Position numbers and translations under genes: made by a program
Shown: positions 1-64,000 of the stretch, piece by piece
How positions within the stretch are numbered: position 1 is the stretch's first letter
Layout: every line of letters starts with the position of its first letter
NCBI RefSeq assembly: GCF_003044305.1
Contig: NZ_PZOX01000005.1
Span: 195,493 to 259,492, forward strand
Direction of reading: 5' to 3'
Source: Vitiosangium sp. GDMCC 1.1324
Lineage (GTDB): Bacteria > Myxococcota > Myxococcia > Myxococcales > Myxococcaceae
DNA length: 64,000 bases
The notes under the pieces: generated by a model
The model's database searches: none
Told to the model about the DNA's origin: nothing
What the model saw: the letters and a program-made list of their open reading frames with translations, nothing else

Positions 1-333
1 CTTCGGCCCCGGATCGACCATGTGAATCCCATCTGGGCGGGAGGTGCTGTCCGCGAGCGCCGAACAACGTGCGCCACCGGATATACCCGGTCGCTCGTCC
101 ACTCCCCGGGGAGCCCACACCCGGTCCGCTGGCCACGCTTCAAATGCCAGCAGATGCCCTGCGGTCGGGAGCGGGCTGCCCAGTCTCGTTCCCCGGGGCA
201 GTGGGCTCCTGCTTCCGCCAACACCCATCGTGTCGCCTGATCGGCTCACGACCATTCGAGCAGAGCATCGACGTCGCGGGGGTCTCCGGGCCCGGTGCGG
301 ACCTCGGCAGCGGCCCGCTGCTCAAGGGGCCCT

Positions 334-1731
334 TCAATCGCACGCATCCCCGGGCCGGAAGGGCAGCGCCCACAGCTCCGGCCCGTGCGCGCCGTCATCC
401 GCCACGAAGAAGACGTCCCAGCCCGAACGCAGGAAGCTTCGAGGATTCGAGGACGCCGCTCCCGGCGCGAGGTCCGCGAGCGGCACCGTGCCCCCAGGCG
501 TGCCATCACTCACCCACGGCTCGCGGCCCTGGCCCGGCAGCTCGGCGCTGAAGAAGAGCGTCCCCTGGATGGCGCGCAACTCCTCCGGTAAGGCGCTGAG
601 GGGTCCGGGCAGGAGGTCCTTGAAGAGGCGCGTGCCCGAGGCGGTGCCATCGCTGCGCCACAGCTCGCGCCCATGCACACCGTCATCCGCCGTGAAGAAG
701 AGCCGGTCGTCTAGCACCTCCAGCCAGTCCGGCCACGAGCCCCCCGCTCCAGGCCGCAGGTCCTTCACCAGATGCGTGCCCTCGCGCGTTCCATCGCTGC
801 GCCACAGCTCCACGCCGGTGGGCGAGCGGTCCGCGCCCGCGCGAAAGTAGAGCTTCCCCTTGAAGCCGGTCAGCTCCTCCGGAGGGCTGCTTCCCGCCAT
901 CTCGTGGTCAAACCCCGTCAGCTCCACGGTCCCCGCGAGCGTCCCATCCGTGCGCCACAGCACGCCCACGGGCCCATCCGGGTCCAACCGGAAGTAGAGC
1001 AGGTCCCCCACCCGCGTCGGCAGCAGGTAGTGCCCGATGCTCTGGCCCCCGAGGGGGACTGCGCCGGGCGTGCCCTCGCTGCGATAGATGGACACGAAGT
1101 CCTCGAACGTAGCCCCGAAATAGAGCGCGCCGTCGCCGCCGATGGCCAGCGCGCGCGGGTACGAGCCGTTGGAGCCGGGATAGACGTCGTCCACGAGGAC
1201 GGTGCCCTCGGGCGTGCCGTCGCTGCGCCACAACTCGAAGCCGTGCTCGCCATCATTCGCGCTGAAATACAGCGCACCCCGGTAGTCGATGAGGGAAGGG
1301 TAGATGCCCAGCAGGTCCGGGTGGAGCCGCGTCAGCTGGCGCGTGCCCCGGGCCGTTCCGTCGCTCACCCACAATTGCTGTCCGTCCACGCCGTCATCCG
1401 CGATGAAGAAGACGCGGTCTCCCACCACCGTGAGCGCGTGGGGCTCGGAGCCGAGCGGACCCGGCCGCACGTCGGCCACCAGAAAGGTGCCCGCGCCGCC
1501 CGTCCCGCTGCTCTTCCACAGCTCGCGCCCGTGCGCCCCGTCGTCCGCGGTGAAGAAGAGAACGCCATTGCCGTGCACGAGCTCGCGTGGCTCCGAACCC
1601 GTTGCTCCAGGCGCAATGTCTTTCATGAGGACAGGAGGGCCGCAGGACTTCCAGTTCCGCGGCTCCCCCGACCAGGACTCCACGCCCAGCACGGCCAACG
1701 CCAATGACAGACACGCCCCGAGACTCATCAT
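334..1731 (-). CDS. ELWxxDGT-repeat lipoprotein. The likely start is the internal Met giving the MMSLGACLSLALAVLGV signal peptide.
   Basis: The ORF 334..1794 carries about 10 tandem ~45-aa repeats with the ELW(K/R)SDGT...GT signature (ELWKSSGTGGAGT, ELWRSDGTPEGT). An N-terminal hydrophobic signal with Cys is present. This family is abundant in Myxococcales. Confidence 0.6.
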   Translation of the reverse strand: MMSLGACLSLALAVLGVESWSGEPRNWKSCGPPVLMKDIAPGATGSEPRELVHGNGVLFFTADDGAHGRELWKSSGTGGAGTFLVADVRPGPLGSEPHALTVVGDRVFFIADDGVDGQQLWVSDGTARGTRQLTRLHPDLLGIYPSLIDYRGALYFSANDGEHGFELWRSDGTPEGTVLVDDVYPGSNGSYPRALAIGGDGALYFGATFEDFVSIYRSEGTPGAVPLGGQSIGHYLLPTRVGDLLYFRLDPDGPVGVLWRTDGTLAGTVELTGFDHEMAGSSPPEELTGFKGKLYFRAGADRSPTGVELWRSDGTREGTHLVKDLRPGAGGSWPDWLEVLDDRLFFTADDGVHGRELWRSDGTASGTRLFKDLLPGPLSALPEELRAIQGTLFFSAELPGQGREPWVSDGTPGGTVPLADLAPGAASSNPRSFLRSGWDVFFVADDGAHGPELWALPFRPGDACD

Positions 1732-1745
1732 CCACCCTCCTGTCA

Positions 1746-3239
1746 TCAATGGCTGGAGCGGCACTCGTCCTCGGGGCGGAACGGCACGGCCCACAGCTCG
1801 GTGCCGTGCACACCATCGTTCGCCGCGAAAAACACGTCCCAGCCCGAGCGGGTGAACCAGGCGGGGTCGAACGGCCTGAGGACGGAGGCCGGGCCGGGAG
1901 CGATGTCATCGAGCTGCACCGTGCCCGCCACCGTGCCGTCGCTCACCCAGACCTCCCGGCCGTGGCCCGTGGTCTCCGCGGTGAAGAAGAGCCAGTCCTC
2001 GGTGGCCAGCAAGTCCTGGGGCGAGGAGCTCCCCGTGCCCGGCTCAATGTCCTTGAAGAGCCGCGTGCCCTTGGCGGTGCCGTCACTCACCCACAGCTCG
2101 CGTCCGGCACCGGCGTCCTCGGCGGCGAAGAAGAGCCGCCCGCCCAGGACCTGCAAATACCGGGGAGACGAGCTCTCCGGCCCCGGCACGATGTCCTTCA
2201 CCATCCCCGTCCCCGCCCGAGTGCCGTTGGTCCGCCACAGCTCGGCGCCCCTTTCCAGCTCGCCGCCCGTCGGCAAGTCGCCCGCGCCGAAGTAGACCTT
2301 GCCACCCAGGCGGGTCAGGTCCCTGGGGCTCTCGGCCACACCGCTCAAACGGCCGAAGTCATAAAGGTCGTAGGTCGTTTCAGGAGTCCCCTCGGTCCGC
2401 GCCAGGACGGCCTCGGGCCCATCGTATTGCCGCACGTACACGAGCACGTCGCCCAACCAGGTGAAGCCGTAGAAGCTCCCATTCCCCACCGAGTCCAGCG
2501 CGACGGTGTCGCCGCCCGGCCCGAGCCGCCACAGGGTCACGATGTAATCGATGTTGGTAGAGTAGTAGATGGAGCCGTCTGGCCCCTCGGTCCCTGGCGT
2601 GACAGAGAAGGAATTATGAAGCCCGTAGTAATCCTTCACCACCACGGTGCCTTCCTCTGTGCCGTCGCTGCGCCACAGCGCAGCCCCACGGGCGGGGTCG
2701 TAGACCCCGAAGTAAACGAAGCCACCCACGGGGAGGAACGTGATGGAGTCCGGCGACGAGATCGCGCCCTCCGCGCCGGGAAGGATGTCCTTCACCATGT
2801 GGGTGCCCGCGGGGGTGTCGTCGCTCACCCACAGCTCGCGCCCGTGCATCCCATCGTCCGCGGAGAAGAAGAGGCGATCCCCCACCTCAATGAGGGAGTG
2901 GGGATCCGAGGACTCCCCCCCCGGACGGATGTCCTTCACCAGGAAGGTGCCCGCGCCTCCAGTGCCACTGCTCTTCCACAGCTCGCGCCCATGGGCCCCG
3001 TCATCCGCGTTGAAGAAGAGCACCCGGTCCCCATGTACCAGGTAGCGCGGCTCCGACCCCGCCGAGCCGGGATTGATGTCCTTCAGGAGGACGGGGGTGT
3101 GGCCGCAGGGCTTCCACTCCCGCGAGCTTCGCGCCCGGGACTCCACCGGAGTGTCCACCCGCGCCGGCACCTTCACGGAGGCCGGGCCCGCTCCGAGCAC
3201 GGTCAGCAACAACGACAGAGAGGACACGAGGCTCATCAT
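1746..3239 (-). CDS. ELWxxDGT-repeat lipoprotein, a paralogue of the downstream gene.
   Basis: The N-terminus is MMSLVSSLSLLLTVLGAG. Repeats of ELW(K/R/V)SDGT/ELWRTNGT run throughout. It sits in tandem with the 334..1731 gene on the same strand. Confidence 0.6.
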   Translation of the reverse strand: MMSLVSSLSLLLTVLGAGPASVKVPARVDTPVESRARSSREWKPCGHTPVLLKDINPGSAGSEPRYLVHGDRVLFFNADDGAHGRELWKSSGTGGAGTFLVKDIRPGGESSDPHSLIEVGDRLFFSADDGMHGRELWVSDDTPAGTHMVKDILPGAEGAISSPDSITFLPVGGFVYFGVYDPARGAALWRSDGTEEGTVVVKDYYGLHNSFSVTPGTEGPDGSIYYSTNIDYIVTLWRLGPGGDTVALDSVGNGSFYGFTWLGDVLVYVRQYDGPEAVLARTEGTPETTYDLYDFGRLSGVAESPRDLTRLGGKVYFGAGDLPTGGELERGAELWRTNGTRAGTGMVKDIVPGPESSSPRYLQVLGGRLFFAAEDAGAGRELWVSDGTAKGTRLFKDIEPGTGSSSPQDLLATEDWLFFTAETTGHGREVWVSDGTVAGTVQLDDIAPGPASVLRPFDPAWFTRSGWDVFFAANDGVHGTELWAVPFRPEDECRSSH

Positions 3240-3568
3240 CCACGCTCCTGAGCGGAATGGAGACAGACGCGCAATCTGTGAGCGCGGGCCCCGAGGCCCA
3301 GCCGTACGTGGGTGCGCCGCTCACGTCCAATGACTGACGTGGGCCCCCCACTGAGCACACGACACGGCGCTGTGCACCTCGTGCCTGGAGGGCGGGCGAG
3401 CGCGGCCTCCCCTTCATTCACGTCCGGAATGGTGGCCCCTGGAGAGTGATTGATGCGCAGGACCGGGTTCTGTGCCCCGACCTCCTCTCTCCATGTCGCG
3501 CGCCTCGCGCCCGGCTCGCGGGCGACGTGCGCGGTGAGAGGGCCCACCCTTCAACCCTGAGAGTCACC

Positions 3569-4981
3569 TTGAAGAGACTGCACAAGTCGTTGGGCCTCGT
3601 TGGCTTGTCCCTCTCCGTCCTCGCCGGTTGCGGTGCTCCGGAAGGCTCCGACGCGAGCCTCGGCTCCTCTCCCTCCGAGTTCCAGGCGCAGACGGCGGGC
3701 TCCGCCCTCACCACGGACTGCACCAGCCCCACCGTCGGCCCGCTCGCCATCAGCGGCGTGACGGCCAGCGACCATGACGGCAATGTCCCGCCCAATGTCC
3801 TGGACGGCAATCTCTCCACACGCTGGTCCTGCAACGGCGTGGGGTGCTGGTTGACGGCCGACCTCGGGGCAGAGAAGACGGTCAGCGGGGTGGAGCTCGC
3901 CTGGTACCTCGGGGACCTCCGCGCCAGCAAGTTCGAGGTGAGCGTGTCGCGCGACGGCTCCGGCTACACGCGCGTCGCCGCCGGCACGAGCAGCGGCAAG
4001 ACGCTCCAGCCCGAGCGCACCCCCTTCACCGCCGTGCCCGCCCGCTACGTGAAGCTCACCGTCAATGGCAACTCGCAGAACACCTGGGCGAGCCTCGCCG
4101 AGCTGCACGTGCTCGGCAGCAGCTGCACCCCATCGACGGGCGGCGGCACCCCCACCACCGACCCGGCGCCCATGCCGGGGCGCGACGTCTTCGGCAGCAG
4201 CGAAATCTACCCCACGGCCCCCAACGGCCGGACGTGGAGCGCGAAGTGGAACGCCAACCCGCGCAAGCTGAGCGCGGGCCAGGACGACCCGTATGACGCC
4301 GAGTTCCACATGCGCGGCTCCAACCACACGCTGGACATCCGGGGCGACGGCACCGCCAAGAGCGCGGGCAGCACCATCCGCTTCTACCTGAGCAGCCCGG
4401 GCAAGACGTGGTTCAACACCGAGTTGACGATCTACGCCAAGCGCGTCTCCGAGCAGAGCAACGCGGACAGCGCCACCGGCTTCGAGTTCCAGGCGCGCAC
4501 CGCCGACGGTCACACCGAGGACAGCAGCGCGAAGAACGCCGCGGGCCTGCCGCAGCAGTGCGATGGCCACTCCTACGGGTACTCGCTGCGCTACGACGGC
4601 CGAGCGCTCTTCGAGAAGGAGCTGCGGCACCCGACGTACACCTCGCAGGTGTCTCGCAATGTCTGGAATGGCGGCACGCTGCCACGCAACCAGTGGATTG
4701 GCATCAAGGTCATCACCTACAGCAAACCTGACGGCGGCGTGAAGCTGGAGCTGTGGCGCGACCTCACGGACGGCGCTGACGGCGGCAAGTGGGAGAAGGT
4801 GCACGAGTACACGGACGTGGGCGGCTGGAGCATCAGCCCGTCGGTGGCCGCCAGCTGCGCCATCCCCGCCGACTTCCGCATCACCACGCCGCAGCCCATC
4901 TTCATCATCCGCAACAGCAACATCGCGGAGCAGTGGTACAAGAAGGCCACCCTGCGCGAGATCGTCCCGCCGGCGCAGTAG
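3569..4981 (+). CDS. Secreted lipoprotein with an F5/8 type C (discoidin) carbohydrate-binding domain. The C-terminal ~300-aa domain is uncharacterised and may be jelly-roll / polysaccharide-lyase-like.
   Basis: A TTG start at 3569 follows a GAGAG-like ribosome-binding site. The lipobox is LSVLAGCGA. The discoidin signature is SGVTASDHDGNVPPNVLDGNLSTRWSCNGVGCWLTADLG...VSGVELAWY. The C-terminal domain is rich in W/Y/G beta-strand motifs. The upstream part of ORF 3446.. is probably non-coding. Confidence 0.5.
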   Translation: MKRLHKSLGLVGLSLSVLAGCGAPEGSDASLGSSPSEFQAQTAGSALTTDCTSPTVGPLAISGVTASDHDGNVPPNVLDGNLSTRWSCNGVGCWLTADLGAEKTVSGVELAWYLGDLRASKFEVSVSRDGSGYTRVAAGTSSGKTLQPERTPFTAVPARYVKLTVNGNSQNTWASLAELHVLGSSCTPSTGGGTPTTDPAPMPGRDVFGSSEIYPTAPNGRTWSAKWNANPRKLSAGQDDPYDAEFHMRGSNHTLDIRGDGTAKSAGSTIRFYLSSPGKTWFNTELTIYAKRVSEQSNADSATGFEFQARTADGHTEDSSAKNAAGLPQQCDGHSYGYSLRYDGRALFEKELRHPTYTSQVSRNVWNGGTLPRNQWIGIKVITYSKPDGGVKLELWRDLTDGADGGKWEKVHEYTDVGGWSISPSVAASCAIPADFRITTPQPIFIIRNSNIAEQWYKKATLREIVPPAQ

Positions 4982-5204
4982 CCGCGGGCCACCGGACGGC
5001 ACCGGCGCGCTGCTCATCCACGAGTACCCGCGCCTCGCCGGACCTCTCCCATGACTTGGAACTCACCATCACGCCCTGCGCACCGTCGGCCACGCGCTCG
5101 CGCGGTGCCCTTGCGTCCAGCTGGCATGGGGCGGACACGTCCCCATGCTCTGCCTCCAGGAGCCCGGGAGCAGTCCCGGCCCGGGCGAGCGAGAGTGGAC
5201 TGCG

Positions 5205-6578
5205 ATGGGTGGAAGAGCCTGGGCCTGGGCGTGGAGTGTGTTGTGCGTGGGCCTCATCGCCTGTGGAGCACCGGGCGGTGGGCCTGGGACGGACGAGGGG
5301 CGGGAGGCGCTCCATGCGCACGTGTCGCGCATCGAGGAGGAGCCGGGGGCGCCGCGCTGGTCCTGGTATGCCGGAGGGCCCGATGACGCCGAACTGAATC
5401 GTGTGGCGCATGACCGCGACGGCAGCATCGTCGCGCTGGGCAACTTCGAGGACTTCCTCACGCCGCGCCCGGGAGATACGGGGGGCCCCATCACCGGGAC
5501 GGGGCAGCGGAGCCTGCTCGTGGCGCGCTTCTCGCCCGAGGGCCGCCGCCTCTGGACGCGGGTCTTCAATGCCACGAGCACGGAGTCCGTCACCGGAGAG
5601 GTGTTCAGCTCCGCCCTCGCCCTGGACGGCGCTGGCAACATCTACATCGCGGGGTTCCACGAAGGCGTGCTCGACTTCGGCCACGGGCCCATCCCCTCGG
5701 GGGCATTCCTCGTCAAGCTCGACTGCACCGGCCGGCCTCTCTGGTCCACGGGCCTGCTGGGAAGCGGAGACCTTCAGTTCGAGAGACTGCTGGTGGACGA
5801 GGGGGAGCTCATCGCTGCCGGGACGGTGTCAGGCACGGTGGACCTGGGCGGAGGCCCGCTCACCGCGCCGGACCGCCGGGGCGTGCTCGCGAAGTTCACC
5901 ACGGGCGGCGCCTTGCGGTGGGCCCTGCTGGACCCCGAGGGCCGGGACTCCTACCTCGGGCTGGCCGTGGACACGGACGAGAACCTGTACGTCAGCGGTG
6001 CCGATGCCTTCCCCGCGCCCCCCTTCCTCCTGAAGGTGTCGCCCAAAGGGACGATCCTCTGGTCCCGCAGCCTCGTGGGTGCAACCGGTGAGCTTCGGGA
6101 CGTCGCGGTGTGTGGCGACCGCGTGGTGATTGCCGGCAGCATCCAGGGCAGCTTCATCTTCCGGGGCCAGACCATCCCCTCTCCCTTTGGAGGAGTCGTG
6201 GCCGCCTACACCCGCAAGGGCCAGGAGCGCTGGGCGAAAATCGTGGGCACCAACGCGCATTCCGTCGCCACGGATGGGCGCGGCGGGGTGGTGTTGGGCG
6301 GCAACTACCGGCCCGGCGATGACCTCGGCCGGGGACCCGAGGCCGGTGACCCGGCAGGCAACAACCTCTACGTCGCGAAGTTCGACTACGGCGACGGCGC
6401 GCTGCGCTGGGTTCGCACCTTCCTCTCGGACGGGGCGTTTGCAATCGACCTGGCGGTGCGCAAGGACGGCTCGAGCACCGCCGTGGGCGCCTTCATGTCG
6501 CACGTGGACCTGGGGGAGGGCCGCATTGACTACCCGTCCTCGTATGACCACCCTTTCATCCTGGAGTTGGCGCCGTAG
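5205..6578 (+). CDS. Secreted beta-propeller repeat (SBBP-like) lipoprotein.
   Basis: The internal Met gives the signal peptide MGGRAWAWAWSVLCVGLIACGAPGG. Repeated ~50-aa units such as GNIYIAGFHEGVLDFG, ENLYVSGADAFPAPPFLLKVSPKGTILWSRSL and NNLYVAKFDYGDGALRWVRTF are typical of beta-propeller repeats. Confidence 0.5.
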   Translation: MGGRAWAWAWSVLCVGLIACGAPGGGPGTDEGREALHAHVSRIEEEPGAPRWSWYAGGPDDAELNRVAHDRDGSIVALGNFEDFLTPRPGDTGGPITGTGQRSLLVARFSPEGRRLWTRVFNATSTESVTGEVFSSALALDGAGNIYIAGFHEGVLDFGHGPIPSGAFLVKLDCTGRPLWSTGLLGSGDLQFERLLVDEGELIAAGTVSGTVDLGGGPLTAPDRRGVLAKFTTGGALRWALLDPEGRDSYLGLAVDTDENLYVSGADAFPAPPFLLKVSPKGTILWSRSLVGATGELRDVAVCGDRVVIAGSIQGSFIFRGQTIPSPFGGVVAAYTRKGQERWAKIVGTNAHSVATDGRGGVVLGGNYRPGDDLGRGPEAGDPAGNNLYVAKFDYGDGALRWVRTFLSDGAFAIDLAVRKDGSSTAVGAFMSHVDLGEGRIDYPSSYDHPFILELAP

Positions 6579-6725
6579 CGCGTGGGCGCGCCGCGCCAGC
6601 ACCGTGGGACGAGCCCCTATCCGCAACCGGCTGGCGCACTGCCCCCCTGAGTCCACGCCTCGCGCACCACCAACTTCGGCACGCGTGTCCGCGAGGCAAG
6701 CCCACCGGGCGAGTGAGCGCGTCGA

Positions 6726-7208
6726 TCACACAAACTGCGGGAGAGCCAAACTGGGCAGGCACATGTGGATGGAGGGACGCCAGCGCTCCGTGTCGACGAG
6801 CCCCTCCAGCCGCTCACGCCACTCGTCGGGCACGGTGATGACGTTGCACCCGCCGTCCGTACCCGCGAGCGTCTTGCCTTCCGGCAGACGCGCCGCGTAG
6901 CTCACCAACGCGGTGCTGCATTCGGATGACATGACCCCCCACGTCTCGCGCACCCACAGCCGGTCCCCGGGTCGGCCATAGGGGCAGGACAGCCCCATCT
7001 TTTCGGCCACGCTCAGGTGGCCCACGGAACCGACCGGAACGTGTACCCCGCGCTCAGGAAGCCACGCCCACAGCGTCCCCCCGTCGTTGGGCTGGTTCGG
7101 CGCGGGCTGTGGTTTCAGCATCCGCCACGTCTGCGTCTTCCGGCCGTCAAGGATGGCGCGCACCATGTTCCCGCTGAACAGGATGGGCCGCTCGCGGAGC
7201 TCAGCCAC
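6726..7208 (-). CDS. ASCH/PUA-like domain protein, probably phage or integrative-element associated.
   Basis: The N-terminal motif PILFSGNMVRAILDGRKTQTWRM resembles the ASCH signature (ILaGrKTveiR). The gene is small and cytoplasmic. It lies next to a tRNA-like fragment and an AlpA-like gene. Confidence 0.35.
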   Translation of the reverse strand: MAELRERPILFSGNMVRAILDGRKTQTWRMLKPQPAPNQPNDGGTLWAWLPERGVHVPVGSVGHLSVAEKMGLSCPYGRPGDRLWVRETWGVMSSECSTALVSYAARLPEGKTLAGTDGGCNVITVPDEWRERLEGLVDTERWRPSIHMCLPSLALPQFV

Positions 7209-7527
7209 GGGATACCTCCGTGAGGCGAGCGAAGGCTCCGCGCAGGTCGGCGAGGGACTCGCACATCTCCTGCTGCCGCGCCTCCTCCTGCTCGAAGGTG
7301 ATGGGGGTGTCCGTCACGCGGAGGACGGCACGCGCGGCCAACTCCACCTGCCGGAGCCTCTCCATCTCGCGCGTTGTATCCACCAGCGCCTGGCGCGTCT
7401 GCGCGTGGGAGCGGGACTCCCGGTCCAGCACGTCCGCCAGTTCCTCAGCGAGCGCGCAGGGCTCAGCCGGGTGGACCTCGGTTACAACGAGCTTCCGCTC
7501 GGGCGCGGGGCAGTGGGGCGTGCTCAT
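7201..7527 (-). CDS. Hypothetical small coiled-coil protein.
   Basis: The ORF overlaps the upstream gene by 8 nt, suggesting translational coupling. GC3 bias is consistent with coding. I see no recognisable motif. Confidence 0.3.
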   Translation of the reverse strand: MSTPHCPAPERKLVVTEVHPAEPCALAEELADVLDRESRSHAQTRQALVDTTREMERLRQVELAARAVLRVTDTPITFEQEEARQQEMCESLADLRGAFARLTEVSRG

Positions 7528-7821
7528 GCCGCACCACCCTTCCGCCCGAGCGAGGAAAGAGCCCTGCGCAGAGCATCGACAAGGGCCTCCTCAAGCGTCG
7601 AGCCGGTCCCGCTGACAGAGACCTCACCGCCAGGGCCGTGAGCAGGGACGATTGAGCCCTCCAGTTCTGGCCCAGAGGCGAGGCCGAAGCCGACGATGGC
7701 GGGCGGCCCTTCGGCAGGTCGCGTATCGCCTGCATGCAACTGGCTGATGGAGGCTGGTTGGCTACCGGGCGTCCCGGCGAACTCCCCGGTGTTTTCCGAG
7801 GAGTTCTGCCGGGTTACCTCA

Positions 7822-7850
7822 GCGCGCGATACAGGATTCGAACCTGTGGC
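7822..7850 (-). other. tRNA 3'-end-like fragment (T-arm plus acceptor 3' strand). A possible att-site remnant of an integrated element.
   Basis: The plus strand reads GCGCGCGATACAGGATTCGAACCTGTGGCC. Its reverse complement is GGCCACAGGTTCGAATCCTGTATCGCGCGC. This gives a canonical T-stem/loop (ACAGG-TTCGAAT-CCTGT) followed by an acceptor strand. The upstream sequence cannot be folded into a D-arm/anticodon cloverleaf. Confidence 0.35.
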
Positions 7851-8037
7851 CTTTGGCTCCGGAGGCCAACCGGCAAATCTTCCAGTGGTTATCAGCCCTT
7901 CGCAAACGCTCGTAACTCCTAGGGATTCCGAGGCAGGACAGTTCCAACCGTCCCATCCGGTCACAGGGTCTACCAAGCCTTTTGCTGCATATTTGCTGCA
8001 AGGTGCGGCTGTGGCCTCTGGGACCGCGGGAGCACGC

Positions 8038-8211
8038 TTGCTCTCGGTGCGCGACGTGGCTGACCAGCTCGCCGTTTCCACGGCCACGGTGTACGCCCTC
8101 TGCAAGCGCAGGCAGCTCCGGCATGTACGGATATCGGGGGCCCTCCGGATTGATCCGGCCAGCGTGGAGGCGTTCATCGCCGCTGGAGGAGCGAGTTCCG
8201 GACACGGTTGA
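8038..8211 (+). CDS. Small AlpA/Xis-like helix-turn-helix DNA-binding protein (excisionase / phage transcriptional regulator family).
   Basis: The C-terminal 57 aa read LSVRDVADQLAVSTATVYALCKRRQLRHVRISGALRIDPASVEAFIAAG. This is a typical MerR-superfamily AlpA/excisionase HTH. A TTG start is assumed and the start is uncertain. Confidence 0.35.
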   Translation: MLSVRDVADQLAVSTATVYALCKRRQLRHVRISGALRIDPASVEAFIAAGGASSGHG

Positions 8212-8740
8212 AGGCCTCAGCCCAGCAGCCCCATCCACCTCAGGTGGGGCTACCCCACAGGGCATCGAGCGGCCAGCCCTCCGGGGCTTGGGCCATCCCA
8301 CCGCTGGCGGCTGGAAAAGCGGGGCACTGGGCCCGCTCTGCGCGCCCATGCGTACGTCGGCGGAGGGACCAAGCTACAGGCTGTGGCCCGGGAGCATCGA
8401 TATAGAGAACGCGAGCATACACGGGCAAGACGCTCCCTCCGGGAGCTGCCCCGGGCACAGCGGCTGTGCGGAGTATCAGCATGCTTGGCGCCGTGCAGAA
8501 ATCGTTCGGAGTGCCCACGCCTCGGAACGGCGCGGTTGCTCGCGGCACGGGTCCGAGCTTCAAAACCGGTGGGGGGCATGGAGACATGTCCCTGGGAGGT
8601 TCGATTCCTCTGTCCTACCGCCCCGTTTTTCCTATGAAGGCGGACACTCGATGCGGGCGAGCCGCTGGGCTTATGTGTTCGCACGCGTTCGGACGCATCC
8701 ACCCGGTTGTGTCCCATCTACGGTTCCTGGTGTTTGCGCC

Positions 8741-9685
8741 TCATCCCCACGTAGCGACAAAGGAACGGAGCTGCTCTACCGCATGAATGGATCGAGTGCT
8801 CACCGCCGTGTTCCGCCACGCGAACTGTCCTGCGGCATGGATGCCAACGACGAGACCCGTGCGCAGTTCAAAGAGCGGAGAGCCCGAGTTGCCAGATAGG
8901 GTCGTGCAGTCATGGAACAGTCGCGCGCTCTCCTCGCCCAGCAGTTCCCCGGGCGAGGCCCGCTTCACGCCATAGACGTTCTCAAAGAGCGCATCGATCC
9001 AGGGAGGATTGCCATCGCTGTAGATGGGGTAGCCCACCCCGAGCACTCGCCCACCTCGGGAGAGCCATGGCTCCCGAGCCAGCCGTAGCCCCTGCTCCAG
9101 CGGCCCATCGGACGCCATCTCAAGAAACGCCACGTCCTCCTGCGGGTGGCGGTCGAGGGCGCCTATAATCGGAATGACGCGCTCTTCTCGGTGCTCGTCC
9201 GCGTCAAACCGAGCGACGAAGTGTCCTTGAGCCAGAGCCTCGTCATCCTGCAACAGCCGCTCCGCCACATGCGCGCAGGTCATCAGCACACGCGGGGCGA
9301 CCTGAAAGGCGGTCGCCCAAGGGATGTTCCAGCGCCAGCCGACCGAGGCAATCCCCGGCAACGAGGCCTCGAGCACAGCCCGTGCCGCGTCGTCCAGACC
9401 TGGTGATGCCAAGAACGGCAGCCGTCCTTTCTCGATGCGAAGCGCCGGGCGCGCCCTGCGGATCCCCTCCTCCAGCGCTTCCAGTTCGGCCGGAAGGAGC
9501 CTGCCTCCCGCCCGGAGCTTCTCGACCGCTCTCTGGGCGAGCACCCCGTCCACACTCGACGCGACCGCGGCTTCGAACCCGACCAGCGCCCGAGGAGCAG
9601 AGAAGACCTCTTCGAGGGACCTGCCTCCGAGGGCACGCTCCAGCCGCTCCAGGAGCCAGCTCGTTTCGTCCATATGCATCGTCAT
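8741..9685 (-). CDS. Cytoplasmic trypsin-like serine peptidase (S1 family) with an N-terminal ~100-aa extension.
   Basis: The catalytic triad context reads TCAHV (His), DVAFLE (Asp) and TLSGNSGSPLF (Ser, the GDSGGP equivalent). There is no signal peptide. A 9-nt gap separates it from the upstream caspase-like gene on the same strand. Confidence 0.7.
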   Translation of the reverse strand: MTMHMDETSWLLERLERALGGRSLEEVFSAPRALVGFEAAVASSVDGVLAQRAVEKLRAGGRLLPAELEALEEGIRRARPALRIEKGRLPFLASPGLDDAARAVLEASLPGIASVGWRWNIPWATAFQVAPRVLMTCAHVAERLLQDDEALAQGHFVARFDADEHREERVIPIIGALDRHPQEDVAFLEMASDGPLEQGLRLAREPWLSRGGRVLGVGYPIYSDGNPPWIDALFENVYGVKRASPGELLGEESARLFHDCTTLSGNSGSPLFELRTGLVVGIHAAGQFAWRNTAVSTRSIHAVEQLRSFVATWG

Positions 9686-9694
9686 CGGACCTGC

Positions 9695-11620
9695 CTACCG
9701 ACGAGGGCGCGGGTCCAGCCAGAATCGGATGTGCTTCACGGCATACGTCACCCGGAGAGAGCCGCCTCCCTGTACAGACGCCGCCCGGGTCGTCCCCACC
9801 TCGAACCCTTGCAGCAACCGTTGCAGGGACAAGGCCGTAGCCCGCACCATCCGCGACCCGGGCGTCTCAAGCAGGCGGAGATCCACGGGTGCATCCGACG
9901 CGATGACCACGAGGGACTCAGGGCGCTCTCCAGCGGGCGGCACGCCAGCGGGCCAATCCAGCTCGAGCCCTACGAGCGCTCCATCCGGGCGGGCCCCCAG
10001 GGTCTCCACACCCTCGGGCCCGAGGACCAGACCCGAGGGTTGCGAGGTGTTCAACAAGGTGATGCAGCCGCTGACTCCAACGTCGAAAACCGAGACATAG
10101 ATGCGGGAGCGCCCCCGGTTGCGCAGGCGAACATAGAGACGCTCTCCCGCGTGGAGGCACGCGCCCACCGAGGGAAGCCGGCGCGTGAGCCCGGCAAACA
10201 CCCGTCCCCACTCGATATCGAGGCAGCCCTCAAGCCAGTCAGCATCCGCAGCACTCTCGAGCTCACGCAGCGTCTGCGCTCGCGCCAGGACCTCCAGCGC
10301 ACGAATGACCTCCAGGGCTCCGTGGGAAGTGAGTGGCAGGGGGTGGACGATGCTGTCCTCATCCGCATCGAGAACGTCCACCCAACCCTCTCCTAGCCTG
10401 ACGCGAGCGAGCACGGACTCCTGCTCGTCCCCGGTGGCCTTCCGTACGAAAGGCGAGGCCTGAAGCCCTTCACTCAGATGCACGTGAAAAGGCGCACTCG
10501 CATCCCAGAGCCCTTCCAGCACCACGGCACGCCGGGGTTGGACAGAACGGAGCAAGAAGGCCGGCGCCCCCGTTGGAATGACGGAGCCGGACCTCCTGTC
10601 CAATTCCACCTGACTGGATCCTCCCAGCACCTCGATGACCCGGGCAAGCGCGAGGGCTCGACGAGCATCCGGTCCGAGGGTACCCAGGGGCATGATCGCG
10701 TACTCGTCCTCCAGGTGGACCCCGTGGAGACGTCCGCCCCGCAACCAGTGGCGATTGCGCTCCGGGAAGTACGGCAGCGCGAGTTCCTGCTCGAGCTCCT
10801 CAAGCAGGAACAACAGCCGCCGCCCAGGGCCTTCAAGCTCGGGCCGCTGCCGGGGACACCGCGCCAGGACCCGCTCTCGGACACGCCGGCCCAACTGACC
10901 CCAGGAGACGCGGAGCCCTCGTGCCTCCTCGAGCACCTCGAGGAACGCATCGGTCAACAGCCCCGTCCTCACCCCACGCGCATTGGTGTACTCGTAGGCG
11001 GACTCATCGAGCGCCGAGGCGACCAGCCGGACCGCATGTGGATTGCTCTCGACGTGGAGCCCTCCGAGTGCACTGCTCCGGGCCCGGAGCCGCGCCAGGT
11101 GAGCGCGCACGACCGGCAGAGGCACCTCCGGGAGCGCCCTCGGCACCAGCCCCAGCCCGCGAGACATACGCGCGGAGAAACAACAATCGAGCACGACCGC
11201 CACGTTCCGTGTCTTTGTCGTCAGCTCCGCCAGCAGCACCGACAGCTCCAGGGAGGTGATCCCACGGAAGTCCTCCTCCGTGGAGCGCTCGAAGTCCGCC
11301 GGCACGATGAACTGGAACCCATCCTCTGGCTCCGGAGACCTCGCGCCGTGACCCGCGTAGTAGACGAAGGCCGCCTCGCCCGGCGCACACACCTCAATGA
11401 GTCGGCGGTAGCCCTGGAGGATGCCCTCGCGCGTCGCCTCCGCGCCCACGCAGCGGAGCACACCAAAGCCGAGCGCGCCCAGCGCGTCCGCCATCCGCTC
11501 CGCATCCCCGAGCACCCCCGTCAGTCCGTGCGTCTGGCTCCCGAGGATGAGTGCATGTCCACGCATTGTCTTTCCTGTCCGAGCAAGGGCCATGCCCAGG
11601 ACCCGCATCGGGCCATACAC
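9695..11620 (-). CDS. Caspase-like cysteine peptidase (peptidase C14 / metacaspase-like domain) with a ~380-aa C-terminal domain of unknown function. The true start is probably an internal Met near 11566.
   Basis: The N-terminal domain reads HALILGSQTHGLTGVLGDAERMADALGALGFGV...AAFVYYAGHGARS...VAVVLDCCFSA. This is the caspase His (YYAGHG) and Cys (DCCFS) dyad in canonical order. There is no signal peptide. Confidence 0.7.
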   Translation of the reverse strand: MYGPMRVLGMALARTGKTMRGHALILGSQTHGLTGVLGDAERMADALGALGFGVLRCVGAEATREGILQGYRRLIEVCAPGEAAFVYYAGHGARSPEPEDGFQFIVPADFERSTEEDFRGITSLELSVLLAELTTKTRNVAVVLDCCFSARMSRGLGLVPRALPEVPLPVVRAHLARLRARSSALGGLHVESNPHAVRLVASALDESAYEYTNARGVRTGLLTDAFLEVLEEARGLRVSWGQLGRRVRERVLARCPRQRPELEGPGRRLLFLLEELEQELALPYFPERNRHWLRGGRLHGVHLEDEYAIMPLGTLGPDARRALALARVIEVLGGSSQVELDRRSGSVIPTGAPAFLLRSVQPRRAVVLEGLWDASAPFHVHLSEGLQASPFVRKATGDEQESVLARVRLGEGWVDVLDADEDSIVHPLPLTSHGALEVIRALEVLARAQTLRELESAADADWLEGCLDIEWGRVFAGLTRRLPSVGACLHAGERLYVRLRNRGRSRIYVSVFDVGVSGCITLLNTSQPSGLVLGPEGVETLGARPDGALVGLELDWPAGVPPAGERPESLVVIASDAPVDLRLLETPGSRMVRATALSLQRLLQGFEVGTTRAASVQGGGSLRVTYAVKHIRFWLDPRPRR

Positions 11621-11983
11621 GGACGCCTCCAGCCAAACAATTGATCGAGGCTTGCTATTCAGCGCGTTCCCCGGTGGTCACTTTCATCCCCAGAATGGAC
11701 ACGAGCGTCCACGTCACTGCTCGAAAGGCATCCTCCACCTCCCATGTGGAGGAGCCATGGCGCGCACCCTCCTGCCTCTCGGCACAATCGCTCCCGATCG
11801 GACACGTCCGTCCATCCGGCGGCCGAAAACGTCCACTCCGCCAGGGAACGAGGCGTGCTGATGCGGATTCTCCACCCGTAGGGCGCCCGTCGTGGGCGGC
11901 ACGGCAGTTGCTCTTGCACCCCAATGCGGTGCCTGGAGCATCGCTTCAGCCCAACACCCCCTCTCCCTCCGAGGACATATCCG

Positions 11984-12586
11984 ATGAATCCCAATACATC
12001 CCCCTCCCACGCCTACCCGCACTCAAGGTCCGTCACCCTTTCCAACGCAGTGTTCGGGGACCTCTACCTCCGGCTCCTGCGCCCGGACGGCAACGGCCTG
12101 GAGCGCTTGCGGAAGATGCGCGACGCCACCCGCGACCCCCACGTCTCCGGCGGCGCCACCGCTTTGGAGCAGTTCCTCACCCAGCTCCTCGACCGGCCGG
12201 TGCGGCTGAGCGAGCCCCAGATTCGCGCGTTCGAGCGCCTCGCCGAGTCGCCCGCCCTCGCCGCGCTCTCACCCTGGAGCGGGCAGCAGCAGCTCGGGGA
12301 AGTCCAGGAGATGGTATCGGCCTCGGACCTTCACGACCTCTACCTGGCGCTCCTCAAGCCGGACGGTGGCCTCGTGAAGCGCGTCAAGGCGGTCCAGGCC
12401 GCCGCTGCCCTGTACGAGCCTGGAACCGCGGGCAGCCGGGACGCTCTGGACCAGGAACTCTCCCGGCTCGTCGGCCGGCCTGTGCAGCTCAGCGAGCCCC
12501 AGCTGCGCTGCTTCAAGGAGCTGCTCGTCGACGAGCCGGCCTTCGCCCACATCGCCCCCTGGGAGGACCTCACCGCGAGCTGGTGA
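11984..12586 (+). CDS. Small cytoplasmic protein built from two tandem ~70-aa repeats; function unknown.
   Basis: The start is MNPNTSPSHAY. Repeat 1 is DLYLRLLRPDGNGLERLRKMRD...RPVRLSEPQIRAFERL. Repeat 2 is DLYLALLKPDGGLVKRVKAVQ...RPVQLSEPQLRCFKEL. It is divergently transcribed from the caspase/trypsin pair. Confidence 0.45.
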   Translation: MNPNTSPSHAYPHSRSVTLSNAVFGDLYLRLLRPDGNGLERLRKMRDATRDPHVSGGATALEQFLTQLLDRPVRLSEPQIRAFERLAESPALAALSPWSGQQQLGEVQEMVSASDLHDLYLALLKPDGGLVKRVKAVQAAAALYEPGTAGSRDALDQELSRLVGRPVQLSEPQLRCFKELLVDEPAFAHIAPWEDLTASW

Positions 12587-12598
12587 ACCCGACTGCCC

Positions 12599-13537
12599 AT
12601 GAGCACCACGATTGATTCCACCTACCGGACGGTGATCGCCAACCTCCCGCCTGACCTGCGCGACCCAGCGCGCGGGCTGCTGTTCGAGCTGGGCCTCGCT
12701 CGCACTCCGGAAGCGGGTTGGGCCGACGTCTTCCAGCTCCAGCCCAGCAGGGATCTGCCCCTCTTCGCCCTGCCCACCGACAGCCCGGGTAGTGAGCATA
12801 CACTCGAGGCCTTCCGGAGGGCCCACCACGGAGCGTGCTTCTACAACGTGCTGGTGGACCGCATGGCCGACCGGCAAGCGCCCACCACGCCCGAGAGAGA
12901 ACGGCTGGCGACGCACTTCCTGGCGTACTGGCGGCAAAGCCTCGCCGAGGCCGATGGGGAAGAGTGCCATACGGCGAAGGTGATTGATCGTGGCATCCGA
13001 GCGTGGCGCCACGGCGTCGGTCTTGAGCGGGCAGCACTGGCGCGACGCTCGCTGAACCTCCGGCGCTACGGCCGCATCATCCTCCTCAAGCTCGGCTGGG
13101 CGGGTGTCGCCAGCGAGTGCCTGCTCCGCCACCGGGTAGAGGAACACAGGGCCCGGCTCTTCCGGTGCGCCTTTTCCCTGCTCGCCTCGGGCATGCAGTG
13201 CGTGGACGACGCGGCGGACACCGCCGAGGACGAAGCGGTCCACGGGCTCGGGATACCCGCGGCGTTGGGATTCCCTCCCACCGCATTCTTCACCGCGGGA
13301 GCCCTGCTGACGAGGGCCGCCGCATCCACCGCGGAGCAGGGCCGGTTCGATCGCTTCGCGGAATGGCTCTCCCACCGCGCGAGCGAGTTGGAGCGGATCC
13401 GCGAACGGCGCGTCCGCCCCGTGGACAACCTCGCCGGAATCGTCATCGCATCTTCATTGGAGGCCGTATGTCTTTCCGTGTCCAGGCCTACCCGCGACAG
13501 CACCGTGGGTATCACCTCTTGCGCCAGCTCGACGTAG
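12599..13537 (+). CDS. Hypothetical all-alpha protein.
   Basis: The 312-aa ORF begins 13 nt after the previous gene. It contains CVDDAADTAEDEA (a DDxxD-like acidic motif). It overlaps the downstream subtilase start by about 70 nt. Confidence 0.4.
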   Translation: MSTTIDSTYRTVIANLPPDLRDPARGLLFELGLARTPEAGWADVFQLQPSRDLPLFALPTDSPGSEHTLEAFRRAHHGACFYNVLVDRMADRQAPTTPERERLATHFLAYWRQSLAEADGEECHTAKVIDRGIRAWRHGVGLERAALARRSLNLRRYGRIILLKLGWAGVASECLLRHRVEEHRARLFRCAFSLLASGMQCVDDAADTAEDEAVHGLGIPAALGFPPTAFFTAGALLTRAAASTAEQGRFDRFAEWLSHRASELERIRERRVRPVDNLAGIVIASSLEAVCLSVSRPTRDSTVGITSCASST

Positions 13538-15339
13538 CCCTCTCGGCCGACGATCTGCCCTACCAGGACTTCTCGATCGTCTCGCCCCTCCCAGGAGCGG
13601 ATGGCCGTCCGCTGCCTGTCCCCGCGAGCTGGGTTTCCTTTCCCTCGGTCGGCAAAGAGCGACTGTACGTCTCGCCGTCGATCGATGAGGGGGCACTGCC
13701 CGCACGCTTCATCCAACCCCTTGTGTGTCGCAGACGCGGCCATCCAGCGCGTGGAGTGGGCTACATCGGCGTGGACAGCCATGTTTCCATGGGCGAGCGC
13801 TACGCTCCCCAGCCCACTCCGAACGAGCTTCTGCCTCCCACCACCGCAGAGCAACCCGAGATCGGTCTGCCACGCCCACGGCTCGCCATCGACACCCTGC
13901 TGCGCGCCATCGGCCTTCCCTCACCCAATAGCCCCGCGGTGGGCTGGGACGGTCATCCGCGCGCCCCGGTCCGGGTGGCCGTCATCGACACGGACTGCGG
14001 CGGCTGGGGCGTCCTGCGTGGCCTGGATGAGAGCACCGTCCACCAGGCGCCCTCGGAGCAGGGGTTGCGATTTCCACGGGGTCAGCAAGCACCGGAGCCT
14101 GTGCAGCCGATGGCGGGGCACGGAGTGGTGATGGCCGCCGCGATCGAGGCGGTGGCCATGAACGTACGGCTCGGACTGTTCGAAATTCCCTTCGCGCACG
14201 CCTCCCACGTCCATGGGACCGACCTGGCGGCGGCCCTGGCCCGAGCCGTGGGTGACTGGGGTGCAGATGTCGTCCTGATCGCCATGGCCCATTCGGGTTG
14301 GGGGGTTCCCGCCCACCTGCGGGCCATCCTGCGAGGCTGCGCCCGGAGCGGCCGTGGTGGCCGGGGAGCCATCATCGTGTGCTGTACCGGGCGCATCGAT
14401 CAGAACCGGGATGTTCATGGAGACAGCACGGTCCTCGCGGCCGATGACTTCAACGCCCAGCCTTGGGTCATCCCGGTGGCGGCCTGCGGCCTCAGGGGCG
14501 GCTGGTACCGGGTCCACCGCCATCCCCTCGGGCGACTGGGTCCTTCCGTCGAGCTCTGCGCGCCGGGGGAGCTCGTCACGTTTCCGGACGTGGGGGCGGC
14601 GGACGACTCGAGTCTGGCCGCGGCGCTGGTCGCCGGCACCGCCGCCCGCATGCTGGCAACCCATCCGGAATTGAGCCTCGTCGAAGTCCGCCAGCTCCTG
14701 CGCGCCACGGCCCTGAAGTTGCCCTCCGAGGAAGAGCCCACCGCACCGGGCCTGGAGGCCGATCGTTTCAATGAATGGGACGGTGCCGGGCACAACTTCA
14801 AGCTGGGCCATGGAAGGGTCGACGCGCAGGGGGCCTGTCTGGCCGCAGCCGACCCGGTCTGTTACGCCTTGCTGGCCACGCGTCGCGCCCTCTCCGACCA
14901 ATCAGACAGCCCCTCCACTGCTGGGGTGGAGTTGGAGGCGGCGCGAGGATGGGAGTCCCTTCTGCGGAACCTGGCGCCTCGGAGCGATCTGGCCCAACGC
15001 TATCTGGCCCTGCGTGGGTACCTGGTCCCACTGGTGCTGCGCACCCCTGCCCTGCAGGATGCCCTCTTCTGGCTCGCGCGCCACCTGCGCGCCCTGCGGC
15101 TGTACGGCCCTCCCGTGTGGCCGGAGGATGGAACGGACCATGGCGCGCTCGGAGATCGCTGCCTCCACGTGCTCGAGGTGCTGGGCGATTCGCTGGAGCA
15201 GGCCCCAGCCGAGGTCCCGGTCAAGGAGGCGTCGAGATGGCTTTACGAGCTGGTGCGCCTCCTTGAGGCCATGCCTCCCCAGACGGTTGCCCGCTTCCTC
15301 GCCAAGGCTTGCGCATTCCCCACGGCGGCACCGGGCTAG
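13468..15339 (+). CDS. Intracellular subtilisin-like serine peptidase (S8 family) with a ~200-aa C-terminal extension.
   Basis: ATG at 13468 follows a GGAGG ribosome-binding site at 13459-13463. The S8 motifs in order are VAVIDTDCGG (Asp), GHGVVMAAAI (His) and GAADDSSLAAALVAGTAARMLATHPELSLVEVRQLL (Ser plus the conserved helix, compare GTSMAAPHVAGAAAL...HP). There is no signal peptide. The 740-aa ORF 13117.. is an upstream extension in a GC-rich reading frame. Confidence 0.65.
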   Translation: MSFRVQAYPRQHRGYHLLRQLDVALSADDLPYQDFSIVSPLPGADGRPLPVPASWVSFPSVGKERLYVSPSIDEGALPARFIQPLVCRRRGHPARGVGYIGVDSHVSMGERYAPQPTPNELLPPTTAEQPEIGLPRPRLAIDTLLRAIGLPSPNSPAVGWDGHPRAPVRVAVIDTDCGGWGVLRGLDESTVHQAPSEQGLRFPRGQQAPEPVQPMAGHGVVMAAAIEAVAMNVRLGLFEIPFAHASHVHGTDLAAALARAVGDWGADVVLIAMAHSGWGVPAHLRAILRGCARSGRGGRGAIIVCCTGRIDQNRDVHGDSTVLAADDFNAQPWVIPVAACGLRGGWYRVHRHPLGRLGPSVELCAPGELVTFPDVGAADDSSLAAALVAGTAARMLATHPELSLVEVRQLLRATALKLPSEEEPTAPGLEADRFNEWDGAGHNFKLGHGRVDAQGACLAAADPVCYALLATRRALSDQSDSPSTAGVELEAARGWESLLRNLAPRSDLAQRYLALRGYLVPLVLRTPALQDALFWLARHLRALRLYGPPVWPEDGTDHGALGDRCLHVLEVLGDSLEQAPAEVPVKEASRWLYELVRLLEAMPPQTVARFLAKACAFPTAAPG

Positions 15340-15345
15340 ACTCCC

Positions 15346-17694
15346 TTGCGCTCCAGACCAGGAAGAACGATGGCCCCAGCAACGAATTCGCGAGTCCAAC
15401 ACCCTCGGGGACATCGCCTGCTCTTCCCGTCGCTCCTGGCATTCGTGCTCACGGGGGTTGCCGCGGCCAGCGCGTACACCACCCTGGGCAAGCATTTCCC
15501 CTCGCTCCTGGTGGATGCCTACCACTTCTATTCGATCGTCGAGTTGCCCTCGTGGGAGCGCACCGAGCCCCGCCCGCACGTGAGCCACCGCCTGGTGGCC
15601 GTGAATGGAGTGACTCTGCCGGAGAAGGCCCCTCTTCCATCACCCCTGGAGCTCTACGAGCTCATGGCGGGCACCTCCAGAGACTCGATGGCCCACCTCG
15701 AGTTCGAGGATCCGCGGGGTCGATCTTTCCCTCCCATCCACTCCCGCGTCAGCTGCTTCGGTGCCGAAGAGCTCCTGTTCTTCTTCGTCGCGTATGCGCT
15801 GGCGGCTTGGCTGGTGCTCTGGTCCGGAGGCCTGGTCTTCACCGTGTGCGGCCGTCCCGCCGCGCGGCGTGCCTACACGTTCTGGTCGGTCGTGACCTTT
15901 CTTCTCCTGCTCTCCTTCTACGACTACCACACGAATGCATGGCTCGCGCCGTTCTTCTCGGTTTCGGCGGTAGGCATTCCGCTCGGGGCGCTCTGGCTGG
16001 CCTATGCCTTCCCAAGGCCACCCCGGTGGAGGGCGACTATCATTCGCCGCGGGCTCATCGTCCTGACGGTGCTGGGAGCCGGAACGGCCACCGGTCTCGT
16101 GGTGGCGCGCTTCACCGGATGGAATGTCTACCCCATCCGCAATGCCATCGATCATCTGATGGCCCCCAGCTTCGTAACCCTCGCGGGGATCGTCCTCCTC
16201 CGGATGCGGCGTAGCACGGGACTGGAACGCACCGAGTTGGTCACCGCGTCCTGGGGCCTCATCACCACGCCCTTGCTGCTGGCACTCGTGCACGTGCTCT
16301 CCCTCATCACCGGCAGGGACGTGCGACACCTGGTGCTGCCCTTCGCGGTCCTCCTCTTTCCGCTCTCCATCGGATACGCCTTGATTCGCAACAACATCCT
16401 GGAAGCCCGGACGGTGCTGACCTCGAGGATGTTGAGGGTTCCATTCGCCCTGGGGGCCATCCTCCTGTCGGTCCTGGGCACATACCTGGCCTATCTGGCC
16501 ACCCGGAACGGACAGGTCGTGCTTGATCTGCTCTTCCTGCTGGGCTTCGCACTCTTCCTCCTCTTGATGGTGCTCGCCCGGCACATTCAGACGCGGCTGT
16601 TCTTCCCCTCCACCCTTGCATTCCGAGGCACCGTCCAGGGCCTCAGTGACAGGCTGGCCGCACTGCGTGACATTCCCGCCATCCGGCGAGCCGTGGAGGA
16701 GGCGGTGGTGAAGACCCTTCCCACCCTCTCGGCCCAGGTTGTCGAGCCCGGAGCGCTTGTCGAGCTCTCCTATCTTCCTGGTGACTCCCAGGAGCGGCTC
16801 GCACGGGGGGAAAACCTCTGGACGGCGCAAAGCCCCCGCGATCAGCACCTCCTGCTCCCCATGCGCTCGCTGGGAGAGCTTCGAGCCGTGCTGCTCGTCG
16901 CTCCCAAGCGTGGGGCGGCCCTCTACACCCAGGAAGACATCCACCTGCTGGAGACGCTCGCCAGCCTGGGTGCCCTGGCCCTTCACAACGCCGAGGTCGT
17001 TCAGGAGCTCGAGTCCATCAGGCGCCTTGAGGTGGGCGCGGCCCAGAAAGAAAAACAGCTGACGCTCAGTGCGTTGAGTGAGGAGCTGTGCCACGAGATG
17101 GTCTATCCCCTGAACTTCCTCCAGGATCTCCTCCGGCGAGGTGCCAGCGGTCAGCCGCTCGACGAGGAGGACCTCTCCTTCGCACGCGATGAGGTCGACC
17201 GCATGAAGCGGATGCTCGACTCCCTGCGCCGACTCCAGCTCCCCACCCCCCGGCTCGCTCCACTCCAGCTCCTCGGACACATCCAGCGAGCGCTCCTGCT
17301 CGTCCGCGAGCCGATCCACGAAAAGAAGCTGTCCGTCACGATCGATGTCCCCCCCGAGCTGACCGTGAACGCCGAGGGGGGCGCCCTCGTGCAGCTCCTC
17401 AGCAACCTCCTGCGCAACGCAGCCCAGGCGACCCCCGAGGCGGGAGCTATTGGCATCCGTCTCCACCAGGGTCCCGGGGGTCAGCTCCTCGACGTCTGGG
17501 ACACAGGCCCTGGCATCCCAGAGCATGTGGCGCCCGCCCTCTTCACCAGCCGCCGCATCAGCACGAAGCAGGGAGGGTATGGCATTGGACTGACCGTGGT
17601 CCAGCGCATCGCCTACACCTTCCAATGGGACATCTCCTTCCGGCGTGAATCGGAGCGCACGTTGTTCCGACTCACCCTTCCCCACCCGCCATGA
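15346..17694 (+). CDS. Membrane sensor histidine kinase with a multi-TM (7TM-type) N-terminal sensor, HisKA and HATPase_c domains.
   Basis: There are 7-8 hydrophobic segments in residues ~30-400. The H-box reads LSEELCHEMVYPLNFL. The N, G1 and G2 boxes read LLSNLLRNAAQAT, VWDTGPGIP and GGYGIGLTVV. The start may be the Met at 15370 (MAPATNS). Confidence 0.7.
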   Translation: MRSRPGRTMAPATNSRVQHPRGHRLLFPSLLAFVLTGVAAASAYTTLGKHFPSLLVDAYHFYSIVELPSWERTEPRPHVSHRLVAVNGVTLPEKAPLPSPLELYELMAGTSRDSMAHLEFEDPRGRSFPPIHSRVSCFGAEELLFFFVAYALAAWLVLWSGGLVFTVCGRPAARRAYTFWSVVTFLLLLSFYDYHTNAWLAPFFSVSAVGIPLGALWLAYAFPRPPRWRATIIRRGLIVLTVLGAGTATGLVVARFTGWNVYPIRNAIDHLMAPSFVTLAGIVLLRMRRSTGLERTELVTASWGLITTPLLLALVHVLSLITGRDVRHLVLPFAVLLFPLSIGYALIRNNILEARTVLTSRMLRVPFALGAILLSVLGTYLAYLATRNGQVVLDLLFLLGFALFLLLMVLARHIQTRLFFPSTLAFRGTVQGLSDRLAALRDIPAIRRAVEEAVVKTLPTLSAQVVEPGALVELSYLPGDSQERLARGENLWTAQSPRDQHLLLPMRSLGELRAVLLVAPKRGAALYTQEDIHLLETLASLGALALHNAEVVQELESIRRLEVGAAQKEKQLTLSALSEELCHEMVYPLNFLQDLLRRGASGQPLDEEDLSFARDEVDRMKRMLDSLRRLQLPTPRLAPLQLLGHIQRALLLVREPIHEKKLSVTIDVPPELTVNAEGGALVQLLSNLLRNAAQATPEAGAIGIRLHQGPGGQLLDVWDTGPGIPEHVAPALFTSRRISTKQGGYGIGLTVVQRIAYTFQWDISFRRESERTLFRLTLPHPP

Positions 17695-19163
17695 ACTTCG
17701 ACGATACGAATGAACAGCGGCTTCTCAGGGTCCTCATCGTCGATGACGAGAGAATGGCGCTGAGGAGTCTGTCCGGCATCCTGCAATCCCTCGGAAACAT
17801 CGAGCTCCATCGCGCCAGCAACCTGGCCGAGGCCCGGCAGATCCTCGAGGAGGCCGTGCTCGACATCGCCTTCATCGATCTACAGCTCTCTCAAGACATC
17901 CGGAACCGGGATGGCTTCACACTCGTCCAGGAGATCCGCGGCCGTTACCAGACGGTGCCCGTCGTGGTGAGCAGCCACAGCCAGCCCAACGAGATCCGCG
18001 AGGCCATGAAGCTGGGCGCCGAAGACTACGTGCTCAAGACGGAAATCGATCAGCGGGTCCCCATCATCATCAAGGAGCTGCGCCACAAGCTCGAGCTGAA
18101 TCAGGAGTTGCTGGACCTCCGGGCCCGAGGAGCCCCCGACTCGAACCTTGGACTCATTGGCACCTCGGTGGCCATGCAGAACCTGCGAGCCCTGCTCCAG
18201 CGAGTGGCCACGGCCGACCTCCAGGAACCGGTGCCCGTCCTCATCCTGGGGCCGACGGGCTCCGGAAAGGAGCTGGTGGCCCAGGGCATCCACAAGCTCG
18301 GTCCCCATCCCTCCGAGCCCTTCTTCGACATCAACTGCGGTGCACTCGCCGAGACCCTGGTCGAGGATCAGCTCTTCGGACACGTCCGGGGCGCCTTCAC
18401 CGACGCCACCCGGGACCAGGACGGGTACTTCACGCTCGTGCGGCGAGGCACCCTCTTCCTGGACGAGGTGGCCGAGCTGACCCCGGCCCTCCAGGCCAGG
18501 CTGCTGCGCGTCCTGGAGACGCGACGTTTCAGGCCCGTCGGTCCCACCGCCCGCGAACAGTTCTTCCAGGGCCGCATCGTCGCCGCCACCCACGTCGACC
18601 TCCAGGAGCGCGTCCGAAAAGGGCAGTTCCGCGAGGACCTCTTCCACCGGCTCAACGTGCTGTTGATCCGCGTCCCCCCGCTCTCGGGGCACCGGGAGGA
18701 CATCCCGGCGCTCGTCCAGCACTTCGTCGCCGGGCACCGCAAGCCATTGCATTTCACGCAGGAGGCCATCGAGCAGCTCTGCCGACGACCCTGGCCGGGT
18801 AACATCCGCGAGCTGCGCAACGCCATCTACCGGCTGGCCATCCTCGCCGACTCCGAGCGCATCGACGCGGAGATGCTCGAGCGCTATCTCCCCCTGGAGT
18901 CCAATGGAGCCCCGGGTGACGTGCTGGAGGAGCTGTTGAGCCATATGGCTCGGCAGCTCCTCTCCCTTCCCCTCCCCGGCCAGGACAGAAGCCACGTCAT
19001 CACCAAGGCCCTTGTGCTGGAGGCAATGGAACAGGCGCGTGACAACAAGACGGAGGCCGGCAAGAAGCTGGGGTGGAACCGCAAGGCCGTCGAGCGCTTC
19101 CTCAAGAACCTCGACGACTCCGAATCTGGCGAGGACGAAGACAAGGGCGAGCCGGTGGTGTGA
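17691..19163 (+). CDS. Sigma-54-dependent response regulator (NtrC-family enhancer-binding protein).
   Basis: The REC domain reads RVLIVDDERMALRSL...DIAFIDLQL. The AAA+ sigma-54 activator domain has Walker A GPTGSGKELVA, GAFTDA, GTLFLDEV and the FGH loop. There is a C-terminal HTH. An ATGA overlap with the kinase indicates an operon. Confidence 0.8.
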   Translation: MNFDDTNEQRLLRVLIVDDERMALRSLSGILQSLGNIELHRASNLAEARQILEEAVLDIAFIDLQLSQDIRNRDGFTLVQEIRGRYQTVPVVVSSHSQPNEIREAMKLGAEDYVLKTEIDQRVPIIIKELRHKLELNQELLDLRARGAPDSNLGLIGTSVAMQNLRALLQRVATADLQEPVPVLILGPTGSGKELVAQGIHKLGPHPSEPFFDINCGALAETLVEDQLFGHVRGAFTDATRDQDGYFTLVRRGTLFLDEVAELTPALQARLLRVLETRRFRPVGPTAREQFFQGRIVAATHVDLQERVRKGQFREDLFHRLNVLLIRVPPLSGHREDIPALVQHFVAGHRKPLHFTQEAIEQLCRRPWPGNIRELRNAIYRLAILADSERIDAEMLERYLPLESNGAPGDVLEELLSHMARQLLSLPLPGQDRSHVITKALVLEAMEQARDNKTEAGKKLGWNRKAVERFLKNLDDSESGEDEDKGEPVV

Positions 19164-19279
19164 ACCGACGCACGTGGACGGTTCTGTCCAACCTCCACGT
19201 CCCGGTGGTCGACTCCGTCCAGGCTCGGAAGGGGCTCCAGGACGTTCTTCCCTCTGAAGAAACCTCCGCGGCCATGCAC

Positions 19280-19295
19280 TGGCTCACTGCTTGCT
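19280..19295 (+). promoter_or_regulatory. Candidate sigma-54 (-24/-12) promoter for the downstream repeat lipoprotein gene.
   Basis: TGGCTCACTGCTTGCT matches TGGCAC-N5-TTGC with exact GG-N10-GC spacing. It lies ~110 nt upstream of the ATG at 19407. It is directly downstream of the sigma-54 activator gene. An identical element occurs at 24499. Confidence 0.5.
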
Positions 19296-19406
19296 AGTCA
19301 TCACCTCGGCTGAAGTCACCCAGCCCCCCAGGGCAGGAGGGGAGTGTCGGGGGGCGCCCCCTCCTGTCGTGGTGGACGGATAGCCCCAGGTACGGAGGTT
19401 TCAACA

Positions 19407-22400
19407 ATGAGTCTCACTTCGAACAGCCGCTGGGCTGCGGGATTTCTCGCGGCCTGGTTGTTCTCTGGATGCGCCCAGGAAGAACGTACACTGCCCTCGT
19501 CCAACGAAGCCCCCGCGGGCTCCGGGCAGGTGAGCCCCCCATTCGACGTGCAGAAGATCATGGACCAGGTGCACTTCGCCTTCCGGCCCCAGGGCTCTAC
19601 CTGGGAGGGAGGGCACAGCACCTACGCTGTGCGGGTGGAGACCGACAGTTTTAGCGTCACGCCCTACCACTACCCACGGAGTCAGCCCGAGGGAACCGAG
19701 ATCTCACGGCTCTCTCAGGAGCACGGGGCGCAACGACTGGCGTCCCCCACGCAAGAGCATGTGGAAGGAGCCCCCGTGAGCTTCGGCGCCGCCCACGTGA
19801 CCCGTGGAGGCATGCTGCTGTCGAGCCACGAAGCGAAGGGCCAAGCGCAGGACTCCGATGGCCTTACCATAGTTCGTGGTTGGGTGGCCGAACACTTCCA
19901 CAACAACAAGGACGGAGTGGAACAGAGCTGGAGTTTCGAGCAGAAGCCCGGTGGAACGGGGGACATCGAGGTGCGGCTGCCGGTGAAGAGCGGACGCTTC
20001 CTCGGAGAGACGGCCAATGGGTTGCACTTCGCCACGGGGAGCGCCGGTCTGGGCGTGCGCTACGGCCATGGCACCTGGGTGGATGCGGAGGGCCAACGCA
20101 CCCCCGTGCCCTCCCGTTTCGAAGCGGACAGCATCGTATTGCGCGTACCGGCGCAGGTGGTGGATGCGTCAGCCTACCCGGCCGTGCTCGACCCCATCGT
20201 TTCGCCAGAGATTGGCATGGACGATCCAGTGAATGGTCCTGCAGACAACAGCCAATGGGACCCTGCGATAGCCCACAACGGAACGAACTTCCTGGTCGTT
20301 TGGGGTGACTACCGCAGCAACAACAGCTATGACATCTACGGTGCTCGGGTGAGCAATGCCGGCACCGTGCTCGACACCACTGGCATTCGCATCTCAAATG
20401 CAATCAATAGCCAGTACGCGCCCGCCGTGGCCCAGGACGGAACGAACTTCCTGGTCGTCTGGCAGGACAACCGCGGCAGCAGCACTGACATCTACGGTGC
20501 TCGGGTGAGCGGCACCGGCACCGTGCTCGACACCAGCGGCATCCCCATCTCCACGGCCAACAACGAACAGTACAACCCCATGGCGACCTACGACGGAACG
20601 AACTTCCTGGTCGTCTGGCAGGACTACCGCAGCGGCACGAACTATGACATCTACGGTGCTCGGGTGAGCGGCACCGGCACCGTGCTCGACGCCAGCGGCA
20701 TCCCCATCTCCACCGCCGCCAACAACCAGGTCACCCCCGCCGTGGCCAGCAACGGAACGAACTCCCTGGTCGTGTGGCAGGACACCCGCAGCGGCAGCAG
20801 CGCTGACATCTATGGCGCTCGAGTGAGCAACACTGGCACGGTACTCAACGCCAGCGGCATTCTCATTTCCAATGCTGTCAATGCGCAGGAATCCCCCGCA
20901 GTGGCCTACAATGGGGTGGACTTCATGGTCGCGTGGCAGGACTACCGCAGCGGCACGAACTATGACATCTACGGTGCTCGGGTGAGCGGTACGGGTGTGG
21001 TGCGCAACCCCAGCGGCATCCCCATCTCCACTGCCACCAACGACCAAAAATCCCCTGCACTGGCGCGAGAGGGGACGAACTGCCTGGTCGTGTGGCGGGA
21101 CTACGCCAGCTACGACATCTATGCTGCGCGGGTGAACAGCACCGGCACGGTCCTCGATACCAGTGGCATCCTCCTCTCCACCTCCGCCAGCAACACGGAT
21201 ACTCCTGCGGTAGCCCACGACGGGACGAACTTCCTGGTCGTTTGGACGGACTATAGCCGCCCCAACAGTTCAAACATCTATGGTGCGCGGGTGAGCAGCA
21301 CCGGCATGGTGCTCGATGCGAGCGACATCGCCGTCTCTAGATCCGCGAACGGCCAGTACAATCCTGCAGTGGCTCACGATGGGACGAACTTCCTGGTCGT
21401 CTGGCGGGATACCCGCAGCGGCATCTCCACGATCTATGGTGCACGGGTAGACGAAACAGGTACGGAAGTGCTCGACACCAGCGGTATCCCTATTGCTATC
21501 GGCAATAATAAGTACTCCCCCAAAGTAGTCTATGGCGGGACAGATTTCCTGGTTGTGTGGAGTGAATACCGCGGCAGCACGAGCTCTGACATCTACGGTG
21601 CGCGGGTGAGCATCGACGGCACGGTACTCGACACCAGCGGCATTCCCATCTCTACCACCACCAACGACCAGTATAACCCCGTCGCGGCCTACGACGGGAC
21701 GAACTTCCTGGTCGTTTGGACGGACTATCGCAGTGGCACGTCCACATCCTATGACATCTACGGTGCGCGGGTGAGCAGCGCTGGCACAGTACTCGACACC
21801 AGCGGCATTCCCATCTCTGCCGCCACCAACGACCAGTATTACCCCGTCGTGACCTTCAACGGGAGCTTCTTGGTTGCATGGCAAGACTACCGCAGTGGCA
21901 GCAACCCTGATATCTACGGTGCACGGGTGAGCAGCGACGGTACGGTGCTCGACACCAGTGGCATCCTCATTTCCAGCACCACCAATTACAAACAACATCC
22001 CTCGGTGACCCACAACGGGATCAACTTCCTGGTCGTGTGGAATGAATACCGCAGCAGCACGGGCTCTGACATCTACGGGGCGCGGGTGAGCGGTGACGGC
22101 ACGGTGCTCGACACCAGCGGTATTTCCATCTCTGCCGCCACCAACGACCAGTATTACCCCGTCGTGGCCTACGACGGGGCGAACTTCCTGGTCGTCTGGC
22201 AGGATACCCGCAGCGGCTCTAGTTTCTCTGACATCTACGGGGCGCGGGTCAACGAACTGGGCAAGGTGCTCGACACCAGCGGCATTTCCATCTCCACCGA
22301 GCCGGAGGCTGAAGTCGAGCCCACGGTTGTCTCTATGGGAGGAGAAAGTTCGCTCGTCGTCTATCGCCGTTCCAATCCCTCGCCGAGCACCAACAGCGAG

Positions 22401-22433
22401 CGTGTGATGGCACGACTGGTCCAGTCTCCCTAA
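19407..22433 (+). CDS. Giant secreted lipoprotein with about 20 tandem ~40-aa repeats (consensus ...TNFLVVWQDYRSG...DIYGARVS..GTVLD.SGI.IS...).
   Basis: GGAGG precedes the ATG. The signal/lipobox is MSLTSNSRWAAGFLAAWLFSGCAQEE. Highly regular repeats run from ~20270 to 22250. Opposite-strand ORFs here are shadow ORFs of the repeats. Confidence 0.65.
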   Translation: MSLTSNSRWAAGFLAAWLFSGCAQEERTLPSSNEAPAGSGQVSPPFDVQKIMDQVHFAFRPQGSTWEGGHSTYAVRVETDSFSVTPYHYPRSQPEGTEISRLSQEHGAQRLASPTQEHVEGAPVSFGAAHVTRGGMLLSSHEAKGQAQDSDGLTIVRGWVAEHFHNNKDGVEQSWSFEQKPGGTGDIEVRLPVKSGRFLGETANGLHFATGSAGLGVRYGHGTWVDAEGQRTPVPSRFEADSIVLRVPAQVVDASAYPAVLDPIVSPEIGMDDPVNGPADNSQWDPAIAHNGTNFLVVWGDYRSNNSYDIYGARVSNAGTVLDTTGIRISNAINSQYAPAVAQDGTNFLVVWQDNRGSSTDIYGARVSGTGTVLDTSGIPISTANNEQYNPMATYDGTNFLVVWQDYRSGTNYDIYGARVSGTGTVLDASGIPISTAANNQVTPAVASNGTNSLVVWQDTRSGSSADIYGARVSNTGTVLNASGILISNAVNAQESPAVAYNGVDFMVAWQDYRSGTNYDIYGARVSGTGVVRNPSGIPISTATNDQKSPALAREGTNCLVVWRDYASYDIYAARVNSTGTVLDTSGILLSTSASNTDTPAVAHDGTNFLVVWTDYSRPNSSNIYGARVSSTGMVLDASDIAVSRSANGQYNPAVAHDGTNFLVVWRDTRSGISTIYGARVDETGTEVLDTSGIPIAIGNNKYSPKVVYGGTDFLVVWSEYRGSTSSDIYGARVSIDGTVLDTSGIPISTTTNDQYNPVAAYDGTNFLVVWTDYRSGTSTSYDIYGARVSSAGTVLDTSGIPISAATNDQYYPVVTFNGSFLVAWQDYRSGSNPDIYGARVSSDGTVLDTSGILISSTTNYKQHPSVTHNGINFLVVWNEYRSSTGSDIYGARVSGDGTVLDTSGISISAATNDQYYPVVAYDGANFLVVWQDTRSGSSFSDIYGARVNELGKVLDTSGISISTEPEAEVEPTVVSMGGESSLVVYRRSNPSPSTNSERVMARLVQSP

Positions 22434-22440
22434 GAGCATG

Positions 22441-22512
22441 TTCCGGTAGAGCTGAACCCTAGCAGGCTGCTCCTCGGGCGAGGGTGCAGAGCAGCCTCCT
22501 ACCGGAACAGGT
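22441..22512 (+). terminator. Long nested inverted-repeat hairpin immediately after the lipoprotein gene stop; a putative intrinsic terminator/structured element.
   Basis: The outer stem is TGTTCCGGTAG...CTACCGGAACA. The inner stem is CAGGCTGCTC...GAGCAGCCTC. A degenerate copy lies at ~24017-24075. Confidence 0.35.
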
Positions 22513-22514
22513 TC

Positions 22515-23996
22515 TAATACTACAGCTGTAGTTCGGAAGACCTGAGCGGTGGCCTCTGTTGAACCAACAGCAGAGGTAACCGGAGGTTTCCCATGAAGGC
22601 GCAGGTCGCGACCGAGCCTGCCGAGATGGTCCTTGCACAGAGGCTGGTCGAAGAGTTCGAGCGAGTCACTGCACGGCTGGGATCGCACTTCCGCCGACGA
22701 GAGGCGCACGAGGCAGCCAGCAGCTACGTGAAGGCACTGCTATCGCGAGCAGAGAGGAAGAATGCGTGGGGCCTGGCCGAGGAGGCTGGCAAGGCCGCGC
22801 CGTATTGCTTCCAACACCTGCTGCTGCGGGCGAAGTGGGACGAGGCGGCCGTGCGAGATGGCGTGCTGGCGTACATGCGCGAGCGGCTCGGCGAGGGCGG
22901 CGTGCTCGTGGTGGACGAGACGGGATTCTTGAAGAAGGGCGACAAGTCGGCCGGCGTGGCACGCCAATACACGGGCACTGCCGGGCGGATTGAGAACTGC
23001 CAAGTGGGTGTCTTCCTCGCGTACGAAACGCCTCGAGGCCATTCGCTGGTAGACAGGGAACTGTACCTGCCGGAGGAGTGGACGCGGAACAAACCCCGGT
23101 GTCAGCAGGCCGGTGTTCCGGACGAGGCGGCATTCCGCACCAAGACCCAACTGGCTCACGCCATGTTGCTGCGAGCCTTCGAGGCGGGTTTGCGCCCCTC
23201 GTGGGTGACGGGTGACGAGGTGTATGGCCGCGACGGCGAGTTGCGCCGCTTCCTGGAGCAACGCCACCAACGGTACGTGCTCGCGGTGGCCTCCAATACC
23301 TACGTATGGCGAGGCTTCGTGCAGGTGCCGGCTGGCCGTGTGTTGTCCGAGCTGGAGCCAGAGGACTGGACGCGCCTGTCCGCGGGAGCAGGCAGCAAGG
23401 GCCCGCGCCTGTACGACTGGGCGCTCGTCCGGGTCAACTCGCATACCGGCACGCTGGCCCGGTGGCTGCTGTTCCGCAGAAGCCTCGCGGACCCTAGCAA
23501 CGTGGCGCACTACTTGGTGCACGCGCCCGCCAATACCTCGCTGGATGCCATGGTGAAGGCCGCTGGCAGTCGCTGGCCGGTAGAGGAGTGCTTCGAGTCG
23601 GGAAAGGGCGAGGTCGGGCTGGGCGACTATGAAGTGCGCAGCTACACCGGCTGGTACCGCCACATGACGTTGTGCCTGGTGGCCCATGCGTACTTGGCCG
23701 CAGCGCGCTCGCTGGCCAATACCGAGGAGCAGCTGCCTCCCCCAAAAGCTCTGGGCCTGCCGCACCGCAGAAGCCGGATGACCGCGTTTCGTCGGCGCCA
23801 GGGCCTGCTCTCCGCGTCCGCCTCTCCGTCCAGGAGATAAGACGTCTGCTGCTGGCACTCGTCTGGGCGATTCGCCCGACGGTGGACTTCGTGCTGCGGT
23901 GGAGCCGCTGAAGGCGACGACACCAAGCCATCGCCAAGCTGTGCCACTACCGCCGCAGTAATCCTCGGCTCAAAGTACAACCGTAGTACTAAGAGC
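22515..23996 (+). mobile_element. IS701-family insertion sequence (transposase CDS 22593..23840) with imperfect ~30-bp terminal inverted repeats.
   Basis: The transposase motifs VLVVDETGFLKKGDKSAGVARQYTGTAGRIENCQVGVFLAY and SWVTGDEVYG give an IS701-type DDE. The left end is GGTTCTAATACTACAGCTGTAGTTCGGAAG. The right end, as reverse complement, is GGCTCTTAGTACTACGGTTGTACTTTGAG. Confidence 0.65.
22593..23840 (+). CDS. IS701-family DDE transposase.
   Basis: See the mobile-element entry. The 415-aa ORF begins after GGAGGTTTCCC ATG. Confidence 0.7.
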   Translation: MKAQVATEPAEMVLAQRLVEEFERVTARLGSHFRRREAHEAASSYVKALLSRAERKNAWGLAEEAGKAAPYCFQHLLLRAKWDEAAVRDGVLAYMRERLGEGGVLVVDETGFLKKGDKSAGVARQYTGTAGRIENCQVGVFLAYETPRGHSLVDRELYLPEEWTRNKPRCQQAGVPDEAAFRTKTQLAHAMLLRAFEAGLRPSWVTGDEVYGRDGELRRFLEQRHQRYVLAVASNTYVWRGFVQVPAGRVLSELEPEDWTRLSAGAGSKGPRLYDWALVRVNSHTGTLARWLLFRRSLADPSNVAHYLVHAPANTSLDAMVKAAGSRWPVEECFESGKGEVGLGDYEVRSYTGWYRHMTLCLVAHAYLAAARSLANTEEQLPPPKALGLPHRRSRMTAFRRRQGLLSASASPSRR

Positions 23997-24498
23997 CAAT
24001 TTCAGCAAGCCTCACCCCTGGCCGGTTGCTCCTCGGGCAGGGAAAAGAAGAAGGAGCCTACCGAAACAGGCCTTGAGAGCACATCTCAGCAGGCTCCATT
24101 CCTGACTATTGCTCCTCAAACTTCCGGGCACCCTCATGAGCCATGCGCTGGCACATGAAGGCGCCCGGCTTCTCGTACTGCCATTTGATGCAGAGGGACT
24201 GGCGCTCTGCTGGGTTACACACCTTGCACTTGAAACAGCAGGCGCAGCCCTCGTCTCAGTACACCATACATCCGTCACCACCTCAGCCTCCTCCCCGACC
24301 AGCACAGAAGCCACGTCATCAAGGATCTCGATGACTCCCAATCTGGGGGAGAGCAGCAGGAAGAGGGTGAGCCGGAGACGTGAGCTGACGGGCGTGGATG
24401 GTTCTGTCCAATCTCCACGTCCCAGTGGCCGGTTCCGTCCAGACTCGGAAGAGGAGCCAAGGCGTTCTTCCCTCTGACGAAGCCCCGCTGCCATGCAC

Positions 24499-24514
24499 TG
24501 GCTCACTGCTTGCT
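24499..24514 (+). promoter_or_regulatory. Second copy of the candidate sigma-54 promoter.
   Basis: An identical TGGCTCACTGCTTGCT lies inside a ~190-bp block (24395-24580) that is about 85% identical to 19180-19370. It is ~350 nt upstream of the 24866 gene. Confidence 0.45.
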
Positions 24515-24865
24515 AAGCAACACCTCGACTGGAGTCACAGCCCCAGGGCAGGAGGGGAGCGTCAGGGGTATCCCCTCTTGCATTGGAGACTGCCGGAGCG
24601 TCCTCCAGGAAAGACAAGAGATGACCTTGAGGTTCAGCGCATTGTGCCGCGTCATATTGCTTGGCTTCGGCATCTCCGGGGGATTTCAGCAGAAATCCTG
24701 ACAAACTTTAGGACTCATTGGCGTTGCAAACAAAACCCTAGGACTCATTGGCGTTGCAAACAACAAATACCCTTCGCGCTCTCCCGCCCGGCATCTCCTC
24801 ACTCAAACAGCACAGAAGTATGACCACCAATCAAGTATCCTGCCCTTAAGCTAGAATCCGATAAC

Positions 24866-27800
24866 TTGTATCCTTTGGAGATATTACCTTTGCGCCACAA
24901 ACAGTTTCGGCTCGCAATCGGTGGTGTTCTCGGTTTTCTCCTGGTAGCCATCTGGGCTGGCTATTCATGGAAGACCGAGCAAGGTGTAGGTCAGAGAACG
25001 CCCACCGAGAACATGCCGGAGCCGGTGCGGGCAACTCAGCACGAGGCCCATGGCGCCACGCCCTCAGGAGAGTTGTCATCTCTGGTGGGACAGCATGAGA
25101 CATACCAGGTGCACGCAACGGGAGCCACTTTCACTGTGACCCCCATCCGTCCACGTCAGCAGTCGCTAACCACGCCAGAACTGGTAATCGAAAGAGAGGA
25201 GGGAGCGCCCGCCACTTTCGAGACGATCGCGATGGAAAGAGGGGGGAATCCACTGGCCTTGACCGCTGGGCGTGGACGCGCCACGACTGACGGGGACTGG
25301 GTCATCGAGCGGGGGAGTGTCGTCGAGCAGGTGCGCCAGATGGAGAGGGGCGTTGAGCAAAGCTGGAATTTTGATCGCAAGCCCGCTGGGCGCGGTGGGC
25401 TCGTGGTTCACATCCGAGTCACGGGGCAGAAATACACGGAGTCTTCCCGGTATGGCTTGCATTTCGCGAGCGAGGGCAAGAAGACGGGTCTGCTCTATAG
25501 CCGGGCCACATGGGTGGATGCACGGGGCCGACGAACCCCCATCATGCCACGTTATGAGGGCGGGGAGATTCGCCTCGCTATCTCGAACGAGGTGCTCGAG
25601 TCTTCAGAGTACCCCGCCGTGCTGGATCCGATCATCTCGTCCGATTTCAAGATGGAGAACTCAGTATACCCGGCCATTTCCGGCGCCCAGACCAATCCGG
25701 CCGTGGCATTTGATCATGTGAACAAACATTACCTGGTCGTTTGGACCAACCAGCGCCCCACCACCGGGGCAGACATCTACGGCGCGTTGCTCAATACCGA
25801 CGGCACCCTCTTCAAGGGCGGCGTCGTCATCTCCAGTGCGAGTGGCGATCAGAGGAACCCCTCCGTCGCGTTTGACGGCAGCAACTTTCTCGTCGTCTGG
25901 GAGGACGAACGCAACCCCGCTTCCACGGACATCTATGGCGCACGGGTGGATGGAAACGGGGCTGTTCTAGATACTTCGGGCATTGTGCTGACCAGCGCCA
26001 CCAACAACCAGACCCTACCGAAAGTTGTCTTCAGGGGCTCCGATTCCGACTATCTTGTTGTCTGGCAAGATACACGCAACGTAAATCGGGATATCTATGG
26101 CACCCGGGTGAACGTGGCGGGCAATGTGTTGGACGGGAGCGGCGTTGCGCTTATCATGCGGCCTGGAGAACAAGGCCAACCAGCAATCGCCGTAGGGGCG
26201 ACCAACTCGTTCTTGGTGTGGGAGGACGGGAGCGGTTCTGCGACTTCGCATATCTATGGCGCCCTGCTGCCCGCGGGTAGCTTGACCTCCCTCTCCGCCT
26301 TCAATATTTGCCCAGGCCCTACAGCCAGCCAGATTACTCCCAGCGTTACATTCCACGTCGCCTCTGGGAACTATTTCGTGGTCTGGAGCGATACACGCAA
26401 CACGACGACCTCCAACGACATCTACGGAACCCGAGTAAACAGTGCCGGCACGGTATTGGATGCCTCCGGCTTCGCTATCTCCAACGCGCCGCTCGAACAG
26501 TTCGCGCCATCCATTGCCACTGCTGGGGACAGCCTTGTGGCAGTGTGGCAAGACGCACGTAACTCCATCGATAACGATATCTTCGGAAACCGGTTGCTCG
26601 GATCTGGCGGCGTACTGGATGGTTCGGGTTTTTCCATCTCCAGCAGCACGGATGAGCAAACCCCCGTAGTGAGCCCTGCCGTCACGGGCCAACAACTGGT
26701 GCTCTACAGCGCGCCGGACCCAAGCCTATCGATTCCACGCATCCGCGGTAGGCTCATTAGCAGGCAACCGCTGGGGAACACATGCAGCCTGAATCAGGAT
26801 TGTGCCTCTGGCTTCTGCGTGGACGGAGTGTGTTGCAACAGCGCCTGTGGAGGGAACTCTTCCGACGACTGCTTGGCCTGCAGCACTGTTACCGGGGCAA
26901 CGGCGAATGGAACGTGCACTGCCCGCCCGAACGGCGCTGCCTGTAGCGATGGCAATGCGTGCACAACCCCGGATACCTGCCAGGCAGGTGTCTGCACCGC
27001 AGGCACTCCTGCCACCTGTCCGGCCTCCGACCAGTGCCACGATGTGGGCACCTGCAACCCTGCCACGGGCACCTGCTCCAACCCCACCAAGCCCAATGGC
27101 TCTTCCTGCAGCGACGGCAATGCCTGTACTCGCACCGACACCTGCCAGGGCGGCACCTGTACCGGAGCTGCCCCTGTCACCTGTGCGGCCTCCGACCAGT
27201 GCCACGATGTGGGCACCTGCAACCCTGCCACGGGCACCTGCTCCAACCCCGCCAAGCCCAATGGCTCTTCCTGCAGCGACGGCAATGCCTGTACTCGCAC
27301 CGACACCTGCCAGGCAGGTACCTGCACCGCAAGCAGTCCTGTCACATGTACGGCCTCCGACCAGTGCCACGATGTGGGTACCTGCAACCCTGCCACGGGC
27401 ATCTGCTCCAACCCCGCCAAGCCCAATGGCTCTTCCTGCAGCGACGGCAATGCTTGTACTCGCACCGATACCTGCCAGGCAGGTACCTGCACCGCAGGCA
27501 CTCCTGCCACCTGTACGGCCTCCGACCAGTGCCACGATGTGGGTACCTGCAACCCTGCCACGGGCACCTGCTCCAACCCCGCCAAGCCCAATGGCTCTTC
27601 CTGCAGCGACGGCAATGCCTGTACTCGCACCGATACCTGCCAGGGCGGCACCTGTACCGGAGCTGCCCCTGTCACCTGTGCGGCCTCCGACCAGTGCCAC
27701 GATGTGGGCACCTGCAACCCTGCCACGGGCACCTGCTCCAACCCCGCCAAGCCCAATGGCTCTTCCTGCGACGATGGCAATACCTGCGCTCTCGCAGACA

Positions 27801-28204
27801 GCTGCCAAGCTGGAGTCTGCGTTGCCGGTACGGTGCGCCCCCCCGAGATATGTAACCTCGTGGACGACAACTGTGACGGCGCCGTCGACAACATCCCCGC
27901 TCTCACCTGCTCAACCAGAGAGTGTCGCGTTGGTACGAAATACTGCACGGCCCGTGGTGGCACCGCGTGCTCCTATACGGCCAACTCACGCAGCGGCACC
28001 CTGTGCAGCATCGGCTCGTGTAACGGCAAGGGCTCCTGCTGTGGCACGGTCCGCACTTATGTCGCTGCACGCTATGAGTACGAGATTCTCTTCTGGTACA
28101 GGCACTGTTCGGGTTGGCTGTGGTGGAGGAAGTGTACCTGGTACCCATTCTGGGGCTGGCGTTACTACCCGGCTCATTACGTCAATAAATACAAGTGCAT
28201 TTGA
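24866..28204 (+). CDS. Giant membrane-anchored/secreted protein. The N-terminal half has the same ~40-aa repeat family as the 19407 gene. The C-terminal half has 9 tandem Cys-rich modules (Myxococcus cysteine-rich repeat type) and a Trp-rich tail.
   Basis: The N-terminal TM helix is LAIGGVLGFLLVAIWAGYSW. Repeats such as NFLVVWEDERNPASTDIYGARVDGNGAVLDTSGIVLTS recur. The C-terminal modules read PNGSSCSDGNACTRTDTCQ(A/G)GTCT...TC.ASDQCHDVGTCNPATGTCSNPAK and occur 9 times. The tail reads WYRHCSGWLWWRKCTWYPFWGWRYY. Confidence 0.6.
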   Translation: MYPLEILPLRHKQFRLAIGGVLGFLLVAIWAGYSWKTEQGVGQRTPTENMPEPVRATQHEAHGATPSGELSSLVGQHETYQVHATGATFTVTPIRPRQQSLTTPELVIEREEGAPATFETIAMERGGNPLALTAGRGRATTDGDWVIERGSVVEQVRQMERGVEQSWNFDRKPAGRGGLVVHIRVTGQKYTESSRYGLHFASEGKKTGLLYSRATWVDARGRRTPIMPRYEGGEIRLAISNEVLESSEYPAVLDPIISSDFKMENSVYPAISGAQTNPAVAFDHVNKHYLVVWTNQRPTTGADIYGALLNTDGTLFKGGVVISSASGDQRNPSVAFDGSNFLVVWEDERNPASTDIYGARVDGNGAVLDTSGIVLTSATNNQTLPKVVFRGSDSDYLVVWQDTRNVNRDIYGTRVNVAGNVLDGSGVALIMRPGEQGQPAIAVGATNSFLVWEDGSGSATSHIYGALLPAGSLTSLSAFNICPGPTASQITPSVTFHVASGNYFVVWSDTRNTTTSNDIYGTRVNSAGTVLDASGFAISNAPLEQFAPSIATAGDSLVAVWQDARNSIDNDIFGNRLLGSGGVLDGSGFSISSSTDEQTPVVSPAVTGQQLVLYSAPDPSLSIPRIRGRLISRQPLGNTCSLNQDCASGFCVDGVCCNSACGGNSSDDCLACSTVTGATANGTCTARPNGAACSDGNACTTPDTCQAGVCTAGTPATCPASDQCHDVGTCNPATGTCSNPTKPNGSSCSDGNACTRTDTCQGGTCTGAAPVTCAASDQCHDVGTCNPATGTCSNPAKPNGSSCSDGNACTRTDTCQAGTCTASSPVTCTASDQCHDVGTCNPATGICSNPAKPNGSSCSDGNACTRTDTCQAGTCTAGTPATCTASDQCHDVGTCNPATGTCSNPAKPNGSSCSDGNACTRTDTCQGGTCTGAAPVTCAASDQCHDVGTCNPATGTCSNPAKPNGSSCDDGNTCALADSCQAGVCVAGTVRPPEICNLVDDNCDGAVDNIPALTCSTRECRVGTKYCTARGGTACSYTANSRSGTLCSIGSCNGKGSCCGTVRTYVAARYEYEILFWYRHCSGWLWWRKCTWYPFWGWRYYPAHYVNKYKCI
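26930..27800 (+). repeat. Near-identical tandem DNA repeats (~120-bp unit, alternating two variants, so ~240-bp periodicity) encoding the Cys-rich modules.
   Basis: Long stretches such as CTGCCACGGGCACCTGCTCCAACCCCGCCAAGCCCAATGGCTCTTCCTGCAGCGACGGCAATGCCTGTACTCGCACCGA recur almost perfectly. Confidence 0.7.
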
Positions 28205-28219
28205 TTCAGGTGATCCACC

Positions 28220-29368
28220 ATGGGTTTTGACCCGGAGAGCCGACACGTGAGGCCTCAGCAAATCAAATTCGTCAGTACACTGCTCCTGGCAGTAGCGGTC
28301 ATCGTCGTCGGGGCGCGGTGCCAGACTTCTTCTACCCCTCCCGAAAAGCCCGCGGAGCAGGAGGATGCGGGTGTTGTGCCAACAGACGGAGGAATCGCGG
28401 AACCGGATGGTGGCGAAGGGGACGCGGGAGAGGATCCGGACATGCCGCTGTCCTGCCCGGAGGAAACAACAGCATGCAAGACATCGTGTACCAACACCTC
28501 CTTGGACACCGAGAACTGCGGCACTTGTGGCACGCGTTGTAATGAGGACCAGGAGTGTATCCAAGGACAGTGCCTGGCTATGGGCTGCGCTCCCTTTCAG
28601 CAGGCATGCGCCACAGGGTGTACGGAGGTAGCGATCGATCCGGCCAACTGCGGCCAGTGCGGCAAAGCGTGCTCGGCGGAACAGGTGTGTGTGAATGGCC
28701 AGTGTGCTGAGCCCTCCGAGTGTCCTCCGCTGAGTGTGCTGTGTGGAGGCAAGTGCACACTGTTGAGTGAGGATCCAGCCAACTGCGGCCAGTGCGGCAA
28801 GGAATGCCCAGCGGGGCAGGGTTGCAGGGAGGGCGTGTGTGGGCCCATGACGGACTGCCCCGCCCCCGGAGTGTTCTGCAATGGGGTATGTACCGTGCTC
28901 GCCAAGGATCCGAACAACTGTGGCAAGTGCGGCAATACTTGCGAGCCTGGACGGACCTGCACCAACGGCAGTTGTGAGGCTCGCTGTCAGGCACCCGCAG
29001 TCGAATGCTCGGGGATATGCACCATTCTAGATGCCGACCCAAGCCACTGTGGTGCCTGCGGTAATGCATGTGGCAAGGGAATGTCCTGCAAGGGTGGCAA
29101 GTGCGAAGCGGGTTGCGAGCAAGGATGGGTCCTCTGCAATGGGGAGTGCACCGAGCTGGCCAATGACGCGCGGAACTGCGGCGCCTGTGGCAACTCGTGC
29201 GCTGCAAACGAGCATTGCGTGCAAGGGAGTTGCAGTGCCGGCTGTGGAGACGGGGGGACACTCTGTTCGAATGGATGTACCTCGGTGGAGTATGACCCGC
29301 AGAATTGCGGCACCTGCGGCAACGTGTGTCCGAGCGGCAAGAACTGTGTCCAAGGCAGTTGCCGTTGA
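28220..29368 (+). CDS. Secreted cysteine-rich repeat protein with about 9 tandem units of C.x.C....NCG.CG..C..G..C..G.C.
   Basis: There is an N-terminal hydrophobic signal. Units such as CKTSCTNTSLDTENCGTCGTRCNEDQECIQGQC and CTEVAIDPANCGQCGKACSAEQVCVNGQC recur. The protein ends in a Cys-rich module. Confidence 0.55.
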   Translation: MGFDPESRHVRPQQIKFVSTLLLAVAVIVVGARCQTSSTPPEKPAEQEDAGVVPTDGGIAEPDGGEGDAGEDPDMPLSCPEETTACKTSCTNTSLDTENCGTCGTRCNEDQECIQGQCLAMGCAPFQQACATGCTEVAIDPANCGQCGKACSAEQVCVNGQCAEPSECPPLSVLCGGKCTLLSEDPANCGQCGKECPAGQGCREGVCGPMTDCPAPGVFCNGVCTVLAKDPNNCGKCGNTCEPGRTCTNGSCEARCQAPAVECSGICTILDADPSHCGACGNACGKGMSCKGGKCEAGCEQGWVLCNGECTELANDARNCGACGNSCAANEHCVQGSCSAGCGDGGTLCSNGCTSVEYDPQNCGTCGNVCPSGKNCVQGSCR

Positions 29369-29657
29369 GCCTGCCCGCCGCACCTTGAATAATCGTGGGC
29401 TCGCCTCCTGACCTTGCGTGAGACTTCAGCCTCACCCAAGCGCCGGTGGCGAGCCCCGAGCCCACCTCCTCCTGGTGCAGTCGCCAGTGCTTGGCAGCGA
29501 GTTCCGGTGGTCACTTCCGTCCACCAGGTGGACACATGTGTCCACCTGGCCTCAAGAATGGACGTTTTCGTCCATCCCCCGCCAGCTTGCGACACAGGCT
29601 TGGTAGCCAACGGACGACCTCCAGGTTGCGTCGCTTGATTCCCAGATTCACATCGGT

Positions 29658-32600
29658 TTGTTCTTCCCGCCGATGCGAACCTCAGACTCCGACACGGCCC
29701 TGCCTGGCTTCGAGCGCAGTCTCGCCATCGTCATCGGTATCAACGCCTATTCCCACGGCATTCCCCCCCTCCACAACGCCGTGCGCGACGCCAACGCCGT
29801 CGCCGACTCCCTGGAGAGCCAGGGCTTCGAGGTGATCCGTCTCCTCGACTCCCAGGCAACCCTCTCATCCCTCTCCCTCCTGCTCTCCCATCACCTCCCC
29901 TCCCTTCCCTCGCCTGCCGATAGGATTCTCATCTACTTCGCCGGTCATGGCCTGGCCCATACCGACGAGCAGCACCAGTTCTCCGGGTTCCTGCTGCCCG
30001 CTGACGCTCGCCGCGACGACACCTCCTCCTACTGGCCCATGGCCGCCCTTCGCGACGCGCTGCGCCTGCTGCCCTGCCGCCACCTGCTGCTCATCCTCGA
30101 CTGCTGCTTCGCCGGGGCCTTCCCCCACTCCCCCTCGCGCGACATCCGCGCGCCCTCCCTCCCCGCGCCCCTCCACCTCGAGCGCTTCCGTCACTTCTCC
30201 TCCCGCCGCTCCTTCCAACTCCTTCTTTCCACCGCCCACGACGAGCTGGCCTCCGACAGGCTCCTGGCCAAATCCTCTCAGGAGTCCCTCGGCGACGGAC
30301 TCCACTCCCCCTTCGCCCTCGCGCTCCTCCAGGCCCTCCAACCCCATTCCCCCGCCGACTCCAATCAAGACGGCCTCCTCACCGCCGCCGAGCTCTACAC
30401 CTTCCTGCGCGACAGGCTCCTCTCCCTCGTCCCCTCCCACTGCCAGCAGACTCCCTCCCTCTGGCACCTGGACTGGCACGACGGAGGCGAGTTCCTCTTC
30501 CTCCTCTCCGACTCCCTCCCCTCCCTGCCTCCCGCCGCCCCGCTCTCCCAGCGCTCCAATCCCTACCTCGGCCTGCGCCCCTTCTCCTCCTCCCACCGCC
30601 ACCTCTTCTTCGGCCGAGAGCGCCTCGTCGACTCCCTCCTCGAGCGACTGAGGACCCAGCCCCTGCTGCTGCTGTGCGGCCCCTCCGGCGCGGGCAAGTC
30701 CAGCCTCGTCCATGCCGGCCTCCTTCCGAGCGTCTCCGAGGACCCCTCCTGGCGCGTCCCCCCATCCCTGCGCCCCTCGTCCCAGCCATTCCAGGCGCTG
30801 TCCTCCTGGCTCGCCTCGCTGGCTCCCAATACCGCGGCTCCCTCGGCCTCCGCCCTCGCCTCACGGCCCCGCGCCGCCGCCGACTTCCTCTCCTCCTTCC
30901 TCTCCCGCAACCCCGAGCGCGCTGTTCTCCTCGTCATCGACCCGCTCGAGGAGCTCGTCACCGCTTGCCTCGAGGACTCCGTGCGCCGCGCCTTCCTGCG
31001 CTCACTGTCCAGCCTCCTCCTGCTCTCGCACCCCCGGCTCCACCTGCTGCTGCTGCTGCGCTCGGACTTCGAGCCCCACTTCCTCTCCCTCCTCCAGGCC
31101 TCCGCCCTTCCCTCCGCACTCTGGCATGGCGCCCGTCTCAACCTCCCGCCCATGAACCGGGACGAGCTGCGCCGCTGCATCGAGAAGCCCGCGGAGTCCT
31201 GTGTCCTCTTCTTCTCCCCGGGCCTCGTCGAGCGCCTGTTGGATGACGTCGAGCAGATGCCCGGCGCCCTTCCCCTTCTCTCCGTAGCCCTCAGTGAGCT
31301 GTTCGGCGCCTACCTGGCCAGTGGCCGGGACGACCGCACCCTCTGCTTCGAGGACTACCACCACATTGGCGGTGGCATCGCGGGAGCGCTCCAGCGCCGG
31401 GCCGAGCTCGTCTTCTCCGGGCTGCCACCGCCCTCCACCGAAGGACAGCCCGCCCTGCCGCCTGTTCTCTCATCGGAGCTGCCCTCCTTCCAGCGCACCC
31501 TGCGCAACGTGCTGCTGCGCATGGTGTCTCCCGAAGGTGGCGAGCTGGCGCGCCGCAGGGTGCCGCGCGCCGAGCTGGAGTACCCCCACCACGAGGAGAA
31601 TTCCCGCGTCCTGCGTGTCCTGCGCACCCTGGAGGCCAGCCGTCTCGTGGTGGCCAGCGACGACGGAGGACCCTGTGTCGAGCCCGCTCACGATGCCTTG
31701 CTCTCCGCCTGGCCCAGGCTTCATGACTGGGCACGCCACGCTCAGCGCGAGCTACTCCTGCTGCGCCGTATCTCCCATGCCGCCTTCGAGTGGAACCGCC
31801 ACCATCGCGCAAGCGACTTCCTCTGGGCGGACGCGCGATTGGATCAGCTCGGTCTGGCGCTGACCTCCCCGCGCCGCACCGACGAGCCTCTCGCATTGCC
31901 CACCGTTTCACCTGGGGGCCAACCCACTGAGCCCTTGGCGCTCAACGCCGCGGAGAGTGGATTCCTCCGCGCCAGCGCGACACGCCGGCGCTTGCTGCGC
32001 ACCCGCCGCGGCGTGCTCGCTCTTACGTTGGCCATGATGCTCGTTGCGCTCACCGTGGCCGCCCTCTTCCAGGCCAACAAAGCTAACTTCAATGCCAGGG
32101 AAGCCCAGCGCCAGCAGCGCGCCGCCGAAGCCAGCGCGGAAGAGGCACGCAAGCAGAAGGAGGCCGCCGAGGCCAACGCCAGGGAGGCCCAGAAGCAGCA
32201 GCGCATCGCCGGCCTCAACGCCAAGGAAGCCCAGCGGCAGCAACAAGCAGCCGAGGCCAACCTCGAGGAGGCTCGAAAGCAACAAGAAGCCGCTGATGCC
32301 AACGCCCGAGAGGCGCTGCGACAGCAGAGGGTTGCCGAGGCCAATGCCACGGAGGCTCAGCGGCAAAAGCAGTTCGCCGACGCGAACGCCCAGGAAGCCC
32401 TGAAACAGAAGAATACCTCCGAGGCCAATGCCAGGGAGGCTCGCAAGCAACAGGAGGCCGCCGAAGCCAACTTCATGGAGGCTCAGCGGCAAAAGCAGTT
32501 TGCCGACGCGAACGCCCAGGAAGCCCTGAAACAGAAGAACACCTCCGAGACCAATGCCAGGGAGGCTCGCAAGCAACAGGAGGCCGCCGAAGCCAACTTC

Positions 32601-34835
32601 ATGGAGACTCAGCGGCAAAAGCAGCTCGCCGACGACAACGCCTTGGAAGCCCGCAAGCAGCAAGAATCCGCCGAGGCCAACTTCAGGGAGGCTCGCAAAC
32701 AACAGGAGGCCGCCGACGCGAGCGCCAGTGAGGCCCAGCGACAAAAAGAAGCCGCTGAGCTCAACCTCCAGGAGGCGCGAAGACAACAGCAGATCGCTGA
32801 CACCAATGCCAGGGAGACCTTGGAGCAAAAGAATGCCGCTGAAGCCAATGCCAAGGAAGCGCGCAAGCAACAAGAAGCAGCCATCGCCAGTGCCAGGGAA
32901 GCTCAGAAACAAAAGGACCTGGTCCTGGCCAGCGCGCGGGTCAAACAAGTAGACATGCTCATTGAGGAGGATCCCACCAAGGCACTTCTGGTGCTCCTCG
33001 AGGCAAGCCCTCAGATCGAATCCTGGGGCAACCCATGGCACCAGGTTGCCCTGGCTCTCAGTCAACACGCCATCAGCAGCGCCATCCTGTCCGGGCACAA
33101 GGACACTGTATTCACAGCGCTCTTCAGTTCCGACGGCTCCCGCGTCCTCACTGCCTCCGCGGATGGCACCGCTCGCATCTGGCGTACCGACGGCACCGGG
33201 GCGCCTCTCATCCTCTCGGGCCATTCCGGAAATGTGACCTCCGCCACCTTCAGCCCCGACGGCTCCCGCGTCCTCACTGCCTCTGAGGATAACACCGCTC
33301 GCATCTGGCGTACCAACGGCAAAGGGAAACCTGTCATCCTCTCGGGCCATACCGATACAGTGAATTCCGCCACCTTCAGCCCCGACGGTTCCCACGTCCT
33401 CACTGCCTCTGTGGATGGCACCGCTCGCATCTGGCACATAGACGGCAAGGGCGAGCCTCTCATCCTCTCGGGCCATAAAGATGCAGTCAGATTCGCCACC
33501 TTCAGCCCCGACGGCTCGCTCGTCCTCACTGCCTCTTGGGATGGCACCGCTCGCATCTGGCGCATCGACGCCCCGGAGGAACCCATCATCCTCTCAGGCC
33601 ATACCAATGCAATATACAACGCCACCTTCAGCCCCGACGCATCCCTCGTCCTCACCGCCTCTTTGGATGGTACTGCTCGCATCTGGCACACGGACGGCGC
33701 GAAGGCGCCCTGCATCTTCACAGGCCATCCCATCGACCTGACGTCCACCACCCTCAGCCCCGACGGCTCCCACATTGTCATTGCCAATGCGGATGGCACC
33801 GCTCACATCTGGCGCACCAATGGAACGGGGGAGCCTGTCCTTCTCTCAGGCCATACCAATGGGCTGAATTCCGCCACCTTCAGCCCCGACGGCGCCCTCG
33901 TCCTCACCGCCTCTTTGGATGGTACTGCTCGCATCTGGCGCACCGATGGTACGGGGGAGCCTATCCTCCTGTCGGGCCATACCGATGGACTGAATTCCGC
34001 CACCTTCAGCCCCGACGGCTCCCTCGTCGTCACTGCCTCTTGGGATGGCACAGCTCGCATCTGGCGCACCGACGGCAAGGGCGAGCCTCTCATCCTCTGG
34101 GGCCATACCGACAATGTGGCTTCCGCCGTCTTCAGCCCCGACGGATCCCTCGTCGTCACTGCCTCTTGGGATGGCACCGCTCGCATCTGGCGCACCGACG
34201 GCAAGGGTGAGCCCGTCAGCCTCTCAGGTCATTCCAATGCAGTGAATTCCGCCACCTTCAGCCCCGACGGATCTCGCGTCCTTACTGCCTCCGTGGATGG
34301 CACCGCTCGCATCTGGCGCACCGACGGCAAGGGCGAGCCTCTCATCCTCTCAAGCAGTGACGATGAAGTGAATTCCGCCACCTTCAGTCCCGATGGTTCC
34401 CGCGTGCTCACTGTCTCCGAGGATGGCACCGCCCGCCTCTGGCACACTGACAGCACGAAAGAACTCTTCATCCTAGCGGACCATGGCACGGCAGTGACTT
34501 CCGCCGCGTTCAGCCCCGACGGATCCAGCGTGCTCACAGTCTTTACGGATGGCACCGCTCGCATCTGGCGTGTGGATGAGCAGAGTCGTCCCCTCATTCT
34601 GCGGCAGCAAGGGCGTGCGTTGGTCCTTCCAGACGGCTCGGGCGTCGTGACCTTGAGCGAAAATGGGCTGGTTTACATCTGGCCTATAGAGCCCCACACG
34701 CTGATCACCTCTTTTTTGAATGCCACGACGGCGTGCCTCTCCATTAACGAACGCGTGAACTACCTCTTCGAGTCTCCGGATGAGGCACACAAAGGCCATG
34801 AACGTTGCGAGCGCTTCCATGGCCGGCGTCCCTGA
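29658..34835 (+). CDS. Giant caspase-like (peptidase C14) - STAND P-loop NTPase - coiled-coil - WD40 (about 14 blades/repeats) protein.
   Basis: The caspase region reads SLAIVIGINAYSHG...ILIYFAGHGLAH...LLLILDCCFAGAF (His/Cys dyad). The NTPase region has GRERLVDSLLERL...LLLCGPSGAGKSSLVHAGL (Walker A). The coiled-coil section is built from EANAREA(Q/R)KQQ(E/R)AAEAN heptad/11-mer repeats. The WD40 units are (L/V)TAS.DGTARIWRTDG.GEP.ILSGH...V.SATFSPDGS. Confidence 0.75.
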   Translation: MFFPPMRTSDSDTALPGFERSLAIVIGINAYSHGIPPLHNAVRDANAVADSLESQGFEVIRLLDSQATLSSLSLLLSHHLPSLPSPADRILIYFAGHGLAHTDEQHQFSGFLLPADARRDDTSSYWPMAALRDALRLLPCRHLLLILDCCFAGAFPHSPSRDIRAPSLPAPLHLERFRHFSSRRSFQLLLSTAHDELASDRLLAKSSQESLGDGLHSPFALALLQALQPHSPADSNQDGLLTAAELYTFLRDRLLSLVPSHCQQTPSLWHLDWHDGGEFLFLLSDSLPSLPPAAPLSQRSNPYLGLRPFSSSHRHLFFGRERLVDSLLERLRTQPLLLLCGPSGAGKSSLVHAGLLPSVSEDPSWRVPPSLRPSSQPFQALSSWLASLAPNTAAPSASALASRPRAAADFLSSFLSRNPERAVLLVIDPLEELVTACLEDSVRRAFLRSLSSLLLLSHPRLHLLLLLRSDFEPHFLSLLQASALPSALWHGARLNLPPMNRDELRRCIEKPAESCVLFFSPGLVERLLDDVEQMPGALPLLSVALSELFGAYLASGRDDRTLCFEDYHHIGGGIAGALQRRAELVFSGLPPPSTEGQPALPPVLSSELPSFQRTLRNVLLRMVSPEGGELARRRVPRAELEYPHHEENSRVLRVLRTLEASRLVVASDDGGPCVEPAHDALLSAWPRLHDWARHAQRELLLLRRISHAAFEWNRHHRASDFLWADARLDQLGLALTSPRRTDEPLALPTVSPGGQPTEPLALNAAESGFLRASATRRRLLRTRRGVLALTLAMMLVALTVAALFQANKANFNAREAQRQQRAAEASAEEARKQKEAAEANAREAQKQQRIAGLNAKEAQRQQQAAEANLEEARKQQEAADANAREALRQQRVAEANATEAQRQKQFADANAQEALKQKNTSEANAREARKQQEAAEANFMEAQRQKQFADANAQEALKQKNTSETNAREARKQQEAAEANFMETQRQKQLADDNALEARKQQESAEANFREARKQQEAADASASEAQRQKEAAELNLQEARRQQQIADTNARETLEQKNAAEANAKEARKQQEAAIASAREAQKQKDLVLASARVKQVDMLIEEDPTKALLVLLEASPQIESWGNPWHQVALALSQHAISSAILSGHKDTVFTALFSSDGSRVLTASADGTARIWRTDGTGAPLILSGHSGNVTSATFSPDGSRVLTASEDNTARIWRTNGKGKPVILSGHTDTVNSATFSPDGSHVLTASVDGTARIWHIDGKGEPLILSGHKDAVRFATFSPDGSLVLTASWDGTARIWRIDAPEEPIILSGHTNAIYNATFSPDASLVLTASLDGTARIWHTDGAKAPCIFTGHPIDLTSTTLSPDGSHIVIANADGTAHIWRTNGTGEPVLLSGHTNGLNSATFSPDGALVLTASLDGTARIWRTDGTGEPILLSGHTDGLNSATFSPDGSLVVTASWDGTARIWRTDGKGEPLILWGHTDNVASAVFSPDGSLVVTASWDGTARIWRTDGKGEPVSLSGHSNAVNSATFSPDGSRVLTASVDGTARIWRTDGKGEPLILSSSDDEVNSATFSPDGSRVLTVSEDGTARLWHTDSTKELFILADHGTAVTSAAFSPDGSSVLTVFTDGTARIWRVDEQSRPLILRQQGRALVLPDGSGVVTLSENGLVYIWPIEPHTLITSFLNATTACLSINERVNYLFESPDEAHKGHERCERFHGRRP
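33060..34600 (+). repeat. Tandem ~126-bp DNA repeats encoding WD40 blades, preceded by an 11-codon coiled-coil repeat tract (32090-32900).
   Basis: Recurrent CACCTTCAGCCCCGACGG...CGCTCGCATCTGGCGCACCGACGGCAAGGGCGAGCCTCTCATCCTCTC blocks are visible directly in the sequence. Confidence 0.7.
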
Positions 34836-34949
34836 TCTCCTCTCAAGCAGATGGAACAACAGCGTCCGTTCATAGCCTTCGTTGAGCTGTGAGCCTGCCC
34901 CGGTTTTGTGGACACACCTCATAAGTCGGCTACACGGGAGGTAGTGTTC

Positions 34950-35480
34950 ATGGAGCGAAGGAAGAGGCGGAGTTTCACCCTGGAGTTCAGGGCCGATGCG
35001 GTCCGGCTGGTGCGTGAGGGCGGCAAGAGCTTGCCTCAGGTGGCAAAGGACCTGGACCTGACCGAGTCGGCCCTGCGCAACTGGGTACGCGAGACCGACG
35101 GCGACAAGGGCAAGGAGCCGGCAGGCGCGCTCTCCACGGCCGAGCGGGAGGAGTTGGTCAGGCTGCGCAAGGAAGTGCGCCATCTGGAGATGGAGCGTGA
35201 CTTCTTAAAAAAGCGGCGGCCTTCTTCGCGAAGGAGACCTCGAAGTGAAATTCGAGTTCATCGAGGCGGAGAAGGCTCATTTTCCCGTGGATTTCATGTG
35301 CCAGCAGTTGGGCGTCTCGCGCTCGGGCTACTATGCTTCACCAGAATCGGTGCTCGACATGCCCGGAATGCCTGCTCGGCTTCCCCGGAACGGCTGCTCA
35401 CCTTCCTCCGGAATCGCTGCTCGGCTTGGCCCGGAATCGGTGCTCGGCATGCCCCGGAACACGCACGCCTGAGCCGGGCC
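34950..35480 (+). mobile_element. Truncated IS3-family element. OrfA (HTH transposase subunit) is intact. The OrfB N-terminus is present after an A6G slippery site and then degenerates into short tandem repeats.
   Basis: OrfA reads MERRKRRSFTLEFRADAVRLVREGGKSLPQVAKDLDLTESALRNWV (IS3 OrfA HTH). The frameshift motif TTAAAAAAG lies at ~35207-35215. The OrfB start reads VKFEFIEAEKAHFPVDFMCQQLGVSRSGYYA and is then lost. It is followed by about 4 copies of a CCGGAATCG(G/C)TGCTCGGC-like 17-18-bp repeat (35330-35470). Confidence 0.55.
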
Positions 35481-36521
35481 GTCGGAGCGGCACTCCCTGC
35501 CGTGCGGGCCCCGCCCTCCTGGGCTTGCGCACTACCTCACCCGTCATGGCTTGACCCGAACCTGCTGGGTGATGGGCCACTCCACGCCCCTACGGTTCCT
35601 CCCATCATCCAGTCGGTCCGATTTCGGGCCGATCTCTCCCATCTACGCTGCGCGGTAACACCCATGCACGGCAGATAGGCGGAGTGCCAGAGTGCTTGGC
35701 GCCGTGCAGCAACCGTCCGAAGTGCCGACGCCTCGGAACGGCGCGGTTGCTCGGGCAGAGGGCCCTGAGGATGCATAGGCCGCGAAGTGGGCAAGGCGGG
35801 CAGACCCCGGGGGCTGTAGCTGCGTCCGCCGTGTGCCGTGCCGGTCAGCTGACGCGGTGCGAACGGGGGGCCTCGGACTGCTTCGAGGTGGCGCATGCAG
35901 TGGCGCCCCCTCCTGCGGCTGTTGTTGCTGCGTCGTGCGGCTGCGGATACGCGGCGGCCGTGGAGCCCTTGTCCGAGCGCACTTCCTGACGTGGCGGCTA
36001 CACCACGACTCGCCGATGGGCGCGCGAAACGTCCTCCTCCCCGTTTTCCGCGAAGCGTCGCGCCAGCTCGGCCGCACCTTTCGCGCCGCGCTTCGACACG
36101 TACTCCAGCTCGGCGGGTAGCAGGGCCTTGATGGCGGCGAGCCGCACATCGCCAAATGGCGTGGGGAACTGCCTCGGCCGGGTGCGCGACTCCACGCCAA
36201 GCAGCACGCCCACCCGGCCCTCCGGGATAACGAGGGACTCCGGAATGCCGTTCCCCTCCACCTCCAGCGCGAGGACGCCCGCCTTCGCTCCCTCGCGCAC
36301 ATGCTCGTGGACCACCACCTCCCTGGAGACCCGCTTCAGCAGCAGGTAGGGCCAGCTTCGCCCGATGACGTCAAGGGGGAAGCTCCGTCCCCTGCGTCTC
36401 CAAAGCGAGCTCCAGGCCAGAGCCCACCGAGGGCTCCAGACGGGCAAAGAGGGGGTCCGAGGGCAACACATGACCAGGTGGCGTGTGTGGTTGGACTCAC
36501 CAGCCCTAGGAATCAGGTTGG

Positions 36522-37924
36522 GTGTGCCCCGCTATCGCAGCTATCCGGATTTGTCGGAGGTGCCCGGTAGAGTGGGAGCACCTAACGGAGGCGCCGATGA
36601 CTCCCACGCTGCTGGTGTTGCTGCTGCTCACCCAAGCGGAAGCGCCTGACAACCCTCCGGCAGGGGCCCTGGAGCCTCCGGAGTCGGCTTCGCTGGCTGA
36701 AACGTGGCGCTACCTCGCGCGCGTGGATGCCTCGGGACTGGCGCTGCTGTCGCGGGCTGGAGTGGGCACCGAGGAGGGCTTCGTCCAGGTGGAGCCCACG
36801 CTGATTCTCGACGGGGGCGAGGAACTGGGCGTCAACCTGGGTGCTCCCGTGCGACTGCGCCTGGGGCGCGGCGGTGAGGGCGCGGGCCTCGTTCGCCGCG
36901 AGGACTGGGACAGCCTCTCGGATTGGGGGCAGCTCGTGCGCGGCCTCAAGCTGGGCTCGGACAGCGCGCCCGTGGCGCTATGGGTGGGCGGACTCGAGTC
37001 CTACAGCCTCCTCTCGGGGCACCTCATCCGCCGCTACTCCAACCGCACCAACCCGGACTACCACCCGGCGGGCGCATTCCTCACCGGCACGCTGGGCCCG
37101 GTGTACTCCGAGGCCTTCGCCTCCGACGTGCTGGGCGCGCGCCTCATGGGCGCGGAGGTGGCGCTCGACGTGCAGCACCTCCTCTTCGGCCAGCCCAAGG
37201 AGCGCGGACGCTACACGCTCGCGGTGTCGGCCGTGCATGACTGGGGCAGGGCCGAGGGGCGGACTTCCCCGGTGACGCTGGCACACGTGAACGGGACGGC
37301 AGTGGTGGTGGTGCGCCCGGGCTTCGAGGCGCACGTGCTCGCCGGCTGGGGGGACGGCCGGGCGTGGGTGGCGCGTGGGGCACAGTGGTGGGAGCGGGCG
37401 CGGATGCAGTGACGCCCACGCTGGACATGACGCTGCGGCTGGAAGTGCGCAGGCAGCACGGCGGCTTCCGCCAGGGCTATGTCGGCCCGGACTACGAGCT
37501 GGCGCGCTTCCGGGCCGCGGGCCCCGAGGGCGTGCCGCTGGCCGAGGCGCGCTTCCCGGACGGCTTCTCCGCCTACGGCGAGGCGGTAGTGGGCTGGGAT
37601 GCCGTGCGCTACGGCGGGCTGTGGAAGCAGTTGCAGCTTTCGCTCGCCGCCGAGACCTTCACCTGGGGCCGCTTCGACGTGGACGGGCGCGTGGCGGTGC
37701 AGCTCTTCGACCGCAACCTCGAGGTGGCGGTAAAAGGGCTGGCGGTGGGCCTGGGGCAACCCGGGGCACGCTACCTGGGCGACGCCGAGGTGCGCTGGCG
37801 CCTCTTCGGCGGGCGCCTATATGCGCTGGGCACGGGCGGCACGCTGCTGTTTCCGGAAGGGATGGGCACGCTGCGGCCGGGGGCCTTCGCCTCCGTGGGC
37901 CTGGGGGTGGACAATGCGCGCTGA
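36522..37924 (+). pseudogene. Secreted hypothetical protein split into two overlapping frames (36522..37412 and 37364..37924). The probable frameshift lies near a G6 homopolymer, so this is either a genuine pseudogene or a homopolymer sequencing error.
   Basis: The signal peptide is MTPTLLVLLLLTQAEAPD. Both frames show coding-like GC3 bias and overlap at 37364-37412. The G6 run CTGGGGGGAC lies at ~37346-37355. Confidence 0.4.
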
Positions 37925-39455
37925 CTCGCACCGCGCCTCGTGGGCAGGCCTGCTGCTCGCCCTGGCGCTGCTGTCCACCGGCTGTGCCTCGCTGACGCAA
38001 CCTTCCGTCGAGAGGACGAGCTTGCGCTACGCACCGCGCGAGGCCGCAGGGCCCACCTCAGTCCAGGAGCAAGACGGCGATTCGCCACGCACCTCCGGCT
38101 CCATACTGCCCTCCCCTTCCGTGTCCACTGCACCCGAGCGGCTGCACCGGCGCCGGGCCCCTCGCGTGGAAGTGACGGCGGTGGGCCCGGACAGCGCGGA
38201 GAGGAAGGCGAGGCAGGAGGCCCTCGCGGCCCAACTGGCGTTTCGAGGGGCCCTGCGCGAGGTGTCCGGCTCCACCCACCGCGCCTCCGCCGAGCTCGCC
38301 CGGCTCAAGGCCAGTGGGAGAGGACTCTCGGGCATGCATGCCGAGCTCTTCGTGCGCTTCATCGACTTCGGCACCGAGCAGGGGCGGTGGATGGACGCCC
38401 AGCTCGCCGCCGCCACCCGCCTGGCCGACGCCGCCTCGGAGGTGGACGACCCGGACATGCAGATCGCCCTGCTGAGCATGGCGGGCCCCCGGCTGGAGGC
38501 CGCCATGCTCGGCTCGCTCCTGCTCGCCGCCTGGCTCGACTGCCTGCACCTCGTGGATGCCCTGCTCGACCAGTCCCTCCACAGCGTGGAGAGGATGCGC
38601 CGCGACCTGATGGACTGGCAGGGAATGCTCGAGCCCTCCCTGCGGGCGCTCTCCTCTCTGGAGCCGGACCAGGTGGAGGCCGCGGCGCAAGACGCCCCCG
38701 CCCTGGTGGGCCACCTCTCGGACGCGCTCGCCGCCACAGTTACCAATGTGCGCAAGGGGGTGGAGCTCACCGGGAAGGTGCTGGTGCTCAGAGACATCCT
38801 CCTGTCGCTTCCCCTGGCGCTGGAAGCGCCCCTGCTGGCGTCCGAGGCACCGTCAGCCCCGGCGCTGCTCGGCGCGGGCCTGACGGTGGGTGGCGGCGGA
38901 GTGACGATGGGCACGCGCCTTGTCGTCTCCGCCGAATGGGTGGAGATGATGCGGCAGTTGGTACGCGCGGGTGTCCTCTCGCTGCCCGCCGTCGGTGCCG
39001 CCGTTCGGATTCACGCGGGCGGGGTGATGCTGGCGCAGGCGCATGACGAGTTGCCGCAAGGCGTACGCGAGGCGCTCGGGGACGGGCCCGAGGTGCGGGC
39101 CATGCGCGTGACGGGCAAGACGGGGGCAGGCATGGCCGAGCCGCCGCGGCACCACGTCATGCCCGAGGAGTTCCGCGAGTGGTTCGAGAAGCGCGGCTTG
39201 ACAGGCGAGATGGATATCAACGGGTTCTGCGTCGAGCTGGAGCTGGCACACCACCAAGCCATTCACGGTGGTGGAAACTGGAAGCTGGGGCGCAAATGGA
39301 GCGGTGAATGGAACCGGATGATTATGAAGGTGCTACTCGACGCCGAGAGCAAGGCCGGTCGGATGTTGACGCGCAACACGATCCTGGAGATCGTCGCGAG
39401 TTATATGACGTTGTACGACATCCCGATGAACTTCGTCCGCTGTCGTGGGAGATGA
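37914..39455 (+). CDS. Lipoprotein with a conserved C-terminal toxin-like module; a SitA-like polymorphic lipoprotein toxin candidate.
   Basis: The lipobox is MRADSHRASWAGLLLALALLSTGCASL. The C-terminal ~110 aa read HHVMPEEFREWFEKRG...ELAHHQAIHGGGNWKLGRKWSGEWNRM, a His-rich nuclease-like module. A small cytoplasmic ORF follows with a 3-nt gap. Confidence 0.45.
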   Translation: MRADSHRASWAGLLLALALLSTGCASLTQPSVERTSLRYAPREAAGPTSVQEQDGDSPRTSGSILPSPSVSTAPERLHRRRAPRVEVTAVGPDSAERKARQEALAAQLAFRGALREVSGSTHRASAELARLKASGRGLSGMHAELFVRFIDFGTEQGRWMDAQLAAATRLADAASEVDDPDMQIALLSMAGPRLEAAMLGSLLLAAWLDCLHLVDALLDQSLHSVERMRRDLMDWQGMLEPSLRALSSLEPDQVEAAAQDAPALVGHLSDALAATVTNVRKGVELTGKVLVLRDILLSLPLALEAPLLASEAPSAPALLGAGLTVGGGGVTMGTRLVVSAEWVEMMRQLVRAGVLSLPAVGAAVRIHAGGVMLAQAHDELPQGVREALGDGPEVRAMRVTGKTGAGMAEPPRHHVMPEEFREWFEKRGLTGEMDINGFCVELELAHHQAIHGGGNWKLGRKWSGEWNRMIMKVLLDAESKAGRMLTRNTILEIVASYMTLYDIPMNFVRCRGR

Positions 39456-39458
39456 GCA

Positions 39459-39929
39459 ATGACCGACGGACGTTCCTGGGAGGGTAACTGGAAGGTGCGC
39501 CTGTACGAGCGGGTCCGCGAGCGGGGCTACGATTCACTCACCGCCTTCGCCGAGGCGCGCCCGACCGCTTCGCTGGTGGCGCTGGCCGAGGAGCTTGGTC
39601 CGGACGACATCGCGGGAGTGCAGGTGTTCAGTGGACTGCTGGCCGAAGCGGAGCGGAAGAATCAGGTCACGCGGCTAGTGCGCGGTCAGCTCGTTCGCGA
39701 GCTGGCCGAAGCACTCCCCAACGGCTGGCCGCCCGTGCTGGACGACGCAAACCGCCTAAAGGTTGCCGTCGCACTCGCCCGTTGGGGAACCTTCACCCCA
39801 GAAACTCATGAGCAGCGCGTCGACAAAGCCGGCGATTCACTCCTCGCCAAGCCACCGCCCGCCGGTTGGCGCCCGCTCGGCCCCGACGACGAGTTGCTGC
39901 TAACGCTTCTGCCCGACAAAGAAGCCTGA
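39459..39929 (+). CDS. Small cytoplasmic protein, an immunity-protein candidate for the upstream lipoprotein toxin.
   Basis: The 156-aa ORF starts 3 nt after the stop of the 37914 gene. It has no signal peptide and shows tight coupling typical of toxin/immunity pairs. Confidence 0.4.
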   Translation: MTDGRSWEGNWKVRLYERVRERGYDSLTAFAEARPTASLVALAEELGPDDIAGVQVFSGLLAEAERKNQVTRLVRGQLVRELAEALPNGWPPVLDDANRLKVAVALARWGTFTPETHEQRVDKAGDSLLAKPPPAGWRPLGPDDELLLTLLPDKEA

Positions 39930-40009
39930 ACCTCCCCTGCTCCTCCATGAGTGAGTACGTGGGATGAGACAGGGGCTCGGGCGAGCCCAGCGGACACGGC
40001 AGGCGACCA

Positions 40010-40951
40010 CTACTGAGGAAACGTCACGTTGCCGAGGGTGACGGAGCGCTGGCGCTCCGCGTCCCACAAGACGAGGGTGTAGGAGCCCCGCGCCTCCTTC
40101 TCCGTAGCTATTAGCTCCACCACGACGCGTCCCAGCTCGCCCTTCACTCCTGGCGCGGCCGGGAGGATGGGCTCGATCGGCCAGAGCGGGAGCGGCTTCA
40201 ATATTTCGCCTTTAGGCCCGCGAAGCACCGCGCCCGCCGCCGTCCAGGGCACCGTGCCCGGATTCAGGAGGGACACCTCCACCGCCACCCGCTCCTTGGC
40301 GCGGTAGCTGGTGACGGAGCGCTTGACGAGAGCATTACCTTCCTTCGCCGTGACGTCCCACGTCAGTTCCTTGAGGGAAATACCCCGCCTGCCGTCCACG
40401 AGACCGGAGGCGATGGCACCGCGCAAGCCGTCCGGCACGGCGCGCTCGGCGCGGAGTTGCTTCACCTCCGCCCGGCATTGCTGGACATTGGCCTCGGCAT
40501 CCTCCGCCACCTGCTGGAAGTAGGCTGCCGGGCGCACCTGACGCAGCACCTTCACCTCCTGCATGCCGAGCCCGGGGTGCACGATGAGCTCGAAGCTGGT
40601 GCATGCCGGTGCGGCTTCGTCGGCGAAGCACACCTCCACGTTGGTCCGTTTCCCAGCGACGAGATTGTCGCGAGGAACCAGCGTGAAGGTCTGCTGCCCC
40701 GATGACCAATCCTCGAACCACCCCCGGTCCTCAAGCTTTAGGGACTGCTGCTTGAGCTGCGAGTCGAAACGGAAGGTGATGGGCAGGCCCGGGCCGATAC
40801 ACACCACGGGCGGATTCCTGCCATGGGTGGCGGAAAGCTCGATGCGCGGGCTCGCCGCCTCGCACTCGTCGGTGGACGTAGCTGCGGACACGTCAGCGGG
40901 GGTGGACGCGAGAGCCAGCGCCAAGAGGCCGGCAGGGAAAGCGGGGAGCAC
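40010..40951 (-). CDS. Secreted DUF2381 / TIGR02268-like protein (Myxococcus paralogous family found next to Ser/Thr kinase genes).
   Basis: The signal peptide is MLPAFPAGLLALALASTPADVSA. It lies immediately downstream of, and on the same strand as, the 741-aa kinase. The family assignment is from memory of the conserved arrangement and is not alignment-verified. Confidence 0.5.
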   Translation of the reverse strand: MLPAFPAGLLALALASTPADVSAATSTDECEAASPRIELSATHGRNPPVVCIGPGLPITFRFDSQLKQQSLKLEDRGWFEDWSSGQQTFTLVPRDNLVAGKRTNVEVCFADEAAPACTSFELIVHPGLGMQEVKVLRQVRPAAYFQQVAEDAEANVQQCRAEVKQLRAERAVPDGLRGAIASGLVDGRRGISLKELTWDVTAKEGNALVKRSVTSYRAKERVAVEVSLLNPGTVPWTAAGAVLRGPKGEILKPLPLWPIEPILPAAPGVKGELGRVVVELIATEKEARGSYTLVLWDAERQRSVTLGNVTFPQ

Positions 40952-41062
40952 GGACGGTCAACCTCCAGGGAGGCGCGGGGAGTCGCCCCGGGAGGAGGGG
41001 CCTCTACCACACCTCCGTGCCCGAAATGCCCGGGGCGCGGCCTGCAAAGCCCACGCACGTCT

Positions 41063-43288
41063 CTACTCGAAGCGCTCCACTGCCTCGACCCACGCCGTGG
41101 ACCCAACCACGGCGGAGTCGGGCCCGCCGTCGCGCATGATTGCGGTGCCCCGTTGCCCTCGGTACTGGAGCTCCAGACAGACGGGGTAGGTCTGTCCGCC
41201 CTTCGATTGGGTCTGCTTGGCCTGGGTGAAGCGCCCATAGACGCGGCTCTCCCCGAAGATGAGGCGCCCGGAGAGCACGGTGCCCGGCCTCAGCTTCCCC
41301 AGATGTTCCTCCAGCTCGAACGTGGTGAACTCCTGTACGGTGACGGGCTTGGCATCTCCGACGACGGGGAAGGTGCCACCAGCCGTGTCGCCAATATCAA
41401 TGTCCAGTTCCTTCATGGAGGCCAGGGCCTCGGGAGAGCACGCCTCGACCTTGGGGGTGGAGCGCACCTGGGGTCCGCCGGTGCAGGCAACAAGTACCCA
41501 ACCGCAGCTCGCGGCGAGGCACTGCCACTTCTTGCAGCGCCCGCCTCGGGGCTGAGGCGCGGGCGCGGGCATCTCCTGGGGCGGCAAACGGGGCTCTTGC
41601 TTGCGAAGAGGCATGGCGGTTGCGAGCGCGGGGGTGGAGGCAAGGGACAAAGCCGCGCCCGGCCCAGCTTCAGACGACTCCGGGGAATTCGCCACTTCGC
41701 GAACGGCACCGGCCCGTGTGGTAGGGCCAGAGCCGGGGGACTCGGCAGGGAGCGGAGCGTGCTGCACAGCCTGCACGGGAGGAGCTGCGTCAGGCGCCGG
41801 GCGGCTGCGCACCACCCACGCGCTCGCGCTCGCCACGGCCAGCGCCCCCAGGGCCACGAAGAAGAGCGCGGCGTGCCGGAGGGAGTCCACCGCCATGGCG
41901 CGCAGCGGAAACATGCCGACGACGGAGGGAATGAAGCGGGAGAGCGTGCGCTGGAAGGGGCTGCGCACCACACGCGCGGGCGGGGGTGGCTCGCGCGGTA
42001 ACGGTGGCGCTGCTCGCACCGAAACCGCGGCGGGCTGCACAGCGGCAGGGGCCGGTAGCGGCGGAGACAGCAAGGCGGACTCGGGCACCGGAGGCGGCAA
42101 GGACTCCCAGGCACGCTCCAGGGCCACTTCCGCCAGCACCGCGACGAGAGCCTCGGCGGGCGAAGCGGCGGCCTCCGCTTTCGCAGGGGCAGGCGGCTGG
42201 GCCAGCTTCACGGGCGCGGGGGCGGGGACGGCCGGGGTGCCGCCGCTCTCCTGCGCTTGGCGGCGCTTGCGAGCGTCCCCACGTCCGCGCCGGGGACGGG
42301 CCGCTTTCCACGCGAGGCCCGCCTCCTCACCCGCTGGCGGGCCCATGCCCGGAACCTTCACTGTGGGCGTGGCGTCGGGCGCGTCCGGGTCCATGAGCGG
42401 CACGTCCCAGGCCGCATCCCCGTCGGCAGCCGAGAGGGCCGCTTCGAGGGCGCCACACAGCTCCTCATAGTTGGCGAAGCGCGCCTCCCGGCGCTTCTCC
42501 AGCATGCGCATGCACAGTGCGCTGAGTACCGGGGGCACGCGCGAGCTGTATGCGTGTGGAGAGGGGGGCCGCTGCGCGAGAATGCGGTCCTCGAGGCCCC
42601 CTTCGGTGCGGTTGCCGAAGGGCAGCACGTCGGTGAGCAGCCAGTAGAAAGTGACGCCCAGGGCCCACAGCTCGTCCCCCACGTCGGGCCGGTAACCCAC
42701 TTTTTTCTTCGAGGGGTCCCGCTCGAAGAGAATGTGCTCGGGCGAGCGGTACTCGTCGGTGCCGGGCGGCTCGCGCTCGCCGGTAATGGTGGGCTCGCCT
42801 GCGAGCCACCCAATCCCGAAATCCACGAGGACGGGCCGCCCGTCCTCGTCGCGAATGAGAATGTTCTCCCGCTTCAAGTCCCGGTGCAGCACGCCCTGCG
42901 CGAGAATGTTGGCGAGGGCGCGCGCCACCTCGAGGAGGACGCGTACCACCTGGCGCGCGGTGGGGTTCTCGTCGAGGGCCCACTCGTCCAACGTCCTGCC
43001 CACCACCAGGTCCATGACGAAGCACAGGTAGCCATGGTCTGGGTCGGGCCACCTGTCGCACGCGCGGAAGCGGACGACGTTGGGGTGCACCACGTGCCGC
43101 AGAATGTTGATTTCGCGCTGTCCCCAGGACTCGAGCTCGCGAGCGCGGATGACCTTGAGGGCGTAGTAGCGGCCGGCGCGCTCCACCTTGTAGACGAAGC
43201 CGAAGCCCCCGTCGCCGAGCTTCTCCATCACACGGTAGCCGCCCACCATGTCTCCGGGCTCGGGGGGCTTGAAGGGCGGGGCTTTCAT
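41063..43288 (-). CDS. Eukaryotic-like Ser/Thr protein kinase. It has an N-terminal kinase domain, a Pro/Ala-rich linker, a TM segment and an extracytoplasmic C-terminal domain.
   Basis: Kinase motifs are GDGGFGFVYKV (G-loop), YALKVI (VAIK), HRDLKRENILI and DFGIG. Later segments are the linker ...PAPAPVKLAQPPAPAKAEAAA... and the hydrophobic LFFVALGALAVASASAWVV. Confidence 0.75.
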   Translation of the reverse strand: MKAPPFKPPEPGDMVGGYRVMEKLGDGGFGFVYKVERAGRYYALKVIRARELESWGQREINILRHVVHPNVVRFRACDRWPDPDHGYLCFVMDLVVGRTLDEWALDENPTARQVVRVLLEVARALANILAQGVLHRDLKRENILIRDEDGRPVLVDFGIGWLAGEPTITGEREPPGTDEYRSPEHILFERDPSKKKVGYRPDVGDELWALGVTFYWLLTDVLPFGNRTEGGLEDRILAQRPPSPHAYSSRVPPVLSALCMRMLEKRREARFANYEELCGALEAALSAADGDAAWDVPLMDPDAPDATPTVKVPGMGPPAGEEAGLAWKAARPRRGRGDARKRRQAQESGGTPAVPAPAPVKLAQPPAPAKAEAAASPAEALVAVLAEVALERAWESLPPPVPESALLSPPLPAPAAVQPAAVSVRAAPPLPREPPPPARVVRSPFQRTLSRFIPSVVGMFPLRAMAVDSLRHAALFFVALGALAVASASAWVVRSRPAPDAAPPVQAVQHAPLPAESPGSGPTTRAGAVREVANSPESSEAGPGAALSLASTPALATAMPLRKQEPRLPPQEMPAPAPQPRGGRCKKWQCLAASCGWVLVACTGGPQVRSTPKVEACSPEALASMKELDIDIGDTAGGTFPVVGDAKPVTVQEFTTFELEEHLGKLRPGTVLSGRLIFGESRVYGRFTQAKQTQSKGGQTYPVCLELQYRGQRGTAIMRDGGPDSAVVGSTAWVEAVERFE

Positions 43289-43447
43289 GGGAGCGGCGAC
43301 TCCTCCTGACTCGAAACGCTAGCACGGCGGTAGCGTCGCGCCGCCGTGGGCTTGGGGCCGAAGCCGGGGGCGGCGCACACCGAAACCCCTCCGGAAAGGG
43401 TGCAGCTCGGCCCCCGGCTCCGGCTCCAACTTGTTGAGGCCCCTGCC

Positions 43448-43897
43448 CTACTCCTCGGCAGGGCTCTCCAGCACCTTGGCTACGCGAATCAGCCGCTTCA
43501 CCTCCCCGGGGCTCCACCCGCGAAGCATGCGCACGAACTGCCGCAGCTCGGGTGAGAGGCTCCCCTCGGGGGTGGGCTGCGCCAGCGTAGCGGCCACGTC
43601 CGTGCGGCTGAGCTCGAGCAGCACGTCGGCGGAGATTCCGAGCGTGAGGGCCAGCTTCCGCAGCGTGGGTACGGACGGCATCATGCCTCCGCGCTCAATG
43701 CGTCCGTAGACTTCGGGGGCGAGGCACGTCTGCTTCGCCACCTGGGCCTGGGTCAGCCCCAGCCGCTCGCGGACCGTGCGGCAGACTTCACCGAGAGACT
43801 TCTGAAGGTGTTCGAGTTCCATGGGTTGTCTCCACAGGGTTCCGGCCCGCCCGAGCGTTCCGGGGGTATTCGTCCTTTGCTGCTCGGCGCGGCTCAC
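43448..43897 (-). CDS. XRE-family helix-turn-helix regulator.
   Basis: LGEVCRTVRERLGLTQAQVAKQTCLAPEVYGRIERGGMMPSVPTLRKLALTLGISADVLL is a classic Cro/C1-type HTH. Confidence 0.55.
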   Translation of the reverse strand: MSRAEQQRTNTPGTLGRAGTLWRQPMELEHLQKSLGEVCRTVRERLGLTQAQVAKQTCLAPEVYGRIERGGMMPSVPTLRKLALTLGISADVLLELSRTDVAATLAQPTPEGSLSPELRQFVRMLRGWSPGEVKRLIRVAKVLESPAEE

Positions 43898-44298
43898 CTG
43901 GCGCGCGGCGCCCGCTTCCGGGCCTTCGCCGCGCGGGACTTCGCCACCATGGAGCGCGCCAGGGTGGCGAGCGCGGCGTGCTGCACCGGCGTCAACGTGC
44001 GAATTGTCCGGAGGAAGCGCCGCACCTCTGGGGTGTCATCCACTGCTTCGCTCGTCGGTACGAGCCAGGGTGGCGGCTGCTTCAACTGGAAGCCCAGCAG
44101 GGTGTTCGCATCCAGCTCCAGCGCGTCGCACAGCCGCAGCAGCGTGGGCACGCTGGGCAGCATTCGCGCCCGCTCGATGCGGCCGTAGACGGCAGCCGCG
44201 AGGTGAGTGCGTTCGGCCATCTGCGCCTGGGTGAGGCCCAGGCGCTGGCGGGTGTCCTTGGCTACCTTGGCGAGGTGGTGTTGCAGGGCCGTGGGCAT
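43894..44298 (-). CDS. XRE-family HTH regulator, paralogue 2.
   Basis: VAKDTRQRLGLTQAQMAERTHLAAAVYGRIERARMLPSVPTLLRLCDALELDANTLLG. It has a 4-nt overlap with the downstream paralogue. Confidence 0.55.
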   Translation of the reverse strand: MPTALQHHLAKVAKDTRQRLGLTQAQMAERTHLAAAVYGRIERARMLPSVPTLLRLCDALELDANTLLGFQLKQPPPWLVPTSEAVDDTPEVRRFLRTIRTLTPVQHAALATLARSMVAKSRAAKARKRAPRAR

Positions 44299-44310
44299 GA
44301 GCGCGCTCCC

Positions 44311-44724
44311 TCAACGTGCGGCCTGTTTGGGTGGGCGTGGGCCGGGCGCACTCCCCATGAAGCGGGCCACATTGGTGAGCGCGTCCACCTGCTTCGCCCC
44401 CAGCCGGCGCACGGAGCGCAGCAAGCGGCGAAGCGCGGGCCGCTCCTCGGAAGGAGGCGCGGCCTGGGCGAGCCACGGCGGCGGGGTGTCGGTGACGAGT
44501 CCCAACAACGAGTTGGCGTCCACGCCGAGAGCGCGGCACAACCGCAGGAGGGAAGGCACGCTCGGGAGCATGTGGCCACGCTCCAGGCGGGCGTACACCT
44601 CCGTGGCCAGCTCGGCGCGCTCGGCGACTTCCGCCTGCGTCAGCCCAGCACGAGCGCGTGCCTCACGGGCCGCGGCCCCCACGTGGCGTGCGAGCGAAAA
44701 GTCCCTCTTGTTGACGGAGCCCAC
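44311..44724 (-). CDS. XRE-family HTH regulator, paralogue 3, with a GTG start.
   Basis: REARARAGLTQAEVAERAELATEVYARLERGHMLPSVPSLLRLCRALGVDANSLLG. The 642-aa ORF 44311..46239 is an artefactual frame extension. Confidence 0.5.
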   Translation of the reverse strand: MGSVNKRDFSLARHVGAAAREARARAGLTQAEVAERAELATEVYARLERGHMLPSVPSLLRLCRALGVDANSLLGLVTDTPPPWLAQAAPPSEERPALRRLLRSVRRLGAKQVDALTNVARFMGSAPGPRPPKQAAR

Positions 44725-44732
44725 GGTGCACC

Positions 44733-45911
44733 TCAGTGAGCGTCTCCGGGCTCGCGGCCCGTCAGGTCCGGGGGCAGCGGAAACACGCCTTCTTCCACGT
44801 CCGGGTGGGCTTGCAGCTTCCGCAAGTCCGAGGCCTCCTTGAGGATGTCGCTCAGTTCCGCCTCGGCCTCCCTTGCACCATAGGGCCGCCCCGGACGAGC
44901 GTGCAGGAAGTCCCGCAGGTCGTAACGCATGTCGTCCGCCGACGGGTAGCGGTCCGAGGGGTTCTGCTGCAACGCCCGGGCGACAATCTTCTGCAGAGGA
45001 GCGGGCAGGTCCTTCGCCGCGTGCTCCACCTCTTCCGGGCCAAAGTGCAGCACGCGGTTGGCCAGCGCCTCCAAGGGCAGCAGTGTGGAGCGCTCGGCGC
45101 GCACCTCGGGAGGCAATCGCTCGTCGAGGTCCTCCCACAGTTTGTCGGGCGGGTCCAACGGGTAGCGCGCGAGCAGCATCTCGAGCAACACCAGGCCCAG
45201 CGAGAAGATGTCGGCCCTGCCGTCCAGCTTGCGGGGCGTGAGGGGGTCTCGCTGGCGGGCCTCCGGCTTGAGGAAGCCGCGGAGGACTTCCGGAGCGATG
45301 TAGGCCGGGTCTCCCCGCAGCAGCCCACGGCGCGTGGGAATGCGGCCGAGCAGCTCCGAGTAGGCCGCGCCGAAGTTGGTGAGCTTGACGCGGCCATTCT
45401 CCCCCAGGCGGATGCGCATGGGGCCCACGGCGCGGTGGACGAGCTTGAGGGGGTTGCCGTCCTCGTCCTCGCAGCGGTGCGCGTAGTCGAGCGCGTCGGC
45501 CACCTCGCCGGCCACGTACGCGGCGAAGTCGGGGCTCAGCCTGCGCCCCACCAACCAGGCAGCGTCCATGAGGGTGAGGAGGAAACAGCCGCGCAGGTGC
45601 TCCATGACGATGTAGGGCACCTCGTCGTGCACCACGTAGCCGTACACGGTGGCGATGTTGGGGTGGCGCAGGGTCTTGGAGAGCGTCACCTCCTCCAGCG
45701 CCCGGTGCCGGGCCTCGCGCCCGTGCTCCATGACAATGGGCTTGAGGACGATGAGCTTCACTGGGCCGCCTCCAAGCGGCTCTCGCGTGGCGAGCAGGAG
45801 GGTGTCGTAGTCGGGGTGCGCGACGAGGCGGCGCACCACCTCGTAGCGAAAGTCGCCCACGGTGAAGGACGTGAGGGGCATGGGCCCGCCGGGTTTCTTC
45901 GGTTCGGACAT
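44733..45911 (-). CDS. Protein-kinase-like protein, a predicted pseudokinase.
   Basis: The kinase fold is recognisable (VKLIVLKP, TLRHPNIATVYGYV, APEVLRG). The catalytic loop is HRAVGP (HRD to HRA) and DFG is replaced by TNFG, so both catalytic Asp residues are lost. Confidence 0.55.
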   Translation of the reverse strand: MSEPKKPGGPMPLTSFTVGDFRYEVVRRLVAHPDYDTLLLATREPLGGGPVKLIVLKPIVMEHGREARHRALEEVTLSKTLRHPNIATVYGYVVHDEVPYIVMEHLRGCFLLTLMDAAWLVGRRLSPDFAAYVAGEVADALDYAHRCEDEDGNPLKLVHRAVGPMRIRLGENGRVKLTNFGAAYSELLGRIPTRRGLLRGDPAYIAPEVLRGFLKPEARQRDPLTPRKLDGRADIFSLGLVLLEMLLARYPLDPPDKLWEDLDERLPPEVRAERSTLLPLEALANRVLHFGPEEVEHAAKDLPAPLQKIVARALQQNPSDRYPSADDMRYDLRDFLHARPGRPYGAREAEAELSDILKEASDLRKLQAHPDVEEGVFPLPPDLTGREPGDAH

Positions 45912-45961
45912 GGAAGGCTCGTGGGAGTGAGGGAAGTGAAAAGGAGGTTGCGGCGGCGGAG

Positions 45962-47302
45962 TCAGTGGACGTTTCCCAACCCCGTCTCCGGCAACGGCGA
46001 GGGCTTGCCTGCCTCAACGCCAACAGGGCCCGGCAGCCGTCCAAGGTCGGCCGCATCCATGAGGATTTCAGCGGCTTCCTCGGCGGCCTCCTTCTCGCCG
46101 TAGGGCGTCTGAAGCGAGTGCAGGTAGTCGTACAAGTCAGTGTGCATGTCGCTCGAGGTGAGGTAGCGCTCGTCCGGGTTGTCTCGGAGGGCCCGCGCGA
46201 TGATTCGCCGGAGAGCCTCGGGCAGCTCGTCCGCCGCACGCCGCACCTCCGCAGGCCCGAAGTGCAGTACGCGATTGGCGAGCGTCTCCAGCCTCACGAG
46301 CGCCGCCTCGTCGCTGAGGACGCTGGAAGGGAAGCGCGCCTTGAGGTCGAGCCACAGCGGCTCGCGCTGGTTGCGCGGGTAACGCGCCAGCAACATCTCC
46401 AGCATCACCAAGCCTAGGGAGAAGACATCGGCCCTCTGGTCGAGCCCCGGGGGAGAGAGTGGATCTTCGTGGCCCTTCTCTGGCTGGAGAAAGCCGCGAA
46501 GGATTTCAGGAGCGGTGTAGGCCGCATCGCCTCGGACGGGTGCCCCTGGGGAGGGAGGATGCTCGAGCAACTCCGTGTACATGACGCCCAGGTGAGTGAG
46601 CTGAACGCGGCCGGTGACGCCCACGCGAATGCGCCGGGGACCAATGGCGCGGTGGACGAGGTGGAGGGGTTTCTCATCGTCCTTCTTGCCGTGGAGGTAG
46701 AGGAGTGCGTCCGCCAGCTCCGTGGCCGCGTACGCCACGAAGGAGGGGGACAGTCTGCGCCCCACCGCCACGGCCGCATCCAGCAGGGTGAGGAGGCAGC
46801 AGCCGCGCAGGTGCTCCAGGAGGATGTAGGGCCGCGTGTCGTCGAAGACGCAGCCCCAGACGCCAGCGAGGTTGGGATGGCGTGTAAGGCCCGCGCGCCG
46901 CACCTCCTCGATGCATCGGTCCACCGTCGCGGAGGGATACTCGTGCGGGAGGAAGGGCCTGAGCTCCACCAACCTGGGCTGGCCCTCCATCTCCGGGTAG
47001 CCGTTGAGGACGAGCTGGCGGGAGGCGAGCAGCCCCGACTCATAGTCGGGGTGGGTGCCCACGTCGCCGTGGACTTCGTAGCGGTAGCGGCCCCATTGGA
47101 AGCCGAAGCGTGGCGCGGGGCGCGGAGAGGAGACAGTCACGGTGGGAGTCCCGGGAGTGGAGGGAGTGCCTAATGAGTGACTACGAGGGCCGGGACGGCC
47201 ACGGGCCGCCATGTGTCCGTCTCGTCCTTCATGTAGAAGGTGCCCACCTCGAAAGTGCCCGCTCGGTAAGCCCCGTCCTGCACTCCCACGGGGCCCACGC
47301 AC
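45962..47302 (-). CDS. Second pseudokinase paralogue.
   Basis: LVHRAIGPRRIRVGVTGRVQLTHLGV. HRD has become HRA and DFG has become HLG. Confidence 0.5.
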   Translation of the reverse strand: MRGPRGSAGRGLPSGHFRGGHLLHEGRDGHMAARGRPGPRSHSLGTPSTPGTPTVTVSSPRPAPRFGFQWGRYRYEVHGDVGTHPDYESGLLASRQLVLNGYPEMEGQPRLVELRPFLPHEYPSATVDRCIEEVRRAGLTRHPNLAGVWGCVFDDTRPYILLEHLRGCCLLTLLDAAVAVGRRLSPSFVAYAATELADALLYLHGKKDDEKPLHLVHRAIGPRRIRVGVTGRVQLTHLGVMYTELLEHPPSPGAPVRGDAAYTAPEILRGFLQPEKGHEDPLSPPGLDQRADVFSLGLVMLEMLLARYPRNQREPLWLDLKARFPSSVLSDEAALVRLETLANRVLHFGPAEVRRAADELPEALRRIIARALRDNPDERYLTSSDMHTDLYDYLHSLQTPYGEKEAAEEAAEILMDAADLGRLPGPVGVEAGKPSPLPETGLGNVH

Positions 47303-47779
47303 TGCTGCTCCTTGCCGGTGAGCGCCCAGGCCAAGTAGCCATCAGGCCGCAGCACCACGAGGGGTTGGAACTCCTGGACGCGCCGGCCCAGCTCGGCCCG
47401 GGGAACGGCCTCAGTCTTGAGCGTCACGTCGAGCAGCAACACGTCCGCCACAAGCCACGGGGCATATTCTGAGGCCTTGGGCGGAAAGAGGTGGAAGTGT
47501 AGCCGGAGCTGCTTGGCCTCCTGGGGAGACAAGTCCCGGCCCCTGGGCAGTAGCTCCGTGGGGAGCCCGGCCTTGAGCAGCAGGACGGCGAACTCGTCCA
47601 GGTCCGCGAGCGCATCCCGGGTGGTGGCATACGCCGCGGGCGGCGCGTTGCTGGCGCAGGCCAGTGGGCACAGGAGCACGAAGGAGAGCGCGGCCAACAG
47701 GCCCGGCAGGAGACGGGCGGGACGCGCGCAGACACGAGCCCCCTCCCGACGCGAAAGAATTTCGCTCGGCACGATGGCA
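47170..47779 (-). CDS. Hypothetical secreted/lipoprotein; start uncertain.
   Basis: A hydrophobic N-terminus with LLCPLACASN resembles a lipobox. The ORF has coding-like GC3 bias. Confidence 0.3.
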
Positions 47780-48102
47780 CCTCCGAAAACACATGATGTG
47801 AATTGAACTGACGACCAAACAGGTAGCACAGCCAAAATAGGAAGGGAAGCCCCGCCCAACCGCTTACGTCAGACACGCAGTCCAACCAATCAGAGCGGCA
47901 GAAGCCTGCTTTTGAGAGAGCAGCGAGCTCCTCGGCGATTTGGAATCGATAAGTAAGTCGGCATGCCCCAACCCAGGAAGTCACGCCGGAAATCTGGCGT
48001 GAGACAGGCGGCGGAACGAAGTCAGAGACAAGAACGCCAGCCGCCCGGAACACAGGCGCGGAGCACCTACGGCTCCGTGCACAGGACGCTGATTGGGCCG
48101 CC

Positions 48103-48516
48103 TTGTTCCCGCGATGGGGACGCAGCACGGCGATGCGGGGCTGCCCGACTCAAGGCCTCTCACTCGCCCCCGGCACGATGCGCCTCGGACAGCCTCGAGT
48201 TGGCCAGCACCACGGGCAGCACGCGCACCAGGCCCTCCTCAACGGCCAGCCTATCGACTACGTGGAGAAGGCCGAGGCGGAGGCGAAGCGTGTGCGCGAG
48301 AAGCTCATGGGCGTGACGCGGCGGCACGCCCTCTGGGTGCAGTCGTCGCTCGTTTTCATGAAGCCAAAGCTCAGGGTGAAGTTTCAGCCGCGCAATGTGG
48401 CGGCGCTCACCGACGAGATGCTGCTGCCATTCCTTCGGCAGAAGCCTCAGAAGCTCGGGCCTTACGAGTTGGAGGAGCTTGTCCAAGCCGCACAGCGGGA
48501 GGAGACGTGGGAGTAG
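48103..48516 (+). CDS. Hypothetical protein, possibly a truncated remnant.
   Basis: A 137-aa ORF lies between the kinase cluster and cas6. I see no recognisable motifs. Confidence 0.2.
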   Translation: MFPRWGRSTAMRGCPTQGLSLAPGTMRLGQPRVGQHHGQHAHQALLNGQPIDYVEKAEAEAKRVREKLMGVTRRHALWVQSSLVFMKPKLRVKFQPRNVAALTDEMLLPFLRQKPQKLGPYELEELVQAAQREETWE

Positions 48517-48680
48517 CCCCGCGCCGGGCTGACCGCGCCGCTGCTGGGCGTTGGCGCTCCGAACGATGGCAGCACGGCGCCAAGCACGCTGGAGCTTCGT
48601 ACGCGCGCCGTGCCCGCGAGCGCCTCCGACGGGAAATGGTACTGCGGGAGCCCGTACGTGAATGACCTCGCTGGGGGCTT

Positions 48681-49388
48681 CTACCGGACCGACGCCAGCG
48701 GATTGAACGGGGGCCTCGGGCTGCACCGAGGCGGCGCAGGCGATAGACCCCCTCCTTTTTCGGACGGCATTTCATACTCAAGGCCCTGTCCGTCCCGAAC
48801 CTCCTCGTGTCGGGTGGGAAGGAAGAGCCCACAGCCCAGGTGACGGCGCCCACCCAGTCCCTGCGTTTGGAGGCGCAGGGAGTCCTCTGGCGCGAGGCCT
48901 CCCACCGTGAGGGCAAAGCCCACGACCTTTCTCCCCGCGATGGACAGGATGCGCCGTCGGCCCAGGGTCAGCGTCCCCTCGCAGCGCAGTTCCCTCAGGA
49001 ACTTGCGCGTGGAGAGCTCGAAGGTGGCGGCGTCCAACGCGTGCTTGAAGGTGACGAGCCGAGCGGACAGCGAGGGGGCTGCCGCCAGGGGGTGGATCTC
49101 AGGCCTTCCCAGGCGGACTTCCCGGCCCGCGAGGACGAGTGCACTGCACGCGAGCGGTAGGAAGAATGCGAGGGAATCCGCTGGACAGCGCAGACGCAGC
49201 GCGCCTCTTCCCAGGTGGAGGACCTGGGCATCGGCTCTCGTGCCACGCAGGGTGAAGACACCGACGTCATGGCGCTCGTGCAGCCCAGGAAGCCGACGGG
49301 AGAGTGCCGAGAACAGCAAGTAACCGTGATCGAGCGGCACCGGGCCGCCGCGCACGGGAAACAGAATATCGATGACAGGCGAAGTCAT
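48681..49388 (-). CDS. cas6: Cas6 crRNA-processing endoribonuclease (type III-associated).
   Basis: MTSPVIDILFPVRGGPVPLDHGYLLFSAL... has a C-terminal Gly-rich loop GLGGRRHLGCGLF (GhGxxxxxGhG). It overlaps the cmr6 stop by ATGA. It is the last gene of the cmr operon. Confidence 0.6.
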   Translation of the reverse strand: MTSPVIDILFPVRGGPVPLDHGYLLFSALSRRLPGLHERHDVGVFTLRGTRADAQVLHLGRGALRLRCPADSLAFFLPLACSALVLAGREVRLGRPEIHPLAAAPSLSARLVTFKHALDAATFELSTRKFLRELRCEGTLTLGRRRILSIAGRKVVGFALTVGGLAPEDSLRLQTQGLGGRRHLGCGLFLPTRHEEVRDGQGLEYEMPSEKGGGLSPAPPRCSPRPPFNPLASVR

Positions 49389-50512
49389 GCACGAAGCCTC
49401 GTGAGGAGCTCTTCGAGCCGTTGCTGCTCCTCGGGACGCTTGAGGTTCAGGTACTTCTTGAGGAGGCGCGCCGCCTCGAGCCGCTCCGGCTCCGTCAACG
49501 CCAGCAGTCGATTCACCCATTGCTGCTCCACCTGCTGGAACTGCTGTCGCTGGCCCACGGTGCGCGCTTTCTGCTCCTCCAACCAGGTCTTCAGTTCCAT
49601 CACGGCCGGAGTCTCCAGACTCTTGCCGGGTTGGAGGCCCGGTGTCTCCGGAACGAGCCGCCCGTACCCGGTCGCGGTCTTTCCTCCCAGGCCCCAGGAC
49701 TCCAACGCCTCGCCCACGTAACGGCCCGCCCGCTCCAGCAGCACTCGCTCGCCCCTCGCCTCCAGTACCACCAGGAAGCGATTGCCCGGCGCCACCGTCA
49801 AGAATGACACGGGGTTGGGATCGTCGAAGTCCACGGGCCATTCCCCGCCCCCGCTCTCGTAATACCCACGCTGATGCACGGTGAGCACGTCTCGCGCCAA
49901 CATCGGCCCACTCCCCTTCTCCGGCGGGATCCACAGCGCATCGTGGAAGGTCACCTCCCCCTGGCTGCCTTTCTCCGATACCTCGTCCACCTCCGGAGCA
50001 CCGAACAGCCGTCGGAACACCCGGCCTGGAACCCGGCTCGGACGAGAGAGCTCCCAGGTCGTCCCACGGAAGGGCTCACGCTCGGGCTCCTCAATATCGG
50101 GATCCGGGCCATACACCGTCTGAACGTAATGGGCCGTGAGTCCCTTGAGGGCCGAGCCGGGCAGCACGGGCACTCCCCAGGTATGGTGCAGCGTCAGCCC
50201 GACTCCGGTGGCCGACGAGGTGCCGTGCCCCACGAGGATCCGGCTCTCCGCCCGTACGATGAAGCAGAGGGTGTCTGGACCCTGGAAGGATTCCTTCCAA
50301 CGGCGATAGGCCTGTGCATAGCGAGGCGGCTCGCGGCACCGGGACAGAAGCTCCAGCCATCGAGTCCGAAGTTCCAGCCACCGCTTGCGCTCGACGGGGT
50401 CTTCTCGCAACAGGGCCAGGGGCGCACACCGGGTGTACCCCAGGCCCACGTGGCTCGGCACCTGCCCGGGGGTCTCCGGGCACCGGTCCTCACCGTCCGC
50501 CTTCAGCCACAT
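49385..50512 (-). CDS. cmr6: Cmr6 (Cas7-group RAMP).
   Basis: ILVGHGTSSATGVGLTLHHTWGVPVLPGSALKGLTAHYV is the RAMP G-rich loop GSALKG. Start choice among in-frame Met codons is uncertain. Confidence 0.6.
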   Translation of the reverse strand: MWLKADGEDRCPETPGQVPSHVGLGYTRCAPLALLREDPVERKRWLELRTRWLELLSRCREPPRYAQAYRRWKESFQGPDTLCFIVRAESRILVGHGTSSATGVGLTLHHTWGVPVLPGSALKGLTAHYVQTVYGPDPDIEEPEREPFRGTTWELSRPSRVPGRVFRRLFGAPEVDEVSEKGSQGEVTFHDALWIPPEKGSGPMLARDVLTVHQRGYYESGGGEWPVDFDDPNPVSFLTVAPGNRFLVVLEARGERVLLERAGRYVGEALESWGLGGKTATGYGRLVPETPGLQPGKSLETPAVMELKTWLEEQKARTVGQRQQFQQVEQQWVNRLLALTEPERLEAARLLKKYLNLKRPEEQQRLEELLTRLRA

Positions 50513-50903
50513 GGCTTCGCTCCTCCTGCGTGAAGGTGGCCTGCACCGCGCGCCGGAACCACACCAACAGCTGAAGCAACTCACGGGTCGCCAGCATGTA
50601 GTCGCTCATCTCGAGCCGCCGCACCGCATCTGGAAGCTTCACGCCCGCCGTCCGGGGAGGCCCGGGGAGCAGTGCGTCGGCGAGATCCTCAAGGAGCCGT
50701 CCCACGGGCTTGTCGTGCTTCGCCTTCTCGGACTCCAGCTCACGCTCGAGGAAGGCCAGCGCCGCTGCCAGGCCATTGCGCAGCACGGCGGCGCCGAGGG
50801 AGTGGACGTGCATCGCATAGTCCGCGCGCTCGCCCGGGGGCACGCGCATGACCCGCTCGTAGGCGTGGAGGGCTCGCGTCTGCTGCCGCGTCCGGTGGGT
50901 CAT
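50490..50903 (-). CDS. cmr5: Cmr5 small subunit.
   Basis: MTHRTRQQTRALHAYERVM...HSLGAAVLRNGLAAALAFLERE is a 137-aa all-alpha protein. It shows an ATGA overlap with the cmr4 stop and a GGAGG-like ribosome-binding site. Confidence 0.6.
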   Translation of the reverse strand: MTHRTRQQTRALHAYERVMRVPPGERADYAMHVHSLGAAVLRNGLAAALAFLERELESEKAKHDKPVGRLLEDLADALLPGPPRTAGVKLPDAVRRLEMSDYMLATRELLQLLVWFRRAVQATFTQEERSHVAEGGR

Positions 50904-51811
50904 GGCCGTGCCTCCCTCTGAGCGCCGGGCCATGCCGCCAGCCGGCACCTGCCCCGGCCCACGGTGGCCTTGCCACCCAGTTGCAACAGCGTTGTCCCCT
51001 TCAGCGCCCGGTCGAGCACCTCCGTCGCGCTGAGATCGGTGCCCCGGCGCAAGCTACGTCCCGCGGCCAGCACCCCTACCAGGAGGGTCTCCGCGGGCAG
51101 GCTCTCTTCCTGCCAGAGCGCTCCCTGCACCACCGTGCCGGTCCCGGGGTCGATTCGCACGCGCGTCTCCACCTGGGTGGCCGTCTCCAGGAGGAAGCTC
51201 ATCGTCTCGTCGTCTACCACGGCGAAGCGCTCGCGCAGCCCTTCCTCTTCCTCGGGCCAGGTCCGAGCGAGGAAGCGTGCCCAGGCTTCCACCGCGGGCT
51301 CCACCTGGGTGTCCAGGTCCAGATCCTCCAGCAAAAGCCTGCGGTGCTTGGGCGACACGGTGATGTTGCCCTCCCCCACCCGTGCGCCAGTCACGGGCAG
51401 CCGCTTCATGCGCCCCGGTAAGCCCTCGAGGCCCGTCAGGTCCCTGCGCGCCAGTTCCAGCAGGAGCGGCGAGGACACCCACGCGAAGGCGCCCAGGAAG
51501 CTGCGCACGGGCAGCGCCACCAGCCGCGCATCTCCCACCACCAGCGCACCGGCATGGTCTCCTTCCCGGGTCTCGTCTCCCGCCGCGCCGCTCGTCTCGC
51601 GCAGAGGGCCGAAGAGGGCCTCCCGCTCCTCCGAAGGCAGGTCCCGGTGTGCATCGCGCAGCACGCCCTTGAGCGAAGAACCGGGGACGAAGGGGATGTT
51701 CGTCGCACGCAACCTCGCGATGGGTAGGTCGATGAGGCCCACGCTCTGCCCCGTCCCCGCGTGCAGGGGAGAGAGGGCGTGCAGCAGGTAGGGCCGGGTC
51801 TCCATGCTCAT
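50900..51811 (-). CDS. cmr4: Cmr4 (Cas7 backbone subunit).
   Basis: MSMETRPYLLHALSPLHAGTGQSVGLIDLPIARLRATNIPFVPGSSLKGVLRDAH shows the Cmr4 thumb and G-rich loop. It overlaps the cmr3 stop by ATGA. Confidence 0.7.
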   Translation of the reverse strand: MSMETRPYLLHALSPLHAGTGQSVGLIDLPIARLRATNIPFVPGSSLKGVLRDAHRDLPSEEREALFGPLRETSGAAGDETREGDHAGALVVGDARLVALPVRSFLGAFAWVSSPLLLELARRDLTGLEGLPGRMKRLPVTGARVGEGNITVSPKHRRLLLEDLDLDTQVEPAVEAWARFLARTWPEEEEGLRERFAVVDDETMSFLLETATQVETRVRIDPGTGTVVQGALWQEESLPAETLLVGVLAAGRSLRRGTDLSATEVLDRALKGTTLLQLGGKATVGRGRCRLAAWPGAQREARP

Positions 51812-52983
51812 GTGTTCATCTCCTCGGGGTTCCAATGCCCGGGCAGTACCCGCCCCAGGCCCTCCTCGCGGCCACTGCCCCAGGGGGCCAGCCAGAGAGT
51901 GCTCAGCGCGGTGAAGGGAAGTCCGTCCACCCGCTCGAAGAAATAGACCGAGCCCGCGGGCACCAGCCGCCGGGTGGCGCGAGCCCTCCGCTGGACCATG
52001 TCCCAGGTGGACAGTTCCAGGGGCCGGTTCACCAGTGCCGCGCGGAGCACCACCTGCCCTTCGACTCCCGGCAAGGTGCCGACCCACGCGGGACATCCCT
52101 CGTACTCGGCACGCTCCAGACCATCCGGCAGCCAGCCGCGTTGGAATTGCGCGGGCGTGGCCAGAATCAATCGCAGCCCGGGCGAGCGCTCCGGCAGTCC
52201 CCTGGGCGCCGCGAAGAGCCCGGGGGACACACGCTCCGCCAGCGTCAACCGCCGCTTGCCACCCAGTCCCAGCGGTCCCCAGGGAAAGCCCGGAGCCTCG
52301 GTGGGCAGCGTGCACTCCAGGCCCAGGGCCCACTCGCGGGCTCCGTTACCGAGGGGTTCGCGGCAGAGCATCTCCAGGATGGGCGTCTGGTACAGCATGC
52401 CGGGCTCCGCGGTCTGGGTGTCGGGGTTCAAGGTCACCCGCACATCGACACGCCAGGGAGGACCGGACTGGCCGCGAGATTTTGGAACCTCGCCGCGCAG
52501 CCAGCCGCTCAGGGCCTCCTCCGTCCAGAACGGCGGCAGGGGCCTCGGCTTGCCCGGCGGGAGCACGGGGCGCCACAGGGCCTCCAGCGCCGCATCGTCC
52601 TCCGTGCCCAGGGTCGCGACGCCGCGCGAAGGCCGCCGGGGGAGAAGTCGCTGGAGACCTCCGTCCACGGCCAGGGCATCCGCCGACACGGGCCACATGC
52701 GGTGCTCGGGGGCGAACTCCTCCCCGAGGGGCCGCAGGAGGGCCAGCACGGCTCCGAGGGCAACTTCCCGGGTCTCCCGCTCCCACTGTTCGGGAGATAG
52801 GGTGCGCGAGGAGCGGGCCATGAGGGACTGGCCCCAGGCCGCCCGCAGCGCGCCACGAATCGTGGAGGGGGGAGGCCAGGGGTGGGAATGGCTCCGCCCG
52901 ACATCGCTGGTGTACCAGCCACGGCCGTCCTTGCAGAACAGCCCATCACGCGGCAACAGGGCCAGGCACGCCGTCGTGCTCAT
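51808..52983 (-). CDS. cmr3: Cmr3 (Cas5-group RAMP).
   Basis: The N-terminal motif is MSTTACLALLPRDGLFCKDGRGW (L.PrD.lf.rDgRpf). It is 391 aa and overlaps the cmr2 stop. Confidence 0.6.
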   Translation of the reverse strand: MSTTACLALLPRDGLFCKDGRGWYTSDVGRSHSHPWPPPSTIRGALRAAWGQSLMARSSRTLSPEQWERETREVALGAVLALLRPLGEEFAPEHRMWPVSADALAVDGGLQRLLPRRPSRGVATLGTEDDAALEALWRPVLPPGKPRPLPPFWTEEALSGWLRGEVPKSRGQSGPPWRVDVRVTLNPDTQTAEPGMLYQTPILEMLCREPLGNGAREWALGLECTLPTEAPGFPWGPLGLGGKRRLTLAERVSPGLFAAPRGLPERSPGLRLILATPAQFQRGWLPDGLERAEYEGCPAWVGTLPGVEGQVVLRAALVNRPLELSTWDMVQRRARATRRLVPAGSVYFFERVDGLPFTALSTLWLAPWGSGREEGLGRVLPGHWNPEEMNT

Positions 52984-54803
52984 GCTGCACCTCGGGTATC
53001 ACCCCGCGGCCGGAGGGTGGCGCGCGAGAGCAACTCCGCCAGGAACACGCGCTCCGCCCAGGCCTCCACCTGGACGTGGAGCTCCTCCAGGGTTCCTTCT
53101 TCCTTCAAGTCCAATCCCGCCTGCTGGGGTGTGAGTCCCGCCCCGGGAGTACCTGCCTCCACGCGGGCCAGCACCCGCCGCACCTCACCCACCAGCATGG
53201 GCCGCCAACGCGCCTCGTCCTGAGGCGAACCAGCGTGGCGGGGAATGCGCCGCAGGGCCGTGGACACATCACGGACCTTCGTCATGGGCAGCGTGCCCGC
53301 CTTCCGCAGGGTGATGGTGTCCTCGAGCGCCTTCACGGGCCCGTCGGGCCAGCGCTGCCGCCAGGCGTGCTCACGGCCGGAGCGCAGCCGTGCCAGGAGC
53401 GCGAAACCATTCCGGTCCTCGCCCTTGGCCAACTGCTCCGCGCGCCGCCCGAGGTCCAGCAAATCCCCGAGGCTCTCCAGGACATGGCCCACCCCCAGCC
53501 CCACCGAGAGCGTGGGCGCGTTCACTCCCGCCCGGCTCTGGAGCTCCTGCTCCATGGCAGCGGCGAAGGCCCGCGACAACTCGGCGGCGCAGCTCAGCGC
53601 GTCCGGAAGACAGACGAAACCCAGCACGTCATCTCCACCGGCGTAGACCAGCACGCCCCGGTGCCGCTCCTCGAGGATGCGCCGGGCCTCGGTGGCGAAG
53701 TCGGAGAGCGTGCGAGACAACGACTGGTGCGCGGCGGGGCCATGAGAGGCCAGGGCATGAAGCGTCTCTCCCATCTTGTCGCCGTCCGCCACGAGGCAGG
53801 CCACATAGGGGAAGGGCTCACCCAGGGTGGCCAGCAAGGGCCGCACGAAGTCCTGGCCGAAGCGCTCCGCGTCCTGGCGCCCCATTCCCTGCTCCTCCAG
53901 GTACGTGCTCCACCGGCCGGGCAGCAGGAGCTGTGCGTCGAAGGGGAAATCACGCACCCACTCTCGGTCCCCCGCCTGGACTGGCGTCAGGACTCCTTGG
54001 TCGCGCAGCCGCACACACTCCCGGCGGAGCCTCTCCATCGCCGGGGGCTGGGTGTGCTTCGCGAGCGCCGTATAGGCGGCGAGGCCGATGGTCGGGACGG
54101 GGATGAACTGCCCGGGCTGTCCGCCCGTGCGCTTGAGCAGACCGATGGCGTCCAGTTCCTCACGCTGGCCGATACGGAAGCGGCGCCAGTCGCCCCCCTC
54201 ACGCCTCCCCTCCCGCAGCACGGACTCGCGTGCACCATCCAGGCTGGACTTGTGGCGGCCGCCCCGCTGGTGTTGCCACGGAGAGAATGGGCGCAGCCGC
54301 TTGCGCTCGGCCAGCGCGGCTTCCGCGAGACGTAAGGCCCTGGGGTACTCCTCCGGCGTGGTGAAGGGACACCAGGCGGCATGGAACTCCAGGAGGGTGT
54401 CCAGTTGCTCCTGGGCGGTGCCGAGAGCGCCGGGGTCCACGAGCTGGGGATGCTTGCGCCAGACCTCCAGGCCCCATTCGCGCAGCCGTGTGCGCGCCGC
54501 CTCCCGCGCAGCCCGCGCCACCTCGCGAGGCTCCCCCTGCCGCACGAGCACCAAGAGCTTGTTGGGGACGCTGGGGGCGGCCTCCTGCCCATCCACGAAG
54601 GCGGGGAAGATGAGCTCGGCCCGGAGCCGCTGGGCGGTGCGGGCGGCCTCGAGGCTCAGCTCGCTGAGCACATGGCTGCCGAACCACAGGTCCCGGGTGC
54701 GCCGGGCCTGGGCGATGAAATCCTGCACGGGACCGAGGCTCATGAGGAGCAGGTGCGCGGTGCTCACGTCGACTCCTTCACGCCACTGAAACCCTTCACC
54801 CAC
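52980..54803 (-). CDS. cmr2: Cmr2/Cas10 short form, lacking an HD domain but with an intact GGDD cyclase motif.
   Basis: The N-terminus reads LLLMSLGPVQDFIAQARRTRDLWFGSHVLSELS, as in the Cmr2 N-terminus. The Palm2 motif VLVYAGGDDVLGFV is present. At 607 aa there is no room for an HD nuclease domain. Confidence 0.75.
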   Translation of the reverse strand: MGEGFQWREGVDVSTAHLLLMSLGPVQDFIAQARRTRDLWFGSHVLSELSLEAARTAQRLRAELIFPAFVDGQEAAPSVPNKLLVLVRQGEPREVARAAREAARTRLREWGLEVWRKHPQLVDPGALGTAQEQLDTLLEFHAAWCPFTTPEEYPRALRLAEAALAERKRLRPFSPWQHQRGGRHKSSLDGARESVLREGRREGGDWRRFRIGQREELDAIGLLKRTGGQPGQFIPVPTIGLAAYTALAKHTQPPAMERLRRECVRLRDQGVLTPVQAGDREWVRDFPFDAQLLLPGRWSTYLEEQGMGRQDAERFGQDFVRPLLATLGEPFPYVACLVADGDKMGETLHALASHGPAAHQSLSRTLSDFATEARRILEERHRGVLVYAGGDDVLGFVCLPDALSCAAELSRAFAAAMEQELQSRAGVNAPTLSVGLGVGHVLESLGDLLDLGRRAEQLAKGEDRNGFALLARLRSGREHAWRQRWPDGPVKALEDTITLRKAGTLPMTKVRDVSTALRRIPRHAGSPQDEARWRPMLVGEVRRVLARVEAGTPGAGLTPQQAGLDLKEEGTLEELHVQVEAWAERVFLAELLSRATLRPRGDTRGAA

Positions 54804-56092
54804 CCCAGAAACGCTTCCTCGAGGTTCTCCGCGACGAGGGGCGCGTAGAGCGCGGTATCCCCCGGTGCCAGGAGCCGGTCGAAGGGCGCCGCGGAACCCC
54901 GGACGGGCTCACGCGCCTTGCCCATCAGCACGACCTGGCCCTTCTCGGGCCACGCGCGGCGAAGCCACAGCGCGATGGGGACGAAGGAGCCATCCGCCAG
55001 GGGCATGGCCTTGACGATCAACGGAGAAGCGAACCGCTCGCGGACCCGCGTTCCATCATGCCAGCGCAGCTCGACGTCCGGAGGTTCGGCATAGGGCGCT
55101 CCCCTGCCCCCCGGCGTCTTGGGCCGGGCGGTGCGTTGGAAGCGAATGGCCAGAGGCAGGCCGAACCCCGCGCGAGGCCAGGCCACGGCCTTGCCGGCGC
55201 AGGCGGGCCGGGGCGGGTGGGCCCAGGAAGTCCCCTTCGGAGGGGAAAACAACTGGCGGACCTTGTCGGCCTCCGGCCAGTAGGAGCGTCCCGGTCGCTC
55301 TGGCCTGGGCTCCCGGGCGGTTGCACTGCGGCCCTCGCCCTTCTTCCCGGGCGAGGCCACACGCGAGCCCTGGGGAAGACGTCCCTCGCCCTGGCGGAAC
55401 TCCCGCAGCCAGCCCAGCGCCACCTCCCAGGCATCATCGGCGCCCGGCCGCGAGGCGCCGTAGAGCAATCGAGCCCCCCGCAACAGGGGCACCTGTTTGG
55501 CCCCCCCCGGAGGGAGCGCGCCGAACAGGGGCAGCTCCGGGAAGAGCCGCGACCACTCCTCGCGCGTGGGCTGCCGAGGCAACCACGCCGCCGCGTCGTC
55601 CACGACGGTGAGCGCACCGAGCCCCCGGCGGGTGCGACTTCCATATCCCCCCCAGAGCACCCAGGCCCGGAGAGCGCCTTCCACCTCGGAGAAGCGCTCC
55701 GCCGGGGCGAGGAGGTGGAGGTGGAAACACAGCGAGGAGTGCCAGCGTGGGGCGAGGGGCTTGCTCGCGACCCAGAGGGCATAGGCGCCCCGGGCTCTCT
55801 GATCGATGCGCCCATCGTCCCGGGACACGGTTCGCGGCTCCACCTCCACACGCACTTCCACGCGAGAGCGCGTCCCCTGCTCCTTGCCCATCCCACCCCA
55901 GAGCTCGCGCTCCCGGCGGGCCAGCTCCGCGGGCGTGGCGCACGCGTGCCCATGGAGCGCCCGCCACCAGAAGCGCAGGTGGCCTCGAATCGACGGCGCG
56001 CGAAGGGGGTCCAGCTCGTCCAATTCCCGGGCGGCGGACGAGCCACCGAGGATGGGCGTGATCGTCTTCAGCCGCACCCGCAGCGACTTCAT
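54764..56092 (-). CDS. cmr1: Cmr1 (Cas7-group RAMP).
   Basis: The start is MKSLRVRLKTITPILGGSSAARELDE...PSIRGHLRFWWRAL after a GGAGG ribosome-binding site. This is the classic Cmr1 RAMP start. The 773-aa ORF 54764..57085 is an upstream frame extension. Confidence 0.65.
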   Translation of the reverse strand: MKSLRVRLKTITPILGGSSAARELDELDPLRAPSIRGHLRFWWRALHGHACATPAELARRERELWGGMGKEQGTRSRVEVRVEVEPRTVSRDDGRIDQRARGAYALWVASKPLAPRWHSSLCFHLHLLAPAERFSEVEGALRAWVLWGGYGSRTRRGLGALTVVDDAAAWLPRQPTREEWSRLFPELPLFGALPPGGAKQVPLLRGARLLYGASRPGADDAWEVALGWLREFRQGEGRLPQGSRVASPGKKGEGRSATAREPRPERPGRSYWPEADKVRQLFSPPKGTSWAHPPRPACAGKAVAWPRAGFGLPLAIRFQRTARPKTPGGRGAPYAEPPDVELRWHDGTRVRERFASPLIVKAMPLADGSFVPIALWLRRAWPEKGQVVLMGKAREPVRGSAAPFDRLLAPGDTALYAPLVAENLEEAFLGWVKGFSGVKEST

Positions 56093-56151
56093 CGGAGGCC
56101 CACCCGTGAGACGCCGGGCCCGCGGCGCCGGGTCTGGCAGGGCGTCGTTGC

Positions 56152-57963
56152 TCACGTGGACCGGCTCCTTCCCGGGGCGTCGAGCAAGGTGCGGTGTTGG
56201 TCGAACAGCCCCTCGAAGAGCAGCCGCAGCTCGTCCTGGATTTGCTCCCGAGAGCACTCGTCCCAGCGGCGGAGCGCGAGCAGCAGCGCACGCACCCAGC
56301 CGGGCTCCTTCGTGCGAACCAGCTCCCTGCGGTAATAGAGGGCCAGTGTCAGGGTGTCGTTCTTGTCCAGCCCTTCCAACTTCACGCGCAGTTGGCTGTA
56401 GCTCTCGTGGGGATCCGGGAAGGTGGGCAGCCCCGCGACCTCGATGAACACCCGCTCCAACGCCGGCTGCTCCTCCCTGGCCAGAGCGGCCGTGGAGAAC
56501 CGGCAAGCATGGAAGAGCCAGATGAGGTAGCGCCGCAACCGCCGCTCGGGAAGGGTCTGGATGGGGCGCTCCGGCTCGAAGACGCGAACGCTCTCCAACG
56601 CGTTCCAGATGATGTTCGCGAGGGCGTGTGATGGAGGCTGGGCGGTCGCGGCCCGATGGCTCCGCCGCCAGGCCAATGCCACCTCGACGGAGACCACGTC
56701 CGCGTCGTAATCCACCGCCTCGAGCACCCACCCCGTGCGGCCACTGCCGCTGTAGCTGTAGGAGGTCAGGCCTCGCTGCTGGACATGGTAGGCCTCGTGG
56801 ACGAGGAGCAGCCGGATGCACTCGTCCCAATCTTCTTTCGAGCCCAGGCGCTGGCGCAGGGCCCGGAAGCCCTCCAGCAGGTCGACGGGGAACTTCCAGG
56901 TTCCGGCCTGATAGCGGAACAGGGGCGTCCTCTCCGTCGCGGGCGTGGTGTCGATTTGACTGTCCAGGAGGACCCGCCCCCCGAGCCGCTCGACCAGTGT
57001 CTGTTGCTCGGGTTGGCGCAGCCACTCGACCAACTGCTGGTGGATGCCGATCACCTTCTTGAGCTCTTCCTGGATCTCCTGCCACTGCTTGGAGGTGAGC
57101 GTCTCCTCCCGTGCTGCGGCCAGACGGCGCCGAGGGCTGATCTGATGGACGGCGAGATACTGGCCCTGCTCGCGATTGAAGTGGTGCAACCCCAGGGGGT
57201 GCTGGGTCTGGGCGTTGATGGCGGTCCCCAGCGCGGCGGCGAGGCTGCCGGGACAGTCCATGGCCAGGAGCACCGATCCGGCGCCCTCCAGCCGCTCGTG
57301 GAGGGTGTCGAGCACGGTGCGGAATTGCTCCACCGCCCGCGAGACCTCGCCAGGGTTCTGCAGGGCCCGCTCCGAGGTGCCTCGTACGGGCCGCAGGCAG
57401 ACCGTGGCCAGGATCTCCATGGGGTGGCGTGCCTTGAACTGCGCGAGCGCCGTGTCACGAATGGGGTTGGTGACCTCGACGATGAGCGCCACGTGCCCAC
57501 GGCCCTCCTGCCGCGCGGCGGGAAGACCCTCGACGGTGAAGTAGGGCTCCGGGGTGGAGGGATGGGATCGGTCCGCCATGAGCGACCAGGAACCATCCTC
57601 CCGCGACTGCTGATAGACATACAGCCGCCGGCGCGGCAGACACCACGCCAGGTGCAGCATCAACACCAGGGGCGCGCACCCGAACAGGTGGACGGGCAGG
57701 TCGAGCCCCAGCTCGCGCTCCCGGGCCAGGAGCGCCTCGGCGAACCGCTCGTTCTCATCGAAGGCCCAGCCCCAGTCCTGCTCCCGCTGGGCACGGACGA
57801 GCGTGTCCTTGTTGTACTCATGCAATACGCAGGACGCGACGTCCCGGTCCCCCTCGAAGCCACTGTGCTTCAACGCCTCGCGCGCGGTGTTCTCGGCCAC
57901 GGGGCGGTCGTGCTCGTAGCGAAGGATGAGGGCCTGGGTCCTGGGTGTCAGGGCAATGACCAT
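56152..57963 (-). CDS. Large type III-associated accessory protein of unknown function. It is a candidate cyclic-nucleotide sensor/effector (SAVED/CARF-like region is a hypothesis) with a C-terminal HExxH...E zincin-like motif.
   Basis: The 603-aa ORF ends 60 nt upstream of cmr1 on the same strand and directly follows the SMODS nucleotidyltransferase gene. The C-terminal region contains LLVHEAYHVQQRG...WVLEAVDYD. There is no signal peptide. Domain assignment is not alignment-verified. Confidence 0.45.
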   Translation of the reverse strand: MVIALTPRTQALILRYEHDRPVAENTAREALKHSGFEGDRDVASCVLHEYNKDTLVRAQREQDWGWAFDENERFAEALLARERELGLDLPVHLFGCAPLVLMLHLAWCLPRRRLYVYQQSREDGSWSLMADRSHPSTPEPYFTVEGLPAARQEGRGHVALIVEVTNPIRDTALAQFKARHPMEILATVCLRPVRGTSERALQNPGEVSRAVEQFRTVLDTLHERLEGAGSVLLAMDCPGSLAAALGTAINAQTQHPLGLHHFNREQGQYLAVHQISPRRRLAAAREETLTSKQWQEIQEELKKVIGIHQQLVEWLRQPEQQTLVERLGGRVLLDSQIDTTPATERTPLFRYQAGTWKFPVDLLEGFRALRQRLGSKEDWDECIRLLLVHEAYHVQQRGLTSYSYSGSGRTGWVLEAVDYDADVVSVEVALAWRRSHRAATAQPPSHALANIIWNALESVRVFEPERPIQTLPERRLRRYLIWLFHACRFSTAALAREEQPALERVFIEVAGLPTFPDPHESYSQLRVKLEGLDKNDTLTLALYYRRELVRTKEPGWVRALLLALRRWDECSREQIQDELRLLFEGLFDQHRTLLDAPGRSRST

Positions 57964-58002
57964 GGGAAGGCTCCTGAAGAGGATGGGACCGCGAGGACGG
58001 AC

Positions 58003-58889
58003 TCAGGGCCCCCGCTGCCGGTAGAACTCGCCGAAGAGCTCCCGCAGGCGCCCGTGGGCCCGCGGAGGATCCGAGTCGCTCTCGTCCCTCGCGAGCCGCA
58101 CCTGTCTCGCCGCGCTCGCCAGCAACTGATGGGCCGCCGTCTTCTGGTTGGAGGTCATCCGCTCATCCACGGCGGGGCCCAGCCCGGCGGGATCCGGACA
58201 CGTCCCCAGCACCTTCTGGCTCAGGTGGGAGAAAAGCCTCTCCAGCCCGTCGAGGTAGTCCCCGGGGGGCGAGGGAAACGCGCTGTAGCTCATCACCTCC
58301 AGATGGAACGAGCCCAGGGGGCTGGACGGGTGATGTCGGTTCCAATGCTTGACGGCCTTGAGGAGCGGCTTGAGCTTCTTGCCTGCGGCCTCGTTGGCCT
58401 CCGTGCTCAGAGTCTGGTGGATGCGGGGATTGGTGGAGATCCATCGCCCCGTTTCCCGCTCGGGGATGAGGAAGGTGTCCCGCCCCGGCACCGAGAACGC
58501 GGGCACGACGTCGAACTCGTTTCCCGAGTCCGTGAAGCCGATGTGCACCGAGTGCTGCTGGAGGATCGGAAGGCTCTTGTTGGACCACTTGTCGTGAAGC
58601 GCCTGCTGGACCTGCTTGAGCGCATCATCCGCCGTCAGCCCCCCTGCGAGGTGAATCGGGGTGGATGAGAGGACATCTCCCCCAGCACGACGAAGATGTC
58701 GATGTCATGCAGTGGCCGGATAGCGGTGTGGCGGCTGTAGGAACCGGAGAGAAAGTCCGTCTTCGTGTTGAGCCGCTTCCGCAAGGCCTCGCGCACCAGG
58801 GTGTGCTGCCGGCTGACCTCGTCCCGCTGTCCCTGCGTCAATTCCAGGGACTGGATGAACTTCTCCAGGCCCTCACGCACGCTCCACAT
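58003..58889 (-). pseudogene. SMODS-type (CBASS cGAS/DncV-like minimal) nucleotidyltransferase interrupted by a frameshift at a G6 homopolymer. This is either a pseudogene or a sequencing indel.
   Basis: The N-fragment (58635..58889) carries the SMODS signature GSYSRHTAIRPLHDIDIFVVL. The C-fragment (58003..58548) continues with ...ADDALKQVQQALHDKWSN...SGNEFDVVPAF, the second acidic motif. The two fragments are out of frame around CAGGGGGGCTGA. One extra or missing G restores a single ~295-aa ORF. Confidence 0.6.
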
Positions 58890-58968
58890 GTCCGCTCCTT
58901 GGATTCTTCCGTATCCAAGAAGAAGGACGTCAAAAGCGGCGGCGGACCATCGCGGTCCGGTGCTTTTT

Positions 58969-59808
58969 TCAAGGCAGGAGGCTCAGGACGTCCGCCATGG
59001 AGGGGCGTTCCGGGGCCTTCTTGGCCAGCAGGCGAGCCAGCAGCGAGCGAAGGGCCACGGGCGCCACCCCCTCCAGGAGCTCCAGCGGGGGCGGCCGGGC
59101 CACATGACAGAACATCAGGCTTTGCTGCGCCTCGGCGATGAAGGGCGGGCGGCCCGTGAGCAACTGGAATCCGAGAATTCCGAGCGAGTAGACATCGGCC
59201 CGGTCATCCACTGTCTTGGAACGAGTCCACTGCTCGGGGGCCCTGTACTCCCCGGTCCCTAGGAGCGCGCTCCCCGCCGTCGAGACCGGGAGTGCGGCGA
59301 GCCCGCTCCCGGTGGCGAGCCTCTTGGCGAGCCCGAGGTCGGCGAGCTGGACCTTCCACGCCCCCGGCTCCCGCTGGGAGACCAGGATGTTGGCGGGCTT
59401 CAGGTCCCGGTGAACGAGGCCCCGCGCATGCAACAGGGCCAGGACCTCCGCCAGTTGGCGGAGCACCTGGACGCAGTCGCGAACCGCGAGGCGGCCTCCC
59501 TCATGGACGAGCGCATGGTGGAGATCTTCCGGTTGCCACGCCAGGACCATGAAGGGACGGCCCTCCAGGAGCACTCCGGATGCCTGGGCACGGACCAGGT
59601 GCGGGTGCCGGAGCTCCTGGAGCGTCCGCGCCTCATTGAGGAAGCGGGCCACCACCTCGGGGTGGAGGCACCACTCCGGACTCAACACCTTCACCGCTAC
59701 GAACTCGCCCGAAGTGGCGTGCCGCCCCGCGTAGACCTCACTCGTGGCGCCCACCGCCACACAGCGCACGATGAGGTACTCACCCACGCATGTGCCAGCT
59801 GCCAGCAT
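58969..59808 (-). CDS. Small Ser/Thr protein kinase (catalytic domain only).
   Basis: YLIVRCVAVGATSEVYAG...AVKVL...HRDLKPANILV...ADLGLA...GTGEYRAPE. The in-frame N-terminal extension to 60216 is probably not translated, because the ECF sigma gene occupies that region in another frame. Confidence 0.55.
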   Translation of the reverse strand: MLAAGTCVGEYLIVRCVAVGATSEVYAGRHATSGEFVAVKVLSPEWCLHPEVVARFLNEARTLQELRHPHLVRAQASGVLLEGRPFMVLAWQPEDLHHALVHEGGRLAVRDCVQVLRQLAEVLALLHARGLVHRDLKPANILVSQREPGAWKVQLADLGLAKRLATGSGLAALPVSTAGSALLGTGEYRAPEQWTRSKTVDDRADVYSLGILGFQLLTGRPPFIAEAQQSLMFCHVARPPPLELLEGVAPVALRSLLARLLAKKAPERPSMADVLSLLP

Positions 59809-59819
59809 CGAGGGCTCCG

Positions 59820-60626
59820 TCAGCTCGAGGCGGAAGGCTGAAGGGCGCGCAGCTTCTCCAGCCAGTGCAGCAGCCCCCGAAGCTCCTCGGCGCACTCCGG
59901 ATAGCCCGCGGCGAAGGCCTCGGGCTCCAGGGGTCTCCCCTCCTCGCGCCGTCTGAAATAGGCGGCCAGGGCCGCATCCACCCGGTTGCGGGAGAGGACC
60001 GCATCGGGATTCTCCTCGGACTCCTCTTCCGCCGTGCCTTCCATGCGCGCACGGAGGGCCCGCAGACCCCGCTGCAGCAGCGACTCCACGGCTTCCTTGG
60101 AGCGGCCGAGTCGCTGCGCGATGCCTCCCACCGTCGAGTCCTGGAGGTAGTAGAGCGACAGGGCTTCGCGCTGGGCGTCGGGGAGCTCGTAGAAGTGCGT
60201 CAACAATCGACGCCACTCCTCCTGGTGGGAGGAGACCTGGCTCGGGCTGCGCTGGGGAGCGGGCAGGCCCTGGGCTTCGGAGCTGTCCAGGGGGAGCGCT
60301 CCCCCGTCATCCCGCTTCTGGCTGCCCGCCTTGCGTAGCATGTCCACCCAGCGCGAGTGGAGCACCTGCTCCAGCCAGACCCGCCATTCTCCCTCGGCCG
60401 TGCCCCGGAAGGAGGCGAAGCGCTGGAACGCCCCCAGCGCCGCCTCCTGGGCGACATCCGAGGGCCGAATTCCTCCCGGCGGCGAGCGCCCAATGCGCCG
60501 GGCCGCCCACCTGTCCAGATCGGACTGGCTGCGGCGGAGCAATTCCTCCCAGGCGCCCTGCTCCCCCTCTCGCACCCGGTGCAGCAGCGCCTCGATGGAC
60601 AACTCAGACAGGATGGATGAGCTCAT
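59820..60626 (-). CDS. ECF-type sigma-70 family factor with a C-terminal extension.
   Basis: Region 2 reads LLRRSQSDLDRWAARRIG...DVAQEAALGAFQRF. Region 4 reads PDAQREALSLYYLQDSTVGGIAQRLGRSKEAVESLLQRGLRALR. An ATGA overlap with the upstream kinase-STAND gene is present. Confidence 0.6.
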   Translation of the reverse strand: MSSSILSELSIEALLHRVREGEQGAWEELLRRSQSDLDRWAARRIGRSPPGGIRPSDVAQEAALGAFQRFASFRGTAEGEWRVWLEQVLHSRWVDMLRKAGSQKRDDGGALPLDSSEAQGLPAPQRSPSQVSSHQEEWRRLLTHFYELPDAQREALSLYYLQDSTVGGIAQRLGRSKEAVESLLQRGLRALRARMEGTAEEESEENPDAVLSRNRVDAALAAYFRRREEGRPLEPEAFAAGYPECAEELRGLLHWLEKLRALQPSASS

Positions 60627-63600
60627 GGGCAGCCCTCGAACACGAAGCGTATATCTTCTCCATCCCTGTCCTTGAACTCCCTGGCCAGGGCGCATCGCGC
60701 GGTGTGCAGGCGCGTGGCCTGTTCCCCGTCGCCCATGAGCGCCTCCTGTCCGGCCACAGCGCGAAGCCACACCAGGGCCTGGCGTTTGCCCAGGGGCTCC
60801 CCTTCCCTCAACCGCTCGCCCAATTCCACCGCCTCCTGGTAGTTCCGCTCCGCCTCCCCATACTGGCCCCGGGCGGCCTGGAACGAGGCCACGTCCACGA
60901 GGACCCAGGCGAGCACCCACCGGCTGTATTGATCCCCCGCCGGAGCATCATGGAAGCTGCTCCGTGCCAGGCGCAACGCCCGGTCGAGGAACCCCCGCGC
61001 CGCGTCTGGCTCGCCCGCCGCACGCGCCACGTTCCCGCGCATGCCGAGCACCTGGGCGAGGAGGGCTTTGTTATAGGACTCGCCGTTCTGTTCGTGGAGC
61101 CGGGTGGCCTTGTCCAGGAGGTCGGCGGCGGCGTTCCACCTCCCCGCCGCGAGCTCGCACTCGGCCAGCTCGGAGTCACTGACCGCCAGGGTGCGCCGGT
61201 CGTCCACCGGGTCATCCGTCGCCACCTCGGGACGCTCCAGTCCCCGGACGGCTTCGGCGAAATGCTCGCAGGCCAGGTCGAGGTGCCCCCGCGCCTGTTC
61301 CACCTTCCCGCGCTTGGAGTGCTCGAGGGCCACCAGCCGCGACAGCCTCCCATCGTCAGGCCGATCGGCGAGGGCCGCGCGCAGTTCCTCTCGAGCCTCG
61401 TCCAGGAACAGGCTGGCTCGTGCCAGGGTTCCATCATGGAAGGCGAGGTCCGCCTGCCGATGGATGAAACGGACGGCCACGCGCCGCACTTCGAGACTCT
61501 CGCGTTGCTGGGGCGTCAGCCCGGCCAGGGACTTACGAAAGCCTTCCAACGTGGGCTCGCGCAACCGCAGCGTGTACGGCAGCCAGCTGAGCCTCCAGTC
61601 CAGGTCCCCGGCGAACTCGTCCATCGTGTCGACGTACTGCCGCAGGGAGGCCTCCGCGAGCCGACGCTCGTGGCTCGCGAGGGCCGCGTAGAAGACGATG
61701 GCCAGGAGGGCCAGCCCCCCCGCGGCGGCGAGCAGCCCCCGGGTGAGCGTGCGCCGCCGCTCCAACCGCCGCGCCGCCTCCAGGAAGCGCTCCACTTCGG
61801 GGCTCTCTCGCGGGCTCCCGGCGCGGCGGGCGCGGGCAGGCGAAGCGCCGTCCCGGTAGTGGGTGAGCAGGGTGCCCGTGGGCAGTCCCTCCACCGGACA
61901 GCCCGCCTGGTGCCAGACATGCGCCGCGGCCTCCAGGTCCGCGTGGCGCTCCAGCCGCGTCCGCTCCTCCTCAATCCACGAGGCAATGGAGCGCACCCGG
62001 TACAGCAGCAGCTCGTGCGCCAGCTCGACGCGCTGCTCCGTGGCACTAGCTCCGCCCGACAGAAGCAACAACCGCAACCCCGCCGGAGCCTCCCGCGGGG
62101 TGCCATGGGACAGCCCGGAGAGCCGCAGCAGCACCTCCTCGGCCCGCGCATCGTCTCCCCCCGCGGCGAGCACCTCGCGCCGCGAGCGGGGGCGGCGGGT
62201 GTCGGGCACGCCCCGGCCCGTCCGCACCAGGGACAGAATCATCCCCCTGGCACGCTCGCGCCCCTCCTCTCCCAGACCGTCGAGCAGCGCCTCGGCCTGC
62301 TGGGCCAGGGCTCCCCCCACTCCCCCGAGCCGCTCGTAGTGCGCGTGGGTCAGTGGCGCGCCGCCGCTCAACGCCCACAGCGCCCGCAGCGCGTGCCCGA
62401 GCAGCGGCAGGCGGCCCGCCTCGCCCCGCGCGTCCTGCACCATACGCTCGGCCAGACCTTCGCCCAACCGGAGCCCCGCGCCGCGGGCCAGGCCCTGGAT
62501 GACCTGGGCCAGCGCGGCGGGCTCCATGGGCAGCAGGGGGAAGCGCGCGGCGTGCGGGAGGTGACGCGCCAGGGCCGGCACCTGCTCGATGCGATGCAGG
62601 AAGTCGGCGCGCACGCAGGTCAGCAGCCGCACCGGCGAGCCGGGGGCCTCGAGCGCGGCGCCCAGCAGCGCGTCCACCCATGGGCACTCCGCCGCGCCGA
62701 GCGTGAACAGCTCCTCCAGGGGCTCGAGCACCAGCAACAGGCGGCGCCCCTCGGGCGCATGGGCCGTGGCGAGGTCACGAAGGGCCCCGGCGTCCGCCCG
62801 CAGGGCGCGCTCCACCGTCTCCGCGCCCTCCCCCGCTCCCAGGCGAAGGGGGCCCGAGGCGAGCGCCCGGGCCAGGGCGCGGATCGGCTCGTCCCCCGGG
62901 CGAAGGCACACCACGCACCACTCCGGCGCCCGGGCGAGCCGGGGCAACAGGCCCGCCTGGAGCAACGAGGACTTGCCCACCCCGCTGGGCCCCTCCACCT
63001 GGAGCCACCGCCGCGGCCCCGTCTGGAGCTCTCCGAGCAGCGCGGACAGGCTCCGCAGCTCCTCGTCACGGCCGAAGAACAGCTCCGCCTGCGCCTCGGT
63101 GAAGGAGGCCAGTCCGGGAACGGGGCACGTCTCCGGATCGTCCTCCCACGCCCGGCCGAGCATGTCCTGGCAGCGCCGCATCGCCGGCCGCCGTGAGGGC
63201 TCCTTGGCGAGCATGGAGGCGATGAAGGCGCACAGGCCGCCGGGCAGCGAGGGGGCGAGCTCGCGCAGCGGGGGCGGCTCCTCGTGCACATGCGCGGAGA
63301 GGACCTCGACGGGGTCCTCGGACACGAAGGGCGTGCGGCCCGCGAGCAACTCGTAGAGCACCACGCCCAGGGCATAGACGTCCGCGCGGGAGTCCACGCG
63401 GGCGGCGCTCCGGAACTGCTCCGGCGCCATGTACGGGTAGGTGCCGATGAAGGCCGACTCGTGGGTATGGGCCAGGGTGGCGCCGAGCGCGTCCACCTCC
63501 ACGGGCGGCAGCTTGGCGATGCCAAAGTCCAGCAGCTTGACGCGGTGGCCAGCAAGGGCGCCTTCCCGGGGACACAGGAAGACGTTCTCCGGCTTCAGGT

Positions 63601-63964
63601 CCCGGTGGACGATGCCCCGGGCGTGGACCTGCGCCAGGATGTCCGCGAGTTGGGCGCCCACGTCCAGGGCGTCCCGGAGGGGCACCGGCTCCGCGTGCTG
63701 GCGCATCCACTCGCGCAGGGACAGCCCCGGGAGGTATTCCATGGCGAGGAACGCCGTGTCCGCCTGCCGCGCCGCGTGCAGGACCCGCACCACCCCCGGG
63801 AGCTCGAGCCGGGCCAGGACCTGGGCCTCCTGGAGGAATCGGGCAACGAGGTGCGGCTCCCGGGCCGCCTCGGGGGACAGGACCTTGAGGGCCACGCGTT
63901 GCCCCTGGGGCTCGAGCTCGGCGGCATAGACGCTCGCCATGCCCCCGCTGCCGAGCAGGTGCAA
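60623..63964 (-). CDS. Ser/Thr kinase - STAND (NB-ARC/AAA) NTPase - TPR repeat fusion protein. The N-terminus may extend to or beyond the window end.
   Basis: The kinase domain has LLHLLGSGGMASVYAA, ALKVL, HRDLKPENVFL, DFGIAK and APEQ. Then come FFGRDEELRSL...LQVEGPSGVGKSSLLQAGLL (Walker A) and C-terminal TPR-like helical repeats. A kinase-frame peptide GPYRLLHLLG precedes the first Met. Confidence 0.7.
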   Translation of the reverse strand: MHLLGSGGMASVYAAELEPQGQRVALKVLSPEAAREPHLVARFLQEAQVLARLELPGVVRVLHAARQADTAFLAMEYLPGLSLREWMRQHAEPVPLRDALDVGAQLADILAQVHARGIVHRDLKPENVFLCPREGALAGHRVKLLDFGIAKLPPVEVDALGATLAHTHESAFIGTYPYMAPEQFRSAARVDSRADVYALGVVLYELLAGRTPFVSEDPVEVLSAHVHEEPPPLRELAPSLPGGLCAFIASMLAKEPSRRPAMRRCQDMLGRAWEDDPETCPVPGLASFTEAQAELFFGRDEELRSLSALLGELQTGPRRWLQVEGPSGVGKSSLLQAGLLPRLARAPEWCVVCLRPGDEPIRALARALASGPLRLGAGEGAETVERALRADAGALRDLATAHAPEGRRLLLVLEPLEELFTLGAAECPWVDALLGAALEAPGSPVRLLTCVRADFLHRIEQVPALARHLPHAARFPLLPMEPAALAQVIQGLARGAGLRLGEGLAERMVQDARGEAGRLPLLGHALRALWALSGGAPLTHAHYERLGGVGGALAQQAEALLDGLGEEGRERARGMILSLVRTGRGVPDTRRPRSRREVLAAGGDDARAEEVLLRLSGLSHGTPREAPAGLRLLLLSGGASATEQRVELAHELLLYRVRSIASWIEEERTRLERHADLEAAAHVWHQAGCPVEGLPTGTLLTHYRDGASPARARRAGSPRESPEVERFLEAARRLERRRTLTRGLLAAAGGLALLAIVFYAALASHERRLAEASLRQYVDTMDEFAGDLDWRLSWLPYTLRLREPTLEGFRKSLAGLTPQQRESLEVRRVAVRFIHRQADLAFHDGTLARASLFLDEAREELRAALADRPDDGRLSRLVALEHSKRGKVEQARGHLDLACEHFAEAVRGLERPEVATDDPVDDRRTLAVSDSELAECELAAGRWNAAADLLDKATRLHEQNGESYNKALLAQVLGMRGNVARAAGEPDAARGFLDRALRLARSSFHDAPAGDQYSRWVLAWVLVDVASFQAARGQYGEAERNYQEAVELGERLREGEPLGKRQALVWLRAVAGQEALMGDGEQATRLHTARCALAREFKDRDGEDIRFVFEGCP

Positions 63965-64000
63965 CAGCCTGTAGGGTCCGACATGGGTGGGGAGGGAGGA

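Follow-up and report, generated by a model that had tools for sequence, protein, structure and literature searches.

The locus

The window (the whole stretch of 64,000 nt that was analysed, from Vitiosangium sp. GDMCC 1.1324) contains a sensor histidine kinase gene whose end overlaps the start of an NtrC-type sigma-54 activator gene by 4 nt, followed by a gene for a large repeat lipoprotein (A), an IS701-family element, a gene for a second repeat protein (B), a gene for a Cys-rich protein and a caspase-nSTAND1-WD40 gene, hereafter STAND (Table 1). Kinase and activator belong to an operon that also includes a 200-aa ORF, a 312-aa ORF and an S8 peptidase gene, and that lies behind a sigma-54-type promoter, P0, whose 16-mer occurs in the same or near-identical form at the orthologous position in 8 loci. 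Perfect dyads occupy the position equivalent to 11696..11814 in L001, L004, L006, L017, L018 and L019 (L numbers denote comparison loci). The activator is composed of a receiver, an AAA+ domain and a putative C-terminal helix-turn-helix, and its receiver and AAA+ features, including the motifs GPTGSGKE and LFLDEV, are those of an NtrC-family bEBP. Its loop, GAFTDA, is a position-5 variant of GAFTGA that is conserved in close orthologs. HTH_8 falls below the reporting threshold in the window activator, PF02954 is listed for some orthologs, and TEAGKKLGWNRKAVERFLK resembles a Fis-type helix-turn-helix.

Table 1 Features of the activator locus, in window coordinates
Feature	Position	Strand	Basis or remark
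Two TGGAC-N6-GTCCA-type dyads	11696..11814	+	11696-11711 perfect, 11799-11814 one mismatch; upstream of operon
P0, sigma-54-type promoter cGGCACGGCAGTTGCT	11897..11912	+	Read from sequence; conserved elsewhere
Sensor histidine kinase gene	15346..17694	+	HATPase_c 1.8e-18
NtrC-type sigma-54 activator gene	17691..19163	+	Sigma54_activat 1.7e-55, Response_reg 1.7e-18; product matches a protein of Vitiosangium sp. GDMCC 1.1324 at 100% identity
36-nt near-palindrome within activator gene	18927..18962		9 nt 5' of left end of duplicated segment
UAS1	19175..19221	+	Dyad 1 TGGACGGTTCTGTCCA 19175-19190, dyad 2 TGGTCGACTCCGTCCA 19206-19221; centres 31 bp apart
P1, sigma-54 -24/-12 element TGGCTCACTGCTTGCT	19280..19295	+	GG at 19281-82, GC at 19293-94
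Leader inverted repeat/hairpin GGCAGGAGGGG...CCCCTCCTG	19326..19375	+	Folding of leader
Gene A, 1008-aa lipoprotein	19407..22433	+	Lipobox LFSGC, all-beta N-domain
Strong hairpin after gene A	22434..22514	+	-44.8 kcal/mol, z=-5.1
IS701-family element	22511..23996	+	Transposase ORF 22593-23840
Degenerate copy of right half of hairpin	24016..24070	+	77% over 56 nt vs 22457-22511, E=5e-4
18-nt exact match to post-gene-A sequence of Archangium gephyra	24090..24107	+	Score 36 vs null 18.3 +/- 2.4
Stretch with 3' end of Cys-rich minus-strand ORF	24108..24289	-	No match in any locus
Activator-gene 3' relic	24290..24383	+	24290-24321 matches 18971-19002; 24322-24383 matches 19099-19163
UAS2	24395..24441	+	Dyad 1 TGGATGGTTCTGTCCA 24395-24410, dyad 2 TGGCCGGTTCCGTCCA 24426-24441; spacing 31 bp
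P2, second copy of TGGCTCACTGCTTGCT	24499..24514	+	Exact match to P1
Leader hairpin, second copy	24543..24586	+	Folding, block comparison
Low-G+C insert (about 50% G+C), gene B leader	24598..24863	+	Absent from L004
Gene B, 1104 aa	24890..28204	+	TTG start, GGAG ribosome-binding site; start by homology with L004 position 11721
382-aa MXAN_6577-like Cys-rich protein gene	28220..29368	+	NF041328, 251 bits; 15 nt after B
Three-dyad cluster (29508, 29529, 29559)	29508..29574	+	Upstream of STAND gene
Caspase-nSTAND1-WD40 gene	29673..34835	+	Right-hand conserved flank of cargo slot

In the product of gene A, about 13 repeats, each about 53 aa long, make up propeller-type blades behind a signal peptide with a lipobox Cys (MSLTSNSRWAAGFLAAWLFSGC); the ortholog of A. 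gephyra, colinear and 81% identical, has LLSGC. Gene B, a distant paralog of A (38-44% amino-acid identity), encodes an N-terminal membrane anchor, an A-like N-domain, about 7 propeller repeats and Cys-rich C-terminal repeats, and is 62% identical to the B of L004. An earlier, sequence-only reading had described two paralogous giant repeat lipoproteins; the genes are indeed paralogs and A is a lipoprotein, but the N-terminus of B (MRHKQFRLAIGGVLGFLLVAIWAGYSWK, with the start set by homology to L004) contains no Cys and no lipobox. B most likely starts at the TTG at 24890, which would lie 375 nt after the -12 element of P2 because of an insert of about 265 nt in the leader. A signal-peptide-like sORF (24622-24702) lies within this insert, as does a pair of perfect 24-nt direct repeats (24710-24733, 24740-24763), and no similarity was found between the insert and the 5' end of A. 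The insert could also break the coupling of B to P2. In L004, a gene of equal length (382 aa) likewise follows B. One of the dyads upstream of STAND is conserved in L004 at 15387, and no recognisable -24/-12 element accompanies the cluster; the 5' half of the window STAND gene is of the B-haplotype type.

A promoter block in two copies

The 3' tail of the activator gene and the promoter block behind it (18971-19366) are reproduced at 24290-24582, where the order is again activator tail, stop codon, two dyads, -24/-12 element and leader hairpin. The sequence-only reading had claimed that 24290-24580 repeats, with indels, the end of the activator gene and 19180-19370, and aligning the two regions bore this out: blastn of 18700-19500 against the window returned an extended match of 81% over 258 nt (19099-19353 vs 24316-24568, E=2e-62) and a shorter one of 94% over 32 nt (18971-19002 vs 24290-24321, E=5e-8), confirming the duplication of tail and block as real. 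The longest perfect match between the copies is the 26-nt GCCATGCACTGGCTCACTGCTTGCTA, which contains TGGCTCACTGCTTGCT, and a 122-nt composite pattern of dyad 1, dyad 2 and -24/-12 element has 2 exact matches in the window and 0 in 100 shuffles. Given an identity of only 81% over those 258 nt (81-85% between the blocks; 74% in the pseudogene tail and 85% in the regulatory part), the ~190-bp blocks are not near-identical, as had been supposed. Similarly, a tail of the activator gene is present as predicted, but instead of the last ~110 nt it retains 94 nt from the last 193, an in-frame deletion of 96 nt (19003-19098, 32 codons) having removed the putative helix-turn-helix and left the reading frame intact to the same TGA (24381-24383).

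The reading of the block as a sigma-54 promoter is strongly supported, and that of its upstream dyads as activator sites is supported. In TGGCTCACTGCTTGCT the GG and GC doublets lie exactly 10 nt apart in a TGGCAC-N5-TTGCW-like context, with one departure from consensus (TGGCTC for TGGCAC), and the predicted transcription start of P1 is near 19305; the 16-mer and 10 flanking nt are identical in P1 and P2. A comparison of 10 blocks, drawn from 8 lineages, shows TGG and TTGCT unchanged throughout and a variable spacer; GTGGA, TT..GTCC, TGG.C and CCAG are likewise invariant. TGGAC-N6-GTCCA dyads, which we infer to be putative binding sites of the adjacent activator, lie at about -124 and -93 from the predicted start, with a spacing of 31 bp in 8 blocks and 32 bp in 2; such dyads occur 17 times in the window, against 2.4 expected, and cluster at P0, P1, P2 and upstream of STAND. 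Folding of the entire leader (19305-19410) gives z=-2.9, and the leader hairpin is kept in 6 blocks with covariation almost absent; copy 2 retains it with one G-U pair. The perfectly spaced -24/-12 element already recognised in the sequence-only reading is backed by the footprint across 10 blocks, by the dyads and by the matching arrangement at P0, and the same footprint and dyads, with those of P0, make it credible that A and B are predicted targets of the adjacent NtrC-type activator.

Comparison loci and insertions

The block begins 12 bp past the activator stop codon and is found behind the activator ortholog in all nine comparison loci whose activator is at least 75% identical. It occupies this place in L001-L008 and L017-L019 (nhmmer E-values 1e-59 to 4e-32), a recognisable version exists in L010 and L011, and L006 carries two blocks. 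The first gene after it belongs to five unrelated kinds across lineages: A/B-type repeat proteins (A-type in the window, L001 and L017/18; B-type in the window and L004/5), a Hint-like 624-aa protein (L002 and L019), a Kelch/Big_9 protein (L003), an Ig-like protein (L006/7) and an RCC1 propeller (L010). In other genomes, A and B each occur singly downstream of an intact activator (B in L004/L005), and in L019 a decayed remnant of gene A's 5' end lies between the block and the new cargo.

From 9003 to 22449 the window is colinear with A. gephyra, the homology stopping inside the hairpin after gene A, and the alignment picks up again at 29659; relative to L004, the extra DNA of the window is 19378-24316. 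The IS701 element that had been placed between the copies is backed by its transposase (NF033540, 418 bits, 4e-125; DDE_5, 1e-50). Like other members of its family it has an NF033540 transposase; it is about 1.49 kb long, with putative imperfect terminal inverted repeats (about 20 matches in 25 nt, at about 22511/23996). No direct target repeat was found for it (no matching 4-5-nt direct repeat at any plausible end pair), and it lies between two ~55-nt direct repeats, the hairpin copies, which are 77% identical. Element and hairpin copies together lie inside a 1.64-kb insertion just after A (22450-24089) that is absent from A. gephyra and whose right end is marked by the match at 24090..24107. 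The degenerate hairpin copy, previously placed at ~24017-24075, is real at 77% over 56 nt, but marginal (E=5e-4); it folds no better than shuffles (z=-0.7), is terminator-like on the minus strand, and has its place ahead of copy 2 rather than behind gene B. The 180 nt at 24108-24289 have no match among the comparison loci and no Pfam family. The region has a mosaic structure, and the junction between the two proposed haplotypes would lie in or next to this stretch.

Origin of the two copies

We propose, with a probability of roughly 0.6, that the window stacks an A-type and a B-type haplotype joined by recombination, that the block is a native module, and that both promoters are under the control of the activator. 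The block would be the native cis-regulatory module of the kinase/activator pair, made up of two activator dyads about 3 helical turns apart, a sigma-54 promoter and a leader hairpin. Illegitimate or unequal recombination would have joined an A-type haplotype (activator-P1-A on an A. gephyra-like backbone) to an L004-like B-type haplotype (activator-P2-B-382aa-STAND), which would explain the presence of two block copies in the window. As for the order of events, we infer that this joining cut the B-type activator to its last ~190 nt and that a further 96 nt were lost later. Given dyads and an identical -24/-12 element at both promoters, the single remaining activator should bind at and drive, through sigma-54, both A and B with the 382-aa gene, and would switch on its own operon via P0.

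In backbone identity the window, L001 and L019 are mutually 90-93% identical, and L004 is 85-86% identical, a level that the two blocks of the window (82-85%) match. The 5' half of STAND groups by cargo type, not by backbone relatedness (window-L004 89%, L001-L017 84-88%, cross-group pairs 74-81%). Against stacking, the identity of copy 2 to the L004 block (81%) is about the same as that to copy 1 (82%), and site patterns split three ways without favouring any grouping, the branch of copy 2 being long (20 unique changes vs 6 and 9). Moreover, the activator 3' end and copy 1 are rich in L004-like sites (about 1:1, and 29:18 in 18.8-19.2 kb), so that gene conversion between copies or a more complex history is involved. 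Among the comparison loci we found neither a second genome with the A-B tandem nor a donor.

An ancestral tandem (activator-P-A-...-activator'-P-B) whose blocks were homogenised by gene conversion, with A since lost in L004 by P1-P2 recombination and B lost in A. gephyra, would account for this patchy L004-like signal; the layout of L004 is exactly the expected leftover of a P1 x P2 crossover, and L006 also has two blocks. We nevertheless consider this history unlikely: an A-B tandem or an activator relic occurs in 0 of the 9 other distinct comparison loci, the STAND 5' half follows cargo type contrary to the backbone tree, which argues for exchange between lineages, and the blocks have diverged by 15-18%, so that any gene conversion would have ended long ago.

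The sequence-only reading had favoured an in-genome tandem duplication of a promoter-gene-hairpin unit with the activator 3' end, followed by divergence of A and B and insertion of IS701 between them. The shared order and orientation of the two block-gene pairs, the paralogy of the genes and a weak hairpin copy are compatible with such an event, yet it appears highly improbable, as the parts of one unit should have diverged similarly and the genes are 38-44% identical vs 82-85% for the non-coding blocks. Constraint on the block is insufficient to explain this gap, since in C. fuscus the block is only 59% identical despite an activator identity of 75%, and the 81% identity of A to its A. gephyra ortholog implies that A and B separated long before the blocks did. 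The misplaced second hairpin copy (before copy 2), the occurrence of B alone behind an intact activator in L004/5, and the grouping of the STAND 5' half with cargo type also speak against it. Very unlikely, too, is that copy 2 is a dead relic carried passively, with B now read from a different promoter, such as one within the leader insert: the 375-nt leader with its foreign low-G+C insert and 24-nt repeats, and about three times as many unique substitutions as in copy 1, would fit, but the 16-mer and 10 flanking nt are identical, both dyads are retained at the same spacing, the hairpin persists with one G-U pair, the pseudogene tail has accumulated substitutions more densely (74% identity) than the regulatory part (85%), and neither a sigma-70-like promoter nor a terminator was found in 24500-24900.

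Relation to known systems

NtrB/NtrC-type two-component sigma-54 systems have their paradigm in glnAp2, and ZraSR and AtoSC are further examples. The window resembles them in the succession of a kinase gene and a receiver/AAA+/HTH activator gene, in two dyad-symmetric putative activator sites some three helical turns apart and roughly 90-125 bp upstream of GG-N10-GC, and in a regulator operon that is probably autoregulated from a sigma-54 promoter with the same sites. It differs in its GAFTDA loop, in a predicted enhancer that begins 12 bp after the activator stop codon, and in predicted targets that are secreted repeat proteins varying in kind rather than metabolic genes; furthermore, the best NCBIfam scores of the activator fall far below every equivalog cut-off (ntrC 290 bits vs 559), which indicates that it is not an ortholog of any named system. 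In Myxococcus xanthus, NtrC-like activators include the Nla proteins, MrpB, ActB and HsfA, and many of these sigma-54 activators have tandem or dyad sites upstream of -24/-12 promoters. No orthology of the window activator to a studied Nla protein was established; its homologs outside the Archangiaceae cluster are at most about 53% identical.

In Rhs/CDI toxin loci, a new variable module enters by recombination at a conserved upstream sequence, and the displaced 'orphan' module stays downstream with a short relic of the conserved gene. By analogy, B may be likened to such an orphan, as a displaced downstream module with a short relic of a conserved gene. Unlike the Rhs/CDI case, the relic here derives from the regulator gene, not the cargo gene; the cargo consists of whole genes of unrelated folds, with no toxin/immunity pair seen; and the displaced module retains a complete predicted enhancer and promoter, so that it should stay expressed. 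The duplicated-promoter locus is a variant of known mechanisms, set in a cargo slot between the activator gene and the caspase-STAND-WD40 gene in which, in Archangiaceae, secreted or surface repeat proteins vary by lineage.

The duplicated promoter block

The 3' end of an NtrC-type activator gene, together with the intergenic block behind it (two dyads, a sigma-54 -24/-12 element and a leader hairpin), is present twice in the window, copy 1 carrying the promoter P1 and copy 2 the promoter P2. Alignment of the two regions by blastn confirms the duplication proposed in the sequence-only reading and reveals real similarity, with positions 24316-24568 matching 19099-19353 at 81% over 258 nt (E=2e-62) and 24290-24321 matching 18971-19002 at 94% over 32 nt; a composite pattern of both dyads and the promoter has two matches in the window, against none in shuffles. 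The block copies are 81-85% identical, and their description as near-identical was therefore too strong. The element TGGCTCACTGCTTGCT, at 19280 and 24499, lies within a 26-nt perfect match between the copies. Copy 2 lacks the 96 nt between the two matched pieces, equivalent to 32 codons and including the helix-turn-helix, despite which the reading frame of its activator tail is intact to the same TGA.

Within the activator coding sequence, 9 nt from where the duplicated segment breaks off on the left, a 36-nt near-palindrome (18927-18962) is self-complementary at 32 of 36 positions (22-28 of 36 in orthologs). It is most perfect in the window and the metagenome locus L004, and may be a fragile site.

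Genes and predicted promoters of the locus (window coordinates)
Feature	Coordinates	Remark
P0	11897-11912	precedes kinase/activator operon
Sensor kinase gene	15346-17694	
NtrC-type activator gene	17691-19163	
P1	19280-19295	precedes gene A
Gene A	19407-22433	
IS701-family transposase	22593-23840	
P2	24499-24514	precedes gene B
Gene B	24866-28204	inside this ORF
382-aa MXAN_6577-like Cys-rich protein gene	28220-29368	
Caspase-nSTAND1-WD40 (STAND) gene	29673-34835	

Predicted control by the adjacent activator

The activator protein is 100% identical to one from Vitiosangium sp. GDMCC 1.1324, a member of the Archangiaceae, and a scan of genome contigs with the activator as query yielded four useful loci. 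The same block follows the activator stop codon in every locus with an activator identity of at least 75% (nhmmer E 1e-59 to 4e-32). In an alignment of ten blocks, the invariant columns comprise dyad 1 (GTGGA..TT..GTCC), dyad 2 (TGG.C....C..CCAG), the -24/-12 element (TGG and TTGCT, with a varying spacer between them) and, as a fourth group, the stem of the leader inverted repeat. Dyad centres are spaced by 31 bp in eight of these blocks and by 32 bp in two, and taking a predicted start near 19305, the dyads lie at about -124 and -93; a dyad pair at such positions is the classical enhancer geometry of NtrC-type activators. Sequences of the form TGGAC-N6-GTCCA, with at most one mismatch, occur 17 times in the window (2.4 expected), and dyads cluster in four places: at P1, at P2, ahead of the STAND gene and ahead of the kinase/activator operon. 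The activator has both Walker motifs (A and B), and close orthologs share its GAFTDA loop. Given block conservation, the geometry and clustering of the dyads, and the activator motifs, the assignment of the block as a sigma-54 promoter and its predicted control by the adjacent activator are well supported as predictions; the conserved block, dyads and -24/-12 element thus lend comparative support to what had been proposed from the window alone.

Comparison loci, with identity of their activators to that of the window and the first gene after the block
Locus	Source	Activator identity	Cargo
L001/L008	A. gephyra	88%	A-type
L002	Archangium Cb G35	84%	624-aa protein, weakly Hint-like
L003	C. fuscus	75%	Kelch/Big_9 protein
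L004/5	metagenome	88%	B-type
L006/7	metagenome	86%	Ig-like surface protein
L017/18	metagenome-assembled genome	85%	A-type
L019	metagenome-assembled genome	87%	624-aa protein, weakly Hint-like
L010	genome scan	63%	RCC1 propeller
L011	genome scan	61%	

The sigma-54 contact loop of the activator (residues 234-239) reads GAFTDA and not GAFTGA, a variant present in almost every close ortholog; relatives further away possess GAFTGA or GAFTSA. Among the blocks the leader hairpin shows almost no covariation, and Rfam gave no credible match in 18900-25000. Two block-pattern scans of metagenome contigs returned no matches, yet the first pattern matches L001-L008 and the window locally.

Dyads at 11696 and 11799 lie upstream of the operon that encodes a 200-aa ORF, a 312-aa ORF, an S8 peptidase, the kinase and the activator, and are accompanied by the sigma-54-type element cGGCACGGCAGTTGCT (P0), a 16-mer conserved in eight orthologous loci. 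This combination of dyads and a conserved promoter ahead of the activator's own operon suggests positive autoregulation. Three further dyads (at 29508, 29529 and 29559, together spanning 29508-29574) are found ~100-165 bp upstream of the STAND gene, one within a perfect 20-bp palindrome (GGTGGACACATGTGTCCACC) and one conserved in L004, at 15387; a GG-N10-GC element was looked for downstream of them and not found. For this myxobacterial sigma-54 activator, so far uncharacterised, the locus offers a specific regulon that is open to test: it comprises a binding motif and three promoters, and autoregulation is predicted.

The upstream neighbourhood (window 8741-15339) is conserved in L001-L019, beginning with minus-strand Trypsin_2 and caspase-like C14 genes, followed by the 200-aa and 312-aa ORFs, neither assigned to a family, and then the S8 peptidase. 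We rejected these two ORFs as candidates for the published Vitiosangium gasdermin, neither having a PDB match, and PADLOC returned only generic protease matches on the locus and none for the two proteins.

Gene A, gene B and the sequence between them

A and B share a ~53-aa repeat of an unnamed and very widespread secreted-protein family, in which members from candidate division WOR-3 with T9SS sorting domains are numerous. Residues 1-450 of gene A were modelled (pLDDT 83) as an all-beta N-domain followed by propeller blades, and the model gave only generic beta-propeller matches in the PDB (TM-scores at most 0.28). Homology with L004 places the start of gene B at TTG 24890, behind a GGAG ribosome-binding site. 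B has a membrane anchor at its N-terminus but no lipobox cysteine there, so that of the two giant proteins initially described as lipoproteins, only A retains that prediction.

Relative to L004, the gene B leader contains a low-G+C (~50%) insert of ~265 nt (24598-24863), which includes two perfect 24-nt direct repeats (AGGACTCATTGGCGTTGCAAACAA) with a 30-nt period and a 26-codon sORF resembling an orphan signal peptide (MTLRFSALCRVILLGFGISGGFQQKS). No Pfam family was found for the 26-aa product, and neither a sigma-70-like promoter nor a terminator was detected in this leader (24500-24900). A decayed gene A 5' end, of the kind seen in L019, was considered for this insert (24583-24870) and rejected, local alignment scores equalling those of shuffles.

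Homology with A. gephyra ends at 22449, 16 nt past the gene A stop codon, and picks up again at 24090-24107, where 18 nt match exactly, and 22450-24089 is therefore a 1.64-kb insertion absent from A. gephyra. It contains a hairpin, the IS701 element and a degenerate copy of the hairpin, the hairpin and its copy forming ~55-nt direct repeats (77% identical) at the IS701 flanks. The sequence-only reading had noted the hairpin and its copy and made them part of a duplicated gene unit; since both flank the IS, neither is. The terminal inverted repeats of IS701 are present and imperfect; we found no target-site duplication, and no second IS701 copy in the window. Between the insertion and the activator relic, 24108-24289 has no match in any comparison locus and holds a 49-aa fragment, with no Pfam family, from the 3' end of a Cys-rich ORF on the minus strand.

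Origin of the two copies

The simplest reading of the two block copies, going by sequence comparison, is the joining of two haplotypes, A-type on the left and B-type on the right (versions of the locus with gene A or gene B as cargo behind the activator), through illegitimate or unequal recombination, which would have truncated the B-type activator at about codon 427. Colinearity with A. gephyra (89.6%) extends over window positions 9003-22449 and returns at 29659, so that the window holds 7.2 kb more than A. gephyra; compared with L004, the additional DNA spans 19378-24316. In L004/5, the order activator-block-B-382aa-STAND is that of the window after copy 2, gene B being 62% identical to its L004 counterpart. 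Copy 1 has diverged from copy 2 as far as the window lineage has from the L004 lineage in the backbone (12-17.6 kb), where identity is 90-93% among the window, A. gephyra and L019 and 85-86% between L004 and these three. Over the STAND gene's 5' half, identity is 89% between the window and L004, 84-88% between A. gephyra and L017, and 74-81% between these groups; the STAND allele thus tracks cargo type and not backbone.

The STAND gene is itself a mosaic, its 5' half (to about 31900) being L004-like, while in the 3' repeat region L004 and A. gephyra are equally close, or A. gephyra slightly closer. Ahead of its 126-nt WD40 units lie some 16 units of 42 nt in tandem (32089-32928), in which A strongly outnumbers T.

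L004-like sites are numerous in the 3' end of the window's own activator, so gene conversion may have played a part, or the two copies may go back to an older tandem that was lost differentially. The L004 block was examined for a mosaic crossover point of the kind that a P1 x P2 deletion would leave, and shows no spatial switch. Site patterns split copy 1, copy 2 and L004 three ways and favour no pairing among them, with copy 2 on a long branch (20 unique changes vs 6 and 9). Duplication of an entire promoter-gene-hairpin unit, the origin initially proposed, should be replaced, given that A and B have only 38-44% of residues in common, compared with 82-85% identity between the block copies and 81% between gene A and its A. 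gephyra ortholog (colinear over 1006 aa), and the block is too weakly constrained to explain this gap because in C. fuscus an activator identity of 75% goes with a block identity of only 59%.

The two-copy arrangement is a variant of known mechanisms. If haplotypes were joined, the regulon would have gained a member in one step, recombination bringing target gene, enhancer and promoter together.

A variable cargo slot

The first gene after the block differs by lineage, the window (copy 1) sharing A-type cargo with A. gephyra and L017/18. There are five kinds of cargo unrelated to one another, A- and B-type being counted as one because they are distant paralogs. In L019 (10450-10900), a decayed, frameshifted relic of ~230 nt from the gene A 5' end, comprising the signal peptide and first ~70 codons, lies between the block and the newer Cb G35-type cargo, and resembles a scar left when cargo was replaced. 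The Cb G35 block is conserved as far as gene A's ribosome-binding site and gives way to other sequence from there on. L006 possesses a second complete block (16864-17059; dyads, TGGTTCACTGCTTGCT and leader hairpin) ahead of an astacin/F5_F8-type gene; it has no activator tail, keeps the leader hairpin lost from the first L006 block, and is 54% identical to that block vs 62-64% to blocks of other lineages. These three observations fit repeated cargo replacement, and the cross-lineage comparison points to a hypervariable slot for secreted repeat proteins, under predicted activator control, beside caspase-like and STAND genes.

A bolder and more tentative proposal, to which we assign a probability of roughly one in three, is that Archangiaceae swap, and occasionally stack, unrelated secreted cargo at a recombination landing pad, with the STAND gene on one side and, on the other, a portable cassette for homology and expression made up of the activator tail, enhancer, sigma-54 promoter and leader. 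If so, the second L006 block and the L019 relic would be further products of the same process, and the logic would be analogous to that of the orphan modules of polymorphic toxin loci, whereas here whole genes would move with their own enhancer. Propeller or Ig-like genes would then be cargo under one signal-responsive activator, and the slot a regulated, horizontally exchangeable surface-protein locus. Such a variable slot could bear on myxobacterial surface variation, or on cell-cell or cell-prey interactions.

Follow-up and report, generated by a model that had tools for sequence, protein, structure and literature searches.

Known relatives and layout of the gene

Proteins in which an orthocaspase domain is followed by an NTPase, a transmembrane helix and WD40 repeats have been described in cyanobacteria, with Ava_0039, Ava_3079 and GEI7407_1667 as examples (PMC7475262). 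A topology with external WD40 repeats was proposed earlier for these orthocaspase-TM-WD40 proteins, and a 'tolA' CDD match was found on one cyanobacterial orthocaspase (PMC7475262). The proteins are now annotated as 'caspase family protein / nSTAND1 domain-containing NTPase'. Another described case is WRAP, the domain of Nostoc punctiforme Npun_R6612 (PDB 2ymu), which belongs to the 'highly repetitive' WD40 propellers of STAND proteins; its 14 blades show 10 point mutations in total and zero synonymous differences (PMC9218822).

The myxobacterial gene analysed here lies in a stretch of 64,000 nucleotides (hereafter the window). As a member of a large and already known family it is ordinary; the architecture, the membrane topology and the repetitive propellers of this family have all been described previously. 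The encoded protein is like the cyanobacterial proteins in its domain order and in the helix located ~427 aa past Walker A, and is 37-46% identical to them across the first 800 aa. A C-terminal Cys-pair cap is also common to the cyanobacterial WD40-type tails and the present protein. The sampled cyanobacterial WD40-type members have ~35-175 aa between the helix and the first blade, whereas the present protein and those of the Archangiaceae have instead a stalk of ~290 aa composed of 14-residue units. As in WRAP, tandem propellers with 42-residue units are attached to a STAND NTPase, and the blades are unusually alike for WD40. The blades here, however, number 12+1 and have a median amino acid identity of 67% and pS of 0.24-0.35. 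The protein that carries WRAP differs further in lacking a caspase domain, and no membrane helix is mentioned in the description cited above.

Ala/Glu/Lys-rich helical stalks that span the periplasm are known from TolA domain II and comparable regions. The stalk of the present protein resembles TolA domain II in being a long Ala-rich charged helix straight after a membrane anchor of predicted N-in orientation, but it has no detected homologue among Pfam families and PDB chains and keeps a strict 14-residue register. Fungal HNWD/HET-E NLRs are cytosolic NACHT proteins, the concertedly evolving repeats of which are usually more than 85% identical. They likewise have similar WD40 units, repeat numbers that vary between relatives (see also PMC13449251), variability on the top face and exchange of interior repeats within the array. 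In contrast to them, the present protein has older blades and is predicted to span the membrane. The Apaf-1 apoptosome and the bacterial Apaf-1-like caspase-STAND-WD40 proteins (PMC13581612) share with the present protein a STAND NOD, tandem beta-propellers and a caspase-family output, and both halves of its AF2 model match Apaf-1 structures. The NTPase is, however, of the nSTAND1 and not the AP-ATPase/NB-ARC type, and the caspase is fused instead of being recruited by a CARD. If the predicted topology holds, the membrane helix between the sensor and the NOD would make intramolecular clamping in the Apaf-1 style impossible.

The gene occupies a single unbroken open reading frame on the + strand (29658-34835; 1725 codons counted from TTG 29658). 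The ORF list and the translation show this frame to be real and intact, with the extent given in the original prediction. In the alignment the N-termini of the orthologues start 15-16 aa ahead of the GFERS motif, which makes ATG 29673 a likelier start than TTG 29658. The features of the gene and its flanks are listed in Table 1. A long reading frame on the - strand (31908-33476) was rejected as a gene because all of the domain evidence is on the + strand. A 26-bp perfect palindrome upstream of the gene occurs once in the window and is absent from the loci of all 80 relatives compared; it was accordingly dropped as a feature of the family.

Table 1. Coordinates (in the window), strand and basis of the assigned features.
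Feature	Position	Strand	Basis
Whole gene, caspase-nSTAND1-TM-stalk-WD40	29673..34835	+	ORF list and translation; orthologue N-termini
Caspase-like (Peptidase_C14, PF00656) domain, aa 20-254	29715..30419	+	Pfam 63.5 bits (GA 21.4); invariant dyad; AF2/Foldseek
Putative catalytic residues His97 and Cys150	29946-29948; 30105-30107	+	invariant in alignment
nSTAND1 NTPase module	30561..31814	+	PF20703 match; invariant Walker residues; Foldseek
Walker A, GPSGAGKSS	30678-30704	+	residues invariant
Walker B, LLVIDPLEEL	30927-30956	+	residues invariant
Single predicted transmembrane helix GVLALTLAMMLVALTVAALFQ, aa 785-805, after RRRLLRTRRG	32010..32072	+	hydropathy; charge bias
Alpha-helical stalk, 20 in-register 14-aa units (consensus QEAAEANAREAQKQ), ~290 aa	32073..32948	+	TRF; register
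Latest duplication within the gene, a tandem pair of stalk blocks (126 bp, 3 x 14 aa each)	32367..32618	+	TRF
Neck between stalk and propeller	32949..33080	+	conserved in myxobacterial orthologues
Twelve canonical 42-aa (126-bp) WD40 units, aa 1142-1645	33081..34592	+	Pfam; TRF; unit matrix; nhmmer
Degenerate 13th blade, 34 aa (LILRQQGRALVLPDGSGVVTLSENGLVYIWPIEP)	34593..34694	+	sequence; AF2; conserved in P0004
C-terminal helical cap, Cys pair Cys1693 and Cys1717	34695..34832	+	orthologue tails
Upstream Cys-rich Stig1-repeat protein, N-terminal hydrophobic anchor	28220..29368	+	Pfam Stig1 134 bits
Downstream IS3-type OrfA (34908-35678), HTH_Tnp_1	34950..35177	+	Pfam 50.3 bits

Domains, membrane helix and repeats

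The caspase domain, the STAND NTPase and the WD40 repeats named in the original prediction were all recovered with Pfam, the repeats also with TRF. The putative catalytic residues, His97 in YFAGHG and Cys150 in LDCCFAG, are invariant in 55 aligned homologues. The AF2 model of this region (pLDDT 85.6) has the caspase/haemoglobinase fold, and Foldseek matched it to MALT1, GSU0716 and caspase-7/9 with a best E of 9e-9. The gene does not belong to the EACC1 two-gene conflict system (Kaur et al. 2020): the EACC1-type caspase model NF047832 scored 70.7 bits, below its cut-off of 140, and no plausible ORF for the small membrane-protein partner lies within 29369-29657.

The STAND NTPase match covers aa 302-719. 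The score of nSTAND1 (PF20703) was 314.9 bits over model positions 1-378 of 379, and the runner-up models were AAA_16 (34.4 bits), nSTAND6 (24.5 bits) and NACHT (PF05729; 20.9 bits, under its GA of 26.7). The NB-ARC model gave no match even at E <= 10. Of the two classes between which an HMM was expected to decide, NACHT and AP-ATPase, the NTPase is therefore neither, but nSTAND1. In the homologue alignment G, K, S, D and E of the Walker motifs never vary, and the confident AF2 model shows an NBD and, after it, helical and winged-helix modules. Foldseek alignments of 416-491 columns linked the NTPase to PAB2304, the NRC4 resistosome and Apaf-1-ADP; the resemblance to AP-ATPase/NB-ARC is a distant fold similarity only. 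A PDB sequence search with the N-terminal half gave P-loop-level or chance matches only.

Between the NTPase and the repeats lies the helix of aa 785-805, which the original prediction had overlooked. Its Kyte-Doolittle value, 2.61 over 19 aa, is the maximum of the protein, and the flanking charge is uneven: 7 of the 15 residues ahead of the helix are Arg, versus 3 K/R after it. A hydrophobic 19-mer was found ~427 aa past Walker A in 91 of 101 homologues, and in all 91 the N-terminal side is richer in K+R than the C-terminal side (mean 5.7 before the helix versus 2.5 after it). Since the helix is conserved together with the positive charges on its N-side, the stalk and the propeller are predicted to be periplasmic, a topology read from hydropathy and charge bias. 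The propellers and the NOD would then not share one compartment as they do in the Apaf-1 type. Only three Cys residues are present in the ~920 aa beyond the helix, two of them forming the conserved C-terminal pair.

In the stalk, TRF detected a period of 42 bp in 18.7 copies. The 14-aa register runs through 20 units uninterrupted by indels, and 17 of these have Asn at position 7; the coiled-coil repeat had been taken for one of 11 codons, but its unit is 14 codons (42 bp) long and is present 20 times in register. The two adjacent 126-bp blocks are identical at 122/126 positions in direct comparison (TRF period 126, 90% matches), and this pair is the sole near-identical repeat in the gene. The 14-residue stalk was seen in the myxobacterial orthologues only. 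It matched no Pfam family, and the PDB sequence search gave only chance or P-loop-level matches. The numbers of stalk units in the present protein and its relatives are ~20, 18, 19, ~4-5 (by tandem-repeat count), 2 and 1. Since the stalk length varies from 1 to 20 units, no fixed 'ruler' function is implied. A rod of ~290 residues would be ~43 nm long, probably more than the width of the periplasm, and the stalk would therefore have to tilt, fold back or bundle. For the neck, the AF2 model gives a helix, with low confidence.

The 126-bp periodicity proposed for the WD40 region was borne out by TRF (11.5 copies, 79% matches, score 1490), and Pfam recognised 12 WD40 stretches. The number of units, which had been put at 14, is 12 canonical units of 42 aa plus one degenerate unit of 34 aa. 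The D-H-S-W tetrad is complete in 9 of the 12. The single-sequence AF2 model of the propeller (pLDDT 69.7, moderate confidence) shows 13 blade sets, the three further strands of the 13th blade being of low confidence. Its best PDB match was 2ymu (E 2e-36, 33% identity), followed by Apaf-1. Thirteen blades do not fit the usual 7+7 split between two propellers.

The blades had also been called near-identical in DNA. In the unit matrix their pairwise identity is 60-89% (mean 75%), and the third codon positions are the least alike (70%). The protein identity over the 12 units is 38-86%, with a mean of 64% and a median of 66.7%. This median passes the >60% criterion for 'highly repetitive' propellers (Pereira & Lupas 2022). 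By a calculation over 8 units that only approximates the metric of Hu et al. 2017, the best run is 0.68, which is short of the 0.7 required across 8 contiguous repeats for HR and falls within the 'moderately repetitive' class of the same paper (PMC5587647). The C-terminal cap had no Pfam match; a similar C-x(18-30)-C tail is shared by the myxobacterial orthologues, and 11 of 27 WD40-type homologues, some of them cyanobacterial, have it too.

Repeat turnover and relatives

No database protein or contig was more than 89% identical to the gene, the nearest matches being an incomplete Archangium sp. MAG contig and a JGI metagenome contig. With no match above this level for a comparison of strains, repeat numbers were compared among species-level relatives. 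The blade counts of the present protein and its relatives are 12, 15, 15, 15 and 8 (about 8-15). The edge blades are orthologous across species, and the interior blades match best inside their own array. The pS between blades is 0.35 over all units and 0.24 over interior framework codons, comparable to the pS of 0.33-0.40 between orthologues of different species. The amplification is therefore not recent. The original prediction had the blades recently amplified or concertedly evolving; these pS values speak against the first part, and the varying counts and the within-array matches of the interior blades bear out a turnover of repeats. Since the blades are old and 'moderately repetitive', similarity alone should not be taken in annotation as evidence of ongoing hypervariation.

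At five pre-selected top-face columns of the blade (7, 8, 9, 11 and 27) pN/pS was 1.21, against 0.42 elsewhere. A diversifying sensor had been suggested, and variation is indeed concentrated on the top face of the propeller (pN/pS 1.2 versus 0.4). A pN/pS near 1 at these sites could reflect relaxed constraint and need not mean positive selection. DGRs target the C-type-lectin fold, and the sensor here is WD40; no RT domain was found in the neighbouring genes scanned. Both repeat arrays would change by unequal recombination, in which interior blades may be duplicated or homogenised inside each lineage and stalk units gained three at a time. The tempo of these changes would be about that of speciation and not quicker.

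A copy of 88% identity (P0004/L081) has 3+1 blades only and is without the caspase and the P-loop. Since it lies on a short metagenome contig, which may be an assembly collapse or a chimera, it is not firm evidence of contraction. The copies of Cystobacter fuscus and Archangium gephyra carry frameshifts. These may be sequencing errors, because the single 11-12 Mb contigs suggest long-read assemblies, and the two copies were not called pseudogenes. More than 1,300 homologues were detected for the family, mostly in filamentous cyanobacteria and Archangiaceae myxobacteria. This taxonomy agrees with the suggested link of the architecture to bacteria of multicellular habit and is consistent with earlier work (PMC7159879, PMC8195603). 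The family is patchy in cyanobacteria, myxobacteria, Chloroflexota and Acidobacteriota, commonly with many paralogues per genome, and its sensor tails differ (WD40, FGE-sulfatase and coiled-coil types).

Proposed mechanism, alternatives and genomic neighbourhood

We consider it probable that the gene encodes a single-pass inner-membrane caspase-nSTAND1 receptor with a periplasmic stalk and propeller. In such a receptor the N-terminal 784 residues, with the caspase-like protease and the nSTAND1 P-loop NTPase, would be cytoplasmic. The signal-anchor helix of aa 785-805 would put the remaining ~920 residues in the periplasm as the ~290-aa stalk, the neck, the 13-blade tandem WD40 propeller and the small Cys-pair cap. 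A ligand from outside the cytoplasm would bind the variable top face of the propeller; candidates are a component of a phage or competitor, a surface molecule of another cell and a product of envelope damage. The binding may cluster or re-orient the receptors via the stalk and the membrane helix, and clustering would allow NTP-dependent oligomerisation of nSTAND1 and proximity activation of the caspase domains. The activated caspases might then cut cytoplasmic targets, resulting in growth arrest or death, or perform a signalling cleavage.

It is worth considering other interpretations. The protein could be a soluble cytoplasmic apoptosis ATPase like Apaf-1, in which the WD40 domain senses an intracellular ligand and folds back to restrain the NTPase. 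The order protease-STAND-WD40 parallels that of Apaf-1, the models of the propeller and the NOD match its structures, and the papers that define nSTAND1 regard C-terminal sensors as intracellular, which counts against an external propeller (PMC8195603). The NOD and the sensor are, however, parted by a very hydrophobic 21-residue helix with a family-wide positive-inside signature and by the rigid ~290-aa helical repeat, and a conserved Cys pair is found at the far C-terminus. Since the conserved helix stands between the NTPase and the part made up of stalk and propeller, a cytoplasmic sensor as a reading of the 'apoptosis-like' architecture first suggested is improbable. That the gene is a decaying, non-functional relic, in which the repeats merely slip and the blade similarity has no adaptive meaning, is more doubtful still. 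Several relatives are frameshift-split or lack the caspase and the P-loop, and IS elements flank the copy in the window. Yet the frameshifts of the relatives may be sequencing errors, and the copy itself is an intact 5.2-kb frame that keeps all catalytic and Walker residues. Its framework blade positions have a pN/pS of 0.37-0.42 and 9 of its 12 units retain the WD40 tetrad, which indicates purifying selection and makes a relic very hard to credit.

A receptor of the same layout might also have a non-immune role, with social or developmental cues (kin or prey contact, envelope stress) as input and the caspase as a signalling protease and not a suicide effector. In the window and in Archangium gephyra the gene adjoins a histidine kinase, a sigma-54 response regulator and a large exported repeat protein; it is chromosomal and syntenic, not island-borne; and aa 1-1041 had no match to the PADLOC-DB 2.0 models at E <= 0.01. 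No known defence genes were recognised beside it. On the other side, the family has a patchy distribution, many paralogues, varied sensor tails and copies that are often truncated or broken, features typical of conflict systems (PMC7159879). We regard a non-immune role of this kind as rather unlikely.

For the favoured single-pass receptor, we tentatively raise the possibility, itself less likely to hold than to fail, that this protein and perhaps most of its family are 'outside-in' NLR-like receptors, with a cytoplasmic STAND/protease part, a periplasmic propeller and a stalk of variable length. The canonical fold-back autoinhibition of STAND proteins would not be possible in such a receptor, which would therefore have to signal by clustering via one membrane helix. 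Where in the envelope the sensor samples, anywhere between the membrane surface and the side of the outer membrane, would then be determined by the stalk length. If the topology is true, bacterial STAND/NLR-like switches would not be confined to intracellular sensing, and the coupling of an external propeller to a cytoplasmic caspase would represent death-receptor logic made from apoptosome parts. In the Archangiaceae copies, stalk length and blade number vary in a natural series on which signal transmission could be tested.

The surroundings of the gene had been described as an accessory hotspot. This description fits the 7.2 kb upstream and the downstream flank, where insertions or rearrangements are seen, and does not fit the gene, the chromosomal position of which is syntenic with Archangium gephyra. 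On the downstream side, the IS3-type OrfA has HTH_Tnp_1 only, and no rve domain to complete an IS3 element was found in the surrounding ORFs; it is therefore a remnant, as had been supposed. The 7.2-kb upstream insert, which contains a transposase and Cys-rich genes, is missing in Archangium gephyra. Among these genes is the one for the Cys-rich protein noticed earlier, a Stig1-repeat protein with 57 Cys in 382 aa.

Domain architecture and predicted topology

The caspase-STAND-WD40 gene is a single open frame of 1725 codons from a TTG at 29658, from which residues are numbered here. As the N-terminus beginning at the first ATG (29673) aligns with those of intact orthologues, starting 15-16 residues ahead of the GFERS motif, this ATG was taken as the likely start. 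The NTPase part matched the Pfam families nSTAND1, strongly, and AAA_16, as a generic hit. NACHT scored 20.9 bits, under the gathering score, and NB-ARC gave no match even at E <= 10. By these profile matches the ATPase is assigned to nSTAND1, a clade named by Kaur et al. 2021 (PMC8195603), and thus to neither of the classes, NACHT and AP-ATPase, between which the original prediction had proposed to decide by HMM.

Table. Features of the gene, its product (aa) and its upstream neighbourhood
Feature	Position	Strand	Evidence or remarks
STAND gene, one open frame	29658-34835	+	ORF scan and translation
Peptidase_C14	aa 20-254		Pfam, 63.5 bits
nSTAND1	aa 302-719		Pfam, 308-315 bits
WD40	twelve stretches		Pfam
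42-bp tandem array	32121-32904		Tandem Repeats Finder; 18.7 copies; 126-bp higher-order repeat inside, 90% matches
126-bp tandem array	33122-34570		Tandem Repeats Finder; 11.5 copies, 79% matches, score 1490
Histidine kinase (GAF + HATPase_c)	15346-17694		88% identity to A. gephyra copy
Sigma-54 response regulator, NtrC-type	17691-19163		88% identity to A. gephyra copy
1029-aa exported repeat protein	19344-22433		80% identity to A. gephyra copy
DDE_5 transposase, apparently intact, 415 aa	22593-23840		173 bits; left edge of 7.2-kb insert
Cys-rich repeat-protein paralogue, 1112 aa	24866-28204		within 7.2-kb insert
Stig1-repeat Cys-rich protein	28220-29368		within 7.2-kb insert

The caspase His (ORF residue 97) and Cys (ORF residue 150), Walker A G/K/S and Walker B D/E/E were invariant in an alignment of 55 homologues. 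The AlphaFold2 model of aa 6-791 built from this alignment was confident (pLDDT 85.6, pTM 0.81). In structure searches its caspase part resembled MALT1, GSU0716 and caspases 7 and 9, and its NTPase part PAB2304, the NRC4 resistosome and Apaf-1; a sequence search of the PDB found no related solved structure for the N-terminal half.

The original prediction had overlooked a membrane helix. Residues 785-805 (GVLALTLAMMLVALTVAALFQ) contain the most hydrophobic 19-mer of the protein (Kyte-Doolittle 2.61), directly preceded by RRRLLRTRRG. An equivalent helix, ~427 residues past Walker A, was present in 91 of the 101 homologues of sufficient length, and in 91/91 the 15 residues before it held more K+R than those after it (means 5.7 vs 2.5). 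Since the window protein has no N-terminal signal peptide, the helix is regarded as a signal anchor, which would keep the caspase and NTPase in the cytoplasm and put everything past residue 805 outside. Weaker clues agree with an external location: the outer 920 residues have three Cys only, two of which are a C-x23-C pair within the C-terminal cap, and similar Cys pairs recur in myxobacterial orthologues and in cyanobacterial WD40-type members. The external-WD40 topology is not new. Membrane helices in metacaspases were recorded by Asplund-Samuelsson et al. 2012 (PMC3501461), and Bhattacharjee and Mishra 2020 (PMC7475262) explicitly proposed, for six cyanobacterial orthocaspases, that WD40 lies outside the cell and the p20 domain in the cytoplasm. 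The papers defining nSTAND1, by contrast, describe the sensors as intracellular (PMC8195603).

The protein is best read as a single-pass membrane receptor of the caspase-nSTAND1 family, in which the stalk and propeller would be extracytoplasmic and the NTPase switch and protease cytoplasmic. If the predicted topology holds, the sensor and the NOD lie in different compartments, and therefore Apaf-1-style autoinhibition cannot apply. We infer that the most economical mechanism would be ligand-driven clustering, relayed via the stalk and the membrane helix. The family comprised 1362 proteins at E <= 1e-5 among 8000 scored candidates; the window gene is real, yet an ordinary representative of a known, abundant family.

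Stalk and propeller repeats

Both tandem arrays within the gene were well above chance expectation in Tandem Repeats Finder. The stalk (aa 806-1097) has 20 in-register copies of a 14-residue unit with zero indels (consensus QEAAEANAREAQKQ), near-invariant at positions 4 (Ala/Ser), 7 (Asn/Ser), 10 (Glu), 11 (Ala/Thr) and 14 (Gln); the measured period of 14 codons replaces the 11 codons originally proposed. As a continuous helix, at 1.5 Å per residue, the stalk would be ~43 nm long. Profile and sequence searches found no relatives of it in Pfam or the PDB. Mean DNA identity was 64% among the units and 72% for units three apart, and the adjacent 126-bp blocks 32367-32492 and 32493-32618, matching at 122/126 positions, are the sole truly near-identical repeat in the gene. 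The 14-residue unit is confined to Archangiaceae orthologues; in other family members the membrane helix is followed by helical or coiled-coil segments that are shorter. The Archangiaceae-specific expansion of this unit in copy number, with a recent three-unit duplication, is modestly new. A 522-codon antisense ORF over the stalk and first blades, 31908-33476 (-), lacked domain support; most likely it is spurious, a by-product of high G+C and repeat composition.

The propeller has twelve canonical 42-residue blades (aa 1142-1645) and a thirteenth, degenerate blade of 34 residues, where 14 near-identical and recently amplified units had been predicted. A single-sequence AlphaFold2 model of the region gave thirteen blade sets (pLDDT 69.7), and its top PDB match was 2ymu (WRAP, a "highly repetitive propeller"), with Apaf-1 and further tandem propellers ranking next. 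Pairwise identity between blades was 60-89% for DNA (mean 75%), far from near-identity, and 38-86% for protein (median 67%); it was lowest at third codon positions (70%). The median makes the propeller highly repetitive in the sense of Pereira and Lupas (above 60%; PMC9218822), while the best run, 0.68, narrowly misses the cut-off of at least 0.7 of Hu et al. (PMC5587647). The proportional synonymous difference was 0.35 among all blades and 0.24 in framework codons of interior units, against values for the window gene of 0.33 with the orthologue of an Archangium sp. MAG (89% aa identity) and 0.40 with that of A. gephyra. By this measure the age of the blades is roughly that of the species splits, and recent amplification is unsupported.

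Blade columns 7, 8, 9, 11 and 27 were the most variable, with 21 and 39-41 also variable. The former five map to the top face of the propeller, where they cover the D-A loop, the beginning of strand A and the position just ahead of the Asp in the B-C turn. The pN/pS of top-face columns was 1.21 vs 0.42 elsewhere, an excess that is only suggestive because the columns were picked after data inspection. Hu et al. found the same top-face variability to be general among repetitive WD40 proteins (PMC5587647).

Table. Stalk units and blades in related genes
Source	Stalk	Blades
A. gephyra (L006)	~18 units	15, more alike than those of the window (83% TRF matches)
Cystobacter fuscus copy 1 (L013)	~19 units	15, well differentiated
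C. fuscus copy 2 (L004)	~2 units	15
Archangiaceae MAG (L002)	~4-5 units by tandem-repeat count; ~280 aa still alignable to the window stalk	at least 6 weak matches
Logan contig (L001)	~1 unit	8
Soil metagenome (L082)	long, diverged	~14 in translation (10 weak DNA matches), differentiated

Stalk and blade numbers differ widely among relatives, and this natural variation across close relatives is modestly new. The soil metagenome orthologue is intact, with 72% identity and the same Cys-pair cap. Between the window (WIN) and A. gephyra (L006), numbered blades paired across species at the first unit (WIN_01/L006_01, 83%), the last two (WIN_11/L006_14, WIN_12/L006_15) and one interior unit (WIN_04/L006_07); the remaining interior blades paired best inside their own array (88-89% in the window, 90% in A. 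gephyra). In these pairings the edge-versus-interior pattern is the classic signature of unequal exchange within the array, from whose homogenisation the edges would have escaped.

The orthologues L004 and L013 (Cystobacter fuscus NCWS) and L006 (Archangium gephyra PVMSAZ), come from assemblies that are single contigs of 11-12 Mb. Their coding sequences are broken into 2-4 frames, in L006 for example by loss of 1 bp in blade unit four; either errors in sequencing or genuine decay could account for this. Another close relative (L081, JGI 3300055006, protein P0004; 84% DNA identity) begins inside the NTPase, without caspase or P-loop, and keeps a full-length stalk but, of the blades, only the first, one interior, the last and the degenerate one. 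This reflects either true contraction of the array or collapse during assembly.

Genomic setting and possible output

The kinase, response regulator and repeat-protein genes, directly 5' of the orthologue in A. gephyra, are all present in the window. The locus is therefore ancestral and not an imported island, although the "accessory hotspot" originally suggested is partly borne out by a 7.2-kb, three-gene insert of lower G+C, which lies between the genes for the repeat protein and the STAND protein and carries the predicted Cys-rich proteins. Window G+C is ~69%, and most bins of 20-36 kb reach only 0.59-0.64. The products of 19344-22433 and 24866-28204 are paralogues (38-42% identity) with repeated "FLVVW...DIYGARV" units and weak DUF3659 matches; Cys residues number only 3 in the former, whose N-terminus is lipoprotein-like, and 67 in the latter. 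Downstream, the predicted IS3 remnant was confirmed, only the OrfA part being left, and the flank past it has no similarity to A. gephyra.

The position of the kinase and response regulator is also kept in the Archangiaceae MAG (60-63% identity), and this pair may have a regulatory tie to the STAND gene. The conservation of a two-component system and an exported protein as neighbours gives a hint of social and developmental signalling as the output; the phyletic pattern of the family (PMC7159879) suggests abortive cell death instead. No EACC1-like partner gene was found 5' of the STAND gene, its product scored under the cut-off of the EACC1-type caspase model, and a PADLOC search with aa 1-1041 of the product gave zero matches.

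A perfect 26-bp palindrome at 29524-29549 (CCAGGTGGACACA|TGTGTCCACCTGG), ~125 bp 5' of the likely start codon, has no second copy in the window and none in the 80 related loci compared; possible readings are an operator site and a leftover of the adjoining insertion. A 23-bp tandem repeat (35335-35459; 5.5 copies, 73% matches) lies in the read-through tail of the IS3 OrfA remnant ORF. Genes for a DUF2380 lipoprotein-like protein, a DUF2381 protein and a Ser/Thr protein kinase occupy 37821-43288; these are paralogous families typical of myxobacteria, consistent with assignment to the Archangiaceae. The caspase/NTPase coding part (30001-32000) has by far the strongest strand asymmetry in the window (GC skew -0.30, AT skew -0.25), probably due to its Leu/Pro/Ser-rich composition.

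Follow-up and report, generated by a model that had tools for sequence, protein, structure and literature searches.

What do kinase-fold proteins that have lost their catalytic residues do beside a series of DNA-binding regulators? A 64,000-nucleotide stretch of the Vitiosangium sp. GDMCC 1.1324 genome (the window) encodes two such proteins, PsK1 and PsK2, next to three Cro/C1-type helix-turn-helix (XRE) regulators, and a preliminary description had read this arrangement as a paralogous expansion forming a scaffold or decoy signaling module. We found that these five genes are part of a larger cassette that comprises a lipoprotein, one or two pseudokinases, one to three XREs, a receptor-type Ser/Thr kinase (STK) and a DUF2381 protein (Table 1). 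We propose, with a probability of about 0.55, that the pseudokinase, as a substrate or partner without catalytic activity, connects the receptor kinase with SinR-like XRE repressors across two transcription units, and that the cassette would be a conserved myxobacterial envelope-to-DNA signaling module whose cytoplasmic half is encoded by the five genes.

Table 1. Features of the Vitiosangium cassette (positions in the window)
Feature	Position	Strand	Basis
Promoter-like blocks upstream of transcription unit 1	47822..47897	-	Alignment; putative function
Small lipoprotein gene, first of unit 1	47170..47772	-	PADLOC PDC-M17A, lipobox
PsK1, kinase-fold pseudokinase	45962..47212	-	Pfam Pkinase, E 1.4e-10
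PsK2, kinase-fold pseudokinase, 392 aa	44733..45911	-	Pfam Pkinase, E 5.4e-19
XRE1, Cro/C1-type HTH, 137 aa, GTG start	44311..44724	-	HTH_3, E 1.2e-11
XRE2, Cro/C1-type HTH, 134 aa	43894..44298	-	HTH_31, E 3.1e-11; HTH_3, E 7.8e-10
XRE3, Cro/C1-type HTH, 124 aa	43448..43822	-	HTH_3, E 1.9e-14
XRE3-STK intergenic region	43318..43429	-	Inverted repeats I1/I2, conserved block; putative function
Receptor-type Ser/Thr kinase (STK), 741 aa	41063..43288	-	Pkinase, E 1.2e-34; TM scan
DUF2381/TIGR02268 predicted secreted protein, 313 aa	40010..40951	-	PF09544, E 1.1e-35

Gene boundaries

The XRE genes had been described as coupled by 4-nt overlaps, which is not what the gene calls support. PsK2 and XRE1 are separated by 8 nt (stop to GTG) and XRE1 and XRE2 by 12 nt (stop to ATG). 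An overlap of XRE2 and XRE3 is possible only at the GTGA of positions 43897-43894; the real gap is approximately 71 nt, with XRE3 starting at ATG 43822, because all seven of its nearest homologs (7/7) are called at 124 aa, alignments begin at M26, and a GGAGA Shine-Dalgarno sequence precedes this ATG. The upper boundary formerly given for PsK1, 47302, is an artifact of taking the longest possible open reading frame, which is over-extended. The deposited PsK1 (P0120, 100% identical, annotated as 'hypothetical protein DAT35_17030, Vitiosangium sp. GDMCC 1.1324') starts at 47212 and has 416 aa, and the family alignment favors GTG 47140 (392 aa) as the likely true start.

PsK1 and PsK2 are conserved pseudokinases

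Both proteins have a Hanks-type kinase fold without a Gly-rich loop, and in both the Asp and Lys of HRDxK, the Asn of the catalytic loop and the Asp of DFG are missing. Opposite HRDVKPAN/DFG of PknB (HMMER alignment) and HRDLKREN/DFG of the neighboring STK (MAFFT), PsK2 carries HRAVGPMR/NFG and PsK1 carries HRAIGPRR/HLG, and neither alignment placed a relocated Asp in their catalytic loops. The pseudokinase call, originally based on the two missing Asp residues, is therefore firmer than claimed, all the more for PsK1, which has Arg in place of the VAIK Lys. PsK2 keeps K57 (VAIK Lys), E73 (αC Glu) and the APE motif, and the best Foldseek matches of its AF2 model (pTM 0.79) in the PDB are PknB and Stk1.

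The HRA and NFG motifs are kept in more than 850 homologs, and the PsK2 motifs in more than 100. In a phylogenetic tree, the HRA/NFG proteins form a monophyletic group whose base is occupied by an HRA+DFG intermediate (L050) and in which PsK1 is a long-branch offshoot. The dN/dS of PsK2 (0.16-0.23) is among the lowest in the cassette. Together, these results indicate that the HRA/NFG dead state is an ancient trait of a single clade and is maintained by purifying selection. With a dN/dS of ~0.4, PsK1-type copies change more rapidly, and some of them have no loop Ser; therefore, PsK1 may be partly redundant. PsK2 changes at the same rate as the active kinase domain (pairwise identities of 85 vs 87% and 51 vs 50%), a correlation that is no proof of contact, since linked genes co-diverge with or without interaction.

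Conservation is higher in the activation loop than at the catalytic positions. Within the motif GR..T/S...(R/K)GD..Y.(A/S)PE, the Thr/Ser is kept in ~83/86 open reading frames at the loci and in ~48 of 52 representatives (50% clustering), and so exceeds any catalytic residue in conservation; HRD and DFG vary freely in the same 52, and almost any residue is found at these positions across the wider kinase-like family. In PsK2, T193 is a candidate phospho-acceptor. Because of the purifying selection, the active-kinase-like rate and the conserved activation-loop Thr, the scaffold half of the earlier proposal, as a non-catalytic partner, fits the data. The decoy half found no support: the cassette loci have no consistent guard or NLR partner and no consistent defense neighborhood, and no family members were found in known phages and plasmids.

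The XRE proteins are predicted SinR- and C-protein-like repressors

As first described, the three XRE genes are paralogous and lie on the minus strand. They match Pfam HTH_3/HTH_31 (E 1e-10 to 2e-14) and are mutually 37-44% identical, with identities of 44% between XRE1 and XRE2 and 37% between XRE2 and XRE3. Orthologs of XRE1 are found as the first XRE in other cassettes, and XRE2 has an ortholog in another (L030); the three are old paralogs with separate orthologs elsewhere, and not a recent local array. XRE1 has a helical extension at its C-terminus. In the AF2 model of XRE3 (pLDDT 90.6), a linker of 22 residues joins a five-helix HTH to a two-helix hairpin at the C-terminus; the top Foldseek matches are C.BclI, SinR/SinI, ClgR, DdrO and the CapH N-terminal domain. 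All 225 XRE3 homologs are myxobacterial, and the family is confined to Myxococcaceae and Archangiaceae. The XREs are small, predicted SinR/C-protein-like repressors peculiar to this cassette type.

Envelope components and transcription units

The same-strand continuation into a transmembrane Ser/Thr kinase and a DUF2381 gene, noted previously, was borne out. The STK consists of an intact kinase domain (1-290), a Pro/Ala-rich linker, a single TM helix (475-493, TM scan) and a C-terminal extracytoplasmic region of ~250 aa, and its GxGxxG, VAIK Lys, HRDxKxxN and DFG motifs are intact in 38/38 cassettes examined. The DUF2381 protein scores 212.7 bits against TIGR02268 (cutoff 76.15) and carries an N-terminal signal peptide; at 38 of the 53 scorable loci, its gene comes directly after that for the STK. 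Evolution is fastest in the extracytoplasmic parts, with 71-73% identity for the STK ectodomain and DUF2381 vs 85-87% for the cytoplasmic parts.

The preliminary description did not include the lipoprotein gene upstream in the same unit. It encodes 200 aa with a hydrophobic signal segment and the lipobox LAC|A, starts at a GTG preceded by a GGAGGTG Shine-Dalgarno sequence that is conserved among orthologs, and is found 5' of the pseudokinase gene in 17/53 scorable loci (~22 loci in all). The protein's homology to the PADLOC candidate PDC-M17A (E 4.8e-37) concerns the N-terminal part of that profile, with only positions 42-178 of 487 covered.

The best reading of the sequence is that the cassette forms two transcription units, unit 1 with lipoprotein-PsK1-PsK2-XRE1-3 and unit 2 with STK and DUF2381. 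Alignment of seven orthologous or paralogous regions upstream of unit 1 revealed blocks at -125 (CGCTCTGAyyGGTTG), -91 (GCGGTTGGGC), -80 (GGGCTTyC) and -61 (GGCTGTGyTACC) from the lipoprotein start codon; the last two recur at a fixed distance in 14-15 of 21 cassettes. These blocks are putatively promoter-like. The XRE3-STK intergenic region contains a GC-rich inverted repeat (43338-43429) followed by a conserved CCGTGCTAGC block (43318-43327), a GGAGG Shine-Dalgarno sequence and the STK ATG, and the GTGCTAnCCT block and GGAGG are kept in 11/12 aligned cassettes. This region is a putative boundary and promoter of unit 2. CNGTGCTASC occurs at only two sites in the 64 kb, one ahead of the lipoprotein gene and the other ahead of the STK gene. 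A sigma-70 consensus scan of the window returned nothing, and no XRE operator could be assigned within it. In Myxococcaceae cassettes, the XREs and the STK gene are oriented divergently, and palindromes lie in the space that separates them. One XRE/STK intergenic region (L068) holds a perfect duplicated 22-bp palindrome.

Distribution of the cassette

An XRE, STK and DUF2381 trio lies beside a small kinase gene in 35/53 scorable loci of Archangiaceae and Myxococcaceae, in the genera Archangium, Cystobacter, Hyalangium, Myxococcus, Corallococcus and Pyxidicoccus. Cassettes contain one to three XRE paralogs in variable orientation, many of them a single one. The expansion proposed earlier is real, but its scale is the whole cassette and not just the pseudokinase/XRE pair: the entire cassette is multiplied within genomes, with at least six copies in Archangium lansingense.

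A proposed envelope-to-DNA relay

On the basis of gene neighborhood and conservation, we suggest a link from STK through PsK to XRE. The receptor kinase would sense an envelope cue together with DUF2381, and perhaps the lipoprotein, and would act on the pseudokinase, most likely by phosphorylating its conserved Thr/Ser in the activation loop, which in PsK2 is T193. In turn, the pseudokinase, as an adaptor or allosteric partner, would alter how active the XRE repressors are or how they oligomerize, and these repressors would regulate the promoters of the cassette itself and probably further genes.

Our working analogy is the M. xanthus Pkn8-Pkn14-MrpC Ser/Thr kinase cascade that Nariya and Inouye reportedly described in 2005/2006 (reference 29 of PMC3986340); in our version, the middle kinase would have become a non-catalytic relay. 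In that cascade, a membrane Hanks-type kinase is said to act on a soluble Hanks-type protein and then a transcription factor, Pkn14 reportedly being an active kinase and MrpC a CRP-family factor. Both schemes involve a membrane kinase, a soluble Hanks-type protein and a transcription factor in a myxobacterial host, the present one being proposed from the genes; here, however, phosphotransfer by the middle component is predicted to be impossible, the transcription factors belong to the XRE type, and a gene for a secreted DUF2381 protein lies in the same cluster as all the others.

As in STRAD-LKB1, HER3-EGFR, JAK JH2 and MviN, a conserved kinase fold without catalytic residues is genetically paired with an active kinase, but PsKs are stand-alone soluble proteins of ~390 aa in an operon with DNA-binding proteins. 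PMC8141879 cites Gee et al. 2012 for phosphorylation of the mycobacterial MviN pseudokinase domain by PknB, which recruits a partner. A phospho-acceptor is retained in that pseudokinase, as the candidate in PsK2 may be, whereas the PsK cassette has no FHA partner. Like B. subtilis SinR/SlrR/SinI, CapH and C-proteins, the XREs have a five-helix HTH that a flexible linker connects to a short helical module for oligomerization at the C-terminus, and they are encoded beside genes they likely control; XRE1 also matches the PADLOC capH profile over its full length (E 1.3e-9). Unlike these systems, the cassette has neither a SinI-like antagonist nor a CapP protease, the XREs have no detectable sequence similarity in the PDB beyond the HTH, and their family has the restricted distribution given above.

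Alternative explanations

The XREs could instead form a bistable, epigenetic switch, in which SinR-like proteins heteromerize through their C-terminal hairpins in a double-negative loop like that of SinR/SlrR/SinI, the pseudokinases are anti-repressors or ON-state cargo, and the receptor kinase biases switching to yield phase-variant subpopulations. The XRE3 architecture and its matches to SinR/SinI, DdrO and C-proteins, a weak NCBIfam match to SlrR, the variable number and orientation of XRE paralogs and the duplicated palindrome are consistent with this. So is the behavior of M. xanthus kinase/Xre pairs, which are almost silent in yellow cells and whose expression is 100-300-fold higher in tan variants and an asgB mutant (PMC3986340), although these data come from a different genus. 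Nevertheless, we consider such a switch doubtful: the two-domain XRE3-SinR match has a large rmsd (12 Å), the C-terminal domain matches only one immunity repressor by sequence in the PDB, a heteromeric loop is impossible in the common single-XRE cassettes, and the strong conservation of the pseudokinase, among the highest in the cassette, is left unexplained. An anti-phage or other conflict system (defense, abortive infection or kin discrimination), with the receptor kinase or pseudokinase sensing attack and the XREs as CapH/C-protein-like silencers, appears improbable. The window neighborhood is indeed a defense island (type III-B Cmr genes, SMODS and SAVED, a kinase-nSTAND1-TPR protein), the lipoprotein matches PDC-M17A, the XREs match capH and C-protein profiles, and the multicopy cassette sits in variable genome regions, where its flanks abound in integrases, IS66, phage capsid genes and Imm11/SUKH immunity genes. 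However, among 138 flanking proteins from 39 loci there was no recurring defense family, only single DRT, GajB-like and CARF profile matches. The lipoprotein match is limited to the N-terminal third of PDC-M17A, and PDC systems are guilt-by-embedding candidates (10.1101/2024.01.29.577857). Moreover, the cassette lacks a CapP-like protease and any recognizable effector or toxin domain, its kinase matches to PD-T4-6, MAD6 and PglW reflect a generic kinase domain, and the absence of family members from known phages and plasmids also argues against this role.

The retained K57, E73 and N179 may leave room for nucleotide binding or non-canonical activity, and PsK1 and PsK2 could be enzymes that perform AMPylation or glutamylation (as SelO and SidJ) or relocated-residue kinases (as WNK and CASK). 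Conservation of K57, E73, H159-R160 and the Asn at the DFG Asp position in PsK2-type proteins is compatible with this, as is the strong purifying selection, and there is precedent in bacterial pseudokinases with new chemistry, SidJ and others, as cited in PMC8141879. Yet no acidic residue is left in the catalytic loop or DFG position for Mg2+, the Gly-rich loop is missing, PsK1 has lost its VAIK Lys as well, and the wide range of residues at the HRD and DFG positions across the wider family speaks against a conserved active site there; we regard an enzymatic role as very improbable. Tandem duplication and loss of catalytic residues might also suggest decaying duplicates, and weak, below-cutoff XRE matches to the HipB/Y4mF antitoxin profile (E 1.9e-8 to 7e-4) a HipBA-like toxin-antitoxin pair. 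Both are effectively refuted by the profile matches, motif alignment and dN/dS: the reading frames are intact (GC3 0.87), selection is purifying with identical motifs in more than 100 homologs, the fold is Hanks-type PF00069 and not HipA, and a HipA-like kinase toxin is impossible without catalytic residues.

Relatives in Myxococcus xanthus

The cluster type is already known from M. xanthus, whose described relatives were absent from the preliminary description; the present variant is new. The M. xanthus kinase/HTH-Xre/kinase/DUF2381 clusters MXAN_4371-4374, 4479-4481, 1892-1895 and 7370/71 are phase-variation markers (Dziewanowska et al. 2014, PMC3986340; bioRxiv 10.64898/2026.08.28.747804). 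They likewise comprise a small cytoplasmic kinase-like gene, XRE(s), a membrane kinase of ~600-740 aa and DUF2381, and their small kinases and the PsKs belong to a single family tree. In tan variants, MXAN_4371 (kinase) is up 132-fold and 4372 (Xre) 96-fold, and the adjacent kinase 4373 only 9-fold (PMC3986340), which matches the split into two expression units. We recovered same-order cassettes from two M. xanthus strains; from gene order and relative chromosome position, we infer that the recovered cassette is MXAN_4371-4374. PsK1 and PsK2 have lost HRD, Lys, Asn and DFG, whereas in the M. xanthus small kinases the DFG Asp is the sole loss (HFG), with HRD and the catalytic Asn still present. 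The recovered cassettes also differ in having one XRE on the opposite strand and neither a lipoprotein gene nor a second pseudokinase; clusters with two Xre genes are listed in the literature too (MXAN_4479-4481).

Gene content of the cassette

The DNA around the cassette has a G+C content of 65-72% and contains many spurious open reading frames (ORFs). Selection of the genuine genes by codon-position G+C together with Pfam and NCBIfam matches left a single row on the minus strand, consisting of a lipoprotein gene, two kinase-fold genes (PsK1 and PsK2), three paralogous regulators (XRE1, XRE2, and XRE3), a receptor Ser/Thr kinase (STK), and a DUF2381 gene. Pfam confirmed the three helix-turn-helix (HTH) genes and the two kinase-fold genes named in the preliminary description. 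The 4-nt overlaps that were said to couple the regulators did not hold up, as gaps of 8 nt and 12 nt separate PsK2 from XRE1 and XRE1 from XRE2, respectively. The sole possible overlap, a GTGA shared by XRE2 and XRE3, would need a GTG start found in none of the homologues; those nearest to XRE3 all have the length of the shorter form (124 aa), and a GGAGA Shine-Dalgarno sequence precedes its ATG at 43822. A deposited "hypothetical protein" of Vitiosangium sp. GDMCC 1.1324 has the same sequence as PsK1 (100% identity).

Features of the window, in order of position
Feature	Position	Strand	Description
Tandem repeat	20271-22299		long, coding, in frame; 159-nt period
Tandem repeat	26925-27807		long, coding, in frame; 165-nt period
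Tandem repeat	33122-34570		long, coding, in frame; 126-nt period
DUF2380 protein	37821-39455	+	544 aa; DUF2380 C-terminal; convergent on DUF2381 gene
DUF2381 (TIGR02268)	40010-40951	-	313 aa
STK	41063-43288	-	741 aa
XRE3	43448-43822	-	124 aa
XRE2	43894-44298	-	134 aa
XRE1	44311-44724	-	137 aa
PsK2	44733-45911	-	392 aa
PsK1	45962-47212	-	416 aa as deposited; likelier start GTG 47140 (392 aa)
Lipoprotein	47170-47772	-	200 aa; lipobox LAC/A
ORF	48103-48516	+	137 aa; no Pfam match
Type III-B effector set	48681-54803	-	cas6, cmr6, cmr5, cmr4, cmr3, cas10/cmr2; complete
SMODS/SAVED pair	56152-58704	-	two adjacent genes
SAVED-domain protein	56152-58002	-	616 aa
SMODS nucleotidyltransferase	58003-58704	-	directly upstream of SAVED gene
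Kinase-nSTAND1-TPR protein	60623-64000	-	large; runs past window end

Both small kinases have lost the catalytic site

Against the Pkinase profile (PF00069; cutoff 31.7 bits), PsK2 and PsK1 scored 69 and 41.4 bits, which places both in the Hanks-type fold. The AlphaFold2 model of PsK2 has a normal bilobal kinase fold (pTM 0.79), and its closest solved structures are PknB and Stk1 (Foldseek, E about 1e-12). Two independent alignments concurred on the catalytic motifs and bore out the proposed loss of the HRD and DFG aspartates. HMMER alignment with PknB structures paired LVHRAVGPMRIRL with IIHRDVKPANIMI and KLTNFGAA with KVMDFGIA, and MAFFT alignment with the intact neighboring STK returned the same motif columns. 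HRAVGPMR of PsK2 and HRAIGPRR of PsK1 thus align with HRDVKPAN of PknB and HRDLKREN of STK, and the DFG position reads NFG in PsK2 and HLG in PsK1. PsK2 lacks the HRD Asp, the HRDxK Lys, the catalytic-loop Asn, the DFG Asp, and the Gly-rich loop, and retains the VAIK Lys (K57), the alphaC Glu (E73), and the APE motif; in PsK1 the VAIK Lys is replaced by Arg and the alphaC Glu is kept. GxGxxG is missing from both proteins, which have RLVAHPDYD and DVGTHPDYE in its place. As aligned, neither pseudokinase has the HRDxKxxN and DFG residues of a catalytically competent Ser/Thr kinase.

The cassette recurs across myxobacteria

More than 850 homologues of PsK2, often several per genome, turned up in a word-indexed search, and those with a named source all came from Cystobacter, Archangium, or Vitiosangium. 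Pattern scanning of a single genome for each species gave 79 loci, in which ORFs were called and searched with the eight window proteins; partners were scored in the 53 loci with sufficient flanking DNA. The small kinase was accompanied by at least one XRE gene in 38 of the 53, by a membrane kinase in 38, and by DUF2381 in 38. All three partners occurred together in 35/53, an arrangement whose order the window shares, and 17/53 additionally carried the lipoprotein gene upstream. Loci without partners belong to a separate orphan clade and to a rearranged Corallococcus form. The number of XRE genes per cassette varies from one to three, and in Myxococcus, Hyalangium, Pyxidicoccus, and some Archangium one or both are encoded on the other strand and diverge from the membrane kinase gene. 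Tandem pseudokinase pairs are rare, being found in the window and at two of the numbered loci from other genomes (L003 and L009). The window thus holds the most complete form of a common module. One record titled Comamonas sp. KCTC 72670 (L082) carries a cassette variant of Corallococcus/Myxococcus type, and its label probably reflects assembly contamination or mislabelling.

Catalytic residues are lost in a graded series while the activation loop persists

When the catalytic columns were read from an alignment of the small-kinase family, a graded series of motif loss became apparent.

Catalytic motifs across the small-kinase family
Group	Catalytic loop	DFG position
Orphan clade	HRDVNPEN	DFG
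Hyalangium and some Myxococcus cassettes	HRDVSPRN	DFG
Myxococcus, Pyxidicoccus	HRD	HFG
Corallococcus	HRD	NFT
L050 (a single sequence)	HRA	DFG
All Archangiaceae cassettes	HRA	NFG

In a neighbor-joining tree the HRA/NFG group is monophyletic, with L050 basal to it and the PsK1 type as a long-branch offshoot within it. When the wider family is sampled with 52 representatives (50% clustering), nearly any residue is accepted at the HRD and DFG positions. The Thr/Ser of the activation-segment motif GR..T/S...(R/K)GD..Y.(A/S)PE is kept in about 83 of 86 locus ORFs and, among the representatives, in about 48 of 52; it corresponds to T193 in PsK2, where the modeled loop (189-198) is of low confidence. 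Comparison of PsK2 with its three closest orthologues gave a dN/dS of 0.16-0.23, which ranks with the lowest values in the cassette. Between cassettes, PsK2 is conserved to the same degree as the active STK kinase domain (85 vs. 87% identity in the closest class, 51 vs. 50% further out). STK itself keeps GxGxxG, the VAIK Lys, HRDxKxxN, and DFG in 38/38 cassettes examined. The PsK genes are not decaying. The cassette can dispense with phosphotransfer by the small kinase, but not with the fold and the activation loop of that protein. The divergence of cassette components is correlated (r 0.74-0.89), which we do not take as evidence of interaction because linkage alone accounts for it.

The small kinases of the orphan clade (L048, L051, L053-L060, L062, and L067; Archangium and Cystobacter), which keep HRDVNPEN and DFG, have no adjacent XRE, membrane kinase, or DUF2381 gene. 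This clade is possibly a still-active relative and would serve as a control.

Extracytoplasmic components and XRE proteins

In STK, a long Pro/Ala-rich linker joins the kinase domain to a single transmembrane helix (475-493), and about 250 residues are extracytoplasmic. DUF2381 carries a signal peptide, and the first gene of the cassette encodes a lipobox. Divergence has been faster in the STK ectodomain and DUF2381 (71-73% identity) than in the cytoplasmic parts (85-87%), as would be expected of a sensory or recognition surface.

The three XRE proteins scored 53.9, 39.1, and 44.9 bits with HTH_3 (PF01381; cutoff 23), which assigns them to the Cro/C1 class, and their 225 homologues are myxobacterial without exception. 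In the window they share 37-44% identity with each other. Copies of XRE1 and XRE3 type hold fixed positions in other cassettes, and XRE2 has an orthologue at one further locus (L030). The AlphaFold2 model of XRE3 (pLDDT 90.6) comprises a five-helix HTH, a 22-residue linker, and a C-terminal two-helix hairpin. Its HTH superimposes on those of C.AhdI and C.BclI with an rmsd of 1.3-1.7 Å, and the best structural matches were restriction-modification C-proteins, SinR (in the SinI complex), ClgR, DdrO, and the N-terminal domain of CapH. The XREs match the PADLOC capH profile (E 9e-11), and the profile is spanned end to end. They look like small oligomerizing repressors. A conserved Ser-Pro motif of XRE3 was considered as a phosphosite and set aside, since the S-P-E-L sequence at the start of the C-terminal helix is likely a helix N-cap.

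Two putative transcription units and their upstream DNA

Upstream of the lipoprotein gene, seven aligned cassettes share blocks at -125, -91, -80, and -61 and a GGAGGTG Shine-Dalgarno sequence, and the -80 and -61 blocks keep a constant distance in 14-15 of 21 cassettes. A related block, GTGCTAnCCT, with GGAGG after it, stands ahead of the membrane kinase start in 11 of 12 aligned cassettes. CNGTGCTASC has just two sites in the 64 kb, before the lipoprotein gene and before STK; the count by itself is not significant, and it is the placement that carries weight. From these elements we infer two transcription units, lipoprotein/PsK/XRE and kinase/DUF2381. The XRE genes are divergent in Myxococcaceae, and therefore the same two-unit split is needed there. 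A scan of the window with the sigma-70 consensus found no promoters, and terminators were no more frequent than expected by chance. By eye, the -61 block was read as a possible sigma-54 site and rejected on its spacing.

The intergenic DNA between XRE and kinase genes in Myxococcaceae contains palindromes. At a locus from a Hyalangium metagenome-assembled genome (L068, about 11723-12084), a perfect 22-bp palindrome, CATGTCTGAnCnGTCAGACATG, occurs twice between the divergent XRE and kinase genes, and other Myxococcaceae cassettes have AT-rich palindromes (ATAC-N5-GTAT and CTATA-N9-TATAG) by the XRE start. These palindromes are candidate operators. A search of the window for an XRE operator gave no convincing palindrome, only GC-rich hairpins after XRE3.

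Counterparts in M. xanthus

Dziewanowska et al. (PMC3986340) reported gene clusters of M. xanthus in which kinases are grouped with HTH-Xre genes. In tan variants, MXAN_4371 (kinase) and MXAN_4372 (Xre) were up 132-fold and 96-fold and the neighboring kinase MXAN_4373 9-fold; MXAN_4479-4481 and MXAN_1892-1895 behaved similarly, and clusters with the gene order of the cassette are among the most strongly phase-variable M. xanthus genes (PMC3986340). The MXAN_4371-4374 type has the order found in the window: small kinase-like gene, XRE, membrane Ser/Thr kinase, and DUF2381 (TIGR02268). The array data, which are the one source for phase-variable (yellow/tan) kinase/XRE expression (PMC3986340), fit the two-unit structure. 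Searching with a Myxococcus small kinase from the tree, we recovered two M. xanthus proteins with HRDVSPRN/HFG; in CP017172.1 and CP017170.1 the small kinase is followed by an XRE on the opposite strand, a 613-630-aa kinase, and DUF2381. The M. xanthus cassettes are homologous in type to the one in the window. The first M. xanthus cassette sits at 58% of the chromosome, as expected for MXAN_4371 by gene number, and on gene order and position the recovered cassettes presumably correspond to specific MXAN genes.

With this cluster type already noticed in M. xanthus, the locus is not categorically new, and we regard the finding not as a surprise but as a solid and testable lead to the function of bacterial pseudokinases. 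We found no description in the literature of a family-wide progressive loss of catalytic residues that is complete in Archangiaceae, of purifying selection on that loss, or of an activation-loop Thr outlasting the active site; the family members may already be listed as pseudokinases in the myxobacterial kinome of Perez et al. 2008. To our knowledge, almost no bacterial Hanks-type pseudokinase has an assigned role. A strongly conserved clade of dead kinases with four or five recurring partners offers a clean genetic system for this question, with T193, the conserved promoter-like blocks, and XRE heteromerization as testable handles. Pseudokinases make up about a tenth of the M. xanthus kinome (11 of 99 kinases; PMC6791715). 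The module could also be relevant to the origin of heritable cell types in myxobacteria.

Proposed role of the cassette and alternative readings

We favor, at a probability of about 0.55, a reading of the cassette as an envelope-to-DNA relay of receptor kinase, non-catalytic pseudokinase partner, and XRE repressors. Together with DUF2381 and perhaps the lipoprotein, the receptor kinase would sense a cue outside the cytoplasm, and the pseudokinase would serve as its non-catalytic cytoplasmic partner, in the simplest form as a substrate phosphorylated at the conserved loop Thr. The pseudokinase would in turn control the XRE repressors. A bolder reading, which we hold to be a long shot, makes the PsK/XRE unit an epigenetic toggle gated by the receptor kinase, in which the Thr-phosphorylated dead kinase acts as anti-repressor of SinR-like XREs and flips a heritable OFF/ON state. 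Were this true, a genome's many cassettes would jointly make phase-variant cell types, with a separate fast-evolving ectodomain and DUF2381 sensor in each, the long-unexplained yellow/tan phase variation would gain a molecular switch, and a bacterial pseudokinase would be in direct control of transcription factors. Alternatively, the XREs themselves could form a bistable switch in the manner of SinR/SlrR. The phase-variable expression in M. xanthus lends this idea its appeal, but it is weak where a cassette has a single XRE, and we consider it rather unlikely.

That the cassette is a defence or conflict system is suggested by its place in a defence island with Cmr genes, SMODS/SAVED, and a kinase-nSTAND1-TPR protein. 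However, the 138 proteins flanking 39 other loci include no recurrent defence partner; they are rich in mobile-element functions and include integrases, IS66, phage capsid genes, and immunity proteins. The SMODS/SAVED pair lies 12 kb from the cassette, past the Cmr operon. None of the eight cassette proteins has the peptidase domain of a CapH/CapP operon, and the kinase defence families PD-T4-6, MAD6, PglW, and MkoA do not include the cassette kinases (MAD6, 83.6 bits vs. an NCBIfam cutoff of 460; PglW, 39.2 vs. 990); PADLOC matches to such families cover the kinase domain only and are stronger for the ordinary neighboring STK. The 200-aa lipoprotein matches PADLOC profile PDC-M17A at positions 42-178 of 487 only, and no other cassette protein matches a PDC-M17 model. 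PDC systems are themselves untested guilt-by-embedding candidates (10.1101/2024.01.29.577857), and the term "PDC-M17" was absent from the literature searched. A family search of phage and plasmid collections gave only generic kinase matches below 33% identity. We judge a defence role improbable. Still less probable is that the small kinases are enzymes of a non-canonical kind; the retained VAIK Lys of PsK2 speaks for this, and the variable HRD and DFG positions speak against it. Pseudogenes or HipBA-like modules are scarcely credible: besides the signs of constraint on PsK2, the kinase-like genes belong to PF00069, lack a HipA domain, and have no catalytic residues, and the XREs score 19-34 bits with TIGR03070 (HipB), under its cutoff of 71.65.

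Surroundings of the cassette

The type III-B effector set shares the strand of the cassette and lies directly upstream of it, and Tandem Repeats Finder detected no CRISPR array in the 64 kb. The SMODS/SAVED pair adjoins cas10 and is CBASS-like; it could represent either CBASS or an ancillary effector pair of a type III system. The protein at the window end combines an N-terminal intact kinase domain with an nSTAND1 NTPase and TPR repeats, which is an NLR-like architecture. The 137-aa ORF, in a lower-G+C gap between cas6 and the putative cassette promoter, may be a gene remnant.

Just downstream of the cassette at L009, one of the loci with a tandem pseudokinase pair, is a full-length PDC-M17A homologue (13310-14944, minus strand; E 7e-145), for which Pfam gives nothing useful. 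Its N-terminal domain is the one that stands alone in the cassette lipoprotein. The DUF2380 protein of the window was examined as a full-length PDC-M17A relative and rejected, having no BLASTP similarity to the lipoprotein and no PADLOC match. DUF2380 is a myxobacterial paralogous lipoprotein family, whose members also lie beside three other cassettes and a further numbered locus (L001).

Of the three coding tandem repeats, the one at 33 kb appears WD40-like from its 42-aa period. Between 20 and 30 kb the G+C content drops to 0.59-0.64, and because of this the segment is possibly foreign DNA.
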